From: Candidatus Yanofskybacteria bacterium RIFCSPHIGHO2_01_FULL_41_21
GTDB lineage: Bacteria > Patescibacteriota > Minisyncoccia > 2-02-FULL-40-12 > GWA2-44-9
DNA: 59,436 nt
Reading direction: 5' to 3'
NCBI GenBank assembly: GCA_001794025.1
Contig: MGJA01000013.1
Span: forward strand, 1 to 59,436
Part shown: piece after piece, positions 1 to 59,436 of the stretch
How positions within the stretch are numbered: the stretch's first letter is position 1
How the letters are laid out: each line of letters begins with the position of its first letter
Notes under the pieces: generated by a model
Told to the model about the DNA's origin: nothing
Databases searched by the model: none
Seen by the model: the letters and a program-made list of their open reading frames with translations, nothing else
Position numbers and translations under genes: made by a program

Positions 1-2
1 GC

Positions 3-1799
3 GTGGATATGTTTCTGACATCCGTAGCAATCGCCGTTTCGGCGGTTCCGGAGGGTCTGCCGGTAGCCATGACGGTTATCTTGGCAATAGGAGTTCAGCG
101 TATGGCGCGGCGCAAGGGTGTTATCAGAAAGTTGATTGCAGCGGAAACACTGGGGGATACCAGCATAATTCTCACTGATAAAACAGGAACATTAACAACG
201 GCAAAAATGGAATTAAGCAAAGTGCTTCCGATTGAAGGCGTGGAAGAAAAAAACCTGCTTGAATTAGCTCTCGTTAACACCAATATCTTAATAGAGAACC
301 CCAACGATCCGCCGGCAGAGTGGCGAACCAGCGGACGAATACTGGAGACGGCATTAGTGAGGTCGGCTGCCCTTCGAGATATATTTGTGGAAGATGTTAA
401 GAAAAGAACCTCAATCTTAAATTCACTGCCGTTCAATGCGGTTAATAAGTTTTCCGCTTCACTGATACATGACGGAGAAAAACATTTACTTTTATTCTTC
501 GGCGCGCCGGATATTTTTATCGGACACTCTACATTAAGCTCTACTGAGCGAGACGCCGCTTTAAAAGAAATCGGCTCTCTTGCTGAATCCGGGGAACTTG
601 TAGTCGGAGTGGCGGTAAAAGAAATTGAAAAAAAAGAAGATTTCACCTTCTCAAAGGACTTGGAATTAGCGAATCTTGTATTTCAAGGGTTAATTACTAT
701 GCATGATCCGATCAGGCCGAGTGTTAAAGATGCAATCCAAAAAGTGCAAGAATCCGGCATAAGAGTAATAGTCATGACCGGTGATCATCGCGGCACGGCT
801 GAAGCCGTAGCGAAAAAAGTTGGTTTTGAAATTGAGAAAGAAAGCGTACTTGATTCTTCAGAACTTCGACTACTTTCGGATGCGGATCTCAAAAAGCGTT
901 TGCCGTCTCTGCGAGTTATTTCTCGCGTATCTCCGCTAGATAAAATGAGGATTGTAAAAGCGTTTCAAGAAACAGGAGAAGTTGTGGCAATGACCGGCGA
1001 CGGCGTAAACGATGCGCCGAGTATTAAACAAGCCGACATAGGGATTGCTATGGGTTCGGGGACAGAAGTGGCGCGTGATGTCGCAGACCTTGTATTGTTG
1101 GATGATAATTTTGAGACCATTGCTGCTGCCGTGGAAGAAGGTCGTCAAATTATGCACAATATCCGTAAGGTTCTCGTATATCTTCTTTCTTCCGTATCAG
1201 ATGAACTGCTTTTGATTGGTGGAGCTCTTGTAATGGGTCTAGCACTTCCATTGAATGCGCTTCAGATATTATACGTGAATTTCTTTTCAGACAGCTTTCC
1301 GGCTGTCGCGTTCGCTTTCGAAAGGGATATTGACGGTTTAACTTACCGTTCCCGGAGTACAAAAGCCGGCCTCTTTGATCCCATTATGAGATTTTTAATT
1401 TTATTCATCGGCCTTTCCACGAGCGTGCTTTTATTTGTATTGTACTGGTTATTATTGCGAGCCGGTTTTCCAGAAGATCTTGTAAAGACATTTATTTTCG
1501 CCAGTTTCGGAAGTTATACCTTATTTTTAGCTTTTTCACTTAGAAGCTTGGATAAAAACATCTTCAAATATCCAGTTTTTTCAAATCGCTATCTAGTTGT
1601 GGGTGTAGGCATCGGATTGGTTCTTATGGCCGTGGCTATCTATGTTCCATTTATGCAGTCATTATTAAAGACAACCCCGTTGCCTTTTTACTGGCTTTTG
1701 GGAGTTGTATTGATCGGTCTGATAAATATTTTAGCGGTTGAATTTGGGAAATGGATTTTCCGTTCCAAAGTCCATTTGCCGTTCAAGAAAAAACCCTGA
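3..1799 (+). CDS. P-type (E1-E2) cation-transporting ATPase, C-terminal ~600 aa; 5' end cut by window edge
   Basis: ORF open at window edge; phosphorylation motif DKTGTLT, MTGDHRGTA and hinge TGDGVNDAP motifs, C-terminal TM helices. Confidence 0.9.
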   Translation: MDMFLTSVAIAVSAVPEGLPVAMTVILAIGVQRMARRKGVIRKLIAAETLGDTSIILTDKTGTLTTAKMELSKVLPIEGVEEKNLLELALVNTNILIENPNDPPAEWRTSGRILETALVRSAALRDIFVEDVKKRTSILNSLPFNAVNKFSASLIHDGEKHLLLFFGAPDIFIGHSTLSSTERDAALKEIGSLAESGELVVGVAVKEIEKKEDFTFSKDLELANLVFQGLITMHDPIRPSVKDAIQKVQESGIRVIVMTGDHRGTAEAVAKKVGFEIEKESVLDSSELRLLSDADLKKRLPSLRVISRVSPLDKMRIVKAFQETGEVVAMTGDGVNDAPSIKQADIGIAMGSGTEVARDVADLVLLDDNFETIAAAVEEGRQIMHNIRKVLVYLLSSVSDELLLIGGALVMGLALPLNALQILYVNFFSDSFPAVAFAFERDIDGLTYRSRSTKAGLFDPIMRFLILFIGLSTSVLLFVLYWLLLRAGFPEDLVKTFIFASFGSYTLFLAFSLRSLDKNIFKYPVFSNRYLVVGVGIGLVLMAVAIYVPFMQSLLKTTPLPFYWLLGVVLIGLINILAVEFGKWIFRSKVHLPFKKKP

Positions 1800-1817
1800 T
1801 AAAATCAGGATTTTTTC
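1795..1817 (+). terminator. Rho-independent-type hairpin (CCTGAT-AAA-ATCAGG) followed by T-run, overlapping the ATPase stop codon
   Basis: Inverted repeat 1795-1800/1804-1809 then ATTTTTT; lies between convergent ATPase and tRNA genes. Confidence 0.6.
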
Positions 1818-1822
1818 GTCTG

Positions 1823-2076
1823 CTCCGCGGCCAGGACTCGAACCTGGAACCATCGCCTTACACATAATCCATAGCTTTCGATATGGGGTGGACTATCTCA
1901 TGTCCCTAACGGGACCCGGGTATATAGTCTCTACACATTTATCATCTTGCGATGAATTTAGCTCGGGATTGCCAGTTGAAAGGTTTCCCCGAATTAGCCC
2001 GATTTTTCAATCACGCATTTCTACGTGAAGCTGCCTTACTCGACAGGGCGCCGCTCTACCATTGAGCTACCGCGGA
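1823..2076 (-). tRNA. tRNA-Asn(GUU) gene interrupted in the anticodon by a ~182 nt group I intron; CCA not encoded
   Basis: Minus strand. Acceptor TCCGCGG/CCGCGGA (U1-A72) with discriminator G. D arm GCTC-AATGGTA-GAGC. Anticodon stem GCGCC/GGCGA. T arm CCAGG-TTCGAGT-CCTGG. Joining the exons gives loop CTGTTAA, as in E. coli tRNA-Asn. Confidence 0.8.
1861..2042 (-). ncRNA. Group I intron (IC3-like tRNA intron), no ORF
   Basis: The 5' exon ends in U35, which pairs as U.G with internal guide GCAG (P1). P2 is TCACG/CGTGA. P4 is TCGGGG/TCCCGA with A-rich J4/5 and J5/4. P6 is TCATC-GCAA-GATGA. The R-like element is GTAGAGACTA and the S-like element GAGATAGTCC (P7 GACTA/TAGTC). P8 is GTCCC-GTTA-GGGAC. 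P9 carries a GAAA loop. The terminal nucleotide is G (omega G). Confidence 0.75.
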
Positions 2077-2152
2077 ATGTATTGTTAAGTTCTAACATGA
2101 GAATTTTATCATATAAAACCTTGTTGTTCAACCTGCCTGCTGGTAGGCAGGG

Positions 2153-3463
2153 CTACTTTGCATTAAGGTATATCTTGGAATCCTTGATACATATCGTGGC
2201 ATCCAAACAACTCATGATCTCTCGTTTCTCCTCTCGGGTGCCTTCCATGAGTAAGTATTTAGCATAATTCCGGATATTCACTTGATTGGTCTGGGCTTCA
2301 GCTACTTCTTGCCCCAAGATGCCATTTACAAACTTTCGATGCCGATCAACCTCTCGATTCAGCTTTTCGGATATCTGAATCTTATTGACCGGGATATTAT
2401 CAAAGAGTTGAAGCAGTAACCCAATGAGATTATCTTCTCGGATATACTTTTCGTGGCAATACCGGTCTCTGAATTTCATACAGTGATAGTAGATATATTT
2501 ATTGACGCCGCCATTTTTGAGTCGTTTGAATTTTTCGCTGGCTGTCACACCTGATCCACACTTGCCACATTTGAATATCTTTACGAAATTGAACTCTTTG
2601 GTACCAGGTCGAAGTCGTGGTGCATGAACTAAGCACGCCTGCACTTTTTCAAACAGCTCTTTATCAATAATCGGTGCATGCTTGCCGTCATAGAAGATGC
2701 CACTACCTAATGGATACTCAAAGCGGCCGTGATAAAAATGGTCTCGCAGAATACTATATATTCTACTCAGCGCCATTTTGTGGTTAGTACGAGTTTTGAA
2801 CCCGATTTCATTCAACCACTCTAAGATATCCCGGCCACTGCATCCTTGATAGGCAACCTTCTTAAACATCTCTTTTATAATTGGGGCACGTTCCGGGTCG
2901 ATGATAATTTTCTTTTCACCTTTCTTACAATTCGGATCGTAGTGGTATCCCAATGGTGGCATTCCTGGACGCCATCCGGAAGCACATTTGGCTCGCAGTC
3001 CTCGTTTTACATTTACGGACAGATCGATGATGAACTGGTTGGCCATACCGAACTCGACCTGCATCATTAATACATTATCTGTCGGATAATAAACTCGGCC
3101 GAATGTTTGGATTTGTTTTATAATATTTTTCTGTAGCATCCAACTGATAGCTCCGCCGTCAATTGGATTTCTTGCGATGCGGTCAAGCTTCCAACAGATA
3201 ATTCCGTCGGCTTCATTATGCTTAATTTTTTCCAGCATTTGATTAAACACTGGCCTGCCCGGTGCCTTCGCTGATTGGGCTTCGGTAAATATCTCGACGA
3301 TGTTCAGATTATTTTCCCAAGCCACTTTTTGAAGCTCGGCGATTTGGGCATCAATAGATGCTACTTGCCTATCTTCCGCCTCGCTTGATTTCCTTGCGTA
3401 AAGGCAGTATTTGATGGGGACTACTGGAACCTCTTGTAGTTGTTGTGTATTGTTCATATACAC
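2153..3463 (-). CDS. Large serine recombinase (phage-type integrase)
   Basis: N-terminal resolvase-type catalytic region (YARKSS...QVASIDAQ), central recombinase domain, Cys-rich zinc ribbon CGKCGS...YYHC, C-terminal coiled coil; 77 nt from the tRNA 5' end. Confidence 0.85.
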   Translation of the reverse strand: MYMNNTQQLQEVPVVPIKYCLYARKSSEAEDRQVASIDAQIAELQKVAWENNLNIVEIFTEAQSAKAPGRPVFNQMLEKIKHNEADGIICWKLDRIARNPIDGGAISWMLQKNIIKQIQTFGRVYYPTDNVLMMQVEFGMANQFIIDLSVNVKRGLRAKCASGWRPGMPPLGYHYDPNCKKGEKKIIIDPERAPIIKEMFKKVAYQGCSGRDILEWLNEIGFKTRTNHKMALSRIYSILRDHFYHGRFEYPLGSGIFYDGKHAPIIDKELFEKVQACLVHAPRLRPGTKEFNFVKIFKCGKCGSGVTASEKFKRLKNGGVNKYIYYHCMKFRDRYCHEKYIREDNLIGLLLQLFDNIPVNKIQISEKLNREVDRHRKFVNGILGQEVAEAQTNQVNIRNYAKYLLMEGTREEKREIMSCLDATICIKDSKIYLNAK

Positions 3464-3516
3464 ATTGATGACGCCGTTCCTCTGACCAGTCCAGACTCCT
3501 AGTTGGTAACTTTTGT

Positions 3517-5052
3517 TTAAAGTTTTTGCCTTAAAAAAGAGTTGAAAGGGAGTGTTGAATTTGGGAATTTAGATCCACCCATTCGGTCAGCTTTACCTCC
3601 AGGGAAAGAGCCACGTCTGTTATTGTCCATCGTATAGTACGCAAGGATAACAAAGGCATCCATAAGATCGTCATGTTTTTCCACCCCGAACCCTACGATT
3701 TGGTTAATAAGTTCCTCGCACCCTTTCTTGGGAAATAAAATAACACCGTTTTTAATGAGATGCGATATTAAAGACAAGCGGGATCGTTTATCCATGCCAT
3801 TGATTTTTACACCCCTGGCGTCAATCCAGCGTTCTTTAAGCTGTTGAGTGAAAGCCTCTTGGTAGGCGACTTCTTCTATAAGCAGTTCTGTACTTTTTCT
3901 GTTTGGATTCGCGGTTCTTGATATCAGCTCGGCTTTTTCAAGCGCTGTTGGAAAATCCATTCGGGCGTTGACGGGAAATGAATGAACATAGAGCTTAGTT
4001 TCTCCATAGCGTCCGAATTTTGAACCCGTGACCATGGCGGTATAATCAGCCGTCTGTTTAAGAGAGATGGCAAGATCAACCCCTGTCTTAGTCCATGAAT
4101 ACCTGTCAGAACTGAAAGACGGAAAATCATCGTTGTCGTAATACTGAATCCACTCACGAGGAACCACTTGGTCATCGGCCGGAATAATCTTCAGCATAAA
4201 CTCTCTTTGCCATGAAATATCGTTAGCAATTTTCTGGCGCTCTTCTTCTATCGTTTCTTGTGTTGGAAATCTACCCGGCCAAGCGACCACTCCCTTATTA
4301 TCCATAAGCGGATATTCCCGGTAGACTCCTTTTAATTTTTCTGCGTCAATTTCTTCTTGAAGACGTCTTAATAAACCATCTTCGTGCAATAAGTTTCCTA
4401 TAATTATCACTTTCACATTCGGGCTTCCAGAAGGAATAATATCGCCCTTGAACCAATCATAGGCCTTGTCTCGGCTGTCTTGAGTCCTGACACTTTGGAG
4501 ATCTTCAATGTCGTCAGCTATTATGACATCCGGCCTGTACTGAAGATACCTTGTGCCTCGTATGCCCTGTTCGCTGGACGCCGCCATAATCCTGGCATCG
4601 TATTTAGGGATGACTAAAGCAAAACCACCCCACTCATCCGGCTCTTCTTTAAATGGTCCCAAATCAGAACTTAACAAATGATTTTGTTCAAGCTCTCTTT
4701 TAATGTTCATGAGATACTGTCTGGCCTGTCTTTGGGTTTGGCTTAAAATCACGATGAACTTTTTCCCTTGTCTGCCCAGTATTGCCCATAAGGGATAGGA
4801 GAGGGTGCAGAGGGTTGATTTTCCAGAGCCTCTGAAAGCGGTTATTACTGAAATACCAATATCTTCTTTTTCTGTAAGTTCGAATATCTGCCGATGGAAC
4901 TCCGCCGTTTGAAATGTCACATAATGGGGAAAGTAAAAATGGAAGAACCAATAATGACTCGCTTTGGCAAGGTTAATCCGGAAATTCCGGTTCTTCACCA
5001 TCTGTTCCAGTACCGTCTTGAGCGAGTTTTGGTTGGTTATTATTTTGCGCAT
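3517..5052 (-). CDS. Phage terminase large subunit (TerL)
   Basis: Walker A AFRGSGKST, Walker B-like VIIADDIED, C-terminal RNaseH-like nuclease region; overlaps upstream small HTH gene as in terS-terL pairs. Confidence 0.8.
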   Translation of the reverse strand: MRKIITNQNSLKTVLEQMVKNRNFRINLAKASHYWFFHFYFPHYVTFQTAEFHRQIFELTEKEDIGISVITAFRGSGKSTLCTLSYPLWAILGRQGKKFIVILSQTQRQARQYLMNIKRELEQNHLLSSDLGPFKEEPDEWGGFALVIPKYDARIMAASSEQGIRGTRYLQYRPDVIIADDIEDLQSVRTQDSRDKAYDWFKGDIIPSGSPNVKVIIIGNLLHEDGLLRRLQEEIDAEKLKGVYREYPLMDNKGVVAWPGRFPTQETIEEERQKIANDISWQREFMLKIIPADDQVVPREWIQYYDNDDFPSFSSDRYSWTKTGVDLAISLKQTADYTAMVTGSKFGRYGETKLYVHSFPVNARMDFPTALEKAELISRTANPNRKSTELLIEEVAYQEAFTQQLKERWIDARGVKINGMDKRSRLSLISHLIKNGVILFPKKGCEELINQIVGFGVEKHDDLMDAFVILAYYTMDNNRRGSFPGGKADRMGGSKFPNSTLPFNSFLRQKL

Positions 5053-5461
5053 TCTGTTGGGGCAAAGCGAGCTTTAACGCTTCACGGAGGAGTTTTGTCT
5101 GCTCCGGAGTCAAGGGTTCGCTTGCCTGGGTTAGATGACCTTTTATTTCCAACGTATTTCTGTAGCGAGGTTCATTGTGGGTAAGCCAAAAACGGATGGC
5201 ATCAAATTTCTTGTCTTTGATCAAAGAGAAAATTTGTGACTCCGCAATGTCTGAAATAAATATCCGGCCTTCGGTAAGGGCCAAATCAATTTCCTTGGCG
5301 AACTTTTTACTATTTTTAACCCAACGGTATATGTTGGTTCGTGCCACTCCGGCTTTTTCACAAGCCAACTCTACTGTTGGTGTCCGTTTGAGTTGCTCAA
5401 TAAAAGCCTTCTTAAGTTTCTTCTGCCGTATTTTTATTGTTTTTTCTTTGGACATAATCAA
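4973..5461 (-). CDS. HTH DNA-binding protein, terminase small subunit-like
   Basis: HTH ACEKAGVARTNIYRWV; position immediately upstream of and overlapping TerL. Confidence 0.5.
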   Translation of the reverse strand: MIMSKEKTIKIRQKKLKKAFIEQLKRTPTVELACEKAGVARTNIYRWVKNSKKFAKEIDLALTEGRIFISDIAESQIFSLIKDKKFDAIRFWLTHNEPRYRNTLEIKGHLTQASEPLTPEQTKLLREALKLALPQQNAQNNNQPKLAQDGTGTDGEEPEFPD

Positions 5462-6783
5462 GATATTTTTTTAACTTTTTTGCCGGTTAGATTTTGCCAC
5501 CTGCGTTTTATAATTTCAGCGTAGACAGAACTCTTTTCCATTATGAAGCATCGACGGCCAAGTTTGATTGAGGCGATAAGAGTGCTCCCAGAGCCGCCGA
5601 ACGGCTCCAGGACTAGATCATTACGCTTCGTGAGCACCTTAATATATGGGATTAAGAGCTCGAGAGGTTTGGTGCCGAAAATAATGCTTTGTCCTGATGA
5701 TTTCTGATCAGCCGCAATATGGTCAATGAAATCGGTCGGGCATATCTTTTTACCTTTCTCATATCCTTCCCAGTGGGGCTTGCCGGCGGTGGCATACAGG
5801 GCATTCTCATATTCGTTCTGGAACAACTCATCAGATTCAGGAGCGAGATTTAAGTCCGTCTTGCCAGAACTGCCGACCAATGCAATGTCTTGTTTGTTGA
5901 AGAACTTATACTTGGCAGAAAATCCTTGGACACGATTCGGGACATGCCATGTAATAGTATTGCGATATCGCCAATGTTTTTCGAGGGCGTTCCATATCGT
6001 GCGCAGATTCTTTGGATGCTCGAAGATAATAATAGAGAAATCCGACTTCTGAACCTTGCTCACATTCGCCATCCACTGATCAGTGAAGTCATCGGGCAGA
6101 ACGTCGGTTTCCAGATATTTACGATTTTTCTTCAATCCAAAACCTTCCGTGGGTTTGCCGTTTTTGGACTTGCCGTGGAGATAATCCAAAATATATGGGG
6201 GGTCTGTAAAACACATGTCGGCTCGCTCGTCACCCATAAGTTTAAGCATCTCGGCCTCAATACAAGAGTCACCGCACATAAGGCGAGAACCGTTACCCAG
6301 TTCGTAGATGTCGCCCTTTTTAATCGTAATCTCTTTGATGTTAAGTTTTTCCAACTCCTTTTTAAGGTCAAATTGCTCCGGCGTATCCTCAATCTCGAAG
6401 ATTGAATCCAATTCCTCCGAGCTGAAACCAATATCGCCGAGAAATTCTTCTCCGAAACTTTTCAATAGTCCGAGATCAAATTCCCCCAAATTTTTATTCA
6501 ACCTCAAATTTAGTTCCTTCTCTTTTTCAAGGTTTGGAATGTTAACATAAACCACCGGGACTTTTTCATATTTCAAGTCTTTAGCGATCTTCAGTCTGAA
6601 GTGACCGCCGATCACCACATTTTCTCGGCCGGGAGCAGAATTGCAGATTATCGGATCAACAATTCCGAATCTCTTAATTGATTCTGTAAGAGCTTCGATT
6701 TGAGATTGGTTCCATTTTCGCGGGTTATAAAGAGCTGGTCTTAGCTCCTTAATTAGAACTTCAATAATTTTAAGATTAGACAT
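5458..6783 (-). CDS. ParB-like nuclease domain fused to DNA N6-adenine/N4-cytosine methyltransferase
   Basis: N-terminal ParB/Srx-like region (LYNPRKW, GGHFRL); methyltransferase motif IV DPPY (CFTDPPYILDY) followed by AdoMet motif I EPFGGSGST (beta-class order). Confidence 0.8.
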   Translation of the reverse strand: MSNLKIIEVLIKELRPALYNPRKWNQSQIEALTESIKRFGIVDPIICNSAPGRENVVIGGHFRLKIAKDLKYEKVPVVYVNIPNLEKEKELNLRLNKNLGEFDLGLLKSFGEEFLGDIGFSSEELDSIFEIEDTPEQFDLKKELEKLNIKEITIKKGDIYELGNGSRLMCGDSCIEAEMLKLMGDERADMCFTDPPYILDYLHGKSKNGKPTEGFGLKKNRKYLETDVLPDDFTDQWMANVSKVQKSDFSIIIFEHPKNLRTIWNALEKHWRYRNTITWHVPNRVQGFSAKYKFFNKQDIALVGSSGKTDLNLAPESDELFQNEYENALYATAGKPHWEGYEKGKKICPTDFIDHIAADQKSSGQSIIFGTKPLELLIPYIKVLTKRNDLVLEPFGGSGSTLIASIKLGRRCFIMEKSSVYAEIIKRRWQNLTGKKVKKIS

Positions 6784-6848
6784 GTTTTTGTTTAGGTTAT
6801 TTAAATAGTTATTTCCGCTTAAGTCTCAGTTTAATTAAAATCGTTAAC

Positions 6849-7238
6849 TTATTTCTTGCTCTTTTTCTCTTTCTCTTTTCGTGTTTGCATACCGGCCAAA
6901 CGTAGGAATAGTTCAACTTCTTTTGATTCTCCTTTTGCTGAGGCAGTTTCATAGAGTGCCCCAATCACATCCGGAACCCTTTCTTTAATCCATGCCGAAA
7001 TCTTTGATTGGAGCAAAAGTGGAAATTGGGGGTGTCTTTTCCAATCAGTTAAAGTATCCTCGCTCACTCCGATTAATTCCGCTAAATCTTTTTGGAATTT
7101 AGGTTCTCTTAGATATTGTGGAGTAGCTATCCATTCAATAAACCTAAGGAAGCCACCAAGATCCTTTATCCCACTAATTACAGGGTAATCGGAATGAATC
7201 GCTATGGATTTTATGATTTTGCTTGTAGTCATAGTCAT
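6849..7238 (-). CDS. Small HTH protein, second terminase small subunit-like/phage DNA-binding protein
   Basis: HTH LAELIGVSEDTLTDWKRH, basic C-terminal tail; first gene of the minus-strand phage block. Confidence 0.4.
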   Translation of the reverse strand: MTMTTSKIIKSIAIHSDYPVISGIKDLGGFLRFIEWIATPQYLREPKFQKDLAELIGVSEDTLTDWKRHPQFPLLLQSKISAWIKERVPDVIGALYETASAKGESKEVELFLRLAGMQTRKEKEKKSKK

Positions 7239-7849
7239 ATGGTTATTATTGGTTTATATTCGACCGTACAACGAAAACACCAACCGCAGTGGTTGGTGTT
7301 GGTGCATGAGAAAAACAGGCAGAGATACTTAACGAATGCAACAACATCAACCAGTTTTGGTTGTATTGTTACCTTCGTCAAAGACCCCTTAATCAGAAAT
7401 TTAAATTTCTGTTCGGCAACCTCCTATGACTCATAGAGCGGAATAAACGCTCAGTCGTGTATCTCTACACGCGTAAGGCAATATGTATTTTCGACGTACT
7501 ACACATACCTTAGTACATAGAGAGACAAATGCAATAGAAGTAGGTGGATAACACATTTGGTTCAACAGACTGCCAAAGGAGGCGCAAATTGAACTGTTGG
7601 TAAGCCCCCTTCGCAACCGTCCTTATTTAAGCTTGAATGGACGCCAGGTCGATATTTTGTTAGAATACCCTTAACAATTCAGCCTAAACCCATCAAGAAT
7701 CCTTGGCGGGCATGGCACAAAATCGTTAGGTACATTAAACCCGTCAGAGGGCGTACCTAACGTTATACAGGGAAACTTGTATATGCGACCGAAAGGTTGC
7801 ACCTGTGGCGGGTTTTGTGTTTCTTGCCACCTAAATCCATCCAAGGAGT

Positions 7850-8158
7850 ATGAATGATAAAAATTTAATTTGCGGCAGTTGCGGACACACTAATCCCGCA
7901 AAGAGGGTTACCCGAGGTACTTTCCTTGCGGAAATTACCCTTTGGGTCACAGCCCTCTTTCTACTTTTTGCGATACCATTTATTGGCGGTGTTTTAATCG
8001 TCATAGCGATTGTCTATTCGGTCTGGCGACTCCTCTCTCGAAGAACTAAATGTCAATATTGCGGGAATACAAACCTTATCCCGATTAATAGTCCTATCGG
8101 GAAGAAATTACTTGAAAAATTAGAGAACGGGAAAGAAAGCGAAAAAGGAAATATATAA
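7850..8158 (+). CDS. Zinc-ribbon membrane protein
   Basis: CGSCGH ... CQYCGN Cys pairs flanking two hydrophobic helices; RBS AAGGAG upstream. Confidence 0.5.
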   Translation: MNDKNLICGSCGHTNPAKRVTRGTFLAEITLWVTALFLLFAIPFIGGVLIVIAIVYSVWRLLSRRTKCQYCGNTNLIPINSPIGKKLLEKLENGKESEKGNI

Positions 8159-8173
8159 TTTTCCACCCAACCT

Positions 8174-9247
8174 ATGGCAATCATCATTTCAAAAAACGGC
8201 AAGAACGCCGTTCGGATAGATAAGTCGACCTTCGATAAGGAGGACTATCTACAAAAGTATATTTACGATAATCCCGAGAGTATTCCTCTCTACGACATAA
8301 AAGAAGATATCCGGCTCCTAATTTTGGCTCGTGAATTTCCGACCAACAGTGGCCCGATTGATGCCATCGGCATAGACAAGGAAGGAGAGATATACATTAT
8401 TGAAACCAAACTATATAAGAACCCTGATAAAAGAACTGTTGTTGCTCAAGCCTTGGATTATGGCGCCGCCCTCTGGAAGCACTCAAGCAACTTTAACGAG
8501 TTTATTGCCATCCTAAACGAGAACGTCCAAAAAACATTCAGAGTTCCCCTTAATCAAAAACTCCAAGAATACTTCGGCCTATCAGAGGAAGAGCTAAACC
8601 AACAGTTGGATTTGGTGAAGAATAACTTAAGTGATGGCATTCTGCATTTTGTCATTCTAATGGACAATCTCGATGATCGGCTCAAAGACCTCATTCTCTA
8701 CGTTAACCAAAACAGTCAGTTTGATATCTACGCCGTTGAGCTTGAATACTATAAACACGATACCTATGAGATAATCATCCCTCGCATTTATGGGGCAGAA
8801 GTTAAAAAAGATATAGCCGTCAGTTCATCATCTTCCTTGCGTACGTCCTGGAATGAGGAGAAGCTTTTGAATCAGGCCAAAGAACTTCTGACCGACGAGA
8901 TATATACAAACTTTAAGAAGATTTATGACTTCTCCAAAGAATACGCTGATGAAGTCCGTCTTGGGACCGGACAAAATGGCTCCTTTAATCCTATCTGGCA
9001 TTCAGTGAGAGATAAATCGCTTTTTAGTCTATATGCAAACGGTCGGATGGGTATAAACTTTCATTGGCTTGTAAACGATGATAAATCTAATCTGGCAATC
9101 ATTGATAATTTTAAGAAAAAGCTTCAAGGAATAGGGTTTGAAATTCCTGATAACTATACCGAAGTAAGACCTGGCTATGATCCCGAAATATGGAGTCCCC
9201 GAACCGACCAATTCATTCAGGCAGTTAAGGATGTGGTGGCAAAATGA
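8174..9247 (+). CDS. PD-(D/E)xK nuclease-fold protein (NucS/DUF91-like N-terminus) with uncharacterised C-terminal domain
   Basis: Motif GPIDAIGIDKEGEIYIIETK (D ... E-x-K) in the N-terminal third; 15 nt after the Zn-ribbon gene. Confidence 0.5.
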   Translation: MAIIISKNGKNAVRIDKSTFDKEDYLQKYIYDNPESIPLYDIKEDIRLLILAREFPTNSGPIDAIGIDKEGEIYIIETKLYKNPDKRTVVAQALDYGAALWKHSSNFNEFIAILNENVQKTFRVPLNQKLQEYFGLSEEELNQQLDLVKNNLSDGILHFVILMDNLDDRLKDLILYVNQNSQFDIYAVELEYYKHDTYEIIIPRIYGAEVKKDIAVSSSSSLRTSWNEEKLLNQAKELLTDEIYTNFKKIYDFSKEYADEVRLGTGQNGSFNPIWHSVRDKSLFSLYANGRMGINFHWLVNDDKSNLAIIDNFKKKLQGIGFEIPDNYTEVRPGYDPEIWSPRTDQFIQAVKDVVAK

Positions 9248-9261
9248 TACTAAATACCCAA

Positions 9262-9296
9262 GCACAAAACGGCTAAAATCAGCCGTTTTGTGCTTT
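9262..9296 (+). terminator. Rho-independent terminator
   Basis: 13-bp stem GCACAAAACGGCT / AGCCGTTTTGTGC followed by TTT. Confidence 0.7.
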
Positions 9297-9335
9297 ACGA
9301 GAGGGCAAAATAGGGCTAAACTTAAGGAATAAACT

Positions 9336-12300
9336 ATGTCTCAACACGCTACCTCATATATTGCTGAAGTTTCTGAAAAATACAAAACCGGCCGTGCCGG
9401 CGAACATGCCTATCGACCTACTTTTGAGAAACTTGTTAAGACAATAGACAAAACTATTGGGATTATTAATGATCCAAAACGCACAGAATATGGCGCTCCA
9501 GACTTTATATTCGTAAAAGGTGAGCTAATAGCTGGTTACGCCGAGACTAAGGATATAGACGTAGATTTAGACAAGACTGTAAAATCCGAACAATTGGAGC
9601 GTTATTTCGGCTACTCCAATTTAATACTTACAAACTATCTCGAATTTAGATTTTTTAGAAATGGATCGTTATGCGGTGAGCCTATTGTTATAGGAAAAAT
9701 CGATGGTGACACGGTCAAAATTATTGACGAATCCGCAGGTACTTTAGAAAATGCCATTAAAGATTTTCTTATTTCTCAGCCGGAAGCGATCAAGAGTGGT
9801 GTTCGTTTAGCGAAAATTATGGGTGGTAAGGCTCGTCGTATTCGTGACAATGTTAAACAATTTCTCACTAAAGAATCTGATGAGAACAAAGAGCTTGGAA
9901 AGATTTATGGTACTATCCAACAACTTTTAGTTCATGATCTCGACCCGAGTTCCTTTGCTGACATGTACGCGCAGACACTTGTTTATGGTCTATTTGTGGC
10001 TCGTTACCACGACGACTCACCGGAAAATTTTTCTCGTAGAGAAGCCGGAGATCTTATTCCTGCTTCTAACCCTTTTTTGAGACATTTTTTCGACCACATA
10101 GCAGGAATAAACTTTGATCAGCGACTCGCGTATATAGTAAATGAGTTGTGCGAAATATTTCGGGTTGCCGATGTCCAGAAGTTGATGAGCGAATATTATG
10201 AGAAAAATCTTTTTGGCGAAGAAATTAAAGGACCCGATCCAGTAATCCATTTTTATGAAGATTTTCTTAAAGAATACGATCCTGTTTTACGAAAGAAAAT
10301 GGGTGCCTATTATACACCGCTACCGGTGGTCAGATTTATTGTCAAAACTGTTGACGACATCCTACGAATAAATTTTAAGCTAGCGGACGGACTCGCCGAT
10401 ACTTCAAAATTATCAAATGGCCTCCATCGTGTTCAGGTTTTAGATCCAGCCGTTGGTACGGGTACATTTATCAGTGCTGTTATTAGAAAAATTTACGAGC
10501 TCTTCGTAAGGACAAAACAGGAAGGTCGTTGGCCGACATATGTTCATCACGATCTTTTACCGCGCATTTATGGTTTTGAGTTAATGATGGCTTCGTATAC
10601 GATTGCCCACTTAAAATTAAGTATAGAGTTCTCAAAAACAAAATTTAAACACTTTAACAAGCGACTTGGAATATATCTAACAAATTCACTTGAAGAAATC
10701 GTAGATCAAAAAAGCCTATTCTCTGGATTTGGTCTTGCCGAGAGTATAACCGAAGAAGCAAAAGAAGCCGCTATTATAAAAAGCGAGAGGCCGATAATGG
10801 TAGTTGTCGGTAATCCTCCGTATTCGGGGGTATCAAGCAATACATTTTACACTGGACACGGTGTATACAAAACTGAACCGACCGGAGGAAAATTAAAAGA
10901 AAGAAACTCTAAATGGCTCAACGATGACTATGTTAAATTTATACGCCTTGCGGAAAGTATGGTTGAAAAAACTGGCGAAGGAATTGTGGCCATGATTACC
11001 GCTCACGGGTATATAGATAATCCAACTTTTCGTGGCATGCGGTTTCACTTAATGAAAACATTTGATGAGATATATGTGCTTGATTTACACGGTAATGCCA
11101 ACAAGGAAGAAAAAGCATCAAATGGCGATGATGATAAAAATGTTTTTGATATAAAAACTGGAGTAGCCATTTTTATTGGCATTAAAAATAAAAAAAGTAA
11201 AGATGGAATTGCCAGAGTGTCTTGTGCTGATTGTTTCGGTAGCAGGTCATCTAAATTCGAATTTCTGAATAGCAACTCCTTCAGTTCTATTAAGTGGAAG
11301 GATATTAATCCTTCTGCACCTAATTATGAATGGGTTGTTCGTGATACAAAAACGCAAGGAGAATATCAAAAAGGATTCTCTGTTAATGAGTTATTTTTAA
11401 AGTCTAGTGTTGGCATTGTTACTGCTCGTGACGAAATGTCTATACGGCTTACGAGAGGTGAGGTTGAGGAAGTGATTCAAGACTTTCAAAATCTGGATGA
11501 AGAAACATTAAGAAGTAAATATGATTTAGGAAAAGATGCACAGGATTGGAAGGTCTCATGGGCTAAAAAAGATATACTAGAAAATTTTGATAACAACAAA
11601 ATAGTGCCAATTTCTTATCGGCCCTTTGATGTTCGCTGGACTTGCTATACAGGTACATCAAGAGGATTTCATGTTCGACCCAGAAGTGAAGTTATGGCTC
11701 ATATGACAAAAGACAACCTAGCTTTAATTGTCCTCAGGCAAGTTAAGGCTGGTAAAAGTTTCCAACATATTTTTGTATCAAAAAATATTACTGAATCAAC
11801 CCTGGTTTCTAATAAGACAAGTGAGATAGGCTACGTATTGCCACTCTATAATTATGATCATAGCGATAAGCTCCCCAATTTAGATAAAAAGATTATTGCC
11901 GATTTCGAAATAATCGTGGGTAAAGTTTTGTCCGAAGATATTTTTGACTACATCTATGCGGTCCTTCATTCGCCGAGCTATCGTGAAAAATATAAAGAGT
12001 TTTTAAAAATTGATTTTCCAAGAATACCATATCCAAAAGACAAAGAAACTTTCAAAAAACTAGTCGCTTTCGGCAAAGAATTACGGCTACTCCATTTACT
12101 CGAATCTCCTAAGATTAATCAATCCGTCATTTCATACCCAGAGGATGGCTCGAATATAGTAGATAAAATATCCTATACAGATAGTAGAGTATTTATTAAT
12201 GCCACACAGTATTTTGGCAACGTGCCGGAAATTGCTTGGCAGTTTTGGATTGGCGGCTATCAACCAGCTCAAAAATGGCTTAAGGATCGCAAGGGCCGAG

Positions 12301-12401
12301 CTTTAACCAATGAAGATATCGAGCACTATCAAAAGATAGTCGTTGCGCTAGTTGAAACGGATTTGGTCATGAAAGAGATCGATAAATATCTAAAACCATG
12401 A
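9336..12401 (+). CDS. Fused restriction-modification enzyme: type IIG / helicase-less type ISP-like (PD-ExK nuclease + gamma-class N6-adenine methyltransferase + specificity domain)
   Basis: N-terminal GAPDF...GYAETK (PD...ExK). Methyltransferase motifs AYYTP, LDPAVGTGTF and NPPY (VVGNPPYSG). C-terminal type-ISP-like block YIYAVLHSPSYREKYKEFLKIDFPRIPYP. No Walker A or helicase motifs. Confidence 0.8.
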   Translation: MSQHATSYIAEVSEKYKTGRAGEHAYRPTFEKLVKTIDKTIGIINDPKRTEYGAPDFIFVKGELIAGYAETKDIDVDLDKTVKSEQLERYFGYSNLILTNYLEFRFFRNGSLCGEPIVIGKIDGDTVKIIDESAGTLENAIKDFLISQPEAIKSGVRLAKIMGGKARRIRDNVKQFLTKESDENKELGKIYGTIQQLLVHDLDPSSFADMYAQTLVYGLFVARYHDDSPENFSRREAGDLIPASNPFLRHFFDHIAGINFDQRLAYIVNELCEIFRVADVQKLMSEYYEKNLFGEEIKGPDPVIHFYEDFLKEYDPVLRKKMGAYYTPLPVVRFIVKTVDDILRINFKLADGLADTSKLSNGLHRVQVLDPAVGTGTFISAVIRKIYELFVRTKQEGRWPTYVHHDLLPRIYGFELMMASYTIAHLKLSIEFSKTKFKHFNKRLGIYLTNSLEEIVDQKSLFSGFGLAESITEEAKEAAIIKSERPIMVVVGNPPYSGVSSNTFYTGHGVYKTEPTGGKLKERNSKWLNDDYVKFIRLAESMVEKTGEGIVAMITAHGYIDNPTFRGMRFHLMKTFDEIYVLDLHGNANKEEKASNGDDDKNVFDIKTGVAIFIGIKNKKSKDGIARVSCADCFGSRSSKFEFLNSNSFSSIKWKDINPSAPNYEWVVRDTKTQGEYQKGFSVNELFLKSSVGIVTARDEMSIRLTRGEVEEVIQDFQNLDEETLRSKYDLGKDAQDWKVSWAKKDILENFDNNKIVPISYRPFDVRWTCYTGTSRGFHVRPRSEVMAHMTKDNLALIVLRQVKAGKSFQHIFVSKNITESTLVSNKTSEIGYVLPLYNYDHSDKLPNLDKKIIADFEIIVGKVLSEDIFDYIYAVLHSPSYREKYKEFLKIDFPRIPYPKDKETFKKLVAFGKELRLLHLLESPKINQSVISYPEDGSNIVDKISYTDSRVFINATQYFGNVPEIAWQFWIGGYQPAQKWLKDRKGRALTNEDIEHYQKIVVALVETDLVMKEIDKYLKP

Positions 12402-12916
12402 ATCTAGTTGAATTAATATGGCCACTACTATTACTAATCGTGTTTATTGTCGGCGGCATGTTTGTTTTTCAGATACTTTTTAAAAAATCTTCCAACAAAC
12501 CAGATCTTTCAGTTTACGAAAGGAAGCTATACTTATTTGACACAACCTCGGAATTCAATTTGTATAAAGTATTGTTGGAACTTTTTGGTGATAAGTATTT
12601 CGTTTTTCCTCAAGTTAATTACAGTCATTTAATACAGCCCAGAAAATCAACTTGGGAAGACGAGAGAAAACACAGAAGCCGTATTGATAGAAAGTCAGCC
12701 GACTTTGTTTTATGTGATAAAGAACGAATTGTCCCGCAATTAATCATTGAGCTGGATGGAGGGGTACATAATTTTAAGAGTAAGCAAGTCAGAGATGAAT
12801 TTATAGACGAGCTTACCAAAATTGTAGATCTTCCAATCCTTCACCTGAAGCCTGGTAGCCTAGATAAGGAATTTGTTAAGAACGAAATCAATAAAAAACT
12901 AAACAAAAATTATTAA
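12398..12916 (+). CDS. DUF2726-like (PD-(D/E)xK/Vsr-fold) protein with N-terminal TM helix
   Basis: SADFVLCDKE...IIELDGGVH...DLPILHL; start overlaps the R-M stop (ATGA). Confidence 0.6.
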   Translation: MNLVELIWPLLLLIVFIVGGMFVFQILFKKSSNKPDLSVYERKLYLFDTTSEFNLYKVLLELFGDKYFVFPQVNYSHLIQPRKSTWEDERKHRSRIDRKSADFVLCDKERIVPQLIIELDGGVHNFKSKQVRDEFIDELTKIVDLPILHLKPGSLDKEFVKNEINKKLNKNY

Positions 12917-12918
12917 GT

Positions 12919-13557
12919 ATGGAAGATATTAGTTTAGAAAATCTTAATAAAACCACCGATCCTGTTTTACAAGAGCAACAGGGGTATCCTTTAGATACGG
13001 ATTCTGATCTGGTTGAAAAAAGGCCAGAATTATTTACAAAAATTAAGAAAAAAACAATTAAGGTAGTATCCCTTTATTTACAATTGCTATGGAATGCAAA
13101 TCCGAACGGTAAAACAATAAATGTAATGGATTTAATACTGAACTCGCAAACTCTTTTTGGTACAAAATTTGAAACAAAAGATCGTTTTACAATACGGCAC
13201 ATAGCATCAGATCTCAGGGAAATTTACATATTTATGGATCCGACGAGTTTAAAAAAATGGTATAAAAATATCGATACTGAGAGACCAGATATTTCATCGA
13301 GAATTGACTTGAGCAGGGAAATAAAGAACTTTCTTAGTGAAATCGTCCATCTTAACTATCGTTCAAGTCATGAAGCAGTAAAAAAAGTTTCAAAATTAGT
13401 TAAAGACTTAGACAAAGAAGATCTTGATATACCAGATCAATTTGATAGATATATTGACCACAAAACTTTTGAAGATAGTTTTGATGCGATTTGTGTGATT
13501 TTTATATTTAATTTTTATAAAATATTTGCAGAATTTCTCTACGATGAGGGGACATAA
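12919..13557 (+). CDS. Hypothetical protein (212 aa)
   Basis: Long ORF 2 nt after the previous stop; no motif recognised. Confidence 0.5.
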   Translation: MEDISLENLNKTTDPVLQEQQGYPLDTDSDLVEKRPELFTKIKKKTIKVVSLYLQLLWNANPNGKTINVMDLILNSQTLFGTKFETKDRFTIRHIASDLREIYIFMDPTSLKKWYKNIDTERPDISSRIDLSREIKNFLSEIVHLNYRSSHEAVKKVSKLVKDLDKEDLDIPDQFDRYIDHKTFEDSFDAICVIFIFNFYKIFAEFLYDEGT

Positions 13558-13561
13558 AAAT

Positions 13562-16528
13562 ATGAACCAACTTGAACTACACAAAAAAATAGAAGAATTT
13601 ATTAAAGCAGGAACTGTGTCTGCGGATATTAAAGTTGCCCAAGAATTGATTAAAAACGAGGACGCTAAGCGGTTCTTCTTCTCCCAAACAGATGAGAGTT
13701 GGCTTAATTGGCTTTGGCAGAAAGGTTTTCTCGACGGAGTAAAAAGTAAAATGAAAGATTCTACCACATACTCAAACAGCATGGCGGAGCTTGATTATCT
13801 AACGAAAGTTGCAGGAAAAGAACCAGCCAAGGTTTCGGAAATTATTAATTCTATAAAAATTTCCGAAGTGAACTTTAATCCAGAAGTTGTTGGTCGCTTC
13901 TTATGGATTATTAGCGAACTTCCAGCAGAACAAATCAAGACACTTACAGCAAAAATTAAGGATGAGAAGTGGATTTATTTAATGCGGGGTTTTCGTAAAT
14001 CTGGTTATGAATTTGAAAAGATTATTAAGAAGCTTGTTGAGAAAAAAGAAAGTAGTGCGATTTTGGAGTTGGCCCAAAGCTTGCTTATTGTAAAAAGTAA
14101 AACAGAAATCTTGGAGAAAGAAAGTAGCTTCAGTATTGATGATCCATTCTATGTTAGTGATTTAGATGCGTCTGGTGTTTTTGAGGCTTTAGTCGACATT
14201 GCTGATTCTCACAAAGAAATGGCGCTACAGATTACAACTGGCATAATGGCAGAAATTATAAAATTGGCTGAGCCAGATGAGAGTAAGGTTTTTGATTATC
14301 GAGATCCATTTGCTCTATATGATGTTGATTTCTTTACTCTTGAAATTGAAAACAAGGGTAGTTCCTCATATAGAGAAGATGTTAAAAACCTTGCGGCAAC
14401 TATTAAACAGTTAATTAATAGAACGATTGGCAAGAAACTCAGTAATACCGATGATATAAAACGGTTATTTGGCTATACTGATAAATTACCCTCATCTCGT
14501 TCGATGTGGCGCTTGAGATTATTTGCCCTATCTCGGTGCCCGGAGATATTCAAAAAAGAGTTACGAGATGCATTTTTCAAAGTTTTTGAAGTTGGTGAAA
14601 GATATTTTGAGATTGAAGGAGGGGCCGAATATAATCAGGCACTTATACTTTGTTTTAGTTTCTTAAATCCAGAAACAGATCAGAGGGAATACGTTAAGAA
14701 AATCTTTGAATATTTTGGTGCTGTACTTGAAGATAAAGATAAGGAAGGGTGGAGAAAAAGAGATGGTCTAGAAAAGCTTAGCTTTATAAAAGAATACCTC
14801 ACTCCCGATGAGAAAGAAGAGGCCAAGAAAATATTCAATAAGTATCCAGATGAAATTAATGTTATACCTGAGCCGACAATCGGCAAAATGCATGTTGGCT
14901 CTGTTTCTCACAGATCTCCAGTAAATCTTGATGACTATACAATTGAACAAATTGCTGAAAATCTAAAATCGGAATGGACTCCAGAGAAGCTAAATGAACA
15001 ATTCAAAAACGATGATTTCTTTCAACCTAGGGGGGTTGAGGGTCTCGGCGATGCCTTAAAAGAAAATATTAAAAAGCGAACAAATGAATATCTAAAAAAT
15101 ATTAACTCATTCTTTGATAAGAATAAAGTTCATCCGCATTATGTTTATTCGCTTCTACGAGGTATTGAGGAAATGCTTCGTAATGATAAGAATTCCTTTG
15201 ATGTACCACAGATAGGACAAATTCTAAATTTATTTAACACAATTAAGACAGAAGGAATACGAGAACCATTCAAGCGGAAAGATGATAAATCGTGGCTACC
15301 TGATTGGATAACAGTCCACAAAGTATTAACGGATGTACTGCTTCTTATTCTAGAAAATAAAGAAAGAAAAGAAGAGATTCATAAGGAATACAAGGAAAGA
15401 TTCCGAGAGCTGATTTCTTACTTGTTTACTATTAAAGATAGTCCAGCGAAAGAGGATGAAAAGCCTGAATATGGCGAGCTATACGGCGTAGCGATTAATT
15501 CTGTCCGCGGGCGAGCTTATGAGGCATTCGTTGTGCTTACTGAAAATGATGGAAAAACACTTACCGATGACACCAAGGAACTTTACAAAAAGACACTTCT
15601 TGATGATTCTCTTGCAGTTCGGTTTGTTATTGGTCGTTATCTAGCATCATTCTATTTCCGCGATAAAGAATTTATAATTGGTCTACTTCCAGAAATCTTT
15701 CCAAAAGATGATCTAGTAAAAAAAGATATATATTTAGCGTCTTGGGAGGGTTATCTGTCGAATACCTTATACGATAAATTATTTGCTAAACTTAAAGTTT
15801 ACTATAGCCATGCAATCACGCTTGATCCCAAAGACTATACACAAAGAAAATATTTCAAGGGTCTTGATGAGTCTTTGGCAATTCATGTTGCACTTTCTTT
15901 TGCCCATCTCGGATTAGAGATAGTCGATCCTCTATTTGTAGAGTTTTGGAATAAGCCAAATATAAAGCGTCATCAGGAATTTATATCATTTATTGGTCGC
16001 AGTTGTTTGACGAGAGATCAGGCAGGAGATGAGTGGCTAGCAGAAAACAAAGTTAGCAAAGAAAAACTCTTTAAGTTTTGGGATTGGGCATTGGAAAATT
16101 GTCCGAAACTTGTTGAGCCGGAAGCTCTGGCAGGTTTCGGTTTTTGGGTAAATCCGAATAAAGAAGTCTTAGTCGATATAGACGTAATTGATAGAATGGC
16201 AAAAACCCTTAGAAAGTCGGACGGGAATATTGATTGGGATTATGGGCTAATGAGACGATTACCAATTTTTGCCGAAAAAAATGGAGATAAAACATTAGAG
16301 ATTATATCAAATTTCTTATTGGACTTAAAAGGTAACCTAAACCAAAACCGCCGAGCACCCTTATTTAGTATTGACGGCGAGATTAAGCAGTCACTCGAGA
16401 TTATATATAAGAATGGAGATGTAACCTTAAAAGAAAAAGTTGTTGGACTAATAAATAATCTTATCGAAAAAGGAAGTAGTATGTTTTGGGGCTTAAAAGA
16501 TGTGATAAAAGAAGACAAGATGCTATAA
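13562..16528 (+). CDS. Large all-alpha, repeat-like hypothetical protein (~990 aa)
   Basis: Uninterrupted 3 kb ORF (ORF track start 13526; ATG at 13562 follows the upstream stop). Helix-rich composition. No Walker, nuclease, TIR or SIR2 motifs seen. Confidence 0.6.
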   Translation: MNQLELHKKIEEFIKAGTVSADIKVAQELIKNEDAKRFFFSQTDESWLNWLWQKGFLDGVKSKMKDSTTYSNSMAELDYLTKVAGKEPAKVSEIINSIKISEVNFNPEVVGRFLWIISELPAEQIKTLTAKIKDEKWIYLMRGFRKSGYEFEKIIKKLVEKKESSAILELAQSLLIVKSKTEILEKESSFSIDDPFYVSDLDASGVFEALVDIADSHKEMALQITTGIMAEIIKLAEPDESKVFDYRDPFALYDVDFFTLEIENKGSSSYREDVKNLAATIKQLINRTIGKKLSNTDDIKRLFGYTDKLPSSRSMWRLRLFALSRCPEIFKKELRDAFFKVFEVGERYFEIEGGAEYNQALILCFSFLNPETDQREYVKKIFEYFGAVLEDKDKEGWRKRDGLEKLSFIKEYLTPDEKEEAKKIFNKYPDEINVIPEPTIGKMHVGSVSHRSPVNLDDYTIEQIAENLKSEWTPEKLNEQFKNDDFFQPRGVEGLGDALKENIKKRTNEYLKNINSFFDKNKVHPHYVYSLLRGIEEMLRNDKNSFDVPQIGQILNLFNTIKTEGIREPFKRKDDKSWLPDWITVHKVLTDVLLLILENKERKEEIHKEYKERFRELISYLFTIKDSPAKEDEKPEYGELYGVAINSVRGRAYEAFVVLTENDGKTLTDDTKELYKKTLLDDSLAVRFVIGRYLASFYFRDKEFIIGLLPEIFPKDDLVKKDIYLASWEGYLSNTLYDKLFAKLKVYYSHAITLDPKDYTQRKYFKGLDESLAIHVALSFAHLGLEIVDPLFVEFWNKPNIKRHQEFISFIGRSCLTRDQAGDEWLAENKVSKEKLFKFWDWALENCPKLVEPEALAGFGFWVNPNKEVLVDIDVIDRMAKTLRKSDGNIDWDYGLMRRLPIFAEKNGDKTLEIISNFLLDLKGNLNQNRRAPLFSIDGEIKQSLEIIYKNGDVTLKEKVVGLINNLIEKGSSMFWGLKDVIKEDKML

Positions 16529-16529
16529 A

Positions 16530-17303
16530 ATGAAATTTTTAACAGATTATGAGGACAAATTGACAGAGGTAGCAAAAAAAGAAGGACTTATCTGTCTCGA
16601 TGATTTCGAAGTTTTAAACTTTGATGGTAAGAACGCACTGGCCTTCCTTGAGCTGATTTCAAAGACCAGACTTTCATTAAATACTCTTGGAAATATTGAT
16701 CTTCTGACACATGATTTGATTAATTCGATATCACCAGATATTAAATTTTCTCTAGCTAATATTTACTTATATTTTCCGAGCGCCAATAACTTTCTCAAGG
16801 AAATTAAACATATGAATGGCCAGGATGTCCCTACTTATAACAGGACCTTATCCGATAGAAGATTCTTTTATTATATAAATGTGGCTTTTGAAAAACTCTA
16901 TAATTTTTGGGATAGGGTTGGCGATACCCTTGCAATGGCTTTCAAGCTAGAAATACCCGAAAAGGAAATATTCTTCGGTGGAGTTATAGACAAACTTTGT
17001 ACTCTCGGTATAGAGTCTGAAGAGCTACAATGGTTAAAAAAGTTCAAAGATTCTGATTACTCTACTTTTCTTAACCGTCTTAGAATTAAGATAGTTCACT
17101 ATAGACAGAAAGATAGTTACTTTTTTATGGAGTGGGTCAACAGTTTTACAAATACTGAACCTGGTAATATTGAACTTTTAGTGCAACTTCAAAAAGAAAA
17201 AGAAGAACTACCCGTGCTACTCAAGGAACAATTTAAATTAACAAATATTGGTTTCGAAAAAATGGTAAAGTTAATTCACTTTCATGGCCCCTATGAAAAG
17301 TAG
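16530..17303 (+). CDS. Predicted HEPN-domain protein (Rx4H motif)
   Basis: RIKIVH (R-x4-H) in LNRLRIKIVHYRQK within the helical C-terminal half; 1 nt after the upstream stop. Confidence 0.5.
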   Translation: MKFLTDYEDKLTEVAKKEGLICLDDFEVLNFDGKNALAFLELISKTRLSLNTLGNIDLLTHDLINSISPDIKFSLANIYLYFPSANNFLKEIKHMNGQDVPTYNRTLSDRRFFYYINVAFEKLYNFWDRVGDTLAMAFKLEIPEKEIFFGGVIDKLCTLGIESEELQWLKKFKDSDYSTFLNRLRIKIVHYRQKDSYFFMEWVNSFTNTEPGNIELLVQLQKEKEELPVLLKEQFKLTNIGFEKMVKLIHFHGPYEK

Positions 17304-17323
17304 TCTTCAATTTTAGTTAAAGA

Positions 17324-17620
17324 ATGAAAATAGAATCAAAACAACAAATTCTCAAACGGCGGAAAGAGATTGAGCAAGAGCTCGTGGATATGCTCAAGGA
17401 GACCAAGAGCGATTTTACCTTGGATCATGTTCGGGATGCTATTTTCCACGAGGAAGATAACGACGACATGATGAAAGTCGTGGCCATGTTTGATCGTGGT
17501 GGAGATGCTTCCGAGCTGGAGAATATCCTTGAATTAGTGACCGACGCATGGAATTACTTTCCACACAAATGCTTAAGCGGCCTTTGCCCAATGGAAAAAA
17601 TCGGAGTAGTATCACAATGA
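17324..17620 (+). CDS. Small acidic hypothetical protein (98 aa)
   Basis: ORF 20 nt downstream of the HEPN-like gene; no motif recognised. Confidence 0.4.
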
Positions 17621-17636
17621 ATATATAATAAACTCA

Positions 17637-18467
17637 ATGATTAATCGTATTCTCAAACCACTCATTTATACCCTCGCCGTAATGGCAATTTTAGGTGTTG
17701 GAATTTGGATTGGCGGAAGCAGAGATAACAATTCTTCGATTACAGAGGAAACACAACAAGTCGCAAATACTGAAGATAATACTAATGGCGGGGTTTTAAA
17801 CGAAAATGGACAACCCCAACCGATTCAACCGCCAGATACTAGCTCAACTCGTCTTGTCAAAGTAACGAGAGTAGTAGACGGCGACACAATTGAAATAGAA
17901 GGCGGGGAAAAGGTTAGATATATCGGGATTGATACACCGGAGACCGTTGACCCACGCAAACCCGTACAGTGTTTCGGAGTAGAAGCGTCTAAGAAAAATA
18001 AGGAGATGGTTGAAGGTAAAATGGTGCGATTAGAAAAAGATATTACAGACAAAGACAAATATAACCGACTTTTGCGATATATCTGGCTGGACAATGTTTC
18101 TATAAATCTGGAATTGATAAAACAAGGTTTTGCTTACTCATATTCCTACCCTCCTGATATAAAGTATCAAGACCAATTTTTAAAAGCTCAGCAAGAGGCA
18201 CGCGAGGCAAAAAGAGGATTGTGGAACGCCTGCCCAACAGTTCAGGAGCAAACTGTCACGCCATCGATTTCTCCAGCGTTAACTCCAAAAAACAGTTTCT
18301 GTTTAATCAAGGGGAACATAAGCACTTCTGGTGAAAAAATCTACCATTTGTCAGGGTGTGGTTCTTACGCTAAAACAACAATAGATGAAGCTCGGGGCGA
18401 ACGTTGGTTTTGTACTGAATCTGAAGCCCAAGCCGCCGGCTGGCGCAAAGCACTTAATTGTCCGTAG
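17637..18467 (+). CDS. Membrane-anchored thermonuclease (SNase family) with C-terminal Cys-containing domain
   Basis: N-terminal TM helix; VVDGDTIEI...[10 protein letters not shown] SNase motifs; C-terminal [15 protein letters not shown]...[15 protein letters not shown] module. Confidence 0.8.
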
Positions 18468-18497
18468 GGGCAAAGTGAGACACGAGACATACTCTTT

Positions 18498-19544
18498 ATG
18501 AATCGAGCTATCATTGATGAAAAACTAAATAGAATCGCAAATCTGCTTGGCCTCACAAGAAAGCAGGTTGGTTTTACTATTTTAGCTATTATTGTCATTC
18601 TTGCTCTCGGCATCATCTACTCTACCACCTTCACCGCTCCCGATGGCAACGCCACTCAAGAAAACTTTACCGTAGGCACAAACGATGACTCCAGAGAGGT
18701 TGCTAACAACTTAGAGGAACAGGGCTTTGTAAAAAGTAGCTTAGCTTTCCGAATCGCATTCTCCGGTCCAAGCGGAGCTATTTCAAAATGTGTCGATTGT
18801 ATCCAATCGGGCGTTTACAGAATTTCCAAATCAATGAATGCTTGGGACATCGCCAGCATTTTAAAGAAAGAACCCAATATGAGATGGGTCACCATTCCCG
18901 AAGGATTAAGAAAAGAAGAAATAGCGGATATTCTGGCCGGAACTTTTAAGTGGAGTGGCGATGACAAGCAAAAATGGATTACAACATATACTGCTATGAA
19001 GTATGACTATATTGAAGGGGTATATTTCCCCGACACATATCTGATTCCCATAGATGAAACACCGCTTGAAATGGCAGACCGTCTACGAGCTCATTTTGAA
19101 GAAAAATTTGCTCCATACGCTAAAGAATCCTTGAATCAAAATATCAAATGGGCTACCGCACTTACCCTAGCGTCCATTGTACAGCGGGAAGCGGCTGGCA
19201 AAGATGACATGCCTCTTATCGCTGGAGTTCTGTGGAACCGATTGCTCAAGGGCCAGAAACTTGAAGTAGATGCAACTGTACAATATGCTCGTGGCAAAAC
19301 GGATATTGGTTGGTGGGCGCCTATAAAGCCAGCGGATAAGCAGATTGAGTCTCCCTACAATACATATATCAATAAGGGGTTACCACCTCACCCGATCAGC
19401 AACCCCGGAGTAGCTGCCATTAATGCCGTCCTTAACTCAACTGAAACAAAGTGCTTGTTTTATCTGCATGATAATTCTGGAGGTATTCATTGTTCTGAAA
19501 CTTATGAGGAGCACTTAGGGAATATTGAGACATATTTAAAATAG
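18498..19544 (+). CDS. mltG: Endolytic murein transglycosylase MltG (YceG family)
   Basis: N-terminal TM helix; EGVYFPDTY and ASIVQREA YceG motifs. Confidence 0.8.
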   Translation: MNRAIIDEKLNRIANLLGLTRKQVGFTILAIIVILALGIIYSTTFTAPDGNATQENFTVGTNDDSREVANNLEEQGFVKSSLAFRIAFSGPSGAISKCVDCIQSGVYRISKSMNAWDIASILKKEPNMRWVTIPEGLRKEEIADILAGTFKWSGDDKQKWITTYTAMKYDYIEGVYFPDTYLIPIDETPLEMADRLRAHFEEKFAPYAKESLNQNIKWATALTLASIVQREAAGKDDMPLIAGVLWNRLLKGQKLEVDATVQYARGKTDIGWWAPIKPADKQIESPYNTYINKGLPPHPISNPGVAAINAVLNSTETKCLFYLHDNSGGIHCSETYEEHLGNIETYLK

Positions 19545-19572
19545 TTAGGATCTACTTACTTTAATAATATTC

Positions 19573-19908
19573 ATGTCCGAAGAATTACCATCACCAAAGA
19601 AACAAGAATTACCAAATCAAGAACTGATTGATGCTTTGCGTTCTCATGGACCAGAAGACCCAACCACAAAAGCGATGTTAGGTTTGTGGGCACATGCCAC
19701 CGAACGAGAATTAAATGAGAGTACGGAATCAACTTCAAGAATTGAAATGAATATCCGACGTGGCAGGTTATTCTTTGCGGCCGGATATATCGATGAAGCC
19801 TATGAAAGTTTAAGCGCCGCCGCAACTCAAGCTGATAACGAGGGCAAACGGGAACTATATGATTCCATCATGGCCGAGATGGATCAAATGGACACTATGC
19901 TTGGGTAA
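19573..19908 (+). CDS. Hypothetical protein (111 aa)
   Basis: ORF followed by 10-bp-stem hairpin AATGGCACAC...GTGTGCCATT. Confidence 0.4.
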   Translation: MSEELPSPKKQELPNQELIDALRSHGPEDPTTKAMLGLWAHATERELNESTESTSRIEMNIRRGRLFFAAGYIDEAYESLSAAATQADNEGKRELYDSIMAEMDQMDTMLG

Positions 19909-20046
19909 ATGGCACACTCCAAATACCGCCTTTCCGTGTGCCATTTGTGCCATTTGCCCGAGTATCACCGACCTGTAGGCATCCAAATTCTGACCGCTGG
20001 AAAGCTCTTGAAACGCTTGTAAGGATTGGTGCCAGACCACTACGCG

Positions 20047-20084
20047 GAGCACTTCGACAAGCTCAGTGCAAGCTTTTATTAAAT
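20047..20084. repeat. 38-bp direct repeat, copy 1 (GAGCACTTCGACAAGCTCAGTGCAAGCTTTTATTAAAT)
   Basis: Identical to 22557-22594; related to CTTCGACAAGCTCAGG half-repeats at ~45925 and ~53306. Confidence 0.9.
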
Positions 20085-20117
20085 GTGGAAACTCTAGAAG
20101 GCCCAAAAAAGGGACCT

Positions 20118-20279
20118 GACTCCTTTTCCTTTCATGGCGACCCGAAAGGTATTGAACGAGACGATTTTGTAGATCGGGCCTTACGTGATGCCGGACTACC
20201 TATTTTGCACCAAAAAGTTCAGTATGCTTACAGCAATCAAGAATTAGGGAATAAGATCAGCCAGACATTAGATCATTAA
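20118..20279 (+). pseudogene. 3' fragment of a DUF2726-like gene
   Basis: ERDDFVDRALRDAGLPILH...ELGNKISQTL aligns with the C-terminus of the 12398-12916 product (VRDEFIDELTKIVDLPILH...FVKNEINKKL). The N-terminal two thirds are missing and the repeat sits directly upstream. Confidence 0.5.
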
Positions 20280-20590
20280 TAAACTCCCTTAATGTTATGC
20301 TTGGGATTGTATTTAGCAATTTCTTCTTTTTCAAATTCTTCAATCTCCTTAATATTATCTGTTTTGAAAATATGAAACCCAAAATGGGTTACATCATTCC
20401 ACTTGTTCTCGGTAAGGTGTTCTAATAATCGTTTGCGTATTCCTCCACCACTAACCGCCTTGCCAATATAAAAAATCCTCAGTTGATTTTCAGGTGTTTT
20501 AGCTCCTATATAATATACACCAACAGCAGTTGAGTTCCACTCCCGAATAATCTTTTCACTGTAAACGTAGGGTCCTTTAAATGGTTCCAT
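20276..20590 (-). CDS. GIY-YIG domain protein
   Basis: GVYYIG...FYIGKA...RKRLLEH pattern. Confidence 0.6.
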   Translation of the reverse strand: MEPFKGPYVYSEKIIREWNSTAVGVYYIGAKTPENQLRIFYIGKAVSGGGIRKRLLEHLTENKWNDVTHFGFHIFKTDNIKEIEEFEKEEIAKYNPKHNIKGVY

Positions 20591-20632
20591 AAATAATGTG
20601 TTCTTTAATATTATAATCTTATTTTTTAAAAA

Positions 20633-20962
20633 CTACGACACAGGACTCTCCATATTGCCCTGCATATATTCTACGACAATGTTTATAATTTTTTTAACCT
20701 CTGTACTGCAATTTTTAAATGTAAGCCTATCTATAACATCGGGCCCGAACTTTCTAATGGCCTCACTAATTAACGCATGTGTAAAAGATTGAGTTGTATT
20801 ACTGACCCCATCATAATCAAAAATAAGATCAAAACCATTTTTTAAATTTGGAAATACAAATTTCTCTCTCAATGAGCGCGCGATATCTTTATTTTCAGCA
20901 AAAGTTCCAGTACGTTCCAGCATCTTTATTGCTATTGTTTTTTTCTTTTTCATTTTATTCAA
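20633..20962 (-). CDS. STAS-like (DUF4325-type) protein
   Basis: Size and sequence pattern ...FDYDGV...TQSFTHALISE; 8-nt overlap with the upstream GHKL gene. Confidence 0.5.
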   Translation of the reverse strand: MNKMKKKKTIAIKMLERTGTFAENKDIARSLREKFVFPNLKNGFDLIFDYDGVSNTTQSFTHALISEAIRKFGPDVIDRLTFKNCSTEVKKIINIVVEYMQGNMESPVS

Positions 20963-21962
20963 ATTTTGGTCTTTTGTAACGAGCTTTTTTCTGCCCCCTC
21001 ACTTCTTTAGAGTAAAAGTCATGAATATTATCTAATAAAGATGAAAATTCGGTAGTTTTTTCCAAGGATATATCTACACCTACAGCAACTCCAGTCCAAA
21101 AGGGAATAGAAATTATAGAGTGCCTATCTTTAAATGGATCACCACTAAGTTTAAAAGAGCTCTTCTTTTTTTGTAAAAGTTTATACATTTTATCACCGCT
21201 CATAATGTTAAAAAAATTGCCCCCAGTATACGCAATGGATTTTATTAAGAATAGACCGAATCCAGCGTTTTGTGCGGTACCGCCAGGCTTTGACGTTGTG
21301 CCAGTAACTCCCGGAGTAAGAGCAAGATTTATTGCCTCTATCGAATCTTTAACAGGATATGATTGACTCAAAGATTTTTGTAAACCGATTCCCATGTCCG
21401 CAACACCGATAGAGATTTTGTTTGTTTTTTTAAAATACTGTGCACAAACAACCGCTCCATCACTTGATCTTGAGTGTTCTAAGACATTTCTAATAAGTTC
21501 ACTGAATATATGCTGTATTGATTTAACATGTTTAGGATCATTATCAAAATGAAGGAGGGGTACTAAATCTTTTAAAAAATAATCTAAATCATTCGAGTTT
21601 TTTACTTGCGTCAGGGGTATAAAGCGTCCGGCTGGCTCATGCTCCACTATCTCTTTTACTCCTGGATTTATCCCCATGAATTCAAAAAGCTTCATTCTTT
21701 TAAGGTAATGTCCTGATGGTGCAGCTATCAACTCACAGGTGATTTTATCAGCTGGAATATTTTTACCCAATATTCCAATTATGCACAGAATAAGTGGGTG
21801 AACTGAAATCCATTTAGGATTTGCCGTTATTTTTAAAAAATCGGGATTATCTAATTTAAGAGTTGATAAAAACCCATTTATATTTCCCAAGAACGCACTG
21901 TTTGGTATATGTACCTCCATTTGTTTAAAATACCGGGAATCCTGGTAAAATGCAAGGGGCAT
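20955..21962 (-). CDS. GHKL (histidine kinase-like) ATPase, SpoIIAB/anti-sigma-like
   Basis: N box ELIRNVLEHS, G1 VADMGIGL, G2 GTAQNAGFGLFL. Confidence 0.65.
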   Translation of the reverse strand: MPLAFYQDSRYFKQMEVHIPNSAFLGNINGFLSTLKLDNPDFLKITANPKWISVHPLILCIIGILGKNIPADKITCELIAAPSGHYLKRMKLFEFMGINPGVKEIVEHEPAGRFIPLTQVKNSNDLDYFLKDLVPLLHFDNDPKHVKSIQHIFSELIRNVLEHSRSSDGAVVCAQYFKKTNKISIGVADMGIGLQKSLSQSYPVKDSIEAINLALTPGVTGTTSKPGGTAQNAGFGLFLIKSIAYTGGNFFNIMSGDKMYKLLQKKKSSFKLSGDPFKDRHSIISIPFWTGVAVGVDISLEKTTEFSSLLDNIHDFYSKEVRGQKKARYKRPKFE

Positions 21963-22025
21963 TAATATTTTTTTAGATGTGTTATAATGGTTTCAACATT
22001 GAACCAAACCGCCAACCAATAACTT

Positions 22026-22526
22026 ATGACAGAAAATGAAAAGAAAATCTCGGATCATCATGATAACGTAATAAGACTTGAGGTTCAATCAGAACAGATT
22101 ATCGATGATTATAAATATATTAGAGATAAGATTGAACGAGAAATCGTTTACTTAAAAACGTCTTGGGATAGGGTAGTAGATATAAAGATTAGTAACTATG
22201 ACAAAATCATTGATTTAGAAATATTTTTTCTAAAACTTTTTATTCCTATTTTTGGTATTTCTTTTACCGCAGGAGCAAATATTATTGGTATCGATACTTA
22301 TACTTTAAAATGGCTATCTCTTTCGGTCATTGTTTTAGTAGGATTGCTTTTAGCTATTACTTTTATATTTCGAAAAATGATAGTTAATTCTGAACAAAAA
22401 AACCATGAACTAGAATATGGCTTGATAAGAAAGGAGCTTCTAAATAATGTGGAAAATTTACAAATTCGTACTAAGCAAATTGGAGAAAATGTAAAACTGG
22501 CCTTAGGTAATGAACCCGAGTTATAA
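22026..22526 (+). CDS. Membrane protein (coiled-coil N-terminus, 2-3 TM helices)
   Basis: Hydrophobic segments; divergent from the GHKL operon. Confidence 0.4.
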   Translation: MTENEKKISDHHDNVIRLEVQSEQIIDDYKYIRDKIEREIVYLKTSWDRVVDIKISNYDKIIDLEIFFLKLFIPIFGISFTAGANIIGIDTYTLKWLSLSVIVLVGLLLAITFIFRKMIVNSEQKNHELEYGLIRKELLNNVENLQIRTKQIGENVKLALGNEPEL

Positions 22527-22556
22527 TAAAGCTGTTCCAACATCAAACCAAGCGGT

Positions 22557-22594
22557 GAGCACTTCGACAAGCTCAGTGCAAGCTTTTATTAAAT
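22557..22594. repeat. 38-bp direct repeat, copy 2
   Basis: Identical to 20047-20084. Confidence 0.9.
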
Positions 22595-22610
22595 TTGGTA
22601 TGATGGGTTT

Positions 22611-22802
22611 ATGAATAAAAAGCGATTTTGGAAGATATTCATAATAGTATTTGTGATTGCATTTGTGGCTAATATTATGACGGCTTATTTTTGGAGCCGG
22701 GCTTTTCCGGATAGTTCGTGGAGTTGGGATGTATCTACTACTACAGCTGGAATGTTAGCTCTGATTATAGCTTATGTTCAGCGTCATGACGATAATAAGT
22801 AG
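22611..22802 (+). CDS. Small membrane protein (63 aa)
   Basis: Two hydrophobic helices. Confidence 0.4.
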   Translation: MNKKRFWKIFIIVFVIAFVANIMTAYFWSRAFPDSSWSWDVSTTTAGMLALIIAYVQRHDDNK

Positions 22803-22815
22803 GTTGGATTAATAT

Positions 22816-23076
22816 TTGGTAATGGTTATGAAGAATAAAATATCCACCGGTACAGTGCACAAAGTGTCGGTTGATTTAAGACAAGTTCTTACTTCTTCAT
22901 CGGCAGTGGTTGTTGCGTGGGAGGATATTACTCCGCTTGCACGTAATGAATGGATCTGTTGGATTGAATCAGCCAAGAAAAGGGAGACCAGGAAACACAG
23001 AATTGAAAGAACCCGCACGGGACTTATTGAAGGAAAGCGCCGGCCGTGTTGTTGGGCCGGTTGCCCTCATCGTTAA
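22816..23076 (+). CDS. YdeI/OmpD-associated family protein
   Basis: ITPLARNEWICWIESAKK.ETR..RI and C-terminal CCWAGCPHR motif. Confidence 0.6.
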   Translation: MVMVMKNKISTGTVHKVSVDLRQVLTSSSAVVVAWEDITPLARNEWICWIESAKKRETRKHRIERTRTGLIEGKRRPCCWAGCPHR

Positions 23077-23095
23077 TTAAGTATAGAATTAAACT

Positions 23096-23293
23096 ATGCA
23101 GAAAATAGCAACAAAAGTATTCGTCTGGGCATCTATTTCTTTCGCCATAATCGGGATGATTATGGTTTTGACGACTTCTGAAAACACCGGCCCAAATCCT
23201 ACCATGCTACGGTTTTTATTTGCGTCCGTTATCGTTATTTTGACCTCGTTTGCATTAAGTGTTGCCAGCAAGTATCTCAACGGCAAGTCCTAG
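23096..23293 (+). CDS. Small membrane protein (65 aa)
   Basis: Two TM helices. Confidence 0.4.
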   Translation: MQKIATKVFVWASISFAIIGMIMVLTTSENTGPNPTMLRFLFASVIVILTSFALSVASKYLNGKS

Positions 23294-23315
23294 TCATTTC
23301 TGAATTTCTAACGGG

Positions 23316-23489
23316 ATGAACAAAATTAAAATACTGTTTTATGTTATCGGAATATTATTCGGAGTGTTTATATTTATATATGGCGGGTATGACGATAGTC
23401 CCGGAGCGCAATTACTCGGGGGCTTGATAGTAATTGCCAGTATCGTGGGTATAATAAAAAGAAAGAAGAAAACACAGAACCAGACATAG
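23316..23489 (+). CDS. Small membrane protein (57 aa), below ORF-track cutoff
   Basis: ATG preceded by TTTCTAACGGG (same motif as at the 33424 and 44294 starts); two TM helices and basic tail. Confidence 0.35.
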   Translation: MNKIKILFYVIGILFGVFIFIYGGYDDSPGAQLLGGLIVIASIVGIIKRKKKTQNQT

Positions 23490-23785
23490 ATACTGGTTCT
23501 GATGCTAATTGGTAAAATAAATATTACAAAAACCCATGATTATTATATTGGGAATAATAGTAGTTGTGGTCTTAATTGTCATGGTGACTATGGCTGTCAT
23601 TAAAGATAATAAGTGAATTAACGAAAAGTGATTAAACAAGGGGTCAATTAACATAAGTTTCTAAGTAAAATTGTTTTTTATTTAGATATTATCCTTGTTA
23701 TTCAAGGGCGGTTGATATTATTTTTAATATAAGATATAACTCGGTTAGTTTGTTGACAAATGAACAAATAAACAAGGGGGTTGAA

Positions 23786-24541
23786 GTGAAAAAGATAAGA
23801 ATGTTTCTCGTTTTTATAGTTGGGTGTTTACTCATTAGTTCTGAAGTGTGGTATCAACAATCGGTTAAAGCACTTCAGTACTCGTTGAATTTTGCCCTTA
23901 AAGATGATGAGCTCATCATCTTGACCCCCGGGACAGATTTTTTAGCATCTCCGGGAACAGTCATCTTTCTTCCCAGGAAGTTGGGGAGGGAAAGAATGAT
24001 TAAACTTGCTCGGACGGGAGAACCCGAACTTTCCATGCTTTTTATCCCGCGTTGGGAGGCATGGATAACAGACACGGTAGTTAGAGAAATATACGAAAAC
24101 AGAATTGATATTAAGTACGCTCTTGCAGCGCTTGCGTCTGAAATAGATACCGAACTTTGGCACACGCATAATGATATCGGAGAAGAACTTACCGATGAAA
24201 GAGAACGCCAGAAGCGTTCTCTTCGGTGGACAATGCCATCTTCGGCAGATCTGAATCAGATTTATGAATTTGCCAGAATTATTCCCGACGCGAAATTTAG
24301 TGGTGTTATTGCGCATATCTATGGCACAACGACATATTGGAACGATAGTCCTTCATGGACTCAACCCACTTATGTTAGTTATGCCATCAAAGAAGAGGCA
24401 AAAAGGATTAATTGGGAAGCAGGAGAGTTACACGTTTCTCAACTTCAGGAATTTGCCCAAAAACATGATGGGTTCATGAAACTTTGGTTTGAGCCGGCTC
24501 CTAAGTTTACTGGTGTTTTTTCGCCCGAAGGGGCTCGCTGA
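23786..24541 (+). CDS. Hypothetical membrane-anchored protein
   Basis: GTG start with GGGGG RBS 7 nt upstream (ORF track start 23750); N-terminal TM helix. Confidence 0.5.
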   Translation: MKKIRMFLVFIVGCLLISSEVWYQQSVKALQYSLNFALKDDELIILTPGTDFLASPGTVIFLPRKLGRERMIKLARTGEPELSMLFIPRWEAWITDTVVREIYENRIDIKYALAALASEIDTELWHTHNDIGEELTDERERQKRSLRWTMPSSADLNQIYEFARIIPDAKFSGVIAHIYGTTTYWNDSPSWTQPTYVSYAIKEEAKRINWEAGELHVSQLQEFAQKHDGFMKLWFEPAPKFTGVFSPEGAR

Positions 24542-24716
24542 CCGAGAACGGTCATTTTTGTTTCCGGGTGAAATTTGTTAAACACTTGAAAAAATAACAG
24601 GGGGTTTAGAATAAAGATGTTATTAATAAAAATAAAACTATGTCTGCTTAGGTTTTTAATGAATTGATGCAATAATTCAAAATCTGTGGTAACCTTAGTA
24701 AAATAATCAAAATACT

Positions 24717-24842
24717 ATGGGAATACAAAAACGACATGGGCCATTAGGGAGTACGCTGACCAGAAAAACAAACTCACATAAAACCGCGAGACGTCGCGCC
24801 ATTAAAGCCAAGATGTTGGCTGACCGGAAGGCTAAAAAATAA
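24717..24842 (+). CDS. Possible small basic protein (41 aa)
   Basis: ATG ORF MGIQKRHGPLGSTLTRKTNSHKTARRRAIKAKMLADRKAKK, very basic; no further support. Confidence 0.25.
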   Translation: MGIQKRHGPLGSTLTRKTNSHKTARRRAIKAKMLADRKAKK

Positions 24843-24968
24843 GGCATCATTTTCCTCTTGACACCCAACGGGGGTGCAGTAGAATGGCTTTATTAACCCC
24901 GACAGAGTTCCCAAGGAGTGTTGAGATACCAACTCCGGAAACCAAAGTGTCGGATATAACTAAAAAAG

Positions 24969-25292
24969 ATGGCCGACCAAAACTCGTCTGGTTTGGACAA
25001 CAATACAGTAATGGGCATACTTTCGTATCTGGGGATTTTAGTGATTATCCCTTTTTTAATGGCCAAGAATGTTCCTTTTGTAAAATTCCACATCAAGCAG
25101 GGCGTGGTGCTGGCCGTGATAGAAATAGTTCTATGGGTGGTATCAGGAATGCTTTGGCAGTTATTCGCAATTGTAGGAATATTGGAGTTGGCTCTGCTTA
25201 TTCTTTCTATAATCGGTATTATAAATGTGGTTCAAAAGAAAGAAAAAGAGCTACCCGTGGTCGGCCAATTTTCAAAGTATGTAAATTTCTAG
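24969..25292 (+). CDS. DUF4870-like membrane protein
   Basis: GILSYLGILVIIPFL...KFHIKQG pattern, three TM helices; preferred over the overlapping frame 24884-25303. Confidence 0.6.
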   Translation: MADQNSSGLDNNTVMGILSYLGILVIIPFLMAKNVPFVKFHIKQGVVLAVIEIVLWVVSGMLWQLFAIVGILELALLILSIIGIINVVQKKEKELPVVGQFSKYVNF

Positions 25293-25321
25293 AGGTTTTA
25301 TAAATTAAAAAAGTAAATTAT

Positions 25322-25831
25322 ATGGAGCAAGAAAATCAAGGGAACAATCTATCCAAAAAGAAGCTATACATGATTATGGGCGGGGTCGTTATTCTTCTTG
25401 TCGGCTGGTCGCTCATAGGAGGACTGGGACGCTCTCTCACCGGAGTGGGGGTTGATAAAGATAATGGTGGCTCAACCACCTATTCAAACAATGATGGCAG
25501 TGTTACCGTGGGAGGCAATAAACTACCGGACAATTGGCCATCCGATGCTCCGAAATATAAAAATGCCCAAATATTATCTTCAGTCGCTTCTAATCCCCAA
25601 ACAGGCGAAGCTGGAGCAGTCATAGCATTCAGTACATCAGATAGTATACAAACAGTCATAGACTTTTATAAGAAAGAACTTGCTTCAAATGGATGGACCG
25701 TGGAGCAGACAATAGCAACGGAAACAGGCACTATACTTGTCGCGACAAAGGATGAGAGAGATTTTAGTGTTTATATTGGCGATTCAGGAGACGGAAAAGT
25801 GGGTGTGACGGTTAGTATCTCAACACCTTAA
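25322..25831 (+). CDS. Membrane-anchored/secreted hypothetical protein
   Basis: N-terminal TM helix. Confidence 0.45.
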   Translation: MEQENQGNNLSKKKLYMIMGGVVILLVGWSLIGGLGRSLTGVGVDKDNGGSTTYSNNDGSVTVGGNKLPDNWPSDAPKYKNAQILSSVASNPQTGEAGAVIAFSTSDSIQTVIDFYKKELASNGWTVEQTIATETGTILVATKDERDFSVYIGDSGDGKVGVTVSISTP

Positions 25832-25858
25832 AAGTACGGCAATTAAAACTCGCCTTCA

Positions 25859-26506
25859 TCACTTTGAGAGGATAAGAGCGATTTTTATAGTTGAGTCCAT
25901 AATTTTGGCGGAATTGTTCCAATCGGCTGCCGCTCGTTGCAAGGTTTTAAATGGGTAAATCATACCGTTGCCTTGTTCAGTGCCGGGGTCATTCACAATA
26001 AAGCCGGAAGCATTATAACCCCGAACAACGAGCATATGATAGAATGGTCCTGATTCGGCATAATTCGGATTACCCAACAGTCGGGCATTAATCGGTAAAA
26101 GAATAACATTGTTCTTGACTAATTCTTTTTTTAAGTCCGTTTCAGTATAATTTTTAATTTGTCTGACCGTGATTCCAAATGTTCCCTCGGCCATGTGGGA
26201 GGTGGCATAAGCGCCCGTGTCGGCGTTGTAGCCAATATTGGTCTCTTCCCAGCGTTTTAACGAATTTATGTATTCTTGAGCTACTGCGGGCGGTAATTTA
26301 TCGTCCCTGTTTCCATTCAAATAAGCATTAGCCATAGTAATGCTGGCTTCCTCGCAGTCCTCATTGCGATCCCATTTTCCCGTTGGGGCTTGGTTAGTAA
26401 AGGGTACAGCCAGAAGGAGTTCTTCCGGTAATGTTCTATCAGCGGTTACAATAAGCGCGCCGATAATTCCCAAACCCAATAGAGCGATAACATATTTATA
26501 AGACAT
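25859..26506 (-). CDS. C39-like cysteine peptidase family protein (secreted)
   Basis: VPFTNQAPTGKWD...CEEASITMA...YHMLVVRGY; paralogue of the next gene. Confidence 0.55.
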   Translation of the reverse strand: MSYKYVIALLGLGIIGALIVTADRTLPEELLLAVPFTNQAPTGKWDRNEDCEEASITMANAYLNGNRDDKLPPAVAQEYINSLKRWEETNIGYNADTGAYATSHMAEGTFGITVRQIKNYTETDLKKELVKNNVILLPINARLLGNPNYAESGPFYHMLVVRGYNASGFIVNDPGTEQGNGMIYPFKTLQRAAADWNNSAKIMDSTIKIALILSK

Positions 26507-26514
26507 ATTATTAT

Positions 26515-27273
26515 TTATTTAGAAACGACAATCATTAAGGATTTGTTCTCGCTTATTGTATCAATAGAATGGTCCCAATCAGCGGGCGCATTCTTGAGAG
26601 TGGTGAAAGAGTATTTATAACTTTCTCCGTTTCTGGTACCAGGGTCATTAGTAATTAACTGCGTGGCAGTGTAACCGCGGACGACGAGCATATGGTAGAT
26701 TGGCCCCGGTTGACGGTAATAAGGGTTACCAATTAGCCGTCCGTTTATGGGAAGTATTACCAATTTATTGGCATTGAGAGCGTCTTTGATATCTTTTTCG
26801 GTGTAGTCGGTGATAATAGTGGTTTTAAGGTTGTAAAATGAACGAATCATTTCGGCGGTTTCCGCGGTGGTGGTATCCAGATAGTAACCAAAATGAGTTT
26901 GTTGCCAGTTGGTTAAAGCAGTTATTTCTTCTTCTACTTCAGTGGCGGGGAGCTTGGCTCTAGTGTCACCCGAGAAATAGGCGGCTACCATAATGGCGCT
27001 GGCTTCTTCGCAGGCCTCGTTGTGGAGTTCATCCCAGTTGCCCGTCGGGGCTTGGGGGGTAAAAGGAACCTTGAGCGAAAGAGTGACAGGGTTCGTGGTT
27101 GAAGGTTGGGTTGTTGATGGTTTGGGTGAAGAAGTTTCTGGTTTTATGGAAAGTGTCGGTGCTTGGGTAAATCCCGGGATATCAGAAGGTTGTCCTTTGT
27201 ATATAAATATCCCACCGATTAGGGCGATAATGATAAAGAAAGCAATAATCAAACCGGACTTTTTTATAATCAT
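26515..27273 (-). CDS. C39-like cysteine peptidase family protein with Pro/Thr/Ser linker
   Basis: VPFTPQAPTGNWD...CEEASAIMV...YHMLVVRGY. Confidence 0.55.
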   Translation of the reverse strand: MIIKKSGLIIAFFIIIALIGGIFIYKGQPSDIPGFTQAPTLSIKPETSSPKPSTTQPSTTNPVTLSLKVPFTPQAPTGNWDELHNEACEEASAIMVAAYFSGDTRAKLPATEVEEEITALTNWQQTHFGYYLDTTTAETAEMIRSFYNLKTTIITDYTEKDIKDALNANKLVILPINGRLIGNPYYRQPGPIYHMLVVRGYTATQLITNDPGTRNGESYKYSFTTLKNAPADWDHSIDTISENKSLMIVVSK

Positions 27274-27317
27274 AGATTCAATATAGCAAATTTTTGCCCA
27301 AAGGGTATAATAGGGTT

Positions 27318-28823
27318 ATGTCTAAAAACAAGAATCTCAAGATTTTATTCGTTGCTTCGGAAGCCGGCCCGTTTGCTAAAGTGGGGGGCTTAGGGGAAGT
27401 AATGTTCTCTTTACCTCGTTCACTTAGACGCCTCGGTCATGATGCTCGGGTGATGATTCCGCGTTATCTTTCCGTTGATCAGGAAAAGTTTAACTTAAAA
27501 ACGGTGATGGAAGGACTAAAGGTGCCGACCGGTGGCGAATACGAACCCCTTGTCTGTAATGTTAAAATGTTTGATTCCGTTGAAGCCGATGGTAATTCGC
27601 CCGCGCCGACTTATTTTTTAGAAAATGAGGAATATTATGAAAAACGTGCCAATGTTTACGGTTATAGCGATGACAGTATTCGTTGGGCGTTATTGTGTCG
27701 GGGGGCGCTTGAGTTTGTTAAAGCATCGGAATGGAAGCCGGATATAATCGTCGCTTCGGATTGGCAGACAGGTTTGATTCCTAACTATTTGCATACTACT
27801 TACAAAGAAGATCCAGATTTAAAAAATATTGCGGTTTTGTTCTCAATTCATAATATCGGTTTTCAAGCCAGTTTTGATCATCATTTTATCACGGAGATGG
27901 ATTATGATTCCGGCCAAGCGGAAATTCCATCCATTTACGACCCGAAATTTCTTAAATTAAACTTTATGCGTCGGGGCGTTATGTATGCCGATGTTATCAA
28001 TACTGTTTCACCGACGTATGCGCAAGAAATTACGACTCCGGAATATGGCGAGATGTTACAGGATCTTTTATCCGAGAGGAGAGGTATTCTATATGGTATT
28101 TTAAACGGCATTGATTATGAAGAATGGAATCCGGCGACGGATGATAATTTAAATTTTAAGTTCAATCATAAAGCGTTGGGTGAACGGGATAAAAATAAGT
28201 CGGTTTTACAAAGAAAATTTAATTTGCCTGAAGATGAACACGCCTTCTTGATTGGTATTGTTTCACGTTTGGTAGATCAAAAGGGTTTTGACATGCTTAT
28301 GACTTGCGGCGATTCGTTGCTTAATAATTTCAATATTCAATTGATCGTGATTGGCACCGGTGACGGTAAATACATTACTTTTTTTGAGGAACTTCGGAAA
28401 AAACATCCCAACAAACTCGGTATCCATTTGTCATTTGATGCAATTTTACCCCGTCTTCTTTATGGTGGGGCTGATGCGATACTTATCCCTTCCAAATATG
28501 AACCCTGTGGTCTGACTCAAATGGAGGCGATGCGTTACGGGGCGGTGCCGATTGTTCGAAAGACGGGCGGTTTAGCTGATAGCGTTCAGGACTTTGACCT
28601 TGAGAAGAACACCGGCGACGGATTTGTTTTTGAAAATTATGATAACTACGCTTTACTCGGGACAATTATTCGGGCGATGGAAATAAATAAACACAAAGTT
28701 ATCTGGAAGAAAATGCAAGAACGGGCGATGAAGAAAGATTTTTCCTGGGACCGGTCCGCCGGTGAATATGCCAAAATACTTAATCGGGCGATTGAGTCCC
28801 ATATTAAAAAGATAGAGGGCTAA
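27318..28823 (+). CDS. glgA: Glycogen/starch synthase
   Basis: ILFVASEAGPFAKVGGLGEV N-terminal motif, GT5 C-terminal motifs. ATG 27318 preferred to TTG 27294. TATAAT at 27306-27311 lies 6 nt upstream, so the mRNA may be leaderless. Confidence 0.85.
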   Translation: MSKNKNLKILFVASEAGPFAKVGGLGEVMFSLPRSLRRLGHDARVMIPRYLSVDQEKFNLKTVMEGLKVPTGGEYEPLVCNVKMFDSVEADGNSPAPTYFLENEEYYEKRANVYGYSDDSIRWALLCRGALEFVKASEWKPDIIVASDWQTGLIPNYLHTTYKEDPDLKNIAVLFSIHNIGFQASFDHHFITEMDYDSGQAEIPSIYDPKFLKLNFMRRGVMYADVINTVSPTYAQEITTPEYGEMLQDLLSERRGILYGILNGIDYEEWNPATDDNLNFKFNHKALGERDKNKSVLQRKFNLPEDEHAFLIGIVSRLVDQKGFDMLMTCGDSLLNNFNIQLIVIGTGDGKYITFFEELRKKHPNKLGIHLSFDAILPRLLYGGADAILIPSKYEPCGLTQMEAMRYGAVPIVRKTGGLADSVQDFDLEKNTGDGFVFENYDNYALLGTIIRAMEINKHKVIWKKMQERAMKKDFSWDRSAGEYAKILNRAIESHIKKIEG

Positions 28824-28832
28824 TATTATTTT

Positions 28833-30323
28833 ATGAAGTGGGCCAATTTTTTACATTTTTATCAGCCGGTTGATCAGCAACCGGATATTCTTGAGGCCGT
28901 GGTTGCCCAGTGCTATCGACCGGTTTTGGAAGGTTTTAGAAATCATAAAAAAATCAGATTGACGGTTAATATTAACAGCACCCTACTGGAGCTTTTTGAT
29001 AAATATAAATATCACGATCTGCTGGATATTCTTAGAGAACTTGGTAAAGAGGGAAGAATTGAATTCACTTCATCGGCCAAGTATCATCCGGTCCTCCCGT
29101 TTTTAAGTGAGAAGGAGATAATTAGACAGATTAAACTCAATAACGAAACGAGCACTTTTTTCCTGGGGGAAGCTTTTCATCCGAAAGGATTTTTTCCGCC
29201 TGAAATGGCCTACAAAAAAGAGCTGGCTCCGCTTATTGCCGATCTTGGTTTTGAATGGGTTATCTTGGACGAGATTGCTTTTCCCGATAATAGTCACAAG
29301 ATTGATTATACAAAAAGATATCGCATAAAAGACACAGCTTTGGATGTTTTTTTCCGGGAAAGACGGTTGAGCAATTTAATTATGAGTGCCATTGTCCGCT
29401 CTGAAGAATCACTTTTGGAGGCGCTTAAAGATGACATTAAAAGTAATCGTTATGTGGTAACGGCTATGGATGGAGAAACCTTTGGTCACCATCGTCCCGG
29501 TTTAGAAAAGACCCTGTTTGATATTTTTTCCAGTGATAAATTGGAACTTGTGACCATGTCGGACTTAATTAAATCCTATCCCGATGTCCAAGAGGTAGGG
29601 CCGGTGGCTTCCACTTGGGCCTCCAGCCGAGAAGATATTGAAAAGAACATCCAGTTCCTTTCTTGGTCTGATCCGGAAAACCAGATCCACGCTTTGCAGT
29701 GGAAATTTACAACTTTGGTTTTAGAGAGTGTTTATGAATTGGCTGGAGATAATCCTCTTTTTAAAGAGATAAGACACAAAATGGATACGGCCTTAGCGAG
29801 TGATCATTTTTGGTGGGCTTCGGCTAAGCCATGGTGGAGTTTGGAAATGATTGAGGACGGGGCTTTTAGATTATTGGATACTATCAGAAGTATTCCCAAT
29901 ATCTCAAACGATAAAGTAAGTAAAGCCCGCGATTATTACGAAGAGATTATTAAGACCGCTTTTAACTGGCAACGAACCGGTAAGATTAGATTAATGATGC
30001 GGGAACAGACAACTCGTTTAAGAATTCCTTTTAAAGATAAAACACTCGGAGCGGGTGGGGCGGAAGAGGGGGTCTATCATGCTTTCATAGATATGATTAA
30101 AAAATTAGAACAAGAAGCATCCAAGAAAGGCGAATATGAGAAGTCAATTTTGTGGCGGGATGCTCTGTATAAACTAGATAATAAATTGGATATCTATGAC
30201 GCTATCAATGCTATTGATTTATTGCGGACCGAAATTCCTCATGAAGAGGTAGAAGCCATTATTGAAAAATACAAAGAACAATATCGGAAAATCCGAGGCG
30301 GTCAGCCGGAACAAAGGGGGTAA
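28833..30323 (+). CDS. Glycoside hydrolase family 57 alpha-glucan enzyme
   Basis: HFYQP..Q, DGETFGHH motifs. Confidence 0.75.
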   Translation: MKWANFLHFYQPVDQQPDILEAVVAQCYRPVLEGFRNHKKIRLTVNINSTLLELFDKYKYHDLLDILRELGKEGRIEFTSSAKYHPVLPFLSEKEIIRQIKLNNETSTFFLGEAFHPKGFFPPEMAYKKELAPLIADLGFEWVILDEIAFPDNSHKIDYTKRYRIKDTALDVFFRERRLSNLIMSAIVRSEESLLEALKDDIKSNRYVVTAMDGETFGHHRPGLEKTLFDIFSSDKLELVTMSDLIKSYPDVQEVGPVASTWASSREDIEKNIQFLSWSDPENQIHALQWKFTTLVLESVYELAGDNPLFKEIRHKMDTALASDHFWWASAKPWWSLEMIEDGAFRLLDTIRSIPNISNDKVSKARDYYEEIIKTAFNWQRTGKIRLMMREQTTRLRIPFKDKTLGAGGAEEGVYHAFIDMIKKLEQEASKKGEYEKSILWRDALYKLDNKLDIYDAINAIDLLRTEIPHEEVEAIIEKYKEQYRKIRGGQPEQRG

Positions 30324-30413
30324 GAGATGGTCTATTGTATTTAATTGAGGGTTGGCGTATATTCTGGGTATTAACTAACCTGGGGCCTACCTTGGATAGA
30401 CCTCTCCAAAAAT

Positions 30414-31565
30414 ATGAAACAAATATTTTTACGATTTTGCGCTGTGTTTGTGCTTGTTTTTGGCTTATTTTCAGTGTCTTTAGTCGCTCATGCTACTACC
30501 CCGACATTGTCTGTTTCAGCGACGGGAAGCGGTGATTCGGTAACTGTTTCTGTCTATGGTGATCCTAATGCCAGCGTAACACTGTACCAGCAAAATCAGG
30601 GGTACAACTATAATACCCAGACCCAATATCTTGGAACTACCAATTCTAGCGGGTATCTTTCAACAACTGTTAACACAAATAATTACGGAATTACATCCGG
30701 TAGTAGTGTTTATGTCGTGGTGAATAATCAAACTTCATCCAGTGTCGTCTGGCCCTATAATTATAATAACTATAACAACTACAACTACGGAAATTATTAC
30801 GGTTCATTATCTTTAAGCCAGACAAATGTATCGGTAAATGTCGGCCAATCGGTGAACGTTACTATCAACGGAGGTAGCGCGCCATACACAATGTATCCGA
30901 CTGGGACTAATATTTTTCAGGCCGTAATTGGTGGCAATAATCTTCAAATCGTCGGTCTAAGTAATGGTTCGGGTTCGGTAAATGTTTGTTCTTCCGGTGG
31001 AACCGGAAGCGGGTGCGTCGTTTTATCGGTAACGGTTAATTCCAGTTATTATGGCGGAACCAATTACTATAATCCGCCTGTGTATAATAATCAGGCCATA
31101 ACTTTTAGTCAGAATAATCCTAGTTTATACATTGGGCAGAGTATGACCATTTCTGTATCCGGTGGTAACATATCCGGTTATTATTATGGCGGGAACTATT
31201 ATGTTGGCCACAATTCTAACTCCAGTGTTTTATCCGCGAACATGAGCGGAAGCACATTAACTCTTCAGGGATTGGCAAATGGAAATACAGCGGTTGTGGT
31301 TTGTACATCATCTACAAACTGTTCCGCTCTTAATATAACCGTCGGTTCAACCGGTTATGTAAATCCGAATAACAATTTTGGCAATTGGATTTCGTGTGCC
31401 GGCGAAAACCAATATTGCTCTTTCTCGGGAACCAGAAATGTACAGTATGGCGCGAATGGGGTTTATGTTTACCGAACCTTTACGAACGGTGTAAATTGCT
31501 CCAATGCCGTCTTTGGTGATCCTATCTTTGGGGTGGCCAAACGTTGCAGTATCAGCGGATATTAG
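30414..31565 (+). CDS. Secreted Asn/Ser/Tyr-rich repeat protein with Cys-containing C-terminal domain
   Basis: Signal peptide, repeated Ig-like segments, low-complexity NYNNYNNYNY. Confidence 0.5.
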   Translation: MKQIFLRFCAVFVLVFGLFSVSLVAHATTPTLSVSATGSGDSVTVSVYGDPNASVTLYQQNQGYNYNTQTQYLGTTNSSGYLSTTVNTNNYGITSGSSVYVVVNNQTSSSVVWPYNYNNYNNYNYGNYYGSLSLSQTNVSVNVGQSVNVTINGGSAPYTMYPTGTNIFQAVIGGNNLQIVGLSNGSGSVNVCSSGGTGSGCVVLSVTVNSSYYGGTNYYNPPVYNNQAITFSQNNPSLYIGQSMTISVSGGNISGYYYGGNYYVGHNSNSSVLSANMSGSTLTLQGLANGNTAVVVCTSSTNCSALNITVGSTGYVNPNNNFGNWISCAGENQYCSFSGTRNVQYGANGVYVYRTFTNGVNCSNAVFGDPIFGVAKRCSISGY

Positions 31566-31569
31566 GATC

Positions 31570-32493
31570 TCATCTGTTGATAGCGGTTTTGATGATACTT
31601 CGGAATGTACTCTCGGGGATGGAAAAACTAATATTACTGGAACCCTGAACAGTAGCAACGTTAATACCGATAACGTTGCCATTTAAATCTAACAAAGGTC
31701 CGCCGGAATTTCCGGGATTAATAGCGGCGTCGGTTTGAATCACGTCGGAAAGGGTTTCAATACTTCCATTTGAAGTTGTCGCCTGAATAGTCCTGTTAAG
31801 TCCCGAAATAATTCCCATAGAAACGGTATTATTATATTCTCCAAGGGCATTGCCGATAGCTATAACGGTTTGACCGAGTTGTAAACTTTTTGAATTGCCT
31901 AGTTTTACCGGCTGGTAATTGTTGCCGGATATTTTAATGATAGCAACATCATTTGTCGGGTCTTTATAAATGACTTGGGCGGTCTGTTGTTTACCGTTGG
32001 ACAAGAGAACAGTATAGCTCGCGTTATTATCGGCGACAACATGCTTATTAGTTATAATATAACCGTCAGAGGTTATTACAAAACCGCTTCCGGCGCCAAC
32101 TTTTTGGGACTTAGTTTCGCCGGTCGGTTCGTAAACCGGAACCCTGATGTTGATATCTTGGAAAAACGGGTCATTCCCGAAAGGATTCTTGTAAACGACT
32201 TTATGGAGAGGGACATTTTCACTGATAACAATGGAGACAACTGATGGGGTATTTTTAGAGACCGCCGACGTAACCACTTCTTGGGCGGACATTCCCGATG
32301 TGCTTTGTTGCTTACTGACTAAAGCAAGTTGGGTTTGCAGGGTCGCAAGTTCTTTTTTTAGAGCAGTGATTGAATTATCCTGATTTTGCTGTTGTTTTAG
32401 AGTTTCCTTCTTGTATAACAGAAAACCGCCTATATTGCTGATAGTTATAAGCAGAATTATTACCAGAAAGGGGATGTATTTCCTCATAAACAT
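31570..32493 (-). CDS. Trypsin-like serine protease (HtrA/S1C-like, no PDZ)
   Basis: TM anchor; catalytic triad contexts TNKHVV, NDVAIIKI, GNSGGPLL. Confidence 0.8.
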   Translation of the reverse strand: MFMRKYIPFLVIILLITISNIGGFLLYKKETLKQQQNQDNSITALKKELATLQTQLALVSKQQSTSGMSAQEVVTSAVSKNTPSVVSIVISENVPLHKVVYKNPFGNDPFFQDINIRVPVYEPTGETKSQKVGAGSGFVITSDGYIITNKHVVADNNASYTVLLSNGKQQTAQVIYKDPTNDVAIIKISGNNYQPVKLGNSKSLQLGQTVIAIGNALGEYNNTVSMGIISGLNRTIQATTSNGSIETLSDVIQTDAAINPGNSGGPLLDLNGNVIGINVATVQGSSNISFSIPESTFRSIIKTAINR

Positions 32494-32512
32494 TATTTTA
32501 TAAGAATATTAA

Positions 32513-32556
32513 TTAAATACCAACAGTCCCGCCTAGGCGGGACTGTTGGTATTTAA
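32513..32556 (-). terminator. Long perfect hairpin downstream of the 32576-33424 gene
   Basis: ~19-bp stem AAATACCAACAGTCCCGCC / GGCGGGACTGTTGGTATTT. Confidence 0.6.
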
Positions 32557-32575
32557 TTTTATCTCTTGTTTAAGT

Positions 32576-33424
32576 TTAGAATCCGAAGAGAAGTTGGAAG
32601 AATCGGCCGATACCACCGAAGAATTTACCACGAGCTTTTTCTTCGTCATTCGGTTTTACACTTGGACTTGGTGTAGCGCCTTGGTCAATGACCGAATAGG
32701 CCGTGATGGCGGTACCGTTGATTGTTCCTTGGACGACGACATTATCGCCGACCACTACCGTTGAGATAGTAGAGAGAGCGCCTTTGTTTTGGACTTTGGC
32801 GGTTGAACCATCAACTGTGTAGGTGACATTACTCTTGTTAGTAATTGTTAAGGTTGTTCCGTTAATGGCGGTAACAGTACCGGCAATTATCGGTTGGCCG
32901 TTCCCTTGGATAAGGGGAGTTGGCTTTGTTTTTTTATCTTTATCCTCTTTTTCTTCTTTATTTACCCCATCATGAATAGTGGTGGCAAGGACATTAGTAC
33001 CCGTAATTGTACCCTGAATCTTAACTATATCGCCGACAGTAATACCGGAAACAGTTGAAGCGACGCCGGCTTTAACAACGGTTGCCTGGCTGGCATCAAC
33101 AGTGTATACGATTGGCGCGGGAGTTGCTTTTGGCGCGTCTTCGTCTTTATTATTATCGTTATCTTCATCATCTTTACCCCAGGCCCAACCCACTCTACTA
33201 TTACTGGTTACAGTAAGGGTCGTGCCATTTATGGCGGTAACCGTACCGACAATGTTTGGACGCATTACATTGACTCGGTCCATCATCATTCTGCCCCAAT
33301 TTATTAAGCCACCTTTGTCATCACGCGATTCACTTGATTGTGAATTGTTTGTTTGAGCAAGGGCCGGCACGGCTAATACCAAACTAGCCAATACTGCCAG
33401 TGAAATATATTTATTTTTTATCAT
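32576..33424 (-). CDS. Secreted DUF5666-like repeat protein
   Basis: Signal peptide; four GTVTAINGTTLTVT-type beta repeats. Confidence 0.55.
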   Translation of the reverse strand: MIKNKYISLAVLASLVLAVPALAQTNNSQSSESRDDKGGLINWGRMMMDRVNVMRPNIVGTVTAINGTTLTVTSNSRVGWAWGKDDEDNDNNKDEDAPKATPAPIVYTVDASQATVVKAGVASTVSGITVGDIVKIQGTITGTNVLATTIHDGVNKEEKEDKDKKTKPTPLIQGNGQPIIAGTVTAINGTTLTITNKSNVTYTVDGSTAKVQNKGALSTISTVVVGDNVVVQGTINGTAITAYSVIDQGATPSPSVKPNDEEKARGKFFGGIGRFFQLLFGF

Positions 33425-33534
33425 CCCGTTAGAAATTTTACTGACCGTCCACCATTTTATGATGGTGGCTATGGTTAGTAATTTTAGTTAATAATTTAAT
33501 GAGATATTCCCGCAGGGTTAATTTCTAACGGGAT
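33423..33534 (-). promoter_or_regulatory. Structured 5' leader / palindromic element enclosing the start codon (homologue of 44182-44295)
   Basis: 15-nt arms ATCCCGTTAGAAATT / AATTTCTAACGGGAT. The distal arm contains the first two bases of the AUG. Shared internal blocks with the second copy. Confidence 0.5.
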
Positions 33535-33769
33535 TACTCAATATTAATAAAAGAGCCAGTTCGACTCATACTAGCTCCATGTGACTAGATACGTAATGAC
33601 CTCTCTCCTTGTTTCAGCCCTTTTTACTGAAATAATTACAAAACATTTATTTTCTTTGACTACTTGACAGGTTTTTTACAAAAGAATACGGTGATATCAT
33701 AAATAAATCTTGTTGAAAAAATGTAGATTATTCGCCAATAATTTACAAATTCAACAGGAATCTCATACC

Positions 33770-36700
33770 GTGAAAAATATCACCGGACTTCGTCGTGGGG
33801 GAGTGGTAAGTAAATCAGTTATTGCAGTCGTCATGACCGCCACTTTTTTGATGAGCGGTTTTTTTGCACCTAATAATGCTTTGGCGGTAATTTCCTCGAT
33901 TGATGTTACATATCCAGCAGCAAGTGACATTTATGTAAAAGGAACTTTTAATATTACATGGGCAGCAGCTGGAGAACCCGACGATTTGGTGGATATTTAT
34001 TATTCGACTAATGATTTTGGAATTAGTACTAAATTGACAGCTAGCGGTATTGATTATGATGCAGGAACTTATGCTTGGAATACCACTTCTCCTGCAATTC
34101 CTGATGGAGCATCTTATAAAATAAAAGTTAAGAGCACAAGTAATGATATAAATGGAATTTCAGCAAATACATTTACCATCGACAACACTCTTCCTACCGT
34201 CCCGACTGTGTTGACTCCCAATGGTGGACAGGTATTGAAAGGTGGAGATGATTACGATATCACCTGGACATCTTCGGTAGATACTAATTTTAGCGCCACG
34301 CCGATCAAGATTGAGTATTCTAAACTAGGTGACTTTAGTGATACCACCACAGTGGTGGCCGCCACCGCCAATGATGGCAGTTATACCTGGAGTTTACCGA
34401 CTGACGACACTACTACCGCAAAGATAAGAGTTACCGCTACTGATCTGGCCGGCAACACGGGTAGCGATTTATCCAATGCAACTTTTACCATTGACTCCAC
34501 CGCACCAACTATTCCGGTTACCACTCTAACTGGCACTACCGTCCAGGCCGACAATGACACGATTACCATTGTTTTCAGCGAGCCGGTGTTAGCCGATGAC
34601 GGTACCTGGTCAACCAATGAATTCAGTGCTATTGAAAGTCCAGACGGTACAGTGCTTGACCTGACTGGCGCGGTTTTTGGTTATGCCGGCAGTACCCTTA
34701 CGATTACACTATCCGAAGCTAACGAATATTTGCAGAATGGAGATTTTGTCGCAGTAACAGCAGTAGCTGGTAAAATCAAAGACCCCGCAGGCAATGCACT
34801 GGCGGCGATTGAAGTGATTGGTACTGTCGCTGTAACCGGCGATGTAGCCGCTCCTACCGTGGCGCTAACCTATAACCCGGATCGGCCGGTAAAAGATGCC
34901 GACACCGTCACCATCACTGCCACTTTCAATGAAACTATTCTGGGTACTCCCCAGATTGCCATTGCCACCGCTGGTGACGGCGATGTGGCAGCAACCGGAA
35001 TGAGCACCACGGCTGATCCTCTAATTTGGACTTACTCCTGGAACGTGCCAAGCGGAACGGATGATGATGGCCTGGCAACCATTACCATCTCTGGGGTAAC
35101 CGATCTGGCCGGCAACGCCAACGCGGTGGCCAGCAATAATACCCGAACAGTAGATAATACCGCACCCAGTGTCAGCAGTTATACTCTTAACGGTGCCACC
35201 GCCCACACCTACTTTAATCCCGCTCTGGGAACGGTCCAAATTCACATCACTGCCAGCGAAGCGGTGCATTTTAATCGCATTCGCGTTTGTGCCAATGGCG
35301 ATGCGGTATGTAATGATGGCACGGCACTTAAATACTTCACCCAAACCACCAGCTTTTCGTCACTTGGCTCAAAAACTTGGGACGGTTATGATAATCAATC
35401 CACGCCGGTAATCGCGCCTGATGGTGTCTACAAACTTAATACCAATCTGGAAGATGAGGCCGGTAATGTAGCGACTGTTATCCTGACTACCTACCTGATT
35501 ACCGTGGATACGGCTGATCCGACTTTCAGCGCCTTCAACGCACCGGCCACCGATGCAGTTTACAAAACCAATACTCCGTTGCAATTTACACCAGATGACT
35601 CTGCTACGGCCGTAACTTGTGCCTATAAAATTGATACTAGCAGTTATATTTCAGTTGATTGTACGGCTGCCACACCGTTCAGCGACACGATTCCTGATGG
35701 TAGTTTGAGTGATGGTCGCCACACTGTTACGATTAAAGTCGTTGATGCTGCCAATAATTCTTTGGAATCGTCCCCAGTTTCCTTTGTTTTTGATAATAAT
35801 AATACCCTTACCGTTGATGACGACGGTATTGCTTTCGCTGACTTCAGTACGATTTCCGAAGCGATTACTAAATCAACTACTAATGATACGATTAATGTCG
35901 CGGCGGGGAGTTATGGTAATAGTTTGACGGTAAACAAAACTCTGACTATAAATGGCGGTGTCGGGGGTGAAACATCTACTCAAACTGCCGCAGTTTCCAT
36001 TACCGCCGACAATGTCACGCTGGATAACTTTACATTTACTGGAAATTTGGGTGGTGACGCGTTTATTAATCTTGATAACGATACCGCGCATTCGGGTATC
36101 AGCTTAACCAATAATACTTTTGACGGAGCGATTACTACTTGGCACGTTATCCGCGCGGGCGGTAACAAAGACGACCTGACAATCACCGGCAACACATTCA
36201 CCGGAAGCACTTCGGGTAACGACAATGCATTGATTCTCTTGGGAGTTGGAGGAAGCAACATCAATGTCAGCACCAACATCTTCGAAAGTTTTCCAAGTAC
36301 CTACTCGTTGGTCGCTATTCAGCACAGTGCGAGCGGTGGTGCAAGGACTGATGGACTTACTATCAGTGGCAACTCGTTTGACTACACGGGGTACACCAAT
36401 GCAGGGAACGGCTCGGAGGCTATCAGCGTGCGGTATGCAGATAATGTCACGGTCAATGGCAATATCTTGACGGGTTCGGCATCAGATACGACATATGAAG
36501 CGGGAATCACGCTCGCTTCTGTAACCTCCACTGGGGGCCAGAGCGTCATCAGTGGAAACACGGTAAACGGATTCAGTCGCGGCATTCGTATTCAGCGATG
36601 GTCTGGCGGTGATGGATTCGCTGACGATGTAGAAATCACCAACAACACGGTAACCGATGGGGTTAGCAATGATTTGAATTACGGGGCAGCTTCTACGGGC

Positions 36701-38872
36701 GCCGGTTTGTTCCTCGTCGGATTGAACATCACTGTTAACAATAATACGATTACTGGTAATGATAACTTCGGTGTCTACATTCCGGCAACCGCAGGCAGCG
36801 GAGGAGCGAACGACATTACGGGACTCGTCATTGGCGGTAGCGACACCGACTTTAACAAAATATTTGACAACGGCTTGGGTGTTAAAGATGAATTGGGCGA
36901 CTCTTCCGACGCCGAATACAACTGGTGGGGCGACATGACCGGACCCGAGCAGACGACAAGCAATCCATTGGGAACGGGCAATGGTATTGATGACAGTGAT
37001 TCGGTTGATTACAGTCCGTGGTGTCTCGATGACACCTGCTCGGATTTCGGTTCCAGCGACCCAATAGATCACTTTGATATTGATCCATCGGTGGGTTCAG
37101 CAATCGTAAATGTGCCGATTACACTCACAGTAACAGCCAAAGATGCAGCTGATATTACCCGCGTTAATGATGTTAGTGTAGTTTCAATGGCGGCTGATCA
37201 TGGCGCTTCGCTCGGAACTTTACTTCTAACTTTGATAAGTGGGACCAGAGACACTACCGTAACGAATTCTGTGACGGGGACAGTTAATGTTTCTGGTATC
37301 AAAGTGGGCGGAACTGCCACTGGCTCAACTTCCGTGTCATTTACTAGCAGTGACCCTGACGCGCCTACAATCTCTAGTCACACTCCGGCGGATGATGCCA
37401 CCAGTATTAGTGTCAGTACCGCGCTATACATTATTTTTTCTGAAGCGCTTAAAGCATCAACCGTCAACTCCACTAACATCCAATTGAAGAAATACAGTGA
37501 TAATTCAACGGTGGCCGCCACGATATCGTTAGTGGAGGGTGGAACTAAAGTGGTAATTACTCCAACTAGTGATTTAGATTATTTGACCCAATACTACTTT
37601 GCCGTATCAACCAGCGTACAAGATGAGGTTGGTAATGCTTTGGCTAGTGCTCTGGATGTCGGCAGTAAGGATGCCCACGAGTTCACGACTGTCGCTGACA
37701 CCGCTGACCACACTGCCCCAACCGTTTCAAGTCATTTCCCGCTGGACAACGCGACTGATATTTCGGTTAATGTTGCTCCGTATATTATCTTCTCCGAGGC
37801 GTTGAAAGCATCAACCGTTAACTCCACCAATATCCAACTAAAGAAATATAGCGATGATTCTACTGTCGCCGCGACTATCTCCTTGGTAGAAGGTGGCACA
37901 CGGGTAATCATTACACCGACTAGCGCTTTGGATACCAGTGTCCAATACTACTTCGCTGTTTCAACCGCTGTTCAAGACGATGCAGGTAATGCTTTAGCTA
38001 GCGCCTTAGATGTCGATACAAAAGCTGTTCACGAGTTTACGACTGCAGTTGATACAGCTGATCACACTGCGCCGGTGATTGCCAGTCATACTCCGGCGGA
38101 TAACGCAACTGATATCGCCATTACTACTGTGCCATATATTACTTTCTCCGAGGCGCTCAAAGCCAGTACGGTCAACTCAACTAATATCCAGCTAAAGAAA
38201 TATAGCGATGATTCCACTGTTTCTGCTACTGTATCTTTGGTTGAAGGTGGAACAAGAGTTAATATTACTCCTGATAGTTCACTGGCGAACAATACCAAAT
38301 ACTACTTTGCCGTATCAACTGCTGTGCAAGATGAAGCGGGCAATGCCCTAGCGACCGCTCTGGATGTCGGTAGTAGGGATAGCCATGAGTTCACCACAGT
38401 AGCAGTCGTGCCGTTTGTTGTTGATGATATTGTCGCGCAATCTAGTACAGCAGAGCCAGATAACACTTATGTCAATGGCTGGCATTATACTTATTACCTG
38501 ACAATCAATGCTACGGACGAGACGGAACTCTTTGTAAAATTTGATGACTGGCTCAATACCACAGATGGAGTATCAAAGATAGAAGCGAACGGCAATATGC
38601 GGGTGCTCTTCAATAGTATTACTGGTGGCGGTTTGGGATCCATTGTTGGTAGTTTGACGGAGAGCGATATTGTAAATGGATTTGGTGATGTTGATTCTTA
38701 CGAAATTGGCAATGATTTTACCGACCAATTACCATCTGGGATTGAAACAGGGACTCTTGACACGGGGTCCGCGTCTGGAAGACAAATCCGATTTGATGTC
38801 TTCACAAAGATTCCGACTGATACAGTGGCCGGAGCATATGAGGCAGATTATACACTTCAATTAGGTAACTAA
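33770..38872 (+). CDS. Giant cell-surface protein (~1700 aa): Ig-like domains, right-handed beta-helix region, three SbsA-Ig-like tandem repeats
   Basis: Signal/TM segment; NxTxxGN beta-helix repeats ~35.9-36.9 kb; 3 x 118-aa repeats; start uncertain (ORF track 33710; GTG 33770 in frame). Confidence 0.75.
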   Translation: MKNITGLRRGGVVSKSVIAVVMTATFLMSGFFAPNNALAVISSIDVTYPAASDIYVKGTFNITWAAAGEPDDLVDIYYSTNDFGISTKLTASGIDYDAGTYAWNTTSPAIPDGASYKIKVKSTSNDINGISANTFTIDNTLPTVPTVLTPNGGQVLKGGDDYDITWTSSVDTNFSATPIKIEYSKLGDFSDTTTVVAATANDGSYTWSLPTDDTTTAKIRVTATDLAGNTGSDLSNATFTIDSTAPTIPVTTLTGTTVQADNDTITIVFSEPVLADDGTWSTNEFSAIESPDGTVLDLTGAVFGYAGSTLTITLSEANEYLQNGDFVAVTAVAGKIKDPAGNALAAIEVIGTVAVTGDVAAPTVALTYNPDRPVKDADTVTITATFNETILGTPQIAIATAGDGDVAATGMSTTADPLIWTYSWNVPSGTDDDGLATITISGVTDLAGNANAVASNNTRTVDNTAPSVSSYTLNGATAHTYFNPALGTVQIHITASEAVHFNRIRVCANGDAVCNDGTALKYFTQTTSFSSLGSKTWDGYDNQSTPVIAPDGVYKLNTNLEDEAGNVATVILTTYLITVDTADPTFSAFNAPATDAVYKTNTPLQFTPDDSATAVTCAYKIDTSSYISVDCTAATPFSDTIPDGSLSDGRHTVTIKVVDAANNSLESSPVSFVFDNNNTLTVDDDGIAFADFSTISEAITKSTTNDTINVAAGSYGNSLTVNKTLTINGGVGGETSTQTAAVSITADNVTLDNFTFTGNLGGDAFINLDNDTAHSGISLTNNTFDGAITTWHVIRAGGNKDDLTITGNTFTGSTSGNDNALILLGVGGSNINVSTNIFESFPSTYSLVAIQHSASGGARTDGLTISGNSFDYTGYTNAGNGSEAISVRYADNVTVNGNILTGSASDTTYEAGITLASVTSTGGQSVISGNTVNGFSRGIRIQRWSGGDGFADDVEITNNTVTDGVSNDLNYGAASTGAGLFLVGLNITVNNNTITGNDNFGVYIPATAGSGGANDITGLVIGGSDTDFNKIFDNGLGVKDELGDSSDAEYNWWGDMTGPEQTTSNPLGTGNGIDDSDSVDYSPWCLDDTCSDFGSSDPIDHFDIDPSVGSAIVNVPITLTVTAKDAADITRVNDVSVVSMAADHGASLGTLLLTLISGTRDTTVTNSVTGTVNVSGIKVGGTATGSTSVSFTSSDPDAPTISSHTPADDATSISVSTALYIIFSEALKASTVNSTNIQLKKYSDNSTVAATISLVEGGTKVVITPTSDLDYLTQYYFAVSTSVQDEVGNALASALDVGSKDAHEFTTVADTADHTAPTVSSHFPLDNATDISVNVAPYIIFSEALKASTVNSTNIQLKKYSDDSTVAATISLVEGGTRVIITPTSALDTSVQYYFAVSTAVQDDAGNALASALDVDTKAVHEFTTAVDTADHTAPVIASHTPADNATDIAITTVPYITFSEALKASTVNSTNIQLKKYSDDSTVSATVSLVEGGTRVNITPDSSLANNTKYYFAVSTAVQDEAGNALATALDVGSRDSHEFTTVAVVPFVVDDIVAQSSTAEPDNTYVNGWHYTYYLTINATDETELFVKFDDWLNTTDGVSKIEANGNMRVLFNSITGGGLGSIVGSLTESDIVNGFGDVDSYEIGNDFTDQLPSGIETGTLDTGSASGRQIRFDVFTKIPTDTVAGAYEADYTLQLGN
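37361..38422 (+). repeat. Three tandem 354-bp (118-aa) intragenic repeats
   Basis: Units start at 37361, 37715 and 38069 (APTISSHTPADDAT / APTVSSHFPLDNAT / APVIASHTPADNAT ...). Confidence 0.9.
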
Positions 38873-38879
38873 AAATAAT

Positions 38880-39530
38880 ATGAAAACATTTTTAATTACA
38901 ATTCTGGCCTTCTTACTCACGGTTTCAATTGTGAGCGCGGCTTACACCGTAACGGGGACACTTTCAACTGACGGTAGTATTCCCAAAGCTCCCACATCTG
39001 TTATTGCAACTAAATCAGGGGACACCGCTATTACGGTTACTTGGACGGCTGTTGTTGGAGTCGAGGGTTACAAAGTATATCAAAAAAAAGACAGTGGTAG
39101 CTTTGAGCTAATTACTGGAAATGTTACAGCATTAAGTTACGTCAATTCCGGTTTAAGCAATGGAGTTTATTCGTATCAGGTGCAGTCATTTCTGGGCTCA
39201 TTAGCACCGGATCTCAACAGTATCGTGCCAACGTCTCCCATTACGATTGTTATTCCAACACCCACTCCGACACCGTCTGGTGGTGGTGGTGGAGGAGGCG
39301 GGGGTGGTGGTGGAGGATTGCCACCGGCCTCAACGCCGACACCAAGTCAAACACTGACTCCTTTGAGTACTGAAGCCGAGAAAGTAGATGTCTTTAACGA
39401 CAACAAGATTGATGTACTAGATTTCAACGTGCTCATGGCTAACTGGGGCAATGCCGGCACAGGTGATGTAAATAATGATGGTACCGTTGATATATTGGAC
39501 TTTAATATGTTGATGGCTTATTGGTCATAA
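38880..39530 (+). CDS. Secreted FN3-domain protein with poly-Gly linker and C-terminal dockerin-like repeats
   Basis: Signal peptide; WTAV.GV.GYKVY FN3 pattern; duplicated DVNNDGTVDILDFNMLMAYW / NDNKIDVLDFNVLMANWG segments. Confidence 0.65.
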   Translation: MKTFLITILAFLLTVSIVSAAYTVTGTLSTDGSIPKAPTSVIATKSGDTAITVTWTAVVGVEGYKVYQKKDSGSFELITGNVTALSYVNSGLSNGVYSYQVQSFLGSLAPDLNSIVPTSPITIVIPTPTPTPSGGGGGGGGGGGGGLPPASTPTPSQTLTPLSTEAEKVDVFNDNKIDVLDFNVLMANWGNAGTGDVNNDGTVDILDFNMLMAYWS

Positions 39531-39542
39531 CAAATAGAAAAA

Positions 39543-40289
39543 ATGAAAACAAAAATTGCATTAATTTCTGCGGTCGGGATTTTTCTGGGAGCATTCGCTT
39601 TTGCGGCGAGCATGTCTTTATCGCCGTTGAATGTTTCTGTGAAGTCGGGCCAAACATTCAGTGTTCTTGTTTCACTTGATCCTCAATCTGGGAAAATATC
39701 AACCGCTAAAGTTGAATTAAAATATCCAGCCAATTTAGTTGAGGTAACCGGATTTAGTTTTGTCGGACCCAGTTGGATTGCTCTGGCCCAAGAAGGATAT
39801 GATTTGGTGGATAATACAAACGGCTCCATGATTAAAACGGCCGGCTATCCTAAAGGGGCTTCAGTACCGATAGCGTTTGGCACGGCTACGTTTAGAGCTA
39901 AACAGTCAGGGATAGCAACGATATCAGTGGGTGATAAGACATTACTTTTGGGAGCCGATGGAAAGAATAGTTTGTCGGGGGCGGTTGCACCGGTAAGTGT
40001 AACGATTACTGTTCCGACCCCAACCCCAACTCCTATTCCTACTCTTGCCGGAACTGTTGTAAGTTCAACTCCAAAGCCAATCGTTCAGCCCACTCAATCG
40101 CCTGAAGTTACGGAATCGGTGACACCGGTACCATCGGTTGAACCATCTGCTCAACAGGCATCAATTTTAGGTACCATCGGCAACAAATTGGATTTAGGCA
40201 CTGATAGTTGGCCAGTATCTTTAATTGTGGTTCTCGCTTTGGTATACGGCGCGTATTGGCTCATCAAACGAAAACTCAGAAAACAGTAG
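39543..40289 (+). CDS. Cohesin-like domain protein with Pro/Thr linker and C-terminal TM anchor
   Basis: Signal peptide; cohesin-like beta region (VSVKSGQTFSVLVSLD...VELKYPANLVEV); C-terminal hydrophobic helix plus KRKLRKQ. Confidence 0.55.
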   Translation: MKTKIALISAVGIFLGAFAFAASMSLSPLNVSVKSGQTFSVLVSLDPQSGKISTAKVELKYPANLVEVTGFSFVGPSWIALAQEGYDLVDNTNGSMIKTAGYPKGASVPIAFGTATFRAKQSGIATISVGDKTLLLGADGKNSLSGAVAPVSVTITVPTPTPTPIPTLAGTVVSSTPKPIVQPTQSPEVTESVTPVPSVEPSAQQASILGTIGNKLDLGTDSWPVSLIVVLALVYGAYWLIKRKLRKQ

Positions 40290-40392
40290 ATTGTTCATAA
40301 CTCTGTTTTATCATCTGTAATATTGTAAGATAATAGAATTAGGATCCTTTGAGGATTGGTCGAACACAAACCAAAATTTTTTGTGCATATAT

Positions 40393-40578
40393 ATGTTAAA
40401 TAAAATTGCCCTAGCCCTTGTTATTATCGGGGGCATCAACTGGGGTTTGGTTGGTCTGTTCGATTATAATCTCGTTGGAGTTGTTCTCGGTGGTGATATG
40501 AGTACTCTAGCCAAGGTTGTCTATGATCTCGTAGGATTGAGCGCCGTTTACGTCGCTTTTACGGGCTGGAAATCGTAG
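40393..40578 (+). CDS. DUF378 membrane protein
   Basis: IGGINWGLVGLF...NLV pattern. Confidence 0.6.
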   Translation: MLNKIALALVIIGGINWGLVGLFDYNLVGVVLGGDMSTLAKVVYDLVGLSAVYVAFTGWKS

Positions 40579-40592
40579 TTGTCACAACTGTA

Positions 40593-40634
40593 GTTACAAA
40601 ACAATCCCGACATCTGTCGGGATTGTTTTGTAAC
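40593..40634 (+). terminator. Perfect 20-bp-stem hairpin
   Basis: GTTACAAAACAATCCCGACA TC TGTCGGGATTGTTTTGTAAC. Confidence 0.55.
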
Positions 40635-40678
40635 ATGGCTTATAAAGTGGTATATTTAGGTTATTAAAGCAGAAAAAT

Positions 40679-41722
40679 ATGAAACACTATAAATCAGAAT
40701 TGTATTTTTTGCTGACTCTTCTTTTGGGAGTCATGGTTCTCTCATTTCTTATTTTTAAACCCTTTCTTTATGTGACGTTGCTGGCAATTTTTATCGCAAC
40801 CGTATTCTATCCATTTTATCTAAGAATGCTTGCTTGGGTGCGCGGGAATAGAGGGTTAGCATCTCTTTTCACTATTTTTATAATTGTTGTCATTCTAATT
40901 ATTCCTCTCATTTTTTTGGCCACGCAAATCCTTCAGGAGGCCACTCAACTTTATCAATATCTTTTGAGCGATGAAGGGGTGGTCGCTTTTTCAACAAGCA
41001 TGGATAAGGTGATTGATATTATGGGGGGAGTCATGCCTATACCGGCCGGATCCTCTCTTGATGCCCATTATTATATAAAGCAAGGGCTAGATTGGCTGTT
41101 ACCGCGTCTTTCCACATTTCTTTCGGATATTGCTCTCATGGTGATGAATGCATTTATATTTCTTATAGCGTTGTATTACTTGTTTAAAGATGGACCGAAA
41201 CTTAAAAAAACAATAGTAAGGTTGAGCCCATTGCAAGATGTCCATGATGAGGAGATATTTAATAAGCTTACATTGGCCACTAACTCGGTTATTAAAGGGA
41301 ATCTCATTATAGTTTTAATTCAAGGAGCCATGGCTGCTTTAGGATTTTTCTTATTTGGTGTTCCAAGTCCGGTTCTTTGGGGGGCTGTGGCTGCTGTTGC
41401 GGCTGTTATCCCGGGATTTGGTACAGCGCTTGTGGTCGCGCCGGCGATTATATATCTTCTTTTTAACGGGGAAACCTCTTCGGCTATCGGGTTATTCATT
41501 TGGGGATTAACCGCCGTCGGGCTGGTTGATAATATATTAGGGCCTAAATTAGTAGAACGGGGAATGAAAATCCATCCATTTCTGATTCTTCTTTCTATTC
41601 TTGGTGGTCTAGCTCTGTTTGGTCCCTTAGGATTTCTGTTTGGTCCGCTTGTTTTGAGTTTGTTTTTTGCGCTCTCGGAAATTTACTCTGCGATGCACAA
41701 AGAGCACCAGGACAAATTATAG
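40679..41722 (+). CDS. AI-2E family transporter (PerM/UPF0118)
   Basis: ~8 TM helices, typical size and loop pattern. Confidence 0.7.
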   Translation: MKHYKSELYFLLTLLLGVMVLSFLIFKPFLYVTLLAIFIATVFYPFYLRMLAWVRGNRGLASLFTIFIIVVILIIPLIFLATQILQEATQLYQYLLSDEGVVAFSTSMDKVIDIMGGVMPIPAGSSLDAHYYIKQGLDWLLPRLSTFLSDIALMVMNAFIFLIALYYLFKDGPKLKKTIVRLSPLQDVHDEEIFNKLTLATNSVIKGNLIIVLIQGAMAALGFFLFGVPSPVLWGAVAAVAAVIPGFGTALVVAPAIIYLLFNGETSSAIGLFIWGLTAVGLVDNILGPKLVERGMKIHPFLILLSILGGLALFGPLGFLFGPLVLSLFFALSEIYSAMHKEHQDKL

Positions 41723-41735
41723 AATAATTTATTAT

Positions 41736-42164
41736 ATGAAAACTAGATTTTGGTTATCAGAATACGGTCTTTATTTATCTTGGGCAATCGCTCTTGTTTC
41801 CATGGTTGCGAGTTTATATTTCAGTGAAGTTGTGGGTATTGTTCCCTGTATATTATGTTGGCTTCAACGTATCGCGATGTACCCGCTGGTAGCGATTATT
41901 GCCGTAGGTATTATCCGACGAGATAAAGTCGTTTCATTATATGTCTTACCCCTTAGTATCATTGGCGCTATCATTGCCTTTTATCAAAATCTGCTTATTT
42001 GGGGTGTTGTTTCTGAAACCCTTGCCCCGTGCTCATTTGGTGTCTCCTGTGTAACCCAAAGTTTTGTTGTCTTGAATTTTATTACCATTCCGTTATTATC
42101 ACTGGTGTCGTTTTTAATCATAACCATTCTAATGGCTGTCCATTGGAAATATAACAATGAATAA
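41736..42164 (+). CDS. Disulfide bond formation protein DsbB/BdbC family
   Basis: CILCWLQRIAMYP motif, four TM helices, second Cys pair CSFGVSC. Confidence 0.75.
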   Translation: MKTRFWLSEYGLYLSWAIALVSMVASLYFSEVVGIVPCILCWLQRIAMYPLVAIIAVGIIRRDKVVSLYVLPLSIIGAIIAFYQNLLIWGVVSETLAPCSFGVSCVTQSFVVLNFITIPLLSLVSFLIITILMAVHWKYNNE

Positions 42165-42798
42165 AGAAACAGCAATAATGATTGGGGTATTTGTCATAAT
42201 ATTTGGTGGTCTTGGGTTTTTAATCACCCGTAATAATCAAGTCGCAACCACGCCTGCTTCCAAAGACCAACTCATAAGGCCTAACAGTCATAGTACAGTC
42301 AATCCGGATGCGAAGGTCAGTATTGTAGAATTCGGGGATTTTCAATGTCCGGCCTGTGCGGCGGCTTTTCCGATTGTAGAGCAACTCCTTGCTTTATATA
42401 AAGATAATCCTCAAGTAAATTTTGTTTCCAGAAATTTTCCTTTGCCCCAGCATCAGTATGCTCTCATAACTGCTGAAGCGGCTGAAGCGGCCGGTGCGCA
42501 AGGGAAGTACTGGGAGATGTATCGGCTCATCTATACCAATCAAAATGAGTGGGTTAATTCCGCCGATCCGATGTCAATCCTTGTCGGTTACGCCACTCAA
42601 TTAAAACTTGATATAGGACGATTTAAATCTGAAGTAACGGCTAATAAATACAACGATATTATTGAACAAGATAAACAGGATGGTCTTGCATTGGGTATTA
42701 ACTCTACTCCAACCTTCTTTATTAATGGTGTTCGTGCCACAGGTGTTCAGGATTTTGCCGATTTCAAAGCCCGTGTTGATTCAGCACTAGCGCAATAG
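42157..42798 (+). CDS. DsbA/BdbD-like thiol:disulfide oxidoreductase
   Basis: TM anchor; FGDFQCPAC active site. Confidence 0.8.
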   Translation: MNKETAIMIGVFVIIFGGLGFLITRNNQVATTPASKDQLIRPNSHSTVNPDAKVSIVEFGDFQCPACAAAFPIVEQLLALYKDNPQVNFVSRNFPLPQHQYALITAEAAEAAGAQGKYWEMYRLIYTNQNEWVNSADPMSILVGYATQLKLDIGRFKSEVTANKYNDIIEQDKQDGLALGINSTPTFFINGVRATGVQDFADFKARVDSALAQ

Positions 42799-42805
42799 CT
42801 TCGCT

Positions 42806-43024
42806 CCCTCCACCCTAATACCCACTTAATTATTCGTAAAATTGTATCAACGTCACTTGAGGTATACTCTTATCCCCAGACCCGGGAAACCAGTCCCGTC
42901 GGTTTCCCCAAAGGGACCCCTTCCGCTACTGGGTCTAAGAGTATACCTCAAGTGACTCAGAATTAAATTTCTCCACAACCTGTCTACTGGTAGACAAGCT
43001 TCTCGCTGGGGGTTAGGGTGTCGG
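42806..43024 (+). repeat. Nested palindromic element, long form, carrying conserved asymmetric core (copy 1 of 4)
   Basis: Outer IR CCCTCCACCCTAA / TTAGGGTG; middle IR GTCACTTGAGGTATACTCTTAT / TAAGAGTATACCTCAAGTGAC; core 42874-42935. Confidence 0.85.
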
Positions 43025-43073
43025 TCACTGCCCCACTCCTTATTTTAAGCCAATTCTATACATACATGTGTCA

Positions 43074-43103
43074 TTGACATATACCATATATTTATGGTAT
43101 ACT
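43074..43103 (+). promoter_or_regulatory. Near-consensus sigma70-type promoter
   Basis: TTGACA (43074-43079), 18-nt spacer, TATACT (43098-43103); followed by 7-bp hairpin and AGGAGG. Confidence 0.6.
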
Positions 43104-43147
43104 TAAAGTACATTCGGGAATAAGCCCGAATAAACAGGAGGCAAAGT

Positions 43148-43402
43148 GTGAACAACATCTATCGGCTTTACCGTATCGACCGTGAACAGGGAGTGACCGA
43201 AGACAAGGCGGTTCTGGAATGGAATCGAGGATGCAACGGAACCGACCACGCAGACATGCTGAACAAGGTCTGGTTCGTGCACGGTCGCGTCGATTATGCA
43301 GAAGAGCTCATAACGGTCAATCGTGGCCGTTGCGATGGACTCTGCACTCCCGAAGAGCTGGGTGGATTCCTCCATCCGGTTCCCATTCGTCAGTTGGCTT
43401 AG
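43148..43402 (+). CDS. GC-rich orphan small protein (84 aa)
   Basis: GTG start 6 nt after AGGAGG; visibly higher GC than its flanks; no motif recognised. Confidence 0.5.
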   Translation: MNNIYRLYRIDREQGVTEDKAVLEWNRGCNGTDHADMLNKVWFVHGRVDYAEELITVNRGRCDGLCTPEELGGFLHPVPIRQLA

Positions 43403-43502
43403 GCCACCCGCCCGTGATGGAGCTTGCTCCTCGCGGGCTTCATCATTTTTAAATAGGTGAAGAATCATTATTTTTAATTAGAATTTATTGTATACTGGGA
43501 GT

Positions 43503-44162
43503 ATGAGATTTTTTCGTAAACATCTAAGAATTATTATTTCTGTTGGGGTTGTTGTGGTTGGAATAGTTTTTTTGTATTTTTTGCCGGTGGGTCAGTCGTT
43601 GTTTGGTATTAAATCAAGCCCGACTCCGACACCGGATTATTCCGGATGGCGAAGTTATACAAATCAAAAATATGGTATTTCTCTAAAATATCCGTCGGGT
43701 TTTCAGCTTGTACCTGGTAAAACCGGCCCACTGGCCGAGTGGCAATTATACGGTGTTATAGACGGAATTGAGATTGTAAGTATTGAAATTCCACGTTCAA
43801 GCCAGATTCGCACTAATTTTCTTGGTGCTTCTTTGCGTGTTGGTTTAAGTACTGATACGACAGCCATAAAAGAATGTTTAAGTCCTCCAAAATCATTTGA
43901 TTACAAAAATACATATACCAAGCGCGTTATTGGTGGAGTAACATTTCAGGAATTTGTTCGTTCTGAAGCGGGCGCCGGTAATTTTTATGAATACGTAAGC
44001 TATCGTGCCGTGCGAGATGGCGGATGCGAGGTTTTTGAATATTCTATTCATAAAACAAATATTGATAATTATCCTGTTGAAGCGGGAAGAAAAGAATTTG
44101 ATCGCATAGCTATTGTTAATGCTCTAGAATCAATATTGGACACAGTGCAATTTTTAAAATAA
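43503..44162 (+). CDS. Membrane-anchored hypothetical protein
   Basis: N-terminal TM helix; ATG 43503 preferred to TTG 43488. Confidence 0.5.
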   Translation: MRFFRKHLRIIISVGVVVVGIVFLYFLPVGQSLFGIKSSPTPTPDYSGWRSYTNQKYGISLKYPSGFQLVPGKTGPLAEWQLYGVIDGIEIVSIEIPRSSQIRTNFLGASLRVGLSTDTTAIKECLSPPKSFDYKNTYTKRVIGGVTFQEFVRSEAGAGNFYEYVSYRAVRDGGCEVFEYSIHKTNIDNYPVEAGRKEFDRIAIVNALESILDTVQFLK

Positions 44163-44181
44163 TTTGATATACTAAGCATGA

Positions 44182-44295
44182 ATCCCGTTAGAAGTGAACC
44201 CTAATGGGAATAAATTATATTAACTATTAATCAAAGTGTATCTAGCTTGCCACTATCTTAATACGGTGGATGTTGTGTAGCACTTCTAACGGGAT
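44182..44295 (+). promoter_or_regulatory. Structured 5' leader / palindromic element enclosing the start codon (homologue of 33423-33534)
   Basis: Arms ATCCCGTTAGAAGTG / CACTTCTAACGGGAT; extended -10 TGATATACT at 44166-44174 just upstream; AUG at 44294. Confidence 0.5.
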
Positions 44296-45118
44296 GAATA
44301 TACCAAAATACGATACCGATGCGGAACCAATAGTGCAATTAACTGATTCACCTCATGTTGAAGCGAGTATCCCCGAAGCCGTTCCGGCGGTCCAGCGTTC
44401 GCGGACTTCAGGTTTGTCTGATCTTGATAAAACAAAGTTGATTTTACCCGTTTCAATCCTAATCGCCGCTGTTTTAATCAGTGGTTCCATTTTATACACT
44501 CGTAATGGCACAGGAAATAATGGGACTGCTTTAGTCGGCGGTAACCAAGGTCCGGTTAAAGAAGTTGATATTGATCTCAAAGACGCAATAATAATGGGGG
44601 ATGCCAAGGCGCCGGTAACAGTTGTTGAATATGCTGATTTTCAGTGTCCATTCTGTCAAAGATATTTCCAACAAAACAATTCGGCTCTTATCAGTCAGTA
44701 CGTGAATACCGGCAAAGTCAGATTTGTTTGGAAGGATTATGCATTTCTTGGTCAAGAGTCAATTTGGGCAGCCGAGGCCGCTCGTTGTGCTAATGATCAA
44801 GGTAAATTCTGGGAATATCACGATTACCTTTTCAACAACCAAGGAGCGGAGAATTCCGGCGCATTTTCAAAGGATAATCTCAAAAAATTTGCTTCAGCGC
44901 TCGGTTTGAACATGGGCCAATTTAATTCATGCTTAGACACAGATAAGTACGCATCAGTCATTCAAAAAGAAACACAGGAGGGAAATAAAATTGGCGTGAA
45001 TGGCACACCGGCAACATTTATAAATAATAAACTCGTTGCCGATAGTAATGGTAACTCTGTCGGTGCCTCTCCATTTTCCGTCTTCCAAGCCGTTATTGAA
45101 CAAGAATTGTCCAAATAA
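44294..45118 (+). CDS. DsbA-like thioredoxin-fold protein, membrane anchored
   Basis: YADFQCPFC active site; TM helix. Confidence 0.8.
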   Translation: MNIPKYDTDAEPIVQLTDSPHVEASIPEAVPAVQRSRTSGLSDLDKTKLILPVSILIAAVLISGSILYTRNGTGNNGTALVGGNQGPVKEVDIDLKDAIIMGDAKAPVTVVEYADFQCPFCQRYFQQNNSALISQYVNTGKVRFVWKDYAFLGQESIWAAEAARCANDQGKFWEYHDYLFNNQGAENSGAFSKDNLKKFASALGLNMGQFNSCLDTDKYASVIQKETQEGNKIGVNGTPATFINNKLVADSNGNSVGASPFSVFQAVIEQELSK

Positions 45119-45310
45119 CGCCACTATTGTACTTTAGGAGCCGAATATGCTATAATGTGGGTATTGTAGGAACTCGGTAGATTCTCACGGCGGCATTAGT
45201 CGCTAGCAGGGACTCGACGAGGGGTCGCCCTACTAGTAATTTTTGTCTGGGAACGGAATAGTTATCGGATAGAACATTCGTTATCTAATCTAATTCGCAG
45301 ACAACGCACA

Positions 45311-45637
45311 ATGGCAAAACGATTATATATCGGAAACCTGTCGTTCAATACGACTGAAGCTGGCCTCCGCGAAGCTTTCGCAGCTGCTGGTGAAGTCACA
45401 TCCGTCGTCGTTATGATGGATAAGATGACAGGCCGATCACGCGGTTTCGCTTTCGTGGAGATGGCAACTGATGAAGCTGCCCAAGCCGCTATTGATATGT
45501 TCAATGGCAAGGACTTGGATGGCCGAAATCTTACAGTCAATGAGGCCCGGCCTATGACTGAACGTCCTCCTCGACGTCCGATGGGTGGCGGCTTCGGCCG
45601 TGGTCCTCGCGACTACAACGACAACAACGATCGCTAA
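45311..45637 (+). CDS. RRM-type RNA-binding protein with Gly/Arg tail
   Basis: RNP2 LYIGNL and RNP1 RGFAFVEM. Confidence 0.9.
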   Translation: MAKRLYIGNLSFNTTEAGLREAFAAAGEVTSVVVMMDKMTGRSRGFAFVEMATDEAAQAAIDMFNGKDLDGRNLTVNEARPMTERPPRRPMGGGFGRGPRDYNDNNDR

Positions 45638-45644
45638 AAGCAGG

Positions 45645-45688
45645 AATCAATACAAAAACCACTCTCAAGAGTGGTTTTTGTATTGATT
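45645..45688 (+). terminator. Rho-independent terminator (20-bp stem)
   Basis: AATCAATACAAAAACCACTC TCAA GAGTGGTTTTTGTATTGATT. Confidence 0.7.
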
Positions 45689-45756
45689 ATTTTATGTGCA
45701 TATGCACATAAAATAATCAATTTACTTTAGAATGTAGAAATGGCATATTTAAAACA

Positions 45757-46155
45757 ATGAAGATCAATCTTCCTAAAAATGACAGTAAATATCATTGGAC
45801 CAATCATGTGGCCCAGAAAATGATATACTATGGATTATCAGCTGATAGGGTAAAACGGGTCATACGTAGTCCCCACCGAAGTGAAAAAGGTATTGCCCCT
45901 GATACGATTGCGGTGATGTGTCCAGGGAAAGCCCTTCGACAAGCTCAGGGCAAACCTGCGGTTTGGAAAGAAGAAATTTGGGTGATGTATGCGACGGCGA
46001 AGCCGTCAAAATTTAAAGATGACAAGTTTAAAAATTTAAATATTCCCAAAAAAGTAATAATAACCGCTTGGCGTTATCCTGGCAAAAGCCCTGTTCGTGA
46101 AGCCATCCCTATCCCCAACGATATTCTGGAAGAACTAAAAAATATAAAATACTAA
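45757..46155 (+). CDS. Hypothetical protein (132 aa) containing a repeat-derived ALRQAQGKP segment
   Basis: ORF abutting nfo; internal GCCCTTCGACAAGCTCAGGGCAAACC. Confidence 0.45.
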   Translation: MKINLPKNDSKYHWTNHVAQKMIYYGLSADRVKRVIRSPHRSEKGIAPDTIAVMCPGKALRQAQGKPAVWKEEIWVMYATAKPSKFKDDKFKNLNIPKKVIITAWRYPGKSPVREAIPIPNDILEELKNIKY

Positions 46156-46988
46156 TGAGAAGAATTGGATGTCATGTGAGTATCGCGGGAGGAATTGTGA
46201 ATGCGCCGGAGAGGGCGGGGGAATTGGGGTGCGAGGTTTTTCAGATGTTTACGAGGTCACCTCAAGGCGGAGCGGCGCCAAAAATTACGCCAGAGATTGA
46301 AAAAGAATTTAAGGAACAGATGGAAAAACATGGTCAGAAGGAATGCTATATCCATGCTCCGTACTACATTAATTTTGCATCTTCCAATAAAGCTATTCGC
46401 TCGGCATCAGCCAGGGTTATTAGAGAGGAACTTGAGCGGGGCAGTCAAATCGGTGCTAAGTACGTTATGTTTCATCCTGGGAGTGCGAAAGATATGGATC
46501 GAGCCGAAGCTCTCAAAATAACCGCCGAAGGCGTGGCGAAGGTTATGAATGGCTATTCGGGCTCAACTGAACTGTTATTAGAGGTCTCGGCCGGCGCAGG
46601 GAATGTAATGGGCGATACATTTGAAGAATTGAGAGATATAATCAAAATGAGCGGTTATAATTTAGGTGTTTGTCTGGATACGGCTCACATTTTTGCTAGT
46701 GGTTATGACATTAGAACTGAAGAGGCAATGAAGAAAACTTTAACCGATATCTCTAAAACCATCGGCAAGGATTCAATTAAACTGATTCATTCTAACGATT
46801 CTAAAATTGATTTAGGTGGTCGTCGGGATAGACATGAGCATATCGGCGATGGCAAGATTGGCCGGGAAGCGTTTGGATATCTAATGTCCACTTTTAATCT
46901 TGACTTCATACTAGAGACAGAGCATGATAAAGTAGAAGAGGATATTAAAGCCCTGAAGGATATCAGGGCTAAAATTTCCGATAATTAA
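46155..46988 (+). CDS. nfo: Endonuclease IV (AP endonuclease family 2)
   Basis: HAPYYINFAS, FHPGS, CLDTAH, HSND...DRHE metal-ligand pattern. Confidence 0.85.
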   Translation: MRRIGCHVSIAGGIVNAPERAGELGCEVFQMFTRSPQGGAAPKITPEIEKEFKEQMEKHGQKECYIHAPYYINFASSNKAIRSASARVIREELERGSQIGAKYVMFHPGSAKDMDRAEALKITAEGVAKVMNGYSGSTELLLEVSAGAGNVMGDTFEELRDIIKMSGYNLGVCLDTAHIFASGYDIRTEEAMKKTLTDISKTIGKDSIKLIHSNDSKIDLGGRRDRHEHIGDGKIGREAFGYLMSTFNLDFILETEHDKVEEDIKALKDIRAKISDN

Positions 46989-47050
46989 TTACTAATTTCT
47001 AAAAATCCGGGTTCTTGTTTAGAACTTGAGATGATTATAAATTAGATATT

Positions 47051-47311
47051 TTGCAGATGATGTATTATCCAAATTATCCGGGATACTCGGATAGTGGAAT
47101 GTGGTGGTTGAGTACACCGATAGGGTTGGGTATTGGTTCTCTTTTCGCGGTGTTTATTTTGTGGAGTTTATTCTGGAAGGGAATGTCCCTCTGGAAATCC
47201 GCTCGCCACGGGCACAAATGGTGGTTTATCGCCCTTTTGCTTATAAATACCGCCGGTATTCTGGATATTCTCTATATCTACGTTTTCTCAAAGAGAATGA
47301 AGAAGGGCTAA
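47051..47311 (+). CDS. DUF5652-like small membrane protein
   Basis: KGMSLWKSARHGHKWWFIALLLINTAGILDILYI. Confidence 0.55.
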   Translation: MQMMYYPNYPGYSDSGMWWLSTPIGLGIGSLFAVFILWSLFWKGMSLWKSARHGHKWWFIALLLINTAGILDILYIYVFSKRMKKG

Positions 47312-48546
47312 GAGTTAAACTTTTTCAGGAATTTTGTTTTGTAACTTTGATACGAGCCACGCGCGAGCGAGGCTCGTATTTCGTTTAAAAGATTATTAAA
47401 GAACCACATATTGTGCATTAGGCACCATCTCTGACCTTTTGCATTTAATTCACGGTCTTCGTTTTTAATCAAAGCCCTAATTTTAGAGCGGGATATTTTA
47501 GAGGAACAAGTCAAACAACCGCAACCTTTTTCAATCACTTTTTTGTCGTTTGAAAAAGCGCCTCGGCGAATATCCATGTGACCGGTTTTGGTATAGAGCC
47601 GACCGTGACGGGCTTCACGGGTGGGGATGACGCAATCAAAAGTATCAATACCATTATCTATTGCTTCAAAGACATCCGCTACTTTACCGACACCTAATAA
47701 ATGACGGGGTTTTTCTTCTGGTAAATAAGGAACGACCCATTTCAACATTTTTGAAATTTGTTTTTTAGTGTATGACCCACCAATACCGAAACCGTCAAAA
47801 GGCATAAAGCCGATTGATTTAGCGCTTTTAATCCGAAGATCTTTAAATAACCCGCCTTGAACTATGCCAAATAACATTTGTTTTGGATCCCTTGTTTTTA
47901 AACATATCTTTGCCCATTTATCTGTAAGCTCAACTGCTTTTCTATTATATTCATAATCATCTAACGGTGAAGTGATCTGGTCAAAGGCAAATATAATATC
48001 TGCCCCGATCTTGCTTTGGAGTTTCATGGATAATTTCGGACCCAAAAACGATTTTTCTCCTTTAAAATTAAAATGAACTCCTTTTTGAGTAATCCTAATC
48101 TTACTGCGTTTATAACTCGCATCTGGCTTAGAATCGCCCGTCATAAATTTTCCGACTTTATTTTTATCACCAAAAGCCAGCGATAATACTTGAAACCCGC
48201 CACTATCGGTCATAGTCGGGATATTTAAACCTAATTTTTGTGTTAAAAATGTGTCTAATTTTTTGTTTTTTTCCGCCAGTTGGCGCATTGACTTATTACT
48301 TTGCAACACGGTATCCCAGAGGTGGAAGGTATTGGCAATGACTAGTTGCGATTTTGTTTTGGGAATATCACTTGGTTTGAGATGGAGAAACTTGCCATAA
48401 GTCCCAACGAACACATAGGATGGTGTTTTGATGATGCCATGAGGAGTTGTTAAAATACCCAAACGGGCTCTTGTTTGCTTGTCTTTTTTAATGATAGTAA
48501 ACCCCGCCGTTGAAGAATGATGTGTCTTTTTTATAGTGTTTATCAT
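47308..48546 (-). CDS. tgt: tRNA-guanine transglycosylase
   Basis: DSGGFQV, LLGVG, zinc site CGCLTCS. Confidence 0.85.
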   Translation of the reverse strand: MINTIKKTHHSSTAGFTIIKKDKQTRARLGILTTPHGIIKTPSYVFVGTYGKFLHLKPSDIPKTKSQLVIANTFHLWDTVLQSNKSMRQLAEKNKKLDTFLTQKLGLNIPTMTDSGGFQVLSLAFGDKNKVGKFMTGDSKPDASYKRSKIRITQKGVHFNFKGEKSFLGPKLSMKLQSKIGADIIFAFDQITSPLDDYEYNRKAVELTDKWAKICLKTRDPKQMLFGIVQGGLFKDLRIKSAKSIGFMPFDGFGIGGSYTKKQISKMLKWVVPYLPEEKPRHLLGVGKVADVFEAIDNGIDTFDCVIPTREARHGRLYTKTGHMDIRRGAFSNDKKVIEKGCGCLTCSSKISRSKIRALIKNEDRELNAKGQRWCLMHNMWFFNNLLNEIRASLARGSYQSYKTKFLKKFNS

Positions 48547-48643
48547 ATATAACGTTATTTTATACTGCTCTTCAACGGCGGGGTAAACATAGTGCGTTAT
48601 GATATCATGAAAAGCAGATTTTGACTAAGAGATTTGATTTGAT

Positions 48644-48961
48644 ATGATTGATGACATGGCAAGCAAAAAAGACAAAATGACAATTGAGGACTTGGCGGGG
48701 ATGATTGAACGTAATCTTCCCACCAAGGAAGATGTAAAAAAACTTAGATTTGAAATTGAAGGTCAAATTAGTGGATTGAGAAGTGAATTGAAGGACGAAA
48801 TTTGGGGATTTAGAACCGAGTTAAAAAATGAGATTCAGGAAGTCAAGGTAGAATTAGAGGAAGTTCACGATATTGTTAAAAGGATTGACGGAAAAGATTT
48901 GCCGAATCTTAAACGTCGGGTGACCACTATTGAATCAATTATAAAACCTCTTAGAAAATAA
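48644..48961 (+). CDS. Coiled-coil hypothetical protein
   Basis: Heptad-like EL(K/R) repeats. Confidence 0.4.
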   Translation: MIDDMASKKDKMTIEDLAGMIERNLPTKEDVKKLRFEIEGQISGLRSELKDEIWGFRTELKNEIQEVKVELEEVHDIVKRIDGKDLPNLKRRVTTIESIIKPLRK

Positions 48962-48963
48962 CT

Positions 48964-49200
48964 ATGACAAAAATCACCATCTACAGCACACCAACTTGCC
49001 ATTTCTGTCACTTAGCTAAGGAATATTTTAAATCCAAGGGTTGGGAATATGAAGATATAAATGTTGCCGGCAATATTGAAAAACAAAAGGAACTTGTCGC
49101 CAAGTCCGGTCAGTTCGGTGTGCCGGTCATCTTGATTGATGGCAAAATGATTATCGGTTTTGACCGCCCCAAAATAAATCAATTAATGGGAGTCAACTAA
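48964..49200 (+). CDS. Glutaredoxin-like (NrdH/YruB-type) protein
   Basis: TCHFC active site, GVPVILIDG. Confidence 0.75.
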   Translation: MTKITIYSTPTCHFCHLAKEYFKSKGWEYEDINVAGNIEKQKELVAKSGQFGVPVILIDGKMIIGFDRPKINQLMGVN

Positions 49201-49203
49201 CGG

Positions 49204-49364
49204 TTAAGAAATATTTTCAATAAAGTACCGATAATCGGCCGGCTCCTGCGGCCGGCCGTCATCTAGACGCTCGCCCCCTCACCAAGCACCAAGCTTCGGG
49301 GGTTCGTCAATTGGCTAAAGCAAATTGACCTGCGCGACTTACTTTGTTTGCAAATATTTCTTAA
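49204..49364. repeat. Nested palindromic intergenic element
   Basis: 13-bp terminal IR TTAAGAAATATTT / AAATATTTCTTAA; internal GC-rich hairpins and GTCAATT...AATTGAC. Confidence 0.7.
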
Positions 49365-49375
49365 TCCGATATCTT

Positions 49376-49957
49376 ATGAAGTTTGAACTGCCAAAACTTG
49401 GGTACAGTTATGATGCGCTTGAGCCGTATATTGATGCCAAGACGATGGAGATTCACCATACCAAGCATCATCAGGCCTACATAGACAAACTTAATGCAGT
49501 TTTAGAAAAATATCCTGATTTGGGGAGTATGACCATTGAAGAACTTTTGAAAAATCTTGACACTCTCAAGGTGGAGGAAGCTGATCGCACGGCTATTCGT
49601 AATCATGGCGGGGGATACCTTAATCATTCTTTGTTTTGGATAATTATGGATCCGTCTAATCAGAAAAATGAATCATTGATTACAGATATAACAGCGACAT
49701 TTGGTTCTTTAGATGATTTTAAAAAACAATTTACCGATATTGCAACAAAACAATTCGGTTCAGGTTGGGCCTGGCTCGTTCGTGATGAGCAAGAAAAATT
49801 GCAACTGTACAGTACTTCCAATCAGGATTCCCCGTATCTTAGGGGTCATACACCATTGATCAGTCTAGATGTTTGGGAACACGCCTATTACCTAAAATAT
49901 CAAAATCGCCGACCAGAATATATTGAAAACTGGTGGCAGGTGATTAAGTTTATTTAA
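49376..49957 (+). CDS. sodA: Fe/Mn superoxide dismutase
   Basis: HHTKHHQAY, DVWEHAYYL. Confidence 0.9.
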   Translation: MKFELPKLGYSYDALEPYIDAKTMEIHHTKHHQAYIDKLNAVLEKYPDLGSMTIEELLKNLDTLKVEEADRTAIRNHGGGYLNHSLFWIIMDPSNQKNESLITDITATFGSLDDFKKQFTDIATKQFGSGWAWLVRDEQEKLQLYSTSNQDSPYLRGHTPLISLDVWEHAYYLKYQNRRPEYIENWWQVIKFI

Positions 49958-49959
49958 TT

Positions 49960-51456
49960 CTATTGCCAGGTATTAAACCAGAAACGGTTTTGGAGTTGGT
50001 TGGCTTCAAGGGGGAGGCCATAGGAAAGTGGAGCGAAAAATAGGAAGGCAAGGCCGGCAAGGATAATAACCGTCATAAATATTTTTTTACGTTTCGGATG
50101 CTGGTCTATGAGATAGGCAAGAGTGAGAATGGCAAAAATAAGAGCCGAGAGATAATGATAGAGGAACATCACCCGACCGATACCAATAAAAGGCAGATAA
50201 TTTATCACGTAACCGCCTATCAGAATCATGAAGCATGAATCATGAATCATGGATTTCTGACTTGCTTCTTGCTTCTTGTTTCTTGCTTCGACTTCAATAT
50301 GTTTCCATGCTTTATATTTTCTGCTTACAAAATCAAACAGAGTAGAAATCAATAAGTAAAGAATAGCGACCGTGGAGGCCCACCAGATGAATGGATTACC
50401 AATGAGATAAATTTTTGATTGGGTGGGAGTGTCTATGGACGATTGGTTCCAATAATAGATAGGACGAACCATAAATGGCCAGGTGTACCATTGGGAACTA
50501 TAAGGATGGGTGGCGGTGAGATTTTTATTAGCTGTATACATTTCTGCGTTTAATTCTATAAATTTCTGAAATATATTGAGTGGTTTAAGATTTGAATCAT
50601 CAGCGTAATCGGAATCCTGAAGAGAGCTTTGGAATTCCGGCGTCATAAAGGCGTCACCATCACCGGATTTAGTAAGGAGAGAAAAATGAATAACAAATAT
50701 AGAAAAATAAATTGTAAGTGGAATTATTACAAAGAAAACGAACAACTTGGCAATAGCCAATAGTGAGTAGCGAATAGTTAGAGTATTATTTTTTACTGTG
50801 TGTATGAGTTCTATTAGCCCAACCAATCCAAGAAAGGCGATACCGGTCCATTTGATAGAAAAAGCAAGACCACCAAAGATAGACATGAGAATTAGGAAGT
50901 AGGAATTAGGAATTAGGTCGGAGGAATCCGAAGAGTGAGATCTATATTTGAAATAAAACAAAAGAGAGGCAAATCCAAATAGGAGCAAGAAGGGATCAAG
51001 GAGAATAAGGCGTGATTGGGTAAGGAGAGAGTTTTCAAGGGCAATTAACATGCCGGCACCGAATGCTCCTAGGATTGAAAATCCCAGTTCAAGGGCTAAG
51101 AGATAAATAATAATCGGTAGCAACATCCCAGCCAACATTGGCAGAAAACGTAAAGCCAGGTATTTATTATCCGGGAATTTTTGACCAATTTCAGCAAAGC
51201 TGTATTCTGGGGAAAAATTGAACAATTTTGCGAATCCAGCGATGATAAGCTTGCCTCCAGGTGGATGAATGTCAAAATAGTATTGATGGGTATAATAACC
51301 CGAAACAAACTTACCAAAGTGGACTTCATCAAAAACCGTTTCATTGGGTCGGCCGAAAAAAGCAAAGTGGACGGCGATACTAACGAGGATGAGGATAATT
51401 ATACTTGTCTTCTTGTTCATTATGTCCATAATATAATAAGAAAAGGATTTAGTCAT
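49960..51456 (-). CDS. GT39 family glycosyltransferase (PMT-like protein O-mannosyltransferase)
   Basis: VFDEVHFGKF loop motif, many TM helices. Confidence 0.75.
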   Translation of the reverse strand: MTKSFSYYIMDIMNKKTSIIILILVSIAVHFAFFGRPNETVFDEVHFGKFVSGYYTHQYYFDIHPPGGKLIIAGFAKLFNFSPEYSFAEIGQKFPDNKYLALRFLPMLAGMLLPIIIYLLALELGFSILGAFGAGMLIALENSLLTQSRLILLDPFLLLFGFASLLFYFKYRSHSSDSSDLIPNSYFLILMSIFGGLAFSIKWTGIAFLGLVGLIELIHTVKNNTLTIRYSLLAIAKLFVFFVIIPLTIYFSIFVIHFSLLTKSGDGDAFMTPEFQSSLQDSDYADDSNLKPLNIFQKFIELNAEMYTANKNLTATHPYSSQWYTWPFMVRPIYYWNQSSIDTPTQSKIYLIGNPFIWWASTVAILYLLISTLFDFVSRKYKAWKHIEVEARNKKQEASQKSMIHDSCFMILIGGYVINYLPFIGIGRVMFLYHYLSALIFAILTLAYLIDQHPKRKKIFMTVIILAGLAFLFFAPLSYGLPLEANQLQNRFWFNTWQ

Positions 51457-51526
51457 TAGGACTTAGGACCTAGTAACTAAAAACAAGAGAATAATCACTA
51501 TGTCCTAATCGCTAATTACTATCCAC

Positions 51527-52492
51527 ATGTTTGACTTAATTATCATTGGTGGTTCGGCGGCTGCTACGACGGCTGGTGTTTATGCGGCCCGTCGCGGTCT
51601 CAATCCCGCCCGACCGGATGACTCCGGTCAGTCGGGCGGGTTTAAAATAATTACCAAAGAATTTGGGGGTGAAGTGGCGACATCGGGTGAAATTGAAAAT
51701 TGGCCCGGCATTGTTCATACGGATGGCCTATCACTTGCTGAACAATTTAGGGTCCATCTAAATACTAATCATGTTACCCCAGAAGAAGGTGTGGTGGTTT
51801 CATCAATTACCAAACAGATTGATGGTAATTTTGTAATTTCTACTGAAGTTGATGGAGAAAAAAAAGAATATACATCTCGAGCCGTTATTGTTACAACCGG
51901 CGTTCATCCTAAGGAACTTGGTGTTCCCGGAGAGAAAGAGTTTAGAAACAAAGGTGTTACTTATTGTACAACTTGTGATGGGCCGTTATTTCAAGGTAAA
52001 ATCACAACTGTTGTTGGTGGGGGCAATTCCGCCCTTGAATCGGCGTTGATGCTGGCCGATATTGCTTCACAGGTCTTTGTTGTAAATAAAAACGACAAGT
52101 TTAAGGGTGAACAGATTTTGATTGATAAGCTTAATGCCAGACAAAATGTTAAGATTATTTATCAAGCCAAGACCACGGAAATAAAAGGCGATTCAGCAGG
52201 CGGACTTGTTTCTGAATTAGTGTATACTGATTCAAGTGGGGTATTACAAACTTTAAAAACTGACGGCGTATTTATTCATATCGGTATGGTTCCAAATTCT
52301 GGAATTGTACCCGAAGATATTTTGAAAGATAAATTTGGTCAAATTATTGTTGATGATCATTGTGCCACAAATATCCCGGGGTTATTTGCCGCCGGTGACG
52401 TGACTGATGTCCCATTTAAACAAATCGTAATTGCCGCCGGCCAAGGATGTATTGCTACCCTGTCCGCAGTAGAATACCTCAATAGAAAGTAA
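51527..52492 (+). CDS. trxB: Thioredoxin-disulfide reductase with 12-codon palindromic insertion
   Basis: GGSAAATTAGVYAARRG FAD motif, redox CTTCDG, GGGNSALE NADPH motif, GDV. Confidence 0.85.
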   Translation: MFDLIIIGGSAAATTAGVYAARRGLNPARPDDSGQSGGFKIITKEFGGEVATSGEIENWPGIVHTDGLSLAEQFRVHLNTNHVTPEEGVVVSSITKQIDGNFVISTEVDGEKKEYTSRAVIVTTGVHPKELGVPGEKEFRNKGVTYCTTCDGPLFQGKITTVVGGGNSALESALMLADIASQVFVVNKNDKFKGEQILIDKLNARQNVKIIYQAKTTEIKGDSAGGLVSELVYTDSSGVLQTLKTDGVFIHIGMVPNSGIVPEDILKDKFGQIIVDDHCATNIPGLFAAGDVTDVPFKQIVIAAGQGCIATLSAVEYLNRK

Positions 52493-52560
52493 TTAATATA
52501 ATTAGAACTTAGAAAAAATAAAAAACTAAGTACCAATAACTAATTCCTAAATACTAATTT

Positions 52561-53004
52561 ATGATTTATATAGGAGCTGACCACAGAGGATTCGAACTAA
52601 AAGAAAAGTTAAAAGAGTTTTTTGATGAGCTTAATTTTGAATATGAAGATGTAGGTGCATTAGAACTTAATCCTGATGATGACTATCCGGAATTTGCTTT
52701 GAAAGTTGCTAAGAGTATTGACGACCATGAAGACCGAGGGATTGTTATTTGCGGTTCAGGGGTGGGTGTAGATGAGGTGGCTAATAAGGTTTCGGGTGTT
52801 CGTTGTGGCCTGGCTATTAACAAAGAACAGATTAGAGCTGCCCGCCACGATGATGACATAAACGTTCTTGCTTTGGCTTCCGATCATACTTCCGAAGAGG
52901 ACGTGAAAGATATTGTTAAAATATTTTTGGATACTGATTTTTCCGGCGAAGAACGCTATAAACGTCGGATTCATGAAGTGGAAAACATAGAAGAAGAGTA
53001 TTAG
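52561..53004 (+). CDS. rpiB: Ribose-5-phosphate isomerase B
   Basis: GADHRGFELK, ICGSGVGV. Confidence 0.85.
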   Translation: MIYIGADHRGFELKEKLKEFFDELNFEYEDVGALELNPDDDYPEFALKVAKSIDDHEDRGIVICGSGVGVDEVANKVSGVRCGLAINKEQIRAARHDDDINVLALASDHTSEEDVKDIVKIFLDTDFSGEERYKRRIHEVENIEEEY

Positions 53005-53011
53005 GACAGCT

Positions 53012-53119
53012 AGAACTAACCTTTTCGCCCCAGACCCGGGGAACCATTCGCCAGCCGGCGGACCGACGGTTCCCCCGCAAGCGGGACCCCTTCCGCTACT
53101 GGGTCAAAGAGTAGGTTCT
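53012..53119 (+). repeat. Palindromic element, short form, with conserved core (copy 2 of 4)
   Basis: Core 53027-53105 CCCCAGACCC...GGGACCCCTTCCGCTACTGGGTC. Confidence 0.8.
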
Positions 53120-53129
53120 TCCTTCAAAC

Positions 53130-54863
53130 ATGAATTTAGAGGGGTTACATATTAAGGGTGATATCACGACCGCTGATGCGGATCGTGTTCGTTATTCTCA
53201 TGATGCGAGTATTTTTGAAGTTAAACCGGAAGTCATCATTTATCCCAAGGATAGTGAAGATGTAAAAAATCTCGTGAGATGGGTTGGGGAGCATAAGGCC
53301 GAACAGCCCTTCGACGATGCTCAGGGTAAACCCGAAATTTCATTGACTGCTCGTTCGGCCGGTTCAGATATGTCCGGCGGACCACTGAATGATTCTATTA
53401 TTCTTGATTTCACTAAGTATTTTAATCATGTTTTGGAAGTAGGCAATGAATATGCAGTGACGGAACCCGGTGTGTATTATCGGGATTTTGAAAAGGAAAC
53501 TTTGGCTAAGGGTTTACTCTTGCCTTCCTATCCCGCTTCTAGGGAAATATGTGCGATGGGTGGTATTGTTGCCAACAATTCTGGCGGTGAAAAATCTCTG
53601 GCATATGGAAAGACCGAGAAATATATTGAGGAATTAAATGTTGTTTTATCTGATGGTAATGAATATGTTTTCCGATCCCTGACTCCTGAAGAATTGGAAA
53701 TTAAAAAATCCCAAAATGATTTTGAAGGCCAGATTTATCGAGAGATGCATGCTCTCATCGAATCCAATTATGATGCGATTCAAAAAGCGAAACCGGATGT
53801 TTCTAAAAATTCTGCCGGTTATAATTTGTGGGATGTTTTAGTGCCTATAAATGAACTTGATCCCGTACGAAGTCGCGCTCGCGACTCTGTCGCGAGTCCA
53901 AAGGACCGTGGCGCGGCTACTTCGTACGGGATGAATCTGAATAAATTATTTGTCGGTTCGCAGGGTACCCTTGGTCTAGTCACTAAAATAAAATTTAAAC
54001 TCATTAAACCTAAAAAGTATTCAAAACTTTTGGTTATCTTTTTGAATGATCTTGCTCCTCTTGGTGATTTGGTTAATGAAGTGATGCAGTTTAAACCCGA
54101 AAGTTTTGAGACCTATGATGACCAGACACTAAAACTAGCTATTCGATTTTTGCCGGATCTTATAAAAAAAATGAAAGGCAGTGCCTTGTCTTTATTCTTT
54201 GAATTTACACCGGAAGCGATAATGATTCTGACTGGTGGTCTGCCAAAACTGGTCCTGCTCGCAGAATTTACAAGTGATGACGAATCGGAAGTTGATGAAA
54301 AATTGGCAAAGGTGCAGCAAATTGTTGAGTCAAAATTTAAAGCCAAGACCCATATTACTAAAGATTCCGAAGAAGCGGAAAAATACTGGACTATTCGCCG
54401 TGAGAGTTTTGCTTTGTTACGAAAACACGTTGGGGATAAACACACAGCACCGTTTATTGATGATGTGATCGTTCATGTTGACCAGTTGCCGACATTTCTC
54501 CCTAAACTTAACCAATTAGTCGGTGAATATCCCGGATTAACTTACACCATTGCCGGCCATGCCGGTGATGCAAATTTTCATGTTATCCCGTTGATGGATT
54601 TTCATAACGAAGCCAATCGTCAAGCTATCCCCGAATTGTCTGAAAAGGTCTATGATTTGGTTGTTTCATTGCACGGTTCAATTACCGCTGAACATAATGA
54701 CGGGCTGATTCGTACACCTTACCTTGGAAAAATGTATAGTCCGGAAATTATAGAATTATTTAAAAAAACCAAACAAATATTTGATCCGCAAAATATTTTT
54801 AATCCGCGCAAAAAAGTCGGTGGAACATTACAATACTCACTGGCACATATTTCAAAAGAATGA
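53130..54863 (+). CDS. FAD-linked oxidase (GlcD/D-lactate dehydrogenase family) with repeat-derived insertions
   Basis: FAD_binding_4-type N-terminus (ARSAGSDMSGG), C-terminal GSITAEHNDG. Confidence 0.75.
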   Translation: MNLEGLHIKGDITTADADRVRYSHDASIFEVKPEVIIYPKDSEDVKNLVRWVGEHKAEQPFDDAQGKPEISLTARSAGSDMSGGPLNDSIILDFTKYFNHVLEVGNEYAVTEPGVYYRDFEKETLAKGLLLPSYPASREICAMGGIVANNSGGEKSLAYGKTEKYIEELNVVLSDGNEYVFRSLTPEELEIKKSQNDFEGQIYREMHALIESNYDAIQKAKPDVSKNSAGYNLWDVLVPINELDPVRSRARDSVASPKDRGAATSYGMNLNKLFVGSQGTLGLVTKIKFKLIKPKKYSKLLVIFLNDLAPLGDLVNEVMQFKPESFETYDDQTLKLAIRFLPDLIKKMKGSALSLFFEFTPEAIMILTGGLPKLVLLAEFTSDDESEVDEKLAKVQQIVESKFKAKTHITKDSEEAEKYWTIRRESFALLRKHVGDKHTAPFIDDVIVHVDQLPTFLPKLNQLVGEYPGLTYTIAGHAGDANFHVIPLMDFHNEANRQAIPELSEKVYDLVVSLHGSITAEHNDGLIRTPYLGKMYSPEIIELFKKTKQIFDPQNIFNPRKKVGGTLQYSLAHISKE

Positions 54864-55525
54864 TTCAAATTTTACCCGCTATTCTGGCTGAGACACCGGA
54901 ACAATTCAAACAGATGGTGGAAAAGGTCTCTCCTTTTGCGTCTGTCCTGCATCTGGACACATCTGATGGAGTTTTTACAGATACTAAATTTATTGGCCCG
55001 GATGTCCTGGCATCTTCACCGGCAAATATTGAATGGAGTGCACATTTGATGGTTCAAAATCCTGAAAATATTATTTTGTCCTGGCTGGATCTGCCGAATG
55101 TTAAAAGGATTATTTTCCACATTGAGACCACTGACCCCGCTCTTGTCCACAAGGACGGGGTAAACAAAACTCAAGAAATCATTGATACTGTACACAATGC
55201 CGGGAAGGAGATAGGGATTGCGTTAAATCCAGAGACCAACATAGAAGCGGTGGAACCATTCATGGAGCAGGTTGATTTTGTCCAATTTATGTCAGTCCAT
55301 CCCGGTCAGTATGGTGCAGAGTTTCTGCCTGATGTTCTGAATAAGGTCAGTGATTTTCATATTAAACACCCAAATGTTAAAATAGCGATTGACGGAGGAG
55401 TTAATCCTGAACGGATACCGGCAATGCAAAAAGCGGGCGTTTCAATTTTTATCTCCGGAGGATATATTATGAATAGCGATAATCCTGAAAAAGCAATCGC
55501 AGAACTGAAGGATAGATTTCGTTAA
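54860..55525 (+). CDS. rpe: Ribulose-phosphate 3-epimerase-like protein
   Basis: HLDTSDG, MSVHPGQYG, IAIDGGV. Confidence 0.65.
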   Translation: MIQILPAILAETPEQFKQMVEKVSPFASVLHLDTSDGVFTDTKFIGPDVLASSPANIEWSAHLMVQNPENIILSWLDLPNVKRIIFHIETTDPALVHKDGVNKTQEIIDTVHNAGKEIGIALNPETNIEAVEPFMEQVDFVQFMSVHPGQYGAEFLPDVLNKVSDFHIKHPNVKIAIDGGVNPERIPAMQKAGVSIFISGGYIMNSDNPEKAIAELKDRFR

Positions 55526-55526
55526 G

Positions 55527-55619
55527 AATTAGTCCTTTGCCCCAGACCCATGAAACCAGTCCCGTCGGTTTCCCCAGCTTCGCTGGGACCCCTTCCGCTA
55601 CTGGGTCCAAGGACTAATT
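55527..55619 (+). repeat. Palindromic element, short form, with conserved core (copy 3 of 4)
   Basis: Outer IR AATTAGTCCTTTG / CCAAGGACTAATT; core 55540-55606. Confidence 0.85.
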
Positions 55620-55633
55620 TTTAACTACAACAT

Positions 55634-56662
55634 ATGCGTTATGACGTAATCACAATTGGTTCGGCATCACGAGATGTCTTTTTGAGTTCGCCAGATTTTA
55701 AAATAATCAATGGCGGGGAAACAATGGGGCAGATATTAGGGTTGCCTTTGGGTTCAAAAATTGAAGCGAAGAAAATTGTTTTTGCCACCGGAGGGGGTGG
55801 AACCAATACTGCTGTTACTTTTGCTCGTCAAGGATTTAAAACTGCTTGTATCAGTATTGTCGGGAATGATTTAAACGCCACGGCAATCCTGGAGGAATTG
55901 GCCAGCGAGAGTGTGGATACCAGCTTCTTTCAAAAACATATTGATGATATGACTGCATACTCTGTTATCTTGGTGCAAGACGGTGGAGAACGTGTAATTT
56001 TGTCATACAAGGGCGAAGGTCAACATTTTGAATCTTCACAGATTTCATTTGAACAACTTGAGGTTCACCCCGCCTCTGAAACAGGCGGGGCAAGTTGGCT
56101 TATGCTTGGAAGTTTAGGCGGACATTATGACCTTATAGAAAAAACATTAAATTGGGCGACTGATAAAGGTATTAAGATTGCAACCAATCCCGGTTCCAAA
56201 GAATTAGAATTAGGATTAGAAAAATTAAAACCGTTGCTTAAGCGATGTGCAGTAGTATCAATGAATCAAGAAGAAGCGGCGGGGTTGTTAGGACTAGAAT
56301 CTGATAAAGAAGAAGAAATATTTAAAGCTATGGATGAAATTGTAAACGGGATTTTTATTATGACCAAAGGCCATGATGGTGTGGCGGTGTCTGACGGTAA
56401 ATCAGTGTACCGCGCGGGCGTACCGGATTCGCCGATTGTGGAACGAACAGGAGCAGGGGATGCGTTTATATCCGGTTTCGTGGCTGAATATTCCCGTTCA
56501 GGCGATATTGTGAAATCAATTCAATTGGCGACCGCCAATTCTTCGTCAGTGGTAACTCAATATGGAGCCAAGGCCGGTATTTTAGAAAAAGGGAATACGG
56601 GTCTGTGGCCGTTAGTAGAAGTAACAATAAGTAATAAGCAAAAAGTAATAAGCAAAAAGTAA
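55634..56662 (+). CDS. PfkB-family carbohydrate kinase with 7-codon palindromic insertion
   Basis: GGGGTN and TGAGDAF motifs. Confidence 0.8.
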   Translation: MRYDVITIGSASRDVFLSSPDFKIINGGETMGQILGLPLGSKIEAKKIVFATGGGGTNTAVTFARQGFKTACISIVGNDLNATAILEELASESVDTSFFQKHIDDMTAYSVILVQDGGERVILSYKGEGQHFESSQISFEQLEVHPASETGGASWLMLGSLGGHYDLIEKTLNWATDKGIKIATNPGSKELELGLEKLKPLLKRCAVVSMNQEEAAGLLGLESDKEEEIFKAMDEIVNGIFIMTKGHDGVAVSDGKSVYRAGVPDSPIVERTGAGDAFISGFVAEYSRSGDIVKSIQLATANSSSVVTQYGAKAGILEKGNTGLWPLVEVTISNKQKVISKK

Positions 56663-56771
56663 TAAGTATGACAAATCGAAGTGAAAACTTCCAGAAAAGA
56701 TCCTTCGACTTTGCAAAAAATGTTATTCGGCTTATTAGATCTCAAATTTGCTTTTGACTTTTACCTTAATT

Positions 56772-58040
56772 ATGGATTCTTATCAAAAAATAGCCCGAAT
56801 TTTAAACACATCACCAGAGGCGTTGCAGGATTTGGATACAAAAATGATTGTTGTGACAGGAAAACAGGGTGTTATTGATAAAGTTGCTAAACAAAACGAC
56901 GAAACGGTTGGTCGCGTTCTTGAGGACTTAGGATTAACCCGTCAGTCAACCGCCGAAGAGGTCTATGATACTTTGACAGGAAAATTAATTGAAATTGATA
57001 AAAAATTGTTTGAATTGCTTGGACGACCAGATTTATCTAATCTATCCTCTGATTCAAGCAAAATACAAAATACGGCTTTTCAAGTTTTTACTCCTCCCCA
57101 AGGTCTATTTATTAAAAAAGAAAAAGTAGCCGAACTGCTGGCAAAGCAACCACCCCAGTCATTACTGGACCATTTTGATTATCAGAGTGTGGAGGAGTTG
57201 CTGGAGAAAGAAGGTTTTGCTTCCGTCGTGGCGGCTTTGCGATTTACCCAAACATCCGAATGGATGCGTCAATTTTTTGATGTGGCTTATGCCGATTTAA
57301 AACCGGAAGATTTTGAGAATAGAGATGTAGAAATTAAAGTTCTGGATATTAAATGGCTTACTATCGCTCAAAAATTTATGGGCAAAAAATTTCATAACGT
57401 CAGTCATCTAAAAGAATTTGGAATAATTTTTATCAGTCCCGATCCGATTGATATGCCCGGGGAGACATTACGGATGTTTATTTTGTTGTTACATTATCTA
57501 CATGAAGTCCCGTTTTATTCCGGTCTTTTCAGGAAATTTTTAAATGATTCTGATTTTGTAGCGAAACTTCAGTCGTTATTGCGAGGGGATGTGCTTGAAG
57601 AATCTGAAATATTAAAAATAAAATCTAAAAAATCTGCGGTGTGGTTGATTATTCAACGGTATCTAGCAAAAGATGATATTTATGATCCGCGTCTCGCCAT
57701 GCAGCATATCAGTCCTGAAGCGGAACATTGGTATCGGGTAGCTAATAATTTCGGGAAACTCGCCGAGGTTATGGGTGACAAGGAAGAAAAGTTCAGTATT
57801 TCATATTGGACAGAACTTGATCATGTTGGTGATTTCTTTAAAAATAAAGAAGGTGTTGATACTCTAGTCAGCTTTGATGTGGTAGATTTGATTATGTCCT
57901 TAGTTAAACAAGGCGAGATTAAATACCTCTATCATCAACAAGAAGCGATGTGGAATCATATTTTTTCCGAATATATGGGTCGGGACACAATGAATAAATT
58001 AACCGAAGAAAACATTATTAAAGGATTTATAGAACTTTAA
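56772..58040 (+). CDS. Hypothetical protein (422 aa)
   Basis: Long ORF; ATG 56772 preferred; no motif recognised. Confidence 0.5.
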   Translation: MDSYQKIARILNTSPEALQDLDTKMIVVTGKQGVIDKVAKQNDETVGRVLEDLGLTRQSTAEEVYDTLTGKLIEIDKKLFELLGRPDLSNLSSDSSKIQNTAFQVFTPPQGLFIKKEKVAELLAKQPPQSLLDHFDYQSVEELLEKEGFASVVAALRFTQTSEWMRQFFDVAYADLKPEDFENRDVEIKVLDIKWLTIAQKFMGKKFHNVSHLKEFGIIFISPDPIDMPGETLRMFILLLHYLHEVPFYSGLFRKFLNDSDFVAKLQSLLRGDVLEESEILKIKSKKSAVWLIIQRYLAKDDIYDPRLAMQHISPEAEHWYRVANNFGKLAEVMGDKEEKFSISYWTELDHVGDFFKNKEGVDTLVSFDVVDLIMSLVKQGEIKYLYHQQEAMWNHIFSEYMGRDTMNKLTEENIIKGFIEL

Positions 58041-58154
58041 AAAGCAAAACAGTATTACCCTTCTGGGTACGCGTCAAAATCCTGCTGGATTTTGCGCTCA
58101 CTCTCGCGCCATCGCGCTCCGAAAGCCCCTTCAGGGCAACACTATTTTGCTTTT
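58040..58154. repeat. Nested palindromic intergenic element
   Basis: Terminal IR AAAAGCAAAACAGT / ACTATTTTGCTTTT; internal CAAAATCC-TGCT-GGATTTTG. Confidence 0.7.
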
Positions 58155-58162
58155 AAAAAATT

Positions 58163-59077
58163 ATGACATTAAACGACTATTTAAAAAAAGCTCGAGAAGG
58201 AAGATATGCTATCGGACATTTTAATTTTGCGACGGAAGATGTTTTGAAGGCGATTGTGGCGGGAGCGAAAGAGGCCGGCGCGACGTGTGTTATGGTCGGG
58301 ACGTCGGAGGGCGAAGCGGAGTTCGTTGGTCTTAAAGAAGCGGTGGCGTTGGTTCGAGCGGTGGCTGATGATATGCAGTTTCCTGTATTTTTGAATGCCG
58401 ACCATTTTAAATCATTTGAGAAATGCAAAGAAGCAATTGATGCCGGATATGATTCTATAATTGCCGACCCCGTCAGAAGCCGCTCCGTTTCGGCTGTCTC
58501 AGGACAGCCTGCTTCTAACGGGGCAAGTGGTCTTGGTTTTCAAGAGAGAGTAGATATTACACGACAAGTTGTTGAATATGCCCGTTCTGTGAATCCGGCC
58601 ATTTCTGTGGAAGGGGAGCTTGGATATTTGAAGGGCTCGTCAGAAGTTCAGACAAAAATTGAAATTAGTTCGGCAGATTATTCAAAACCTGAAGAGGTGG
58701 CTGATTTTATTACCAAAACGGGAGTAGACCGAATGGCTGTGGTTTTTGGTAATATCCATGGCATTGTCACTGATCAAGAAGAAAAACTGGATATTGAACA
58801 TTTTTTAAAAATAATAGCGACCGCGCCACAACCCTATTATGTTTTACACGGTGCGTCAGGATTAAAAGATGAAGACATTAAATTAGTTATTCAAGCCGGT
58901 ATTACAAATATCCATTTCAATACAGAACTTCGGGTAGCTTATCACGATAAACTGAAAGAGGAATTTACCGACCCATCTACTTCGTCTGAGACCACTCCCT
59001 ACAAATACCTCGCTCCCGCCGCCGAAGAAGTCAAAAAATTAGTGATGGCAAAAACTCGCTTGTTTATAGGTCGTTAA
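58163..59077 (+). CDS. fba: Class II fructose-bisphosphate aldolase with 18-codon palindromic insertion
   Basis: YAIGHFNF, NADH, GELG, FGNIHG, VLHGASG. Confidence 0.85.
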   Translation: MTLNDYLKKAREGRYAIGHFNFATEDVLKAIVAGAKEAGATCVMVGTSEGEAEFVGLKEAVALVRAVADDMQFPVFLNADHFKSFEKCKEAIDAGYDSIIADPVRSRSVSAVSGQPASNGASGLGFQERVDITRQVVEYARSVNPAISVEGELGYLKGSSEVQTKIEISSADYSKPEEVADFITKTGVDRMAVVFGNIHGIVTDQEEKLDIEHFLKIIATAPQPYYVLHGASGLKDEDIKLVIQAGITNIHFNTELRVAYHDKLKEEFTDPSTSSETTPYKYLAPAAEEVKKLVMAKTRLFIGR

Positions 59078-59080
59078 TAT

Positions 59081-59285
59081 CCCTCCACCCCAACCCCCGA
59101 CTTAATTATCCGTAAAATTGTACTAGCGTCACTTGGAGTACACTCTTATCCCCAGACCCAGGGAACCAGTCCCGTCGGTTCCCCTAAAGGGACCCCCTCC
59201 ACTACTGGGTCTAAGAGCATACCCCAAGTGACTTAGAGTGAAATTACTCTGCGACTTCTCGCTTAGGGTTAGGGTGTTAGTCGCT
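59081..59285 (+). repeat. Nested palindromic element, long form, with conserved core (copy 4 of 4)
   Basis: Collinear with 42806-43024 including flanks; core 59150-59211. Confidence 0.85.
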
Positions 59286-59436
59286 ATTTAATCCGTATTT
59301 TTGCTTTTCTTGCGGATTTTTTTTAATGTGATATAATCTTGGCTACCAATCAAAGGTAAATTCCCCTCTCAAGTGCAACTTTCAGTAGTAGCTTCTCTCT
59401 GTTTCTCTTTTAATATACCGGATACTTGTGCTACCT

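Follow-up and report, generated by a model that had tools for sequence, protein, structure and literature searches.

The minus strand of this locus contains two tRNA halves that are separated by 182 nt. This arrangement raises the questions of what the intervening sequence is, which tRNA is restored when it is removed, and whether it can be removed by self-splicing. The window analyzed is the whole stretch of DNA presented here (59,436 nucleotides). In the first-pass annotation, which was made from the letters of the sequence, the intervening sequence is read as a compact group I intron that splits the anticodon of tRNA-Asn(GUU) and that is unusual in its host and its size. The tRNA-Leu(UAA), tRNA-fMet, tRNA-Arg(CCU) and tRNA-Ile(CAU) genes given there as the classical bacterial settings agree with a preprint (K. 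P. Williams, bioRxiv 2020, doi 10.1101/2020.01.27.920355), in which Leu.3Ug, Arg.5Ug, fMet.2Ug and Ile2.5Ug are the four classical settings, 5292 group I-split bacterial tRNA genes are mapped, and the number of settings is raised to 21. The seed alignment of this preprint contains Pam37.Asn.4Ug, which has exactly the host and the position of the window intron, and the Wba81.Asp.4Ug and Mba143.Tyr.4Ug seeds, which have the same CUGU/GCAG P1. The Azoarcus intron, taken in the first-pass annotation as the benchmark of compactness at ~205 nt, is a compact 205-nt intron (PMC13168695). A literature search for group I introns in tRNA-Asn of bacteria gave no other paper, and a search on the smallest group I intron gave nothing usable.

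The analysis described below indicates that the intervening sequence is very likely a functional, ORF-less, compact tRNA-type group I intron, which is located between U35 and U36 of tRNA-Asn(GUU) of a Yanofskybacteria-like CPR bacterium and which descends, in pared-down form, from a mobile family.

Structure of the intron

The Rfam Intron_gpI model (RF00028) matches positions 2056-1869 of the minus strand over its full length (model positions 1-253) with a score of 60.2 bits and an E-value of 8.4e-13, as compared with a gathering score of 50 bits. This match and a LOOT RNA are the two Rfam matches in the whole window. The relatives of the intron at loci L200, L020 and L073 give Intron_gpI scores of 60.5-83.6 bits. 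The P1-P9 elements, as mapped by hand, are summarized in Table 1 together with the host gene and its neighbors. All 48 pairs are standard in the window, and the helices, the coordinates and the length given in the first-pass annotation are correct. The lengths of the elements sum to 182 nt and leave no space for additional domains or an ORF, and the intron, examined for a homing endonuclease, contains no ORF.

Table 1. Positions of the interrupted tRNA gene, the intron elements and the neighboring features in the window
Feature	Position	Strand	Description
Interrupted tRNA-Asn(GUU) gene, complete	1823..2076	-	exon 1, intron and exon 2, to discriminator G73; no encoded CCA
5' exon UCCGCGGUAGCUCAAUGGUAGAGCGGCGCCCUGU	2043..2076	-	tRNA positions 1-35; 34 nt, ends C32 U33 G34 U35 (CUGU)
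3' exon UAAGGCGAUGGUUCCAGGUUCGAGUCCUGGCCGCGGAG	1823..1860	-	U36 A37 A38 ... G73; 38 nt, begins UAAGG
Group I intron	1861..2042	-	182 nt, without ORF, omega-G at 1861; Rfam RF00028
P1	2031..2046	-	exon CUGU and intron C with guide GGCAG; 6-nt loop GAGUAA
P2 hairpin	2012..2027	-	6 bp, GAAA tetraloop; all 6 pairs vary on both sides
P3 5' strand UCGGG	1998..2002	-	partner 1916-1920; 3/5 pairs covary
P4-P5	1963..1992	-	P4 UCGGGG/UCCCGA, J4/5 AAA, P5 CC/GG closing 8-nt loop UUUCAACU
P6 (GC/GU) and P6a hairpin	1935..1962	-	P6a 5 bp, GCAA loop; 5/5 P6a pairs with compensatory changes
P7 5' strand GAGACUA	1925..1931	-	bulged A at 1930; 6 pairs invariant
P3 3' strand CCCGG	1916..1920	-	hand mapping and homolog alignment
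P8 hairpin	1902..1915	-	5 bp, GUUA loop; 4/5 pairs covary
P7 3' strand UAGUCC	1890..1895	-	hand mapping and homolog alignment
P9 hairpin	1869..1886	-	GAAA tetraloop, one internal U-C mismatch; 5/6 pairs covary
Tail after P9	to 1861	-	8 nt, AUUAUGUG, ending in omega-G
Hairpin CCUGAUUUUAUCAGG followed by U-run	1787..1809	-	13 nt past tRNA; terminator-like on both strands
Sigma-70-like promoter match	2103..2131	-	TTGAAC-17-TAAAAT; 27 nt upstream of tRNA
Large serine recombinase	2153-3463	-	directly upstream of tRNA, co-oriented
Large terminase	3517-5052	-	phrog_38 at 2.5e-80
ParB-N6/N4 methylase	5458-6783	-	
HTH protein	6849-7238	-	
LOOT RNA	7681-7801	+	77.2 bits (Rfam)
Type ISP restriction-modification enzyme	9336-12401		after LOOT RNA

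The 5' splice site is located between 2043 and 2042, inside P1. U35 (2043) is U(-1) and forms a wobble pair with G9 of the intron, in agreement with the U.G pair that had been noticed at this site. The four P1 pairs of the exon (CG, UA, GC and UG) are each conserved in 18 of 18 homologs. The P7 arrangement is such that G112 and G114, which flank the bulged A113, are paired with C153 and C152 (intron numbering), and the G 1929-C 1891 pair of P7 is a candidate for the guanosine-binding pair, analogous to what we take to be its counterpart in the Azoarcus intron, G130-C177. P10 is 2 bp at best. P2 is present, the P2.1, P5abc, P7.1/7.2 and P9.1 extensions are absent, and the core is Azoarcus-like. 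This element list and the alignment of the core with that of the Azoarcus intron point to an IC3-type compact bacterial tRNA intron (Azoarcus/Anabaena type).

Covariation and stability of the fold

Eighteen compact Asn and Asp position-4 introns were aligned with MAFFT. In this alignment (A1), 95.8% of the cells are paired, as compared with only 28-48% in controls with the 3' strands displaced by 1-3 columns. Twenty-five pairs are changed on both sides across the 18 homologs, and none of 500 shuffles matches any of the observed pairing measures. The covariation is located in P2, P3, P6a, P8 and P9, while P4 and P7 never vary, partly because the patterns used to search for homologs contained these segments. 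The thermodynamic minimum free energy structure recovers P1, P2, P4/P5, P6a, P8 and P9 with a z-score of -2.6. Judged by these measures, the structure of the intron is far beyond chance. The anatomy of the sequence, its membership of the family, the covariation and the distribution are all obtained directly.

Distribution and size of the Asn.4 introns

The identical 24-nt 5' half of the host tRNA is found at 120 sampled genomic tRNA-Asn loci, and 25 of these genes (~21%) are interrupted at exactly this site. All 25 introns directly follow CUGU, contain the P7 motif and end in G before UAA, as the window intron does with G 1861. The 25 introns are 179, 190-206, 220-308 and 534-557 nt long. Because 12 of them are 205 nt or shorter, a size below 205 nt is routine in the Asn.4 class. 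When species-representative genomes are scanned with the J6/7-P7...P7' core pattern, at least 120 loci are obtained, with introns in tRNA-Arg(UCU), Asn, Asp, Leu and others.

Among the matches listed, the closest relative is the intron of L200 (MGKE01000007.1, Ca. Yanofskybacteria RIFCSPLOWO2_01_FULL_39_28), which shares 92% identity with the window intron and has a length of 179 nt. The intron in the Patescibacteria tRNA-Asn gene of L020 is 85% identical and 193 nt long. Asn.4 introns of 179 nt (L506, L513 and L593) and 178 nt (L519) are present among the matches listed from the metagenome scan. These relatives of 178-179 nt are shorter than the window copy, which is near the floor of the class and is neither unique nor the minimum. 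The view that an Asn host and a size below that of the Azoarcus intron make this intron unusual is accordingly not upheld, since Asn.4Ug is already a seed in Williams (2020), one in about five of the sampled tRNA-Asn genes is interrupted at this site, and dozens of Asn.4 introns are present in public genomes and metagenomes. The window intron has the features of the Asn.4Ug class, i.e. a tRNA-Asn(GUU) host, a position after the fourth nucleotide of the anticodon loop, U(-1) and omega-G, and can be assigned to it by sequence. It is a compact but ordinary member of a catalogued class that is common in CPR bacteria, and is not a new kind of intron.

Several shorter lengths were considered and rejected. 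ARAGORN in intron mode gives introns of 171-179 nt for L017, L045, L062, L069 and L224, but the 3' exons of these solutions are 'ghost' exons inside P9, and the true lengths are 184-199 nt by inspection. The 168-nt 'Pro' solution for L519 is a boundary artefact, and so are the 176-178-nt solutions for L294, which most likely contains a Thr(UGU).5 intron of 194 nt. No match to the locus is detected by blastn among 50,697 phage records. The resolved introns of viral contigs among the listed matches of the P4-P5 scan include no Asn.4 intron and are mostly Leu(UAA).3 introns.

Genomic neighborhood and intron lineages

The P-type ATPase gene at 3-1799 of the plus strand is 83-93% identical to its homologs in Candidatus Yanofskybacteria MAGs, which assigns the window to a Parcubacteria/Patescibacteria (CPR) genome. 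The hairpin downstream of the tRNA, when read on the plus strand, also ends the ATPase gene, and the flank that contains it is 87-95% conserved in Yanofskybacteria L447 and L450. The promoter match upstream of the tRNA carries no statistical weight, with three sites found as compared with 2.8 expected. The stretch from the recombinase to the Type ISP enzyme looks like a prophage remnant or an island. A literature look-up on the LOOT RNA within it gave no relevant paper. Past the Type ISP enzyme, an ordinary chromosome with glycogen synthase, GH57, TGT and PMT is observed.

At the 38 loci of ATPase-syntenic relatives, neither a tRNA nor an intron is found downstream of the ATPase. L020 has the same arrangement of tRNA-Asn, intron and recombinase with 82.5% nucleotide identity, while in L200 the tRNA has its neighboring recombinase on the opposite side. 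According to tblastn, a large serine recombinase is located within 1.5 kb of tRNA-Asn at 12 of ~116 loci. Because it is found beside interrupted and uninterrupted tRNA-Asn genes alike, tRNA-Asn appears to be a recurrent landmark for the integration of islands, independent of the intron. No att-like duplicate of the tRNA or the intron above chance is detected within the window, the longest repeats being at most 13-15 nt.

The introns at the same site in L403, L447, L466 and L470 are 534-557 nt long and contain an ORF of 110-140 aa with a CxxC...HH...CANCH motif. This ORF is tentatively HNH-like, because its score against Pfam HNH is 18.7 bits, below the cutoff of 21.4. The presence of the HNH-like ORF in these longer copies suggests that the window copy represents a mobile family in a pared-down form without an ORF. 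The 203-nt intron of L450 (Yanofskybacteria) belongs to a different core lineage, like that of the Tyr.4Ug seed, but its P9 and tail are identical to those of the window intron, and the region of P9, tail, 3' exon and downstream flank is 95-100% identical. This combination of another core with window-like 3' parts suggests that intron replacement or recombination has occurred at the tRNA-Asn site. Frequent hopping among tRNAs with GUN anticodons was considered and rejected, because the Asp introns form a sister clade of the Asn introns in a neighbor-joining tree and are not interleaved with them. A change of host between tRNAs that have a GUN anticodon and the common CUGU target therefore seems to be rare and old.

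Host tRNA and competence for splicing

ARAGORN in default mode detects no tRNA anywhere in the 59-kb window. In intron mode (-i), it detects a tRNA with a 182-nt intron, but it names this tRNA Thr, tRNA-Thr(tgt) i(33,182), with a placement shifted by 2 nt upstream. The host would then be tRNA-Thr(UGU), with the intron located 2 nt further 5' (CU|GU...AUG|UGUAA). The two placements are alike in that U precedes the 5' site and G precedes the 3' site. They differ in P1, in which U33 faces A instead of G, the wobble is formed by U35 in all 18 homologs, and a guide for CCCU (GGGG) is not present. When the exons are joined in silico at the Asn placement, ARAGORN identifies a tRNA-Asn(gtt) of 73 nt, in which the loop CUGUUAA is regenerated, the acceptor stem is a perfect 7-bp helix (UCCGCGG/CCGCGGA) and the D and T arms are normal, as had been described for the two halves. 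Its body contains U1-A72 and G73, as does that of bacterial tRNA-Asn. Of the 90 uninterrupted genes with the same 24-nt 5' half, 89 read on as CUGUUAA, i.e. as tRNA-Asn(GUU). The same 2-nt shift is given by ARAGORN for many homologs. The Thr(UGU) host is thus rejected on the U.G rule and the comparison of the exons, and we consider it extremely improbable. Because the U.G wobble is formed only at U35 in P1, and because the uninterrupted genes with this 5' half read as Asn, the host tRNA is identified from its sequence as tRNA-Asn.

A quite improbable alternative, to which more weight can be given than to the Thr host, is that the intron is genuine but has lost the ability to splice by itself, either because it has become dependent on a protein without the canonical P5 and P8 receptors, or because it is decaying within a tRNA gene that is redundant and lies beside or on the island. 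Only 2 bp and an 8-nt loop remain of P5, and 5 bp and a tetraloop of P8, and P9 contains a U-C mismatch, all of which would fit a loss of self-splicing. However, this reduced P5 module is itself found widely, in many classes of intron, all core positions that are invariant in the family are intact, and the peripheral helices are kept by compensatory changes, which indicate selection for folding. The tRNA gene could be a second, dispensable copy, because it adjoins an integrated element: it abuts the recombinase/terminase island, the pair of tRNA and recombinase recurs in L020, and the ATPase-syntenic relatives have no tRNA here. Counter to this alternative, all three Yanofskybacteria tRNA-Asn genes among the matches listed (L200, L447 and L450) are interrupted, and the intron is 92% conserved in L200, with its differently placed recombinase. 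The intron in tRNA-Asn(GUU) is genuine and structurally intact, and it is very probably a functional ribozyme.

We infer catalytic activity, the guanosine site and splicing in vivo for this intron along the usual group I pathway, as follows. The pre-tRNA would be transcribed as a single RNA, in which P1 arises from pairing of the exon CUGU with the intron guide GCAG and the 5' splice site is marked by the U35.G wobble. The first attack, after U35, would come from a free guanosine bound by the G-C pair of P7 (1929/1891). The terminal G (1861) would then take the guanosine site, and the freed 3'-OH of U35 would attack after G 1861, so that the exons are joined and the loop CUGUUAA is restored. 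The anticodon stem, which is able to form across the intron, may help to hold the exons together. The intron itself would descend from a mobile family, with sister introns that carry the same guide in tRNA-Asp and tRNA-Tyr.

Implications

The use of this finding in practice lies chiefly in genome annotation. The interrupted gene is missed by ARAGORN in default mode and misnamed as Thr in intron-aware mode. CPR genomes that carry this intron will therefore seem to be without tRNA-Asn, and estimates of completeness and inferences on codon usage will be skewed. The three interrupted genes out of three among the matches listed show that the tRNA-Asn gene is routinely interrupted in Yanofskybacteria. 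It is plausible, given the small CPR genome, that the intron is essential if this is the sole Asn gene, in which case all decoding of Asn in the host cells would depend on the ribozyme. The window intron adds a well-supported, very compact case (182 nt, with relatives of 178-179 nt) to a little-publicized class known from a preprint, and, with P5 and P8 so reduced, it is reasonably suited to studies of the lower size limit of natural group I ribozymes.

Comparison with known introns

The Azoarcus intron and the window intron are similar in that both are located in an anticodon loop, have a P1-P9 layout with GAAA loops in L2 and L9, and contain neither P5abc nor an ORF. In a pairwise alignment they are 51% identical overall, with very few differences in J3/4-P4, J6/7-P7 and the P7 3' strand. 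The Azoarcus intron differs in its host and in its insertion after the anticodon, at position 5. Cuts in P5 (-13), P8 (-9), P2 and P6a make the window intron 23 nt shorter; length is thus lost only in these peripheral elements, and the core is almost that of the Azoarcus intron, which is self-splicing. The 11-nt receptors (CCUAAG...UAUGG) in P5 and P8 of the Azoarcus intron, to which L9 and L2 dock, are absent from the window intron, in which P5 is CC[UUUCAACU]GG and P8 a simple helix of 5 bp, although the GAAA loops of L2 and L9 are kept. Because these canonical receptors are absent, efficient folding might require a protein or a high concentration of Mg2+.

The 12-nt CCUNUNAANUGG mini-P5 is widespread across intron classes among the matches listed of two scans. 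It is conceivable, but rather unlikely, that the Asn.4 introns of 178-182 nt in Yanofskybacteria and its CPR relatives, the window intron among them, are the shortest natural group I introns with a complete P1-P9 core, that they self-splice without canonical receptors in P5 and P8, and that this recurrent mini-P5 represents a new compact docking module. If so, they would provide a natural scaffold smaller than the Azoarcus intron for structural biology.

Two seeds of the preprint share position 4 with the window intron. Pam37.Asn.4Ug has the same tRNA-Asn(GUU) host, CUGU|UAA site, U(-1), omega-G and GCAG-type guide as the window intron, but is a longer variant that has additional hairpins after P7 and in the P2-P3 interval. 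Wba81.Asp.4Ug, which has the same sequence as L252, is a 196-nt intron in tRNA-Asp(GUC). It differs from the window intron in its host and in its longer P6a and P8, but its architecture is nearly identical, with P1 CUGUC/GGCAG, GNRA-capped P2 and P9, a minimal P5, and the long matching stretches CUAAUUCGGGGAAACCUUU...AAUCCCGAGCUAAAU, GUGUAGAGACUAUAUACC and GAUAGUCC.

The putative island next to tRNA-Asn

The region adjoining the interrupted tRNA-Asn gene (window 2153-12401, counted to the end of the Type ISP gene) looks like an island or prophage remnant. Its genes are listed in the table. Capsid and portal genes are not identified among the ORFs tested.

Features of the window and of a related locus
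Feature	Location	Strand	Match
Large serine recombinase	window 2153-3463	-	
Large terminase	window 3517-5052	-	phrog_38, 2.5e-80
ParB-N/DNA methylase fusion	window 5458-6783	-	
HTH protein	window 6849-7238	-	
LOOT RNA	window 7681-7801	+	Rfam RF03000, 77.2 bits
Type ISP restriction-modification enzyme	window 9336-12401	+	
LOOT RNA	L200 1939-2060	-	Rfam RF03000, 65.2 bits
Mini-P5, 12 nt, CCUUUCAACUGG	window 1972-1983	-	
Queuine tRNA-ribosyltransferase (TGT)	window 47308-48546	-	Pfam, 1.1e-94
1720-aa protein, four Big_5 Ig-like domains	window 33710-38872	+	Pfam, 1.6e-52

A large serine recombinase homolog is found within 1.5 kb of tRNA-Asn at 12 of the approximately 116 loci sampled (L200, L381, L384, L403, L431, L439, L467, L472, L475, L484, L485 and L020). 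At the sampled loci it is usually located at the 3' end of tRNA-Asn in convergent orientation, and only in the window and at L020 is it located 5' of tRNA-Asn and co-oriented with it. Recombinase homologs lie close to intron-bearing and intron-less tRNA-Asn genes alike. This result suggests that, in CPR bacteria as well as in others, islands with a serine recombinase have tRNA-Asn as a recurrent integration target. In two Yanofskybacteria-like genomes, those of the window and L200, the recombinase-bearing region contains a LOOT RNA a few kilobases from the interrupted tRNA-Asn; the parts consulted of the 2017 motif-discovery paper (PMC5737381) contain no discussion of this RNA. The Big_5 protein encoded elsewhere in the window is presumably a large surface protein and has no relation to the tRNA-Asn intron.

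Other introns at the same site

At L450, a locus of another Yanofskybacteria genome, the Asn.4 site (after U35 of the anticodon loop) is occupied by a 203-nt intron, the core of which belongs to a lineage unlike that of the window intron and which is not detected by Rfam at the gathering score. Comparison of L450 466-809 with window 1762-1905 and 2040-2078 reveals 95-100% identity in P9, the 3' tail (CCACCCCAUAUCGAAAGCUAUGGAUUAUGUG), the 3' exon and the downstream flank. This pattern looks like intron replacement or recombination, in which the 3' side would have been co-converted. At four other loci (L403, L447, L466 and L470), the Asn.4 intron is 534-557 nt long and encodes a conserved ORF of 110-140 aa with the motif CxxC...HH...CANCH. 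This ORF probably encodes an HNH-type homing endonuclease; its score against Pfam HNH is 18.7 bits, below the cutoff.

Detection of the interrupted tRNA

ARAGORN in default mode reports 0 tRNAs across the 59-kb window, and in intron mode it wrongly names the interrupted tRNA-Asn (1823-2076) as Thr(UGU). Its calls for the homologs frequently contain 'ghost' exons within P9. In routine annotation, CPR genomes carrying an Asn.4 intron will appear to lack tRNA-Asn.

Anticodon loop and mini-P5

TGT, which is encoded in the window, acts on the GUN-anticodon tRNAs (Asn, Asp, His and Tyr) and recognizes U33-G34-U35. The hosts of introns inserted after CUGU include Asn, Asp and Tyr tRNAs, all of which are among these substrates, and the U33-G34-U35 element is complete only after splicing.

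Among the matches listed, many bacterial introns in tRNAs of different host classes (Leu, Asn, Asp and Lys) have the mini-P5 CCUNUNAANUGG in place of the P5 tetraloop-receptor hairpin. The 12-nt mini-P5 may be a compact docking module.

Follow-up and report, generated by a model that had tools for sequence, protein, structure and literature searches.

A conserved gene pair related to DSR1 within a composite four-gene array of a restriction-linked defence island

DSR1 is a validated defence protein, with a sensor domain that is poorly understood. DSR2 comprises a SIR2 domain and a HEAT-like C-terminal domain that binds the phage tail tube protein. The genomes of Patescibacteria are tiny and, apart from restriction-modification (R-M), few defences have been recognised in them. 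Within DSR1 the detection of phage by the C-terminal domain leads to activation of the N-terminal SIR2 domain, and the whole acts as a single protein (bioRxiv 10.1101/2024.02.11.579819). Toxins encoded within or beside R-M operons provide a second line of defence (PMC3710099).

The window, i.e. the whole stretch of DNA analysed, comprises 59,436 nucleotides from Candidatus Yanofskybacteria bacterium RIFCSPHIGHO2_01_FULL_41_21 (MGJA01000013.1:1-59436). Four open reading frames lie on its + strand, and we term these A (12919..13557, 212 aa), B (13562..16528, 988 aa), C (16530..17303, 257 aa) and D (17324..17620, 98 aa). The frame of B is open from a TTG at 13526; the starts of its homologues, in which M1, Q3 and H7 are invariant, point to the ATG at 13562. 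An operon with a type IIG R-M fusion enzyme of 1021 aa (9336..12401, + strand; Pfam Type_ISP_C 4.9e-88, N6_Mtase and Eco57I; PADLOC REase_MTase_IIG 7.1e-296) is located 5' of these accessory genes. The stop codon of the fusion gene is overlapped by the start of a gene encoding a 172-aa DUF2726 protein (12398..12916, + strand; PF10881 5.8e-20). Downstream of D there is a staphylococcal-type nuclease (SNase, 17637..18467) followed by YceG. The genes are separated by 2 nt (DUF2726-A), 4 nt (A-B), 1 nt (B-C), 20 nt (C-D), 16 nt (D-SNase) and 30 nt (SNase-YceG). A terminator scan of 7000-20500 gave 14 weak candidates compared with 10.1 ± 3.5 in shuffled sequences, and every + strand candidate within 9336-18467 (10316, 12223 and 13008) falls inside a reading frame. 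When coordinates and spacing were recomputed, and the neighbours identified with Pfam and PADLOC, we found the layout of the original prediction to be correct: four packed genes, an R-M fusion with its overlapping DUF2726 gene upstream, a nuclease downstream, no terminator-like hairpin between genes, and a defence island as the setting.

A serine recombinase, a ParB-methylase and a terminase-like HTH gene are found 5' in the window. There is no tRNA gene in the window, and no convincing att-like direct repeats were found around the island. An island-free allele was sought by exact look-up of D, with the same arrangement returned in 20 out of 20 contigs. A homologue of the DUF2726 protein was looked for in 49 B loci and none was found. 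The protein is an accessory of the island that is not conserved alongside A and B. A DUF2726 gene also occurs 3' of the D homologue in locus L149.

It might be supposed that, in this lineage at any rate, A to D constitute one system, with B as the sensor, C as the RNase effector and A and D as accessory or regulatory subunits. The gaps of 1-20 nt and the lack of an intergenic terminator are in keeping with this. Short gaps are usual in this compact genome, however, and thus tight packing alone is no proof of a single functional unit. The distribution of each gene among related loci is considered below.

B had been described as entirely helical, and the AlphaFold model of a fused homologue with 70% identity is so (pLDDT 85.8). 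It had also been regarded as a large non-enzymatic protein of the sensor or scaffold type, and this is borne out: a Walker A motif is absent from all four proteins, and B has no match to Pfam, NCBIfam or SIR2. No PDB chain was matched by the sequence of B. Using the model of the fused homologue, Foldseek gave generic HEAT/ARM solenoids only, with TM below 0.25, and B could not be assigned to a specific solved fold. We identified 274 homologues of B, mostly in Patescibacteria, and the sequence is strongly conserved and almost free of indels.

B matches the PADLOC Dsr1 model over positions 687-1081 with E 4.5e-18, and a Dsr1 match is present in eight of 20 B homologues, the best at 7.8e-26. Using hhalign, residues 480-844 of B align with residues 831-1162 of a DSR1-type reference, a 1302-aa SIR2 family protein of B. 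thuringiensis, with 96.4% probability and E 1e-9. This stretch is the best-conserved part of B. The similarity spans only about 365 residues, with no DSR1 match in the N-terminal ~400 or the last ~140 residues. At the level of sequence, these alignments show homology between the C-terminal half of B and the C-terminal domain found in SIR2 proteins of the DSR1 type, and B is a candidate sensor or regulator. The statement that the genes map to no named system therefore needs qualification; neither A nor B received a name from any of the profile libraries, but half of B has a named relative. A B-like module is also found behind ATPase domains in haloarchaeal plasmid proteins of ~1500 aa.

The HEPN protein C had been proposed as the partner of B, but the conserved partner is A, often fused to B. 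In ~55 related loci B is accompanied either by a tightly coupled 5' head gene of 180-374 aa or by a fused N-terminal head of 164-212 aa. Across 49 genome loci a coupled 5' gene (gap -46 to +22 nt) or an N-terminal fusion is present wherever the N-terminus of B is visible, with the exception of L025. Taking the best 120 B homologues, 72 are of split size and 43 of fused size, and S-x-R-E and HH motifs are present in all 43 of the latter. Fused head-B proteins stand alone at many loci. These data show that A and B form a conserved unit, co-inherited and either translationally coupled or fused.

The heads, split and fused together, fall largely into one BLAST-linked family with A (33 of 41). Direct BLAST gave no link identifying the long B homologues as A-B fusions; the connection of A to the fused heads was recovered through intermediate head subfamilies and common motifs. 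Because hhalign between the subfamily of A itself and the fused heads (A2 vs A3) is weak, with E 0.1, the unity of the head family rests on the BLAST chain and two common motifs. At three loci a CHAT protease takes the place of the A-type head, and the head at L021 matches PF12770 (CHAT) at 4.7e-8. Thus these loci show the head position to be exchangeable. Some heads have an N-terminal transmembrane helix.

A is all-alpha, and its AlphaFold model contains a confident helical bundle over residues 90-207. In an alignment of 34 heads Arg100 and His144 never vary, and Ala96 and Glu101 are near-invariant. There was no match for A above threshold in Pfam, NCBIfam, PHROGs or PADLOC, none to phage and plasmid collections using tblastn, and none below E 0.6 when the model was compared with the PDB using Foldseek. 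A profile search of the PDB gave chance matches only. Four of the 34 heads match pP_pnuc_1 (PF18165, a predicted pPIWI-associated nuclease), the best with E 0.011, with all of these below the gathering cut-off of 26.3 bits; we treat the resemblance as a lead only. A canonical HEPN fold was also considered for A, and rejected because a conserved Rx4-6H is absent. The RFTIRH at residues 89-94 is not conserved, as R89 varies, and Arg100 lies 44 residues from His144, the other invariant position. Comparison of A with the C family by hhalign gave E 0.43, and a single head of the 34 has a marginal match to HEPN_AbiA_CTD (0.045).

We infer that A is the candidate effector of the pair, with Arg100, Glu101 and His144 forming a putative active site responsible for a toxic output. 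Our best guess, made with low confidence, is that the activity might be that of a metal-independent nuclease or be RNase-like. The transmembrane helix present in some heads would be a better fit to a membrane effector or an adaptor than to a nuclease.

C contains RIKIVH at residues 185-190, and the proposal that this marks a true HEPN protein is confirmed. It matches PF18730 (Cthe_2314) with 45.6 bits against a cut-off of 27.1 (E 9.8e-12), and PF18730 is found in 46 of 48 C homologues. In an alignment of 24 sequences R185 and H190 are invariant, as is the FEKLYNFWDRxGD motif that lies 5' of the Rx4H. C is a predicted RNase. Its family had been included in a survey in which the genomic associations of Cthe_2314 were given as 'none detected' (Anantharaman 2013). 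The genes can accordingly be called undescribed for the uncharacterised A-B pair, but not for C.

The intact and invariant Rx4H would suit C to the role of effector in a four-gene system. At L072 a C homologue lies 1 nt 3' of a different large defence-like protein, beside a type III Res gene, and this suggests that C may be a plug-in effector for large sensors. The large protein (963 aa) contains a P-loop-like GLGFGKSS motif, and BLASTP ruled it out as a relative of B. Against such a system, no C homologue was found at ~55 other B loci, including the close relatives L001, L055, L056, L057 and L076, and in L056 a D homologue lies directly 3' of B with no C between them. Moreover, neither B nor A homologues were found at eight loci with C homologues, representing six distinct neighbourhoods. 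The contexts of C homologues are varied; some members of the family lie where an R-M-linked island ends (as in the window and at L072) and others beside serine recombinases. We conclude that C is an independent add-on rather than a conserved partner of B. Given the 1-nt coupling, a functional link between C and B specific to this lineage is conceivable.

D is acidic and belongs to a widespread family of uncharacterised proteins with 281 representative clusters, having 430 metagenomic relatives at 83-88% identity and no match in Pfam or NCBIfam. None of A, B or C was present at 80 loci of D relatives, and R-M genes lie 5' of D relatives in 13 of the 29 loci having the full 6 kb of upstream sequence. 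The GC content is 0.30-0.38 from the R-M gene through C and 0.42-0.43 for D and the genes downstream; D itself, at 0.434, is host-like. We conclude that D is a conserved boundary gene marking the downstream edge of a variable slot 3' of many R-M cassettes. Two pairings of D with C were considered. A toxin-antitoxin pair is ruled out by the distribution and composition of D and the differing neighbours of C homologues, and a HEPN-MNT pair by the lack of any Pfam or NCBIfam match in D, its presence in 80 loci without C and, again, the other neighbours of C homologues.

The four-gene order had been put forward as a module with A and D both as small accessory proteins. Outside the window, C is found in none of the ~55 B loci and D in just one (L056); A is the conserved partner of B, and D borders many unrelated R-M cassettes. 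Together with the 80 D loci without A, B or C, the C homologues without B or A, and the fused head-B proteins alone at many loci, this makes a single system highly improbable. The four-gene operon is a composite.

The association of A-B with R-M genes was also examined in relatives of the locus, as had been suggested. At 22 loci R-M genes lie directly 5' of the pair and share its strand, with gaps that are often overlapping or near-zero. They are of types II, IIG and III (III, Eco57I-like IIG, DpnII, HpaII and EcoRI-like). At several B loci, including those with transmembrane heads, the genes located 5' are housekeeping (TerC, FtsX and DnaX). Abi genes also lie beside the pair. The distribution of A-B is patchy and its GC content low. 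The R-M adjacency, which extends over unrelated types, could be island co-location only.

The position of the pair, co-oriented and immediately 3' of R-M operons in 22 loci, raises the possibility of a guard of the PrrC kind. A-B would be kept latent by the adjoining R-M system, or monitor it, and would fire on a phage anti-restriction factor and not by direct sensing of a phage structural protein. There is precedent in PrrC-EcoprrI and in the frequent linkage of toxins to R-M (PMC3710099). A guard that works through specific protein-protein contact is unlikely, since the R-M systems beside the pair belong to unrelated types. Both the housekeeping genes 5' at several loci and the action of DSR1 itself as a single protein also weigh against it, and we regard this explanation as improbable.

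The reading that we favour, and consider rather probable, is that A-B is a defence module in two parts, of the same kind as DSR1, in an accessory slot of variable content at the 3' end of an R-M operon. B is a non-enzymatic alpha-solenoid, the C-terminal half of which is the module found behind the SIR2 NADase in DSR1 and reported to detect phage, and A would take the place of SIR2 as an N-terminal or 5' head. The two proteins would form a complex in which B restrains A, and the binding of a phage-derived trigger to B would lift this restraint. Release of the toxic A would then result in growth arrest or abortive infection as a backup to restriction. C would be a lineage-specific arrival in the space between B and D, with both C and D outside the A-B mechanism. 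The unusual conservation of B, near indel-free for a phage-sensing surface, argues against this reading.

A broader interpretation seems to us rather unlikely. It holds that the A-type head is an unrecognised all-alpha effector with an Arg-Glu...His active site that replaces SIR2 on a sensor of the DSR1 type, and that head-B is interchangeable cargo of the slot between R-M and D in Patescibacteria. Layers of restriction and abortive infection would then be put together, and swapped, as a single transcription unit. Other cargoes of the slot would be HEPN genes, a PHP-ATPase and Cas4-like nucleases.

It could also be argued that A-B is not immune in function, being the cargo of a mobile element concerned with maintenance or addiction or with the handling of nucleic acid or protein, or that A is an adaptor without toxicity. 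Neither A nor B has a known enzymatic fold, B is conserved with few indels, the similarity to DSR1 is limited in length, and the genes 5' in the window include the recombinase, methylase and terminase-like genes noted above. Yet the matched region of B is homologous to the sensor domain of a validated defence protein, and CHAT proteases, which can replace the head, are typical immune effectors. The pair is persistently beside R-M and Abi genes, and its distribution is patchy with low GC. We think a non-immune role very unlikely.

If the favoured reading is correct, a sister family with the same sensor and other effectors, whether the all-alpha head or a CHAT protease, would make the C-terminal domain of DSR1 a portable sensor platform, and the A-type head would become a new candidate among effector domains. 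The protection of Patescibacteria would be explained in part by a second layer that recurs beside R-M and by a slot bounded by D, and the region between R-M operons and D-family genes would be a handle for mining further systems.

How does the pair compare with the known systems? Of the R-M-linked toxins, PrrC, RloC and other 'restriction-linked ORFs' resemble A-B in lying inside or beside R-M operons. PrrC and RloC, the anticodon nucleases of this group, combine an ABC-ATPase with HEPN, whereas Walker A, a conserved Rx4-6H and any ABC or HEPN match are lacking from A and B. Avs/STAND proteins are likewise modular, with a swapped N-terminal effector on a large sensor, but B has no NTPase domain (NACHT/NB-ARC), P-loop or Pfam match. 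DSR2 is similar by analogy only, as an alpha-solenoid sensor controlling an N-terminal effector; there is no sequence match, and it is absent from the top 50 Foldseek PDB matches for the fused model. The closest likeness is to DSR1, where an N-terminal effector is followed by a long helical region. The fused B relatives have this same order of head then solenoid, and the C-terminal helical domain is present in B (PADLOC Dsr1, hhalign). The differences are that the SIR2/NADase domain is absent from A and B (Pfam, NCBIfam and PADLOC), with the head being instead a new all-alpha domain or, at three loci, a CHAT protease. The head in the window is a separate gene, while the single-polypeptide form accounts for 43 of the best 120 B homologues, and the family is found mainly in Patescibacteria, usually 3' of R-M operons. 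On our best reading, A-B is a new pair related to DSR1 with a non-SIR2 effector, neighboured by a member of the already known family of C (PF18730).

The window carries four closely packed genes on the forward strand. A, the candidate effector or head, lies at 12919-13557 (+) and encodes 212 aa. The open reading frame of B (+), the alpha-solenoid, opens at TTG 13526; in an alignment of homologues every protein begins at the residue encoded by ATG 13562, and we therefore take this ATG rather than the TTG as the start of a 988-aa protein whose gene ends at 16528. C (16530-17303, +, 257 aa) and D (17324-17620, +, an acidic protein of 98 aa) follow. Upstream of A are a type IIG restriction-modification (R-M) fusion enzyme (9336-12401, +) and, between the two, a DUF2726 gene overlapping the R-M gene. 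Downstream of D is a staphylococcal-type nuclease (SNase, 17637-18467, +) that has a hydrophobic segment at its N-terminus and a 'sunset' domain (NF051437) at its C-terminus, and beyond it a YceG gene. The gaps along the array are 2, 4, 1 and 20 nt, then 16 nt from D to the nuclease gene. This arrangement is as described in the original prediction, made from the sequence alone, and a consensus scan of the + strand likewise detected no terminator between genes from 9336 to 18467; the terminator-like sites, 14 in total, are in no excess over shuffles (10.1 +/- 3.5). Short gaps are common throughout this genome, so that packing alone is weak evidence of shared function. The GC content is 0.376 for the R-M gene, 0.335 for DUF2726, 0.304 for A, 0.357 for B and 0.331 for C, and 0.434 for D, 0.421 for SNase and 0.426 for YceG. 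By composition D thus groups with the genes downstream. In another locus (L018), a nuclease homologous to the SNase is the next gene after a fused B homologue.

The surroundings hold several further features. On the - strand between 2153 and 7238 lie a large serine recombinase (2153-3463), a 511-aa gene of no assigned family, a ParB-N6/N4 methylase fusion (5458-6783) and an HTH_Tnp_1_2 gene with a terminase-like HTH (6849-7238), a set that looks like a mobile-element or prophage remnant and also flanks a C homologue in locus L051. A full-length match to the Rfam LOOT RNA (RF03000; 7681-7801, +; 77.2 bits against a gathering score of 46.4) stands just 5' of a 102-aa ORF (7850-8158) and of the defence island. 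Heading the island is a gene for a 357-aa PD-(D/E)XK-type nuclease (8174-9247, +) matching the PADLOC candidate PDC-S11 (E 1.4e-19) and weakly similar to NucS/Cas4-like proteins. The GC content falls again, to 0.34-0.37, at 20000-24000, where an HATPase_c protein (20955-21962, -) is encoded beside a DUF4325 gene, as called in the precomputed annotation of identical contigs; these may be another accessory or defence pair. A 1720-aa ORF (33710-38872, +) lies within a higher-GC stretch (0.47-0.50).

C had been proposed as the HEPN effector of a four-gene system, and its assignment as HEPN holds. It matches the Cthe_2314-like HEPN family (Pfam PF18730) with 45.6 bits against a cut-off of 27.1, and the domain is present in 46 of 48 database homologues. 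An alignment of 24 sequences shows no change at R185 or H190, the two ends of RIKIVH (residues 185-190), and a FEKLYNFWDRxGD motif is likewise invariant. The HEPN family of C had been named before; it has a conserved Rx4-6H, and its genomic associations were given as 'none detected' (Anantharaman et al. 2013, PMC3710099).

The HEPN-centred four-gene system itself was not borne out. BLASTP found no homologue of C or D in 49 B loci, and tblastn over loci L001-L060 matched C solely in loci fetched through C. Conversely, neither A nor B occurs in eight C-homologue loci representing six distinct neighbourhoods (L050-L054, L072-L074). There C homologues adjoin an HTH gene and a small membrane protein (L050, L053) or a GIY-YIG gene (L073). 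In L072 (2108-5780) a homologue 56% identical to C starts 1 nt after a 963-aa protein unrelated to B that has a P-loop-like motif, GLGFGKSS; the order is type III Res gene, 963-aa protein, C homologue and serine recombinase, and this may be another large-protein-plus-HEPN arrangement. On this evidence neither C nor D belongs to the conserved A-B unit.

No model in Pfam, NCBIfam, PHROGs or PADLOC matches D above threshold. D recurs with B only in L056, where B is 73% identical, C is absent and the D homologue begins 3 nt beyond the end of B; at the DNA level D is 89% and B 72% identical to the window. The window differs from L056 in having C inserted between these two genes. The D family is large (281 representative clusters), a very conserved small acidic protein with an 18-residue motif. 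Members are either free-standing or form the C-terminal domain in ~300-aa proteins whose N-termini are unrelated. A metagenome scan gave 430 relatives at 83-88% identity, and the 80 loci kept (L079-L158) contain no A, B or C. The upstream neighbours of D are variable, often R-M or defence genes. In 23 of the 80 loci the sequence 5' of D contains R-M genes (Res, Eco57I-type, N6/N4 methylases) in the same orientation as D; of the 29 loci having the full 6 kb of upstream sequence, 13 contain them. The genes downstream are host-like: 13 loci have one for a TspO-like membrane protein and three have the window-type nuclease. In a close relative, L082 (R-M enzyme 68%, D 84% and nuclease 79% identical), the interval from R-M to D (758-2160) holds two different genes (193 and 251 aa) with the Rx4H-type motifs RNASAH and RCGVVH, candidates for different HEPN cargo in the same position. 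We therefore regard the interval between the R-M operon and D as a variable accessory slot, filled in the window by DUF2726, A-B and C. The presence of a D-family gene appears to signal a hotspot of R-M-linked cargo.

A and B have a different relationship. B has 274 detectable homologues, nearly all in Patescibacteria/Parcubacteria MAGs, in two length classes of about 980 and about 1150-1190 aa; only two matches occur among 2.9 million viral contigs. Our sample comprised 49 loci in species-representative genomes, with several others obtained by exact look-up. Every locus showing the B N-terminus except L025 has either an abutting head gene (180-374 aa, gap to B of -46 to +22 nt) or an N-terminal extension of B (164-212 aa). 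Split and fused alike, 33 of 41 heads form one BLAST-linked family with A. Across 34 aligned sequences, every one keeps Arg100 and His144 (A numbering) and nearly all keep Ala96 and Glu101, within the motifs [HQ]-x-A-x-[SD]-x-R-E and x-x-H-[H]. Among the 120 best B homologues 72 are of split size and 43 of fused size, and all 43 of the latter contain both motifs. Since A and B are fused in homologues (a Rosetta-stone fusion), sequence comparison shows them to be one unit, predicted to work together. Three loci (L021, L008 and L033) have a CHAT (caspase-like) protease in place of the A-type head; that of L021 matches PF12770 at 4.7e-8 and the other two are its homologues. Two loci have another head of no assigned family. 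The head position is therefore exchangeable, and a bona fide immune effector can occupy it.

The head-B pair is linked to R-M. At least 22 loci have R-M genes directly 5' of the pair and in the same orientation, a raw count that is a lower bound, as are all the locus counts, the loci having been sampled by peptide-pattern scans. The R-M genes are type III Mod+Res in L002 (partial), L003, L007, L012, L038, L041, L055, L056 and L057; Eco57I-type IIG or PLD-SNF2 plus methylase in the window, L004, L011, L018, L025, L029, L033, L040 and L076; and type II in L006 and L046 (DpnII), L024 (EcoRI-like methylase with GmrSD/HNH) and L031 (HpaII). AbiE genes and serine recombinases lie near several head-B loci, and where the head has a transmembrane helix, the genes upstream tend to be housekeeping ones (TerC, FtsX, DnaX). 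One explanation of the linkage is that A-B guards the adjacent R-M system through a specific protein-protein interaction, in the style of PrrC. The adjacent systems are of unrelated types, which argues against such a guard, and for this reason co-transcribed layered defence fits better.

A has no above-threshold match in Pfam, NCBIfam, PHROGs or PADLOC. Its AlphaFold model is confident for residues 90-207 only, a helical bundle for which Foldseek found no match in the PDB. The sole hint of activity is a sub-threshold similarity of the family to the predicted nuclease pP_pnuc_1 in Pfam (best E 0.011). A nuclease or RNase-like function is the single most likely activity for A, a tentative assignment to which we give well short of an even chance.

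B has no Pfam or NCBIfam match and no Walker A motif, as anticipated, and no match to PDB chains by sequence. Its all-helical character is upheld through P0007, a fused head-B homologue 70% identical over the B part, whose AlphaFold model is confident (pLDDT 85.8, pTM 0.66) and entirely helical; the Foldseek matches to this model in the PDB were all generic HEAT/ARM solenoids, CAND1 and karyopherins among them (TM < 0.25). The sole library match of B is to PADLOC Dsr1 (residues 405-821 against 687-1081 of the 1227-residue model, E 4.5e-18), a model also matched by 8 of 20 B homologues (best E 7.8e-26). A tblastn search of plasmids placed the central and C-terminal region of B inside a 1302-aa Bacillus thuringiensis 'SIR2 family protein'. 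On aligning the B profile with that protein, hhalign gave 96.4% probability (E 1e-9; B 480-844 with residues 831-1162), pairing AINSVRGRAYEAF with ILNSVKGQALRAV and FYFRDK with FYFLDK. The aligned stretch is also the most conserved part of B. By these sequence matches the C-terminal half of B is shown to be a DSR1-type module. The same search found the B region in ~1500-aa haloarchaeal 'ATP-binding' plasmid proteins, where it lies behind ATPase domains (L070, 2427-6959), and in a 789-aa plasmid protein of Legionella (L071, 4107-6476) that has IS elements on either side.

We infer the functions of the A-B family throughout. B would sense a phage cue and A would thereby be released or activated, with its Arg, Glu and His residues as the putative active site and growth arrest as the outcome. 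Neither A nor full-length B has a model in Pfam, NCBIfam 2026, PHROGs or PADLOC 2.0, and we found no description of the A-B family in the literature, so that the suggestion of an undescribed immunity module at this position stands for A-B. In DSR1, the C-terminal domain detects phage, upon which the N-terminal SIR2 is activated (bioRxiv 10.1101/2024.02.11.579819). A-B is probably best classed as a DSR1-type sensor whose effectors are not SIR2 and are often encoded separately.

Follow-up and report, generated by a model that had tools for sequence, protein, structure and literature searches.

The FAD-linked oxidase gene considered here, from a Patescibacteria genome of groundwater origin, carries between its FAD_binding_4 and FAD-oxidase_C domains a palindrome that leaves the gene open, which raises the question of what kind of DNA this is and what becomes of it within the protein. 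Based on the comparative, structural and statistical evidence presented below, we regard the segment as one member of a family of small, non-autonomous mobile elements of the MITE kind, a reading to which we assign a probability of about 0.75. The window, i.e. the whole stretch of 59,436 nt that was analysed, had been the subject of a preliminary description, according to which a 69-nt palindrome with an inner hairpin adds 23 codons to the gene. This is borne out: CCCGTACGAAGT and ACTTCGTACGGG are perfect reverse complements (12/12), the inner hairpin is present at 53878-53896, and the ORF, 53130-54863 (+), is open throughout. As (53862-53130)/3 = 244, the element begins on a codon boundary, as had been stated, and its translation PVRSRARDSVASPKDRGAATSYG has the same PVRSR start and final G as that of the insert in the aldolase gene (PVRSRSVSAVSGQPASNG; Table 1).

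Table 1. Positions of the oxidase insert, its parts and flanks, its host gene and the other family members in the window
Feature	Position	Strand	Remarks
69-nt element	53862..53930	+	Three-way-junction subfamily with TACG-type ends; in-frame translation PVRSRARDSVASPKDRGAATSYG, residues 245-267
Left terminal inverted repeat CCCGTACGAAGT	53862..53873	+	Outer stem runs on to 53878
Right terminal inverted repeat ACTTCGTACGGG	53919..53930	+	Outer stem partner starts at 53911
Inner hairpin 1, CTCGCGA-CTCTG-TCGCGAG	53878..53896	+	Stem covaries, loop free (24 copies)
Inner hairpin 2, GTCC-AAA-GGAC	53896..53906	+	Stem covaries (GTCC/GGAC, GTCT/AGAC, GCCC/GGGC), loop free
Left flanking hexamer CTTGAT (Leu-Asp)	53856..53861	+	Putative degraded target duplication; empty site of relatives TTTGAT/TTG
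Right flanking hexamer ATGAAT (Met-Asn)	53931..53936	+	Commonest left-flank hexamer in start-codon copies, 41/112
Host gene, FAD-linked oxidase, D-lactate / D-2-hydroxyacid dehydrogenase type	53130..54863	+	Intact
Family member in class-II aldolase gene	58469..58522	+	54 nt, CCCGTCAGAAGC..GCTTCTAACGGG, reads PVRSRSVSAVSGQPASNG; also in L003, L005
Family member directly 5' of ATG of DsbA-like gene	44184..44293	+	110 nt; ATGAAT both sides (44178-44183, 44294-44299); site empty in L003-L005
Family member 5' of DUF5666 gene (32576-33424)	33425..33532	-	108 nt; directly adjoins ATG 33424-33422, minus strand

A repeat misplaced in the contig during assembly would also place a palindrome inside a gene, and such an artefact would agree with the X1, X2 and X4 contigs ending within the element and with a depth that rises 5-10 fold there, as a repeat would show. 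We nevertheless consider it virtually impossible. The X7 contig, from an independent run, bridges 53555-54312 with zero differences, element included; X1, X2 and X4 also carry the element, at 6-14x depth; contigs from either side overlap inside it, with the ORF remaining open; and the same insert occurs in the orthologue L001/L002 of two other assemblies. The insert is real DNA.

A bare 12-bp inverted repeat is in itself little proof of anything, because about 0.7 such repeats within 200 nt are expected by chance in 59 kb (our own arithmetic). The window holds no further copy of the terminal 12-mer at 0 mismatches. The whole 73-nt stretch folds as a three-way junction of -44.2 kcal/mol, against -25.4 +/- 3.2 for shuffled sequences (z = -5.85; 0/200 shuffles equally good), and the GC content is ~64% in the element versus ~40% in the surrounding region. 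A tRNA scan found no tRNA genes in the window, and an Rfam search of the whole window matched none of the copies at the gathering score and returned nothing at E<=0.5 across 33000-59436.

The termini, in turn, recur widely. The window (59 kb) contains four copies, located in the aldolase gene, in the FAD oxidase gene and at two start codons, and all of them have the ends CCCGTnnGAAG / CTTCnnACGGG in common; the proposal that the oxidase and aldolase inserts belong to one family is thus confirmed, with two more members. Family members are 50-110 nt long and have the termini (Y)CCCGT(TA/AC)GAA ... TTC(TA/GT)ACGGG(R), enclosing a hairpin or a three-way junction. More than 240 loci elsewhere have the same termini, against ~0.03 expected by chance (our own arithmetic); the pattern CCCGTTAGAA-N30-60-TTCTAACGGG was present at 118 loci or more, and its TACG variant at 119 or more. 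These loci are spread over at least seven bacterial phyla, including Patescibacteria, Omnitrophota and Planctomycetota, with at least eight of them in a single Nomurabacteria genome (MFVS01). The origin of the TACG termini by compensatory evolution in place was rejected, TACG being a large subfamily in its own right. In the three-way-junction subfamily (24 copies in different genes and genomes), compensatory changes are found in 8/23 pairs and the loops vary freely; with stems conserved and loops free across the 24 copies, the structure belongs to the element. Somewhat odd for ordinary MITEs is the conservation of termini across phyla when subfamily interiors are unrelated, and this counts against our preferred explanation. 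The family is apparently undescribed so far: none of the literature searches, whether on the terminus strings, on MITEs of the candidate phyla radiation or on in-frame palindromes in Patescibacteria, brought a relevant paper to light.

The ortholog alignment suggested in the preliminary description points to an insertion rather than to ancestral sequence. The element is missing from 115/120 orthologues, ~100/120 of which have a loop of 13-15 residues at this place, and PVR..S[NY]G elements are found only in P0001, P0024, P0053, P0081 and P0082. The syntenic relatives L003-L006 (88-90% amino acid identity) run from ATATTTGAT directly into TTGAATAAA, with nothing in between. The net difference in length from the nearest orthologues is +24 residues rather than +23, because the flanking loop differs too (LVPINELD..M vs YDKTTGIF). 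An ordinary lineage-specific expansion of a protein loop, with an accidental or secondary palindromy, would agree with the variable loop length in the family and with the unrelated extra segments of other orthologues (e.g. CPPAQAGNG.., ARRSLGEGG..). It is, however, extremely unlikely: the 12/12 termini are shared with the >240 loci found in different genes and phyla, UvrB of another genome (L245) contains nearly the same peptide and DNA, relatives as close as 88-90% identity do without the segment, and the fold z of -5.85 argues against accidental palindromy. When the window is compared with L001, identity is 88% in the element (third codon positions 87%) and 66% in the remainder of the gene (third positions 41.5%), so that either the copies are younger than the genes or there is constraint at the DNA level. 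In L125, TTTGAT and ATTGAT enclose 60 nt at the FAD site, in keeping with a target duplication; the interiors of the L125 and L127 elements differ from those of the window and L001, and in L129 one element is nested within another. The FAD site in distant orthologues has thus probably been hit or overwritten repeatedly, rather than having inherited a single insertion. The insert-bearing alleles also have a common, distinctive upstream flank (W[DN]VL[VTS][PS]...) despite belonging to different gene clades; this requires recombination, convergence or ancient polymorphism, and counts against our explanation.

Evidence of insertion with target duplication comes from the flanks. Copies are bordered by a target duplication of 5-6 bp with the consensus RTNNAY (e.g. 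ATGAAT, ATTGAT, GTTTAC), and in 120 copies the flanks are direct repeats in the 6-nt register only (3.94/6 identical; shuffled partners 2.47 +/- 0.10), with 69-82% identity at positions 2-5 of the hexamer. A filled/empty pair is also at hand: in the window, AGC is followed by ATGAAT, 110 nt, a second ATGAAT and ATACCAAAATACGAT, where L003 reads TCT ATGGAT AAATCAAAATACGAT. A clean duplication is missing from the FAD copy, whose flanks CTTGAT and ATGAAT match at only 3/6 positions. At 50-110 nt the elements are too short to encode a transposase, and the family is presumably moved by one; a search of ~2 Mb of retrieved loci for paired ends 0.4-6 kb apart brought up neither an autonomous element nor a transposase having these termini, end pairs ~1.7 kb apart enclose ordinary genes only, and unpaired ends with matching flanks were not found in the retrieved loci.

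We propose that a GC-rich, stop-free subfamily copy whose length is a multiple of three landed in the Phe-Asp codons that read TTTGAT in the empty relatives, within what would be a variable inter-domain loop of the oxidase. Read in that phase, the termini would give Pro-Val-Arg-Ser ... Thr-Ser-Tyr-Gly; since the gene stays open, the insert is most likely translated, forming a flexible loop of ~23 residues, and most likely kept as nearly neutral baggage. The structural mapping called for earlier agrees with this: the AlphaFold model has a mean pLDDT of 83.6, with residues 244-263 below 50 and confident structure on either side of them. The 23 residues would be a harmless part of the FAD oxidase, and the peptides predicted to arise from a translated insert are DSVASPK and GAATSYGMNLNK; the locus was absent from three tiny metatranscriptomes.

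That the shared frame reflects a tolerated translation, as had been supposed, is supported by copies in other genomes. Canonical (TTAG-type) copies within long ORFs have a length that is a multiple of three in 27/28 cases, and their frames are PVR..SNG in 25, PLE..LTG in 3 and the third, TAG-containing frame in 0; copies outside ORFs have lengths modulo 3 of 37/31/25. In the three-way-junction subfamily, frame 0 is open in 18/24 copies read forward and in 22/24 copies read in reverse. Other intragenic hosts are UvrB, FtsX, GyrB, ATP synthase gamma, DnaE, SecA, RsmH and GatB, and on sequence grounds the family appears to land in essential genes without breaking them. This filter also bears on the idea that the element is not translated at all, either because ribosomes jump over it (programmed bypass) or because it is excised from the RNA, the flanking repeats serving for take-off and landing. 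In phage T4 gene 60 and the yeast mitochondrial byp elements, compact hairpins in coding sequence have matching flank codons and derive from mobile GC-rich palindromes; the present elements are likewise compact hairpins with direct-repeat flanks of one to two codons, and gene-start copies often have stops and lengths that are not multiples of three, yet the genes persist. We consider skipping very unlikely. A filter for stop-free lengths in multiples of three would be needless if copies were skipped, which implies ordinary translation, and it is this filter that separates the intragenic copies from bypass elements; the stop-containing gene-start copies are explained by a start codon regenerated downstream. 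For the FAD copy a programmed bypass element was rejected, as its flanks are unmatched (CTTGAT vs ATGAAT; GAT/AAT at the codon level) and no in-frame stop follows the left repeat, the would-be take-off site.

Conserved stems with free loops (window vs L001 and the 24 copies), the well-preserved third codon positions of the element and its location between two Pfam domains could also indicate a cis-acting RNA structure selected by the host, for instance an inter-domain pause site or a stability element in the mRNA, with the peptide incidental. This is unlikely in view of the occurrence of the subfamily in unrelated genes, in both sense (window, L001, L161, L170, L245) and antisense (L200, L058, L075, L078) orientation. 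Stem positions 11-16 show no excess of G.U over A.C on the sense strand (11 vs 13 in ORFs, 59 vs 85 at starts), the nearest orthologues manage without the hairpin, and the target duplications favour insertion over a host-selected structure.

The closest analogues are the Rickettsia palindromic elements (RPEs), repeated palindromes of ~150 bp found in frame in unrelated, often essential genes, where the peptide is tolerated (PMC10969869). In-frame palindrome insertion is likewise seen here (FAD oxidase, aldolase, GyrB, SecA, DnaE, UvrB, GatB). RPEs are confined to Rickettsia, whereas the present family is multi-phylum and 50-110 nt long, with sharply conserved 10-12-nt termini, a 5-6-bp duplication and many start-codon copies; as the host belongs to the Patescibacteria, RPE membership is not claimed. 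Correia/NEMIS and ERIC elements are small, with inverted termini, a target duplication, many copies and no transposase gene, and they prefer positions shortly before genes, with an in-frame intragenic copy now and then (PMC10969869). The present family agrees with these MITEs in size, inverted termini, target duplication and dispersed copies, but differs in its exact start-codon placement and in having no known parent insertion sequence or promoter signal. REPs are extragenic, 20-40 nt long, with a GTAG or CGTC tag at one end and no target duplication; a REP/BIME assignment is ruled out by the intragenic copies, the length of 50-110 nt, the symmetric CCCGT.. termini and the duplication. IS200/IS605-derived palindromes have neither inverted termini nor duplication and always insert on the 3' side of the same tetra- or pentanucleotide. 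The flanks TTGAT and TTAC do recall the targets of ISDra2 and IS608; this reading was rejected, as the elements have inverted termini and a duplication and the pentamer beside them differs between copies of a subfamily. Integron attC sites, whose hairpins are bounded 5' by RYYYAAC and 3' by GTTRRRY, were also rejected, the order being reversed here on both strands (GTTAGAA 5', TTCTAAC 3'). REP/BIME elements, which RAYT transposases mobilise, are short structured palindromes recognised via a hairpin and a short conserved tag, and their families are of wide taxonomic range (PMC3733652). The ends of piggyBac start CCCTAGAAAG beside a TTAA duplication (PMC5861402), which is reminiscent of TNNA-(Y)CCCGTTAGAAAG in the present family; with only ~10 bases alike this is a lead, and the target here (RTNNAY) is looser. 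IS1380 elements, bacterial relatives of piggyBac, generate 4-5-bp duplications; none of the copies had a transposase of the piggyBac/IS1380 type nearby.

These observations extend in-frame selfish DNA within proteins, best known from Rickettsia, to the candidate phyla radiation and several other uncultivated phyla, with core genes affected (gyrase, SecA, DNA polymerase III, UvrB, GatB). Segments of 17-26 residues of the PVR...SNG type are insertions and not homologous protein, and their recognition cleans alignments and aids annotation and phylogeny; the elements also provide ready markers by which recombination and gene flow can be followed where genomes are streamlined. The termini common to several phyla, the covarying stems and the one-orientation start copies raise testable questions on the moving enzyme and on the use of a stem-buried start codon.

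Beyond the preliminary description lie the mobile element with its target duplication, the reoccupation of the FAD site in distant orthologues and the many copies at start codons. The latter are positioned precisely at the start codon, and the two initial codons are duplicated. A mobile promoter was rejected: the two start-codon copies of the window have no sigma-70-like site, and -10-like boxes show no difference between sense and antisense over 112 copies. It is also conceivable, if doubtful, that the family, instead of being a passive MITE, is a mobile hairpin recognised by its structure, with its own machinery, shared by at least seven phyla and homing to RTNNAY, above all in the two initial codons of genes. 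When placed at a start codon it would act as a translational gate: the AUG would lie in a stem of 14-16 bp, preceded by a short upstream ORF that the duplicated start codon provides, and some intragenic copies would perhaps be ribosome-skipped. Gene-start copies have a fixed orientation (87:1). This is not predicted for a simple transposon with symmetric ends, and it counts against the MITE reading; the bias can be explained by selection against U-runs on the sense strand (1 vs 41).

Sequence, open reading frame and predicted fold confirm the preliminary description of a 69-nt in-frame palindrome that adds 23 codons to the FAD-linked oxidase gene. Within the ORF at 53130-54863 (+), this FAD copy starts on a codon boundary and encodes PVRSRARDSVASPKDRGAATSYG; the host protein carries FAD_binding_4 and FAD-oxidase_C domains and, among solved structures, is closest to LctD, glycolate oxidase and the D-lactate and D-2-hydroxyglutarate dehydrogenases; its source-named homologues belong to Parcubacteria, Paceibacterota and other Patescibacteria. 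The terminal 12-mers are perfect reverse complements with no other occurrence in the window, and the GC content is about 64%, that of the surrounding region about 40%. Together with the adjoining A-T on each side (73 nt), the element is predicted to form a long closing stem with two small hairpins, a three-way junction, at -44.2 kcal/mol vs -25.4 +/- 3.2 in shuffles (z -5.85; matched by none of 200 shuffles); folding of the opposite strand is equally favourable. The insertion is present in assembled reads, since a contig from metagenome run X7 crosses 53555-54312, element included, with zero differences. Contigs of three other metagenomes (groundwater, soil) also carry it, break within it and show a 5-10 fold rise in depth inside it, the pattern that a repeat with further copies in the community would give.

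Alignment of 120 orthologues shows the segment to be an insertion and not ordinary conserved protein sequence. In about 100 of them the loop W234-K272 is 13-15 residues long (typically WNVWDRKTFDLTK), and in four syntenic relatives with the same gene order and proteins 88-90% identical (loci L003-L006) F-D is followed directly by L (GGAATATTTGAT TTGAATAAA). The PVR...S(N/Y)G segment occurs at this loop only in the window protein (P0001) and in P0024, P0053, P0081 and P0082. Relative to the nearest relatives the net gain is 24 residues rather than 23, because eight upstream residues differ too (LVPINELD vs YDKTTGIF). Residues 244-263 have pLDDT values under 50 in an AlphaFold model (mean pLDDT 83.6) and are bordered by parts modelled with confidence, which fits a flexible loop. 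Other orthologues have different short extras in the same loop (alignment A2; CPPAQAGNG.., CSPAEASAKAGD.., ARRSLGEGG..); small inserts seem to favour this loop in general. Elsewhere in the gene, a second window-only, GC-rich in-frame segment, PFDDAQGK (aa 60-67), is absent in all 31 other aligned orthologues.

The proposed kinship with the insert in the aldolase gene holds as well: both share the termini CCCGTnnGAA / TTCnnACGGG with two more copies in the window, which are AT-rich. In a search that took one genome per species, the canonical, TTAG-type pattern CCCGTTAGAA-N30-60-TTCTAACGGG occurred at no fewer than 118 loci, vs about 0.03 expected by chance on our own arithmetic. Those listed lie in many classes of Patescibacteria, in Omnitrophota and Planctomycetota (Pirellulales, Phycisphaerae), and also in Desulfobacterota, other Deltaproteobacteria-labelled MAGs, WOR-3, KSB1, Thermodesulfovibrionia and one gammaproteobacterial MAG. 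The TACG-type termini of the FAD copy, CCCGTACGAA / TTCGTACGGG, differ by a double compensatory change, TA to AC on one arm and TA to GT on the other. They recur at no fewer than 119 further loci, mostly in Patescibacteria among the matches listed and at least eight times in one Nomurabacteria genome (MFVS01); the change therefore marks a subfamily, and evolution of these termini in place is rejected. A few GC-rich actinobacterial hairpins among these loci may be chance matches or terminators. Only the termini are common to the subfamilies, whose interiors are unrelated. Five viral contigs (L249-L253, IMG/VR) carry canonical elements, so that viruses may transfer the family from host to host.

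Features of the window
Feature	Position	Strand	Remarks
FAD copy	53862-53930	+	CCCGTACGAAGT CGCG CTCGCGA CTCTG TCGCGAG TCC AAA GGAC CGTGGCGCGGCT ACTTCGTACGGG
Aldolase copy	58469-58522		54 nt; PVRSRSVSAVSGQPASNG
AT-rich copy	44184-44293		
AT-rich copy	33425-33532		
PFDDAQGK segment	53307-53330		in FAD oxidase
Second repeat family	42852-42956		just 3' of a gene
Second repeat family	53010-53112		just 3' of a gene
Second repeat family	55521-55625		just 3' of a gene
Second repeat family	59128-59232		just 3' of a gene
Thioredoxin reductase palindrome	51606-51641		36 nt, GC-rich, CCCGCCCGAC..GTCGGGCGGG; ORF 51527-52492
PfkB kinase palindrome	56066-56088		short, GC-rich, CCCCGCCTCTGAAACAGGCGGGG; ORF 55634-56662
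Ribulose-phosphate 3-epimerase	54860-55525		
Group I intron	1869-2056	-	Rfam gathering-score match, 60.2 bits
tRNA-like GC-rich stretch	1816-1861		adjoins group I intron
LOOT RNA	7681-7801	+	Rfam gathering-score match, 77.2 bits

Judged from its flanks, the family inserts with target duplication. In a filled and empty pair, the window reads AAGC ATGAAT, 110 nt, ATGAAT ATACCAAAATACGAT, and L003-L005 read ATCT ATGGAT AAATCAAAATACGAT. The flanks of 120 canonical copies form direct repeats in the 6-nt register only, with an identity of 3.94/6 (shuffled partners, 2.47 +/- 0.10). Agreement is 69-82% at positions 2-5 and 52% and 43% at the outer two; the consensus is RTNNAY (5-6 bp). The base preceding the element is nearly always complementary to the base following it. 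At the FAD site itself, locus L125 (P0081) has the expected duplication, TTTGAT, 60 nt, ATTGAT TTG, and the window flanks, CTTGAT ... ATGAAT, are a putative degraded one.

These window flanks are shared with L127, whose interior is homologous to that of L125 and unlike that of the window, and in L129 (3712-3810, orthologue P0082) one element is nested in another (99 nt, termini CCCGAACGAA / TTCGTACGGG). Insert-bearing alleles have the upstream motif W[DN]VL[VTS][PS] in common and are scattered over the gene's similarity range, at 61-71% to the window vs 88-90% for the empty relatives. The window gene is a mosaic relative to L006, with 59-100% nucleotide identity per 25 codons, which suggests frequent recombination among relatives. 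The loop is probably a tolerated landing place that took insertions more than once, with earlier ones overwritten, and recombination has probably carried the loop together with its element from one lineage to another; one ancient insertion followed by many losses would be a less parsimonious history than such repeated hits.

The idea that a common reading frame reflects selection for a tolerated translation is supported by the canonical copies in long ORFs (28 of 121 among the matches listed). All except one are multiples of three in length (27/28), vs 37/31/25 for the three length classes modulo 3 outside ORFs. The frame CCC GTT AGA ... AAC GGG (PVR..SNG) is used 25 times and CCG TTA GAA ... 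ACG GGx (PLE..LTG) three times; the third is closed by its stop codon (CGT TAG) and is used by none. The 25:3 preference probably reflects the character of the peptide, which is hydrophilic with Pro and Gly at its ends. In the GC-rich three-way-junction subfamily of the FAD copy, most copies are 69 nt long, 18 of 24 are stop-free in the FAD-copy frame forward and 22 of 24 in reverse, and both orientations occur in ORFs. Pfam-confirmed hosts of in-frame copies are UvrB, FtsX, GyrB, ATP synthase gamma, DnaE, SecA, RsmH/MraW and GatB, the UvrB peptide (L245), PVRSRARDFVASPKDRSAATSYG, being nearly identical to that of the FAD copy. Second-frame canonical elements (PLEV..LLTG) lie between duplicated G-F-T codons of a prepilin-like gene in L101 (4877-4939) and L124 (3652-3714); genes of this kind may also host many of the GTTTAC-flanked copies from Planctomycetota and Omnitrophota.

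When 24 subfamily copies, taken from various genes and genomes, are aligned, 8 of the 23 predicted pairs have pair-keeping two-sided changes, and the two inner hairpins are free to vary in their loops; on this evidence the fold belongs to the element itself. Within the 69 nt, the orthologue L001 (71% amino acid identity) differs from the window chiefly in the two loops and also at one position outside them. Nucleotide identity is 88% in the element (87% at third codon positions), 77% (55%) in the 20 flanking codons on each side and 66% (41.5%) in the rest of the gene, so that either the element DNA would be constrained or both copies would be much younger than both genes. The sense-strand stem has no excess of G.U over A.C (11 vs 13 in ORFs, 59 vs 85 at gene starts), and there is therefore no sign of host mRNA as the level of selection.

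Most non-coding copies (L130-L248, L007-L124) abut a start codon exactly on its 5' side, and the gene's first two codons are duplicated. Among the TACG-type matches listed, 71 of 122 copies directly precede the start of an ORF that has 60 codons or more and are flanked left and right by ATGNAT, and the window's AT-rich copies (44178-44299 and 33422-33538 with flanks) are placed likewise. The left duplication nearly always ends in T (ATGAAT 41, ATGGAT 22, ATGAGT 9) and the right one often in A (ATGAAA 23). Interior similarity among 112 gene-oriented start copies links 87 pairs in the same sense and one in the opposite; on the sense strand, T runs of five or more occur in one copy and A runs in 41, most simply explained by selection against a hairpin plus U-run (terminator) ahead of the gene. 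The duplicated start codon, kept in 92 of the 112 upstream flanks, begins a short ORF of 6-30 codons whose end lies within the element or shortly past it, and the A and U of the true AUG are paired in the closing stem. We suggest that translation of the short ORF might open that stem.

The element agrees with a miniature inverted-repeat transposable element on every conclusively tested criterion, and works in the manner of the Rickettsia palindromic element. The ends of piggyBac, CCCTAGAAAG next to TTAA (PMC5861402), slightly resemble the family termini and offer a lead only. No transposase or longer element with the family ends was found in about 2 Mb of retrieved loci, and no Rfam family matches any copy (whole window at gathering score; 33000-59436 at E<=0.5). 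We found no publication that deals with the termini or with elements of this type in the phyla concerned, and no description of the family. The initial observation is thus confirmed and its interpretation supported; the family deserves further study for its broad distribution, its conserved termini, its covarying fold and its placement at start codons.

A second repeat family in the window, without a match in Rfam, consists of a GC-rich core (CCCCAGACCC..GGGACCCCTTCCGCTACTGGGTC), conserved over about 62 nt, inside a long outer stem that differs among copies and stays paired (12 of 32 pairs compensatory); in orthologue P0016 it is translated as an N-terminal extension. The thioredoxin reductase palindrome lengthens the protein in frame by 12 residues (aa 27-38; loop NPARPDDSGQSGG), is lacking in the 91%-identical relative in L004 and has termini unlike those of the PVR family; the palindrome in the PfkB kinase is also in frame (HPASETGGAS). 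ARAGORN detected no tRNA anywhere in the window. The ribulose-phosphate 3-epimerase, with a window-only 10-residue segment, is 56% identical to its L004 orthologue vs 88-98% for neighbouring genes, and may represent a gene replacement. The L004 aldolase (14735-15670) has seven extra residues of its own near SPERYDIMIYH, which are missing in the window.

Follow-up and report, generated by a model that had tools for sequence, protein, structure and literature searches.

A hairpin-forming, MITE-like element family with in-frame copies in Patescibacteria genes, probably including a palindromic insert in fructose-bisphosphate aldolase

Selfish palindromes that sit in frame within protein genes are singled out for Rickettsia in a 2024 review of MITEs (PMC10969869). 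As that review presents the work of Ogata et al. (2000, 2002), the Rickettsia palindromic elements (RPEs) are dispersed palindromic repeats found in frame in unrelated housekeeping genes. The same review covers the bacterial MITEs, including Correia, ERIC, Nezha and the QMITE of Coxiella. REPs of the GTAG and CGTC type are 20-40 bp long and combine an unpaired end tag with stems of 5-13 bp and loops of 2-20 nt, and intragenic copies are known as well (Di Nocera et al., 2013, PMC3733652).

Here we analysed a window of 59,436 nucleotides, the whole stretch of DNA presented above, in which a 54-nt GC-rich palindrome, CCCGTCAGAAGCCGCTCCGTTTCGGCTGTCTCAGGACAGCCTGCTTCTAACGGG, lies inside the gene for a class II fructose-bisphosphate aldolase (FBA), an essential gene of glycolysis, in a tiny bacterium from groundwater (Patescibacteria). 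This segment most likely represents one copy of a short mobile element, hairpin-forming and non-coding, which is MITE-like and would work like the Rickettsia palindromic elements. The family to which it belongs is large and apparently undescribed, but of an already-known kind (RPE/MITE-like) that is newly seen in Patescibacteria; the literature we searched contained no report of such elements in this group.

The host gene is identified as a class II aldolase by its sequence profile, with PF01116 matched at E = 7.5e-61 (206 bits vs a curated cut-off of 25.5) and proteins of the PDB at E = 2.7e-38 by phmmer, and by the predicted TIM-barrel fold, as the model aligns to class IIb aldolases with TM-scores of 0.85-0.89 (Foldseek). 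The motifs DH, GNIHG and LHGASG are invariant across the aligned FBA homologues and all invariant residues of these homologues are kept in the host protein, and the enzyme with the insert looks intact. An earlier inspection of the letters alone (the sequence-only reading) had described an in-frame addition of exactly 18 codons with 12-nt inverted termini. Both points hold: the open reading frame runs through the insert without a stop and the arms are complementary save one C/A position, with the pairing reaching one base into the flanks (C58468/G58523) and an inner hairpin formed by GGCTGTC/GACAGCC. Folded as single strands, the plus strand reaches -30.7 kcal/mol (z = -4.8) and the minus strand -35.4 kcal/mol (z = -5.4), and for either strand none of 200 shuffles was as good. 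The tryptic peptide predicted from the insert is SVSAVSGQPASNGASGLGFQER.

In phmmer alignments to the solved class II aldolases 7nc7, 3q94 and 4to8 the insert appears as one exact 18-residue gap (..IIAD[18 aa]ASGLGFQERV / ..MID-ASHHPFEENV). This confirms the proposed position between the conserved Asp and Ala-Ser, which corresponds to the end of strand beta4. In the AlphaFold2 model, residues 105-122 have a pLDDT below 50 (83 overall) and lie between E98-101 and H126-143. As to the question of a surface loop, the insert maps to a loop between beta4 and alpha4 that is predicted to be disordered. This loop follows immediately upon the invariant Asp, at the catalytic (C-terminal) face of the barrel, and is no remote surface loop. 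Besides, every FBA carrier shows a changed flank, having lost S-K/R and replaced an otherwise invariant Asn by R, K or Q, and since the flank is altered in every carrier, the insert is not simply neutral to the protein.

Table 1. Position of the aldolase gene, its insert and the related palindromes in the window.
Feature	Position	Strand	Remarks
Class II (type b) fructose-bisphosphate aldolase gene, 304 aa	58163..59077	+	PF01116, phmmer, Foldseek
FBA palindromic core	58469..58522	+	54 nt, 12-nt arms, inner 7-bp hairpin; read as PVRSRSVSAVSGQPASNG
GCAAGT hexamer	58523..58528	+	adjoins 3' end of FBA core
69-nt family core CCCGTACGAAGT...ACTTCGTACGGG	53862..53930	+	in frame in FAD-linked oxidase ORF 53130-54863; encodes PVRSRARDSVASPKDRGAATSYG
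24-nt imperfect CCCG...CGGG palindrome (55136-55159) + GTAAAC	55136..55165	+	in frame in ribulose-phosphate 3-epimerase (PALVHKDGVN)
36-nt near-perfect CCCGCC...-type palindrome	51605..51640	+	in frame in thioredoxin-reductase-like ORF 51527-52492 (PARPDDSGQSGG)
80-nt CCCGCC-type palindrome CCCGCCGTTGAAGA...TCTTCAACGGCGGG	48503..48582		overlaps first 15 codons of minus-strand TGT gene
Long 110-nt intergenic copy	44184..44293		AT-rich interior, perfect 15-nt arms incl. flank bases
Long 108-nt intergenic copy CCCGTTAGAAATT...AATTTCTAACGGG	33425..33532		fold z-score -8.3
Solo right arm AATTTCTAACGGG	23296..23315		followed by ATGAAC, start of small ORF

By sequence, the FBA element belongs to a hairpin family with the termini (Y)CCCGTTAGA...TCTAACGGG(R). 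Exact matches to CCCGTNNGAAG occur six times in the window, compared to about 0.45 expected by our own arithmetic (nine specified bases, two strands), and they always form inverted pairs (44184/44293, 53862/53930 and 58469/58522), while the pair 33425/33532 deviates by one mismatch in each arm. The likeness of the termini to the intergenic elements at 33.4 kb and 44.2 kb, on which the sequence-only reading had built its idea of a family, is thereby substantiated. Palindromes of the CCCG...CGGG type number ten in the window, against a mean of 0.45 and a maximum of 3 in 200 shuffles. The window holds four family copies of the CCCGT type and three related palindromes of the CCCGC type (Table 1). 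A search of the palindromes against Rfam gave no family at the gathering score, and at E <= 10 a single snoRNA match at chance level (E = 0.89, 24.9 bits vs a cut-off of 100).

Three in-frame copies came to light in addition to the one in FBA, in the genes for the FAD-linked oxidase, the thioredoxin-reductase-like protein and ribulose-phosphate 3-epimerase. All three are missing from the sister species and from orthologues (about 20 for the oxidase and about 50 for the thioredoxin-reductase-like gene). The oxidase copy is a member of a 73-nt subfamily conserved in 7 loci, which folds into a Y-shape and keeps its hairpin through compensatory changes in 8 of 30 pairs. The thioredoxin-reductase-like gene has a clean insertion without duplication, the empty site reading AAT directly followed by TTT in 10 loci, and the 6-nt extra in the epimerase is not a copy of the target. 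Within one stretch of 11 kb with about ten genes, there are thus four in-frame inserts in genes of the window and three more in the sister species. Of the long intergenic copies, the one at 44184 is flanked on both sides by ATGAAT, which corresponds to T-core-A plus a TGAA direct repeat. Strain-level empty sites for these long copies were looked for among L223-L227 and no polymorphism was seen; these five loci are unusable for this purpose because they represent the same strain (99.5-100% identical).

The family extends well beyond the window. Complete CCCGTTAGA pairs were found nine times in 1.24 Mb of related genomes, where arms occur 29 times compared to 9.5 expected, and a metagenome scan yielded at least 132 elements on at least 120 contigs. 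Among the matches listed, identical 59-nt copies occupy five sites on four contigs (L102, L106 with two copies, L110 and L121). The elements are small (30-120 nt), non-coding and multi-copy, and from copy to copy and from genome to genome they keep their terminal inverted repeats of 10-17 bp. Members have these conserved termini in common, with variable interiors of 30 to about 120 nt, and the family is spread through Paceibacteria/Yanofskybacteria-type Patescibacteria as well as groundwater and sediment metagenomes. Matches in the scan of viral contigs (4 and 8) were not taken as evidence for the family, since their loci have a GC content of 0.37-0.62 and are devoid of the family flank signature, and their count is, by a rough estimate, what chance gives among natural hairpins.

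Insight into the mode of integration comes from the flanks. Of the 131 listed elements with full flanks, 87 are bordered, outside Y-core-R, by perfect 4-bp direct repeats, compared to 12.4 expected from re-pairing the flanks (maximum 24 in 1000 trials). The flank tetramer reads T-N-N-A in 94 of these 131 listed elements, and its two variable middle positions agree between both sides in 81% and 73% of the listed elements, a pattern that a staggered cut gives. A single 6-bp duplication, considered instead of Y-core-R plus a 4-bp repeat, was rejected since agreement at the outer positions reaches only 40-47% among the matches listed. Integration of typical members takes place at T-N-N-A and leaves a 4-bp direct repeat, with the transposase presumably supplied in trans. 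Several in-gene copies, including those in FBA and the thioredoxin-reductase-like gene, carry no target duplication. We searched 2.1 Mb of sequence for family arm pairs, or any CCCG-type 14-nt inverted repeats, lying 500-4000 nt apart, and found no autonomous element or transposase with these termini; all matches turned out to be separate small elements or chance pairs. Pfam matches of the genes called in the window include a serine recombinase only, with neither a Y1 transposase nor an integron integrase.

The duplication-free insertions would also fit a REP/RAYT or IS200/IS605-type mobility, in which a tyrosine (HUH) transposase moves single-stranded hairpins beside a short target without duplicating it, and the flank repeats are an element end that resembles the target. 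We regard this as unlikely, despite several observations in line with it: insertions of this kind are found in the thioredoxin-reductase-like gene, FBA and a further locus (L007), hexamers that do not stem from the target accompany the copies in the epimerase gene and in the FBA of L077, and the left flank T-N-N-A-Y is nearly constant among the matches listed. Moreover, compensatory changes keep the hairpin and copies occur in both orientations relative to genes, which together point to a requirement at the DNA level. However, the statistics of the flank repeats are those of a staggered cut, an unpaired GTAG or CGTC tag is missing, with CGT lying inside the stem, and the Pfam matches in the window lack a Y1 transposase. 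We therefore favour a MITE-like element mobilised by a trans-acting enzyme for the family as a whole.

In the case of FBA, about 175 of 193 distinct related sequences are without the insert and 17 carry it, so that the presence/absence polymorphism sought by the sequence-only reading exists. An orthologous insert with two substitutions was found on 10 contigs of the sister species, whose FBA gene is 87% identical outside the insert, and homologues at the same site and of the same length are scattered across the FBA tree in other, distant lineages. A target duplication is not recognisable at this copy (flanks CCGA and CAAG, net gain exactly 54 nt). Since it lacks a duplication, is common to the sister species and has same-site homologues in other lineages, the FBA copy is old. 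In consequence, the notion of a mobile palindrome family colonising core metabolic genes stands with respect to a dispersed family with in-frame copies in core genes, but not with respect to a fresh colonisation of FBA. Its patchy distribution suggests that this old loop after the invariant Asp was spread by recombination between related populations, or was repeatedly lost.

The immediate surroundings of the FBA core deserve attention as well. In all FBA carriers with DNA read, the six positions 3' of the core are GCA-AGT, GCA-GGT or GCA-AGC. The GCAAGT hexamer is probably derived from the element, as family members add the core plus 6 nt. By our own count, the downstream DNA of the L018 type agrees with uninserted relatives in 16 of 24 positions if the hexamer is taken as extra and two codons as deleted, and otherwise in 12 of 30. 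A tract of foreign DNA downstream of the insert was considered and rejected, as the anomaly is limited to residues 121-130 and realignment describes the L018 type better as a 6-nt gain plus a 6-nt loss. Outside this site, L007 has a homologous 54-nt copy at a locus other than FBA (L007:3632-3685), which is oppositely oriented and 87.5% identical over 48 nt, and L077 carries an element of the same family at another FBA site, together with a 6-nt extra that does not copy the target.

The uniformity of the carriers raises the possibility of a homing-like cassette: the insert and its short downstream flank would be a site-specific unit, and no relic of random transposition, that passes from one species to another and always enters FBA at the same codon. 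Gene conversion following a cut in the empty allele, or transformation with homologous recombination, would bring this about. All 17 carriers have in common the site, the 54-nt length, the GCA-AGY flank and the flank substitutions, a combination found in 0 of about 175 non-carriers. On a tree of the rest of the gene, they are scattered, and all of 100 bootstraps call for 9-13 state changes; between L018 and L221, core (0.91) and flank (0.85) are more alike than the rest of the gene (0.75); and on a contig of the sister species genes for LAGLIDADG and GIY-YIG endonucleases are located 5-6 kb downstream of FBA. On the other hand, no endonuclease is linked to the FBA site, neighbour-joining trees of such a shallow radiation are noisy and FBA genes may themselves recombine, the anomalous flank comprises only about 10 codons and is largely explained by the indel pair, and the same subfamilies occur at unrelated loci, which fits ordinary transposition. 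Taken together, we consider a cassette of this kind doubtful. The same holds for its most far-reaching version, which we put forward as speculation: a living site-specific mini-cassette, in which a co-adapted 10-codon flank by the active-site Asp travels with the hairpin and the GCAAGY hexamer, might be spreading horizontally among Patescibacteria species. Homing-like gene conversion or transformation-driven allele replacement would place it at one and the same codon of an essential gene. Its hairpin would be kept by selection or by conversion within the hairpin, and a single family of hairpins, whose 11-bp termini are conserved, may be common to phyla of groundwater bacteria and may reshape loops of their core proteins.

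Selection may have acted on the insert in another way, if either the hairpin (via mRNA stability, processing or translation speed) or the protein loop (via a new property of the aldolase) were functional and not selfish. Within each FBA type the core has diverged less than the remainder of the gene (0.91 vs 0.75, 0.93 vs 0.76 and 0.96 vs 0.87), and the arms differ between types by paired changes that preserve the pairing; neither is expected of a dead neutral passenger. Furthermore, the insert adjoins the active-site face with a co-adapted flank, and in some contigs (e.g., L130) small copies line the gene boundaries of one gene row in a REP-like manner. Nevertheless, we judge this improbable as an account of the elements, because unrelated genes and sites are struck in both orientations, the peptides are not conserved between subfamilies, the insert is missing from most close relatives and the loop is predicted to be disordered.

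The copies inside genes are constrained by the reading frame. Among the matches listed, the core length is divisible by three in 46 of 49 elements in long ORFs, compared to 40 of 82 elsewhere, and the in-ORF copies use two frames only (PVR 30 times, PLE 19 times); their hosts include UvrA, GyrA, RtcB, ComEC, CinA, MurG, trigger factor and TrmD. Persistence in a gene would require i) a length that is a multiple of three, ii) use of one of the two frames in which the arm does not contain TAG and iii) a site that tolerates a loop. Surviving copies would then be translated as hydrophilic loops of 12-25 residues, either Pro-Val-Arg...Ser-Asn-Gly or x-Pro-Leu-Glu...Leu-Thr-Gly, and presumably be neutral. 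It is very improbable that the inserts are instead removed from the mRNA or bypassed during translation, the latter being the case for GC-rich palindromes of some yeast mitochondria. The elements do resemble the GC-rich palindromic clusters in an AT-richer genome known as byp elements from Magnusiomyces, but neither removal nor bypass would need the frame keeping and freedom from stops seen in the in-ORF copies.

Two further readings can be set aside. The arm CCCGTCAGAA is similar to the uptake sequence of Neisseria, GCCGTCTGAA, and Patescibacteria carry ComEC, so that the arms could be taken for DNA uptake signal sequences in inverted pairs. Such sequences are described as frequent inside genes in one account (PMC2346458). 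This interpretation was rejected as highly implausible, as the arms are almost always paired, enclose element-like interiors and come with flank duplications, and the window shows no excess of single arms (12 matches with <=1 mismatch vs 8.4 expected). Finally, although chimeric reads can give rise to palindromes, it is next to impossible that assembly or amplification produced this one, as the identical 304-aa protein was called on 15 contigs from several samples, assemblies and assemblers, and the insert recurs in the sister species and in same-site homologues elsewhere.

If the proposed nature of the family is correct, in-frame selfish palindromes, so far treated as a near-peculiarity of Rickettsia, would now be found at high density in the Candidate Phyla Radiation, where they would explain part of the odd length variation of Patescibacteria proteins. 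For annotators and structure predictors this is a warning that such loops may be mobile DNA and not a lineage-specific function. At the same time, the inserts could serve as natural markers of insertion-tolerant loops in essential enzymes and as fine-scale markers of strain and species history in uncultured groundwater bacteria. With its patchy same-site insert, FBA would allow recombination across species boundaries to be tested in organisms regarded as scavengers of DNA.

Among the known systems, integron attC sites are imperfect palindromes of 57-141 bp with conserved ends and variable interiors, which have the order R'' (RYYYAAC) ... R' (GTTRRRY) and occur with an integrase and a cassette array. 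Our elements are likewise imperfect palindromes with variable interiors and GTTAGA/TCTAAC at their ends, but the order is GTTAGA...TCTAAC instead of TCTAAC...GTTAGA and copies lie inside genes; with the core motifs reversed and neither integrase nor cassette array in the gene list of the window, this assignment was rejected. The byp elements of yeast mitochondria are also GC-rich palindromes that invade protein genes of an AT-richer genome, but ribosomes skip them and an in-frame position is not required, whereas the frame is kept here. With REPs, the family has in common short GC-rich hairpins that occupy intergenic positions and in some cases lie in frame within genes, among them repair genes such as uvrA, and CGTC REPs are likewise without a known transposase. 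In contrast to REPs, CGT is paired within a stem of 10-17 bp, the elements measure 36-120 nt with interiors of 25-90 nt that are long or often branched, and most copies have flank duplications. Closer are the MITEs, with which the elements agree in their terminal inverted repeats, their small, non-coding and multi-copy nature, the occasional in-frame fusion to ORFs and, for most listed family members though not for the FBA copy, the target duplication; they differ in the very dense in-gene copies and in that the 2.1 Mb searched yielded no insertion sequence with these termini that could be the parent. With the RPEs, they have in common palindromic, translation-compatible inserts placed in frame and in loops in a manner compatible with the protein fold, additional intergenic copies and small, reduced host genomes. 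They differ from RPEs in their hosts (Patescibacteria and other groundwater bacteria instead of Rickettsia), in the length of the in-gene copies (36-75 nt vs roughly 100-150 bp for RPE-1) and in their defined termini, most copies being flanked by a 4-bp T-N-N-A duplication. The analogy to RPEs drawn by the sequence-only reading is thus apt as a description of how the element appears to work, a likeness in behaviour and no claim of membership in an RPE family.

The palindrome at 58469-58522 (CCCGTCAGAAGCCGCTCCGTTTCGGCTGTCTCAGGACAGCCTGCTTCTAACGGG) lies within the ORF 58163-59077 (+, 304 aa), whose product matches PF01116 (E = 7.5e-61) and is a class II fructose-bisphosphate aldolase (FBA); the element is read as PVRSRSVSAVSGQPASNG. 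Its 12-nt outer arms pair save at one C/A position, the pairing extends one base into the flanks, and the interior contains a 7-bp hairpin (GGCTGTC/GACAGCC). Single-strand folding yields -30.7 kcal/mol for the + strand (z = -4.8) and -35.4 kcal/mol for the - strand (z = -5.4), values that none of 200 shuffles reached. The in-frame insertion of 18 codons proposed by the sequence-only reading is thereby borne out, as is its position between D and AS: in an alignment to solved Bacillus and Staphylococcus aldolases, the sole large gap comprises exactly the 18 insert residues, after the Asp ending strand beta4 and before Ala-Ser. An assembly artefact, raised earlier as an objection, is ruled out, with 15 contigs from several samples and assemblies calling the identical 304-aa protein. 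These contigs stem from groundwater metagenome assemblies, and the best homologues bearing names are from Patescibacteria, Paceibacterota and Yanofskybacteria MAGs. The window FBA retains all residues invariant among the aligned homologues. In its AlphaFold2 model (mean pLDDT 83) about residues 103-120 form a loop with pLDDT <50 between strand E98-101 and helix H126-143, and the remainder superposes on class IIb aldolases with TM-scores of 0.85-0.89. The question of a surface loop thus receives a mixed answer: a low-pLDDT loop is present, but since it emerges where a barrel strand reaches its C-terminal end, immediately past the invariant Asp, TIM-barrel architecture would place it on the catalytic face.

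The window contains six exact copies of CCCGTNNGAAG, all of them in inverted pairs, compared to a calculated expectation of ~0.45. The termini shared with the elements at 33.4 and 44.2 kb were confirmed, and the in-frame oxidase copy, absent from the earlier list, is added here (see table). Altogether, the window holds 10 CCCG...CGGG palindromes (shuffle mean 0.45, maximum 3), for which an Rfam search returned no matching family. At the TGT gene, the first 15 codons of the ORF (MINTIKKTHHSSTAG) come from one arm of the 80-nt palindrome and a portion of its interior, and TGT orthologues outside the sister species align only from the A/G-F that follows; a new N-terminus or start codon may derive from this palindrome. 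Besides, a perfect 48-nt palindrome whose halves adjoin without a spacer (AATTAAATACCAACAGTCCCGCCT|AGGCGGGACTGTTGGTATTTAATT) is located at 32511-32558 between two minus-strand genes.

Features of the window and of compared contigs (L) and FBA homologues (P)
Feature	Position	Strand	Remarks
Inverted CCCGTNNGAAG pairs	44184/44293; 53862/53930; 58469/58522		exact
Inverted CCCGTNNGAAG-like pair	33425/33532		one mismatch each
69-nt core, FAD-linked oxidase gene	53862-53930		in frame, read PVRSRARDSVASPKDRGAATSYG
36-nt CCCG...CGGG palindrome, thioredoxin-reductase-like gene	51605-51640		in frame, PARPDDSGQSGG
CCCG...CGGG palindrome, ribulose-phosphate 3-epimerase	55136-55159 + GTAAAC		in frame, PALVHKDGVN
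80-nt CCCG...CGGG-related palindrome overlapping TGT gene 5' end	48503-48582		TGT on minus strand
Long intergenic palindromic insertions, other sequence types	58041-58162 (122 nt); about 49203-49360 (~150 nt)		missing in sister species L219
In-frame inserts of the sister species			TGT 45 nt (CCCGGTAGT...); hypothetical protein 42 nt; FBA 21 nt
Prepilin-leader elements	L174:1544-1603; L120:304-363; L175:868-918		plus many TTTAC/GTTTAC-flanked copies
Same-site FBA type PVRSRS..ASNG			window, P0001, P0002
Same-site FBA type, shortened PAKPSADSRG			L007, P0003
Same-site FBA type PAQSNSADRQ..TL(G/S)G			L018, P0024, P0027, P0030, P0046, P0081
Same-site FBA type, related cluster			P0067, P0078, P0092, P0099
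Same-site FBA type PVVEIS..SHYG			L025, L027
Oriented repeats	42852-42956; 53005-53130; 55521-55625; 59128-59232	same	directly 3' of + strand stop codons
LOOT RNA (RF03000)	7681-7801	+	full-length Rfam match, 77 bits (gathering score 46)
Group I intron match (RF00028)	1869-2056	-	60 bits (gathering score 50)
Serine recombinase	2153-3463	-	island gene
ParB-N6/N4 methyltransferase	5458-6783	-	island gene
Type IIG/ISP restriction-modification enzyme	9336-12401		island gene
DUF2726			island gene
HEPN protein	16530-17303		island gene

Comparison with orthologues reveals presence/absence polymorphism. The thioredoxin-reductase-like insert is missing in ~50 orthologues, with the same empty site AAT|TTT in all 10 empty-site loci recovered, the oxidase insert in ~20, and the epimerase insert in every orthologue compared. 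The sister species (L219/L220; DNA 81% identical over 10.9 kb, gene order conserved) lacks these three and shares the FBA insert, two substitutions apart. In one 11-kb stretch of ~10 genes, window genes thus carry four in-frame inserts, and the sister species has a further three. The 122-nt intergenic palindrome is located between the upstream stop codon and the FBA start codon. In the sister species, LAGLIDADG and GIY-YIG endonuclease genes lie 5-6 kb downstream of FBA (L219:15960-17205).

The family is also found in other genomes. A survey of 1.24 Mb surrounding FBA in 80 species-representative genomes yielded nine complete CCCGTTAGA...TCTAACGGG pairs (L007, L008, L068, L077, L079, L080 and the window) and 29 family arms against 9.5 expected. 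These loci include a 48-nt member (PVRGREGSQRVSASNG) at another FBA site in L077, a member in a gene other than FBA in L080, and, at a non-FBA locus, the 54-nt element of the window FBA itself (L007:3632-3685; 87.5% identity over 48 nt), in opposite orientation and with a compensatory change in the inner hairpin. Among metagenome contigs, CCCGTTAGAR-N25-55-YTCTAACGGG matched at least 132 elements on at least 120 contigs; among the matches listed, identical 59-nt copies occupy five sites on four contigs (L102, L106 twice, L110, L121). The 73-nt subfamily of the oxidase copy (seven loci, 87% column-by-column identity) folds into a Y shape with both-side changes in 8 of 30 pairs. As its alignment needed both orientations relative to the host genes, the structure is more likely required by DNA than by mRNA.

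Flanks were compared across the 131 listed elements that have them in full. The base preceding CCCG is C or T in 129, the base following CGGG complements it in 123, and a T-N-N-A tetramer lies outside these bases in 94, its two variable middle positions being the same on both sides in 81% and 73% of elements. Of the 131, 87 carry a perfect 4-bp direct repeat, compared to 12.4 expected upon random flank re-pairing (maximum 24 in 1000 trials). From these statistics, a typical insertion would gain the core (the palindrome proper) plus 6 nt, a result resembling that of a cut with a 4-bp stagger. Exceptions are the thioredoxin-reductase-like insert, which is perfectly clean, the epimerase and L077 FBA inserts, whose hexamer does not repeat the target sequence, and the FBA insert of the window. 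No gene bounded by family termini was found in 2.1 Mb of loci, and the serine recombinase is the only possible mobility enzyme listed among called window genes with a Pfam match.

Among the matches listed, the core length is divisible by three in 46 of 49 elements in long ORFs vs 40 of 82 elsewhere, and only two reading frames are used (PVR...SNG 30 times, xPLE...LTG 19 times); the third runs into TAG within CCCGTTAGA. Selection against frameshifts and stops would produce this pattern, provided that the inserts are translated, and the pattern argues against splicing or bypass. Listed hosts comprise UvrA, GyrA, RtcB, ComEC, CinA, MurG, trigger factor, TrmD, a XerC/D-like recombinase, polyprenyl synthases, PMT-type glycosyltransferases and CCA/poly(A) polymerase. 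Several copies reside in leaders of prepilin-type proteins, adjoining the G|FTLIELL cleavage motif on its 5' side. The commonest flank, TTTAC, is part of the motif codons GGG-TTT-AC, so that prepilin-type gene families may serve as target reservoirs. One such host protein has an H-X9-DG domain; prepilin-type proteins with this domain are typical of Planctomycetota and related phyla, and therefore the family may extend past Patescibacteria.

The aldolase copy has a history of its own. Of 193 distinct FBA sequences, 17 carry an insert at this site, which confirms the polymorphism anticipated from the sequence; these inserts fall into types by peptide motif. Where carrier DNA was read, full-length copies of the first four types measure 54 nt (that of L007 is shortened to 30 nt) and those of L025/L027 57 nt, always with GAC upstream and GCA-AGT, GCA-GGT or GCA-AGC directly downstream. 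Arm changes between types are paired (GTCAGAAGC/GCTTCTAAC, GCCCAAAGT/ACTTTAGGC, GTGCAAAAT/ATTTTGAGC). Every carrier, and none of ~175 non-carriers, has lost the S-K/R following Asp and has R, K or Q for an otherwise invariant Asn of helix alpha4; this anomalous flank is limited to residues 121-130. The window insert shows no recognisable flanking repeat. In the L018 type, downstream DNA matches uninserted relatives at 16 of 24 positions with GCAAGT taken as extra and two codons deleted, otherwise at 12 of 30, and the extra hexamer is consistent with the core + 6 rule. Within types, conservation is higher in the core than in the gene (0.91 vs 0.75, 0.93 vs 0.76, 0.96 vs 0.87), with between-type core identity of only 0.37-0.43. 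On neighbour-joining trees built from the protein outside the insert, the carrier state requires 9-13 changes in 100 of 100 bootstraps, compared to 13-16 for shuffled states. We favour a single old insertion, or a small number of them, after which the allele either passed from lineage to lineage through recombination or was repeatedly lost. Spread by a homing-like mechanism is possible, but no linked enzyme supports it.

Further insertions were seen in FBA homologues. The P0027 insert has 31 rather than 18 aa, with 13 additional residues (TEILERLKHTPPS) inside, perhaps through nesting of a second insertion or through expansion from within. A second hot spot follows window residue 202-204 (P0050, P0107, P0112, L012, L018, L048, L078), with a palindrome of different type (CCCCGACG...CGTCGGGG, read KEVVTAPT..GVPTE.SG), and other homologues have variable inserts behind residues 39, 142-145 and 221-225.

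The window also contains a second, oriented repeat family, confined to its strain among the loci compared. It has a ~65-nt conserved core (CCCCAGACCCrGGrAACCAGTCCCGTCGGTTyCCCC...GGGACCCCTTCCGCTACTGGGTC), compensatory changes, variable outer stems and no Rfam match, and may represent a structured RNA or terminator-like element. About 1-17300 resembles an integrated island or defence region, across which the GC content drops from 0.43 to 0.33-0.35; LOOT RNA lies there in the gap between ORFs 6849-7238 (-) and 8174-9247 (+). A tRNA search of the window found none.

Regarding known systems, the family is not a tagged REP, because its tag is paired and its interiors are long, nor an attC site, whose core motifs run in the opposite order. 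With MITEs it shares terminal inverted repeats, a lack of coding capacity and, in most copies with full flanks, a 4-bp duplication; no parent was found in the 2.1 Mb of loci. Searches of an open-access library turned up no description of such elements for Patescibacteria. The proposed RPE-like mobile family in core genes is supported, except that the FBA copy, devoid of a recognisable repeat, is read as old. The behaviour of the family matches that of Rickettsia palindromic elements and intragenic REPs (PMC10969869, PMC3733652), here in a new phylum, with dense in-gene copies in core genes and an unexplained same-site aldolase cassette.
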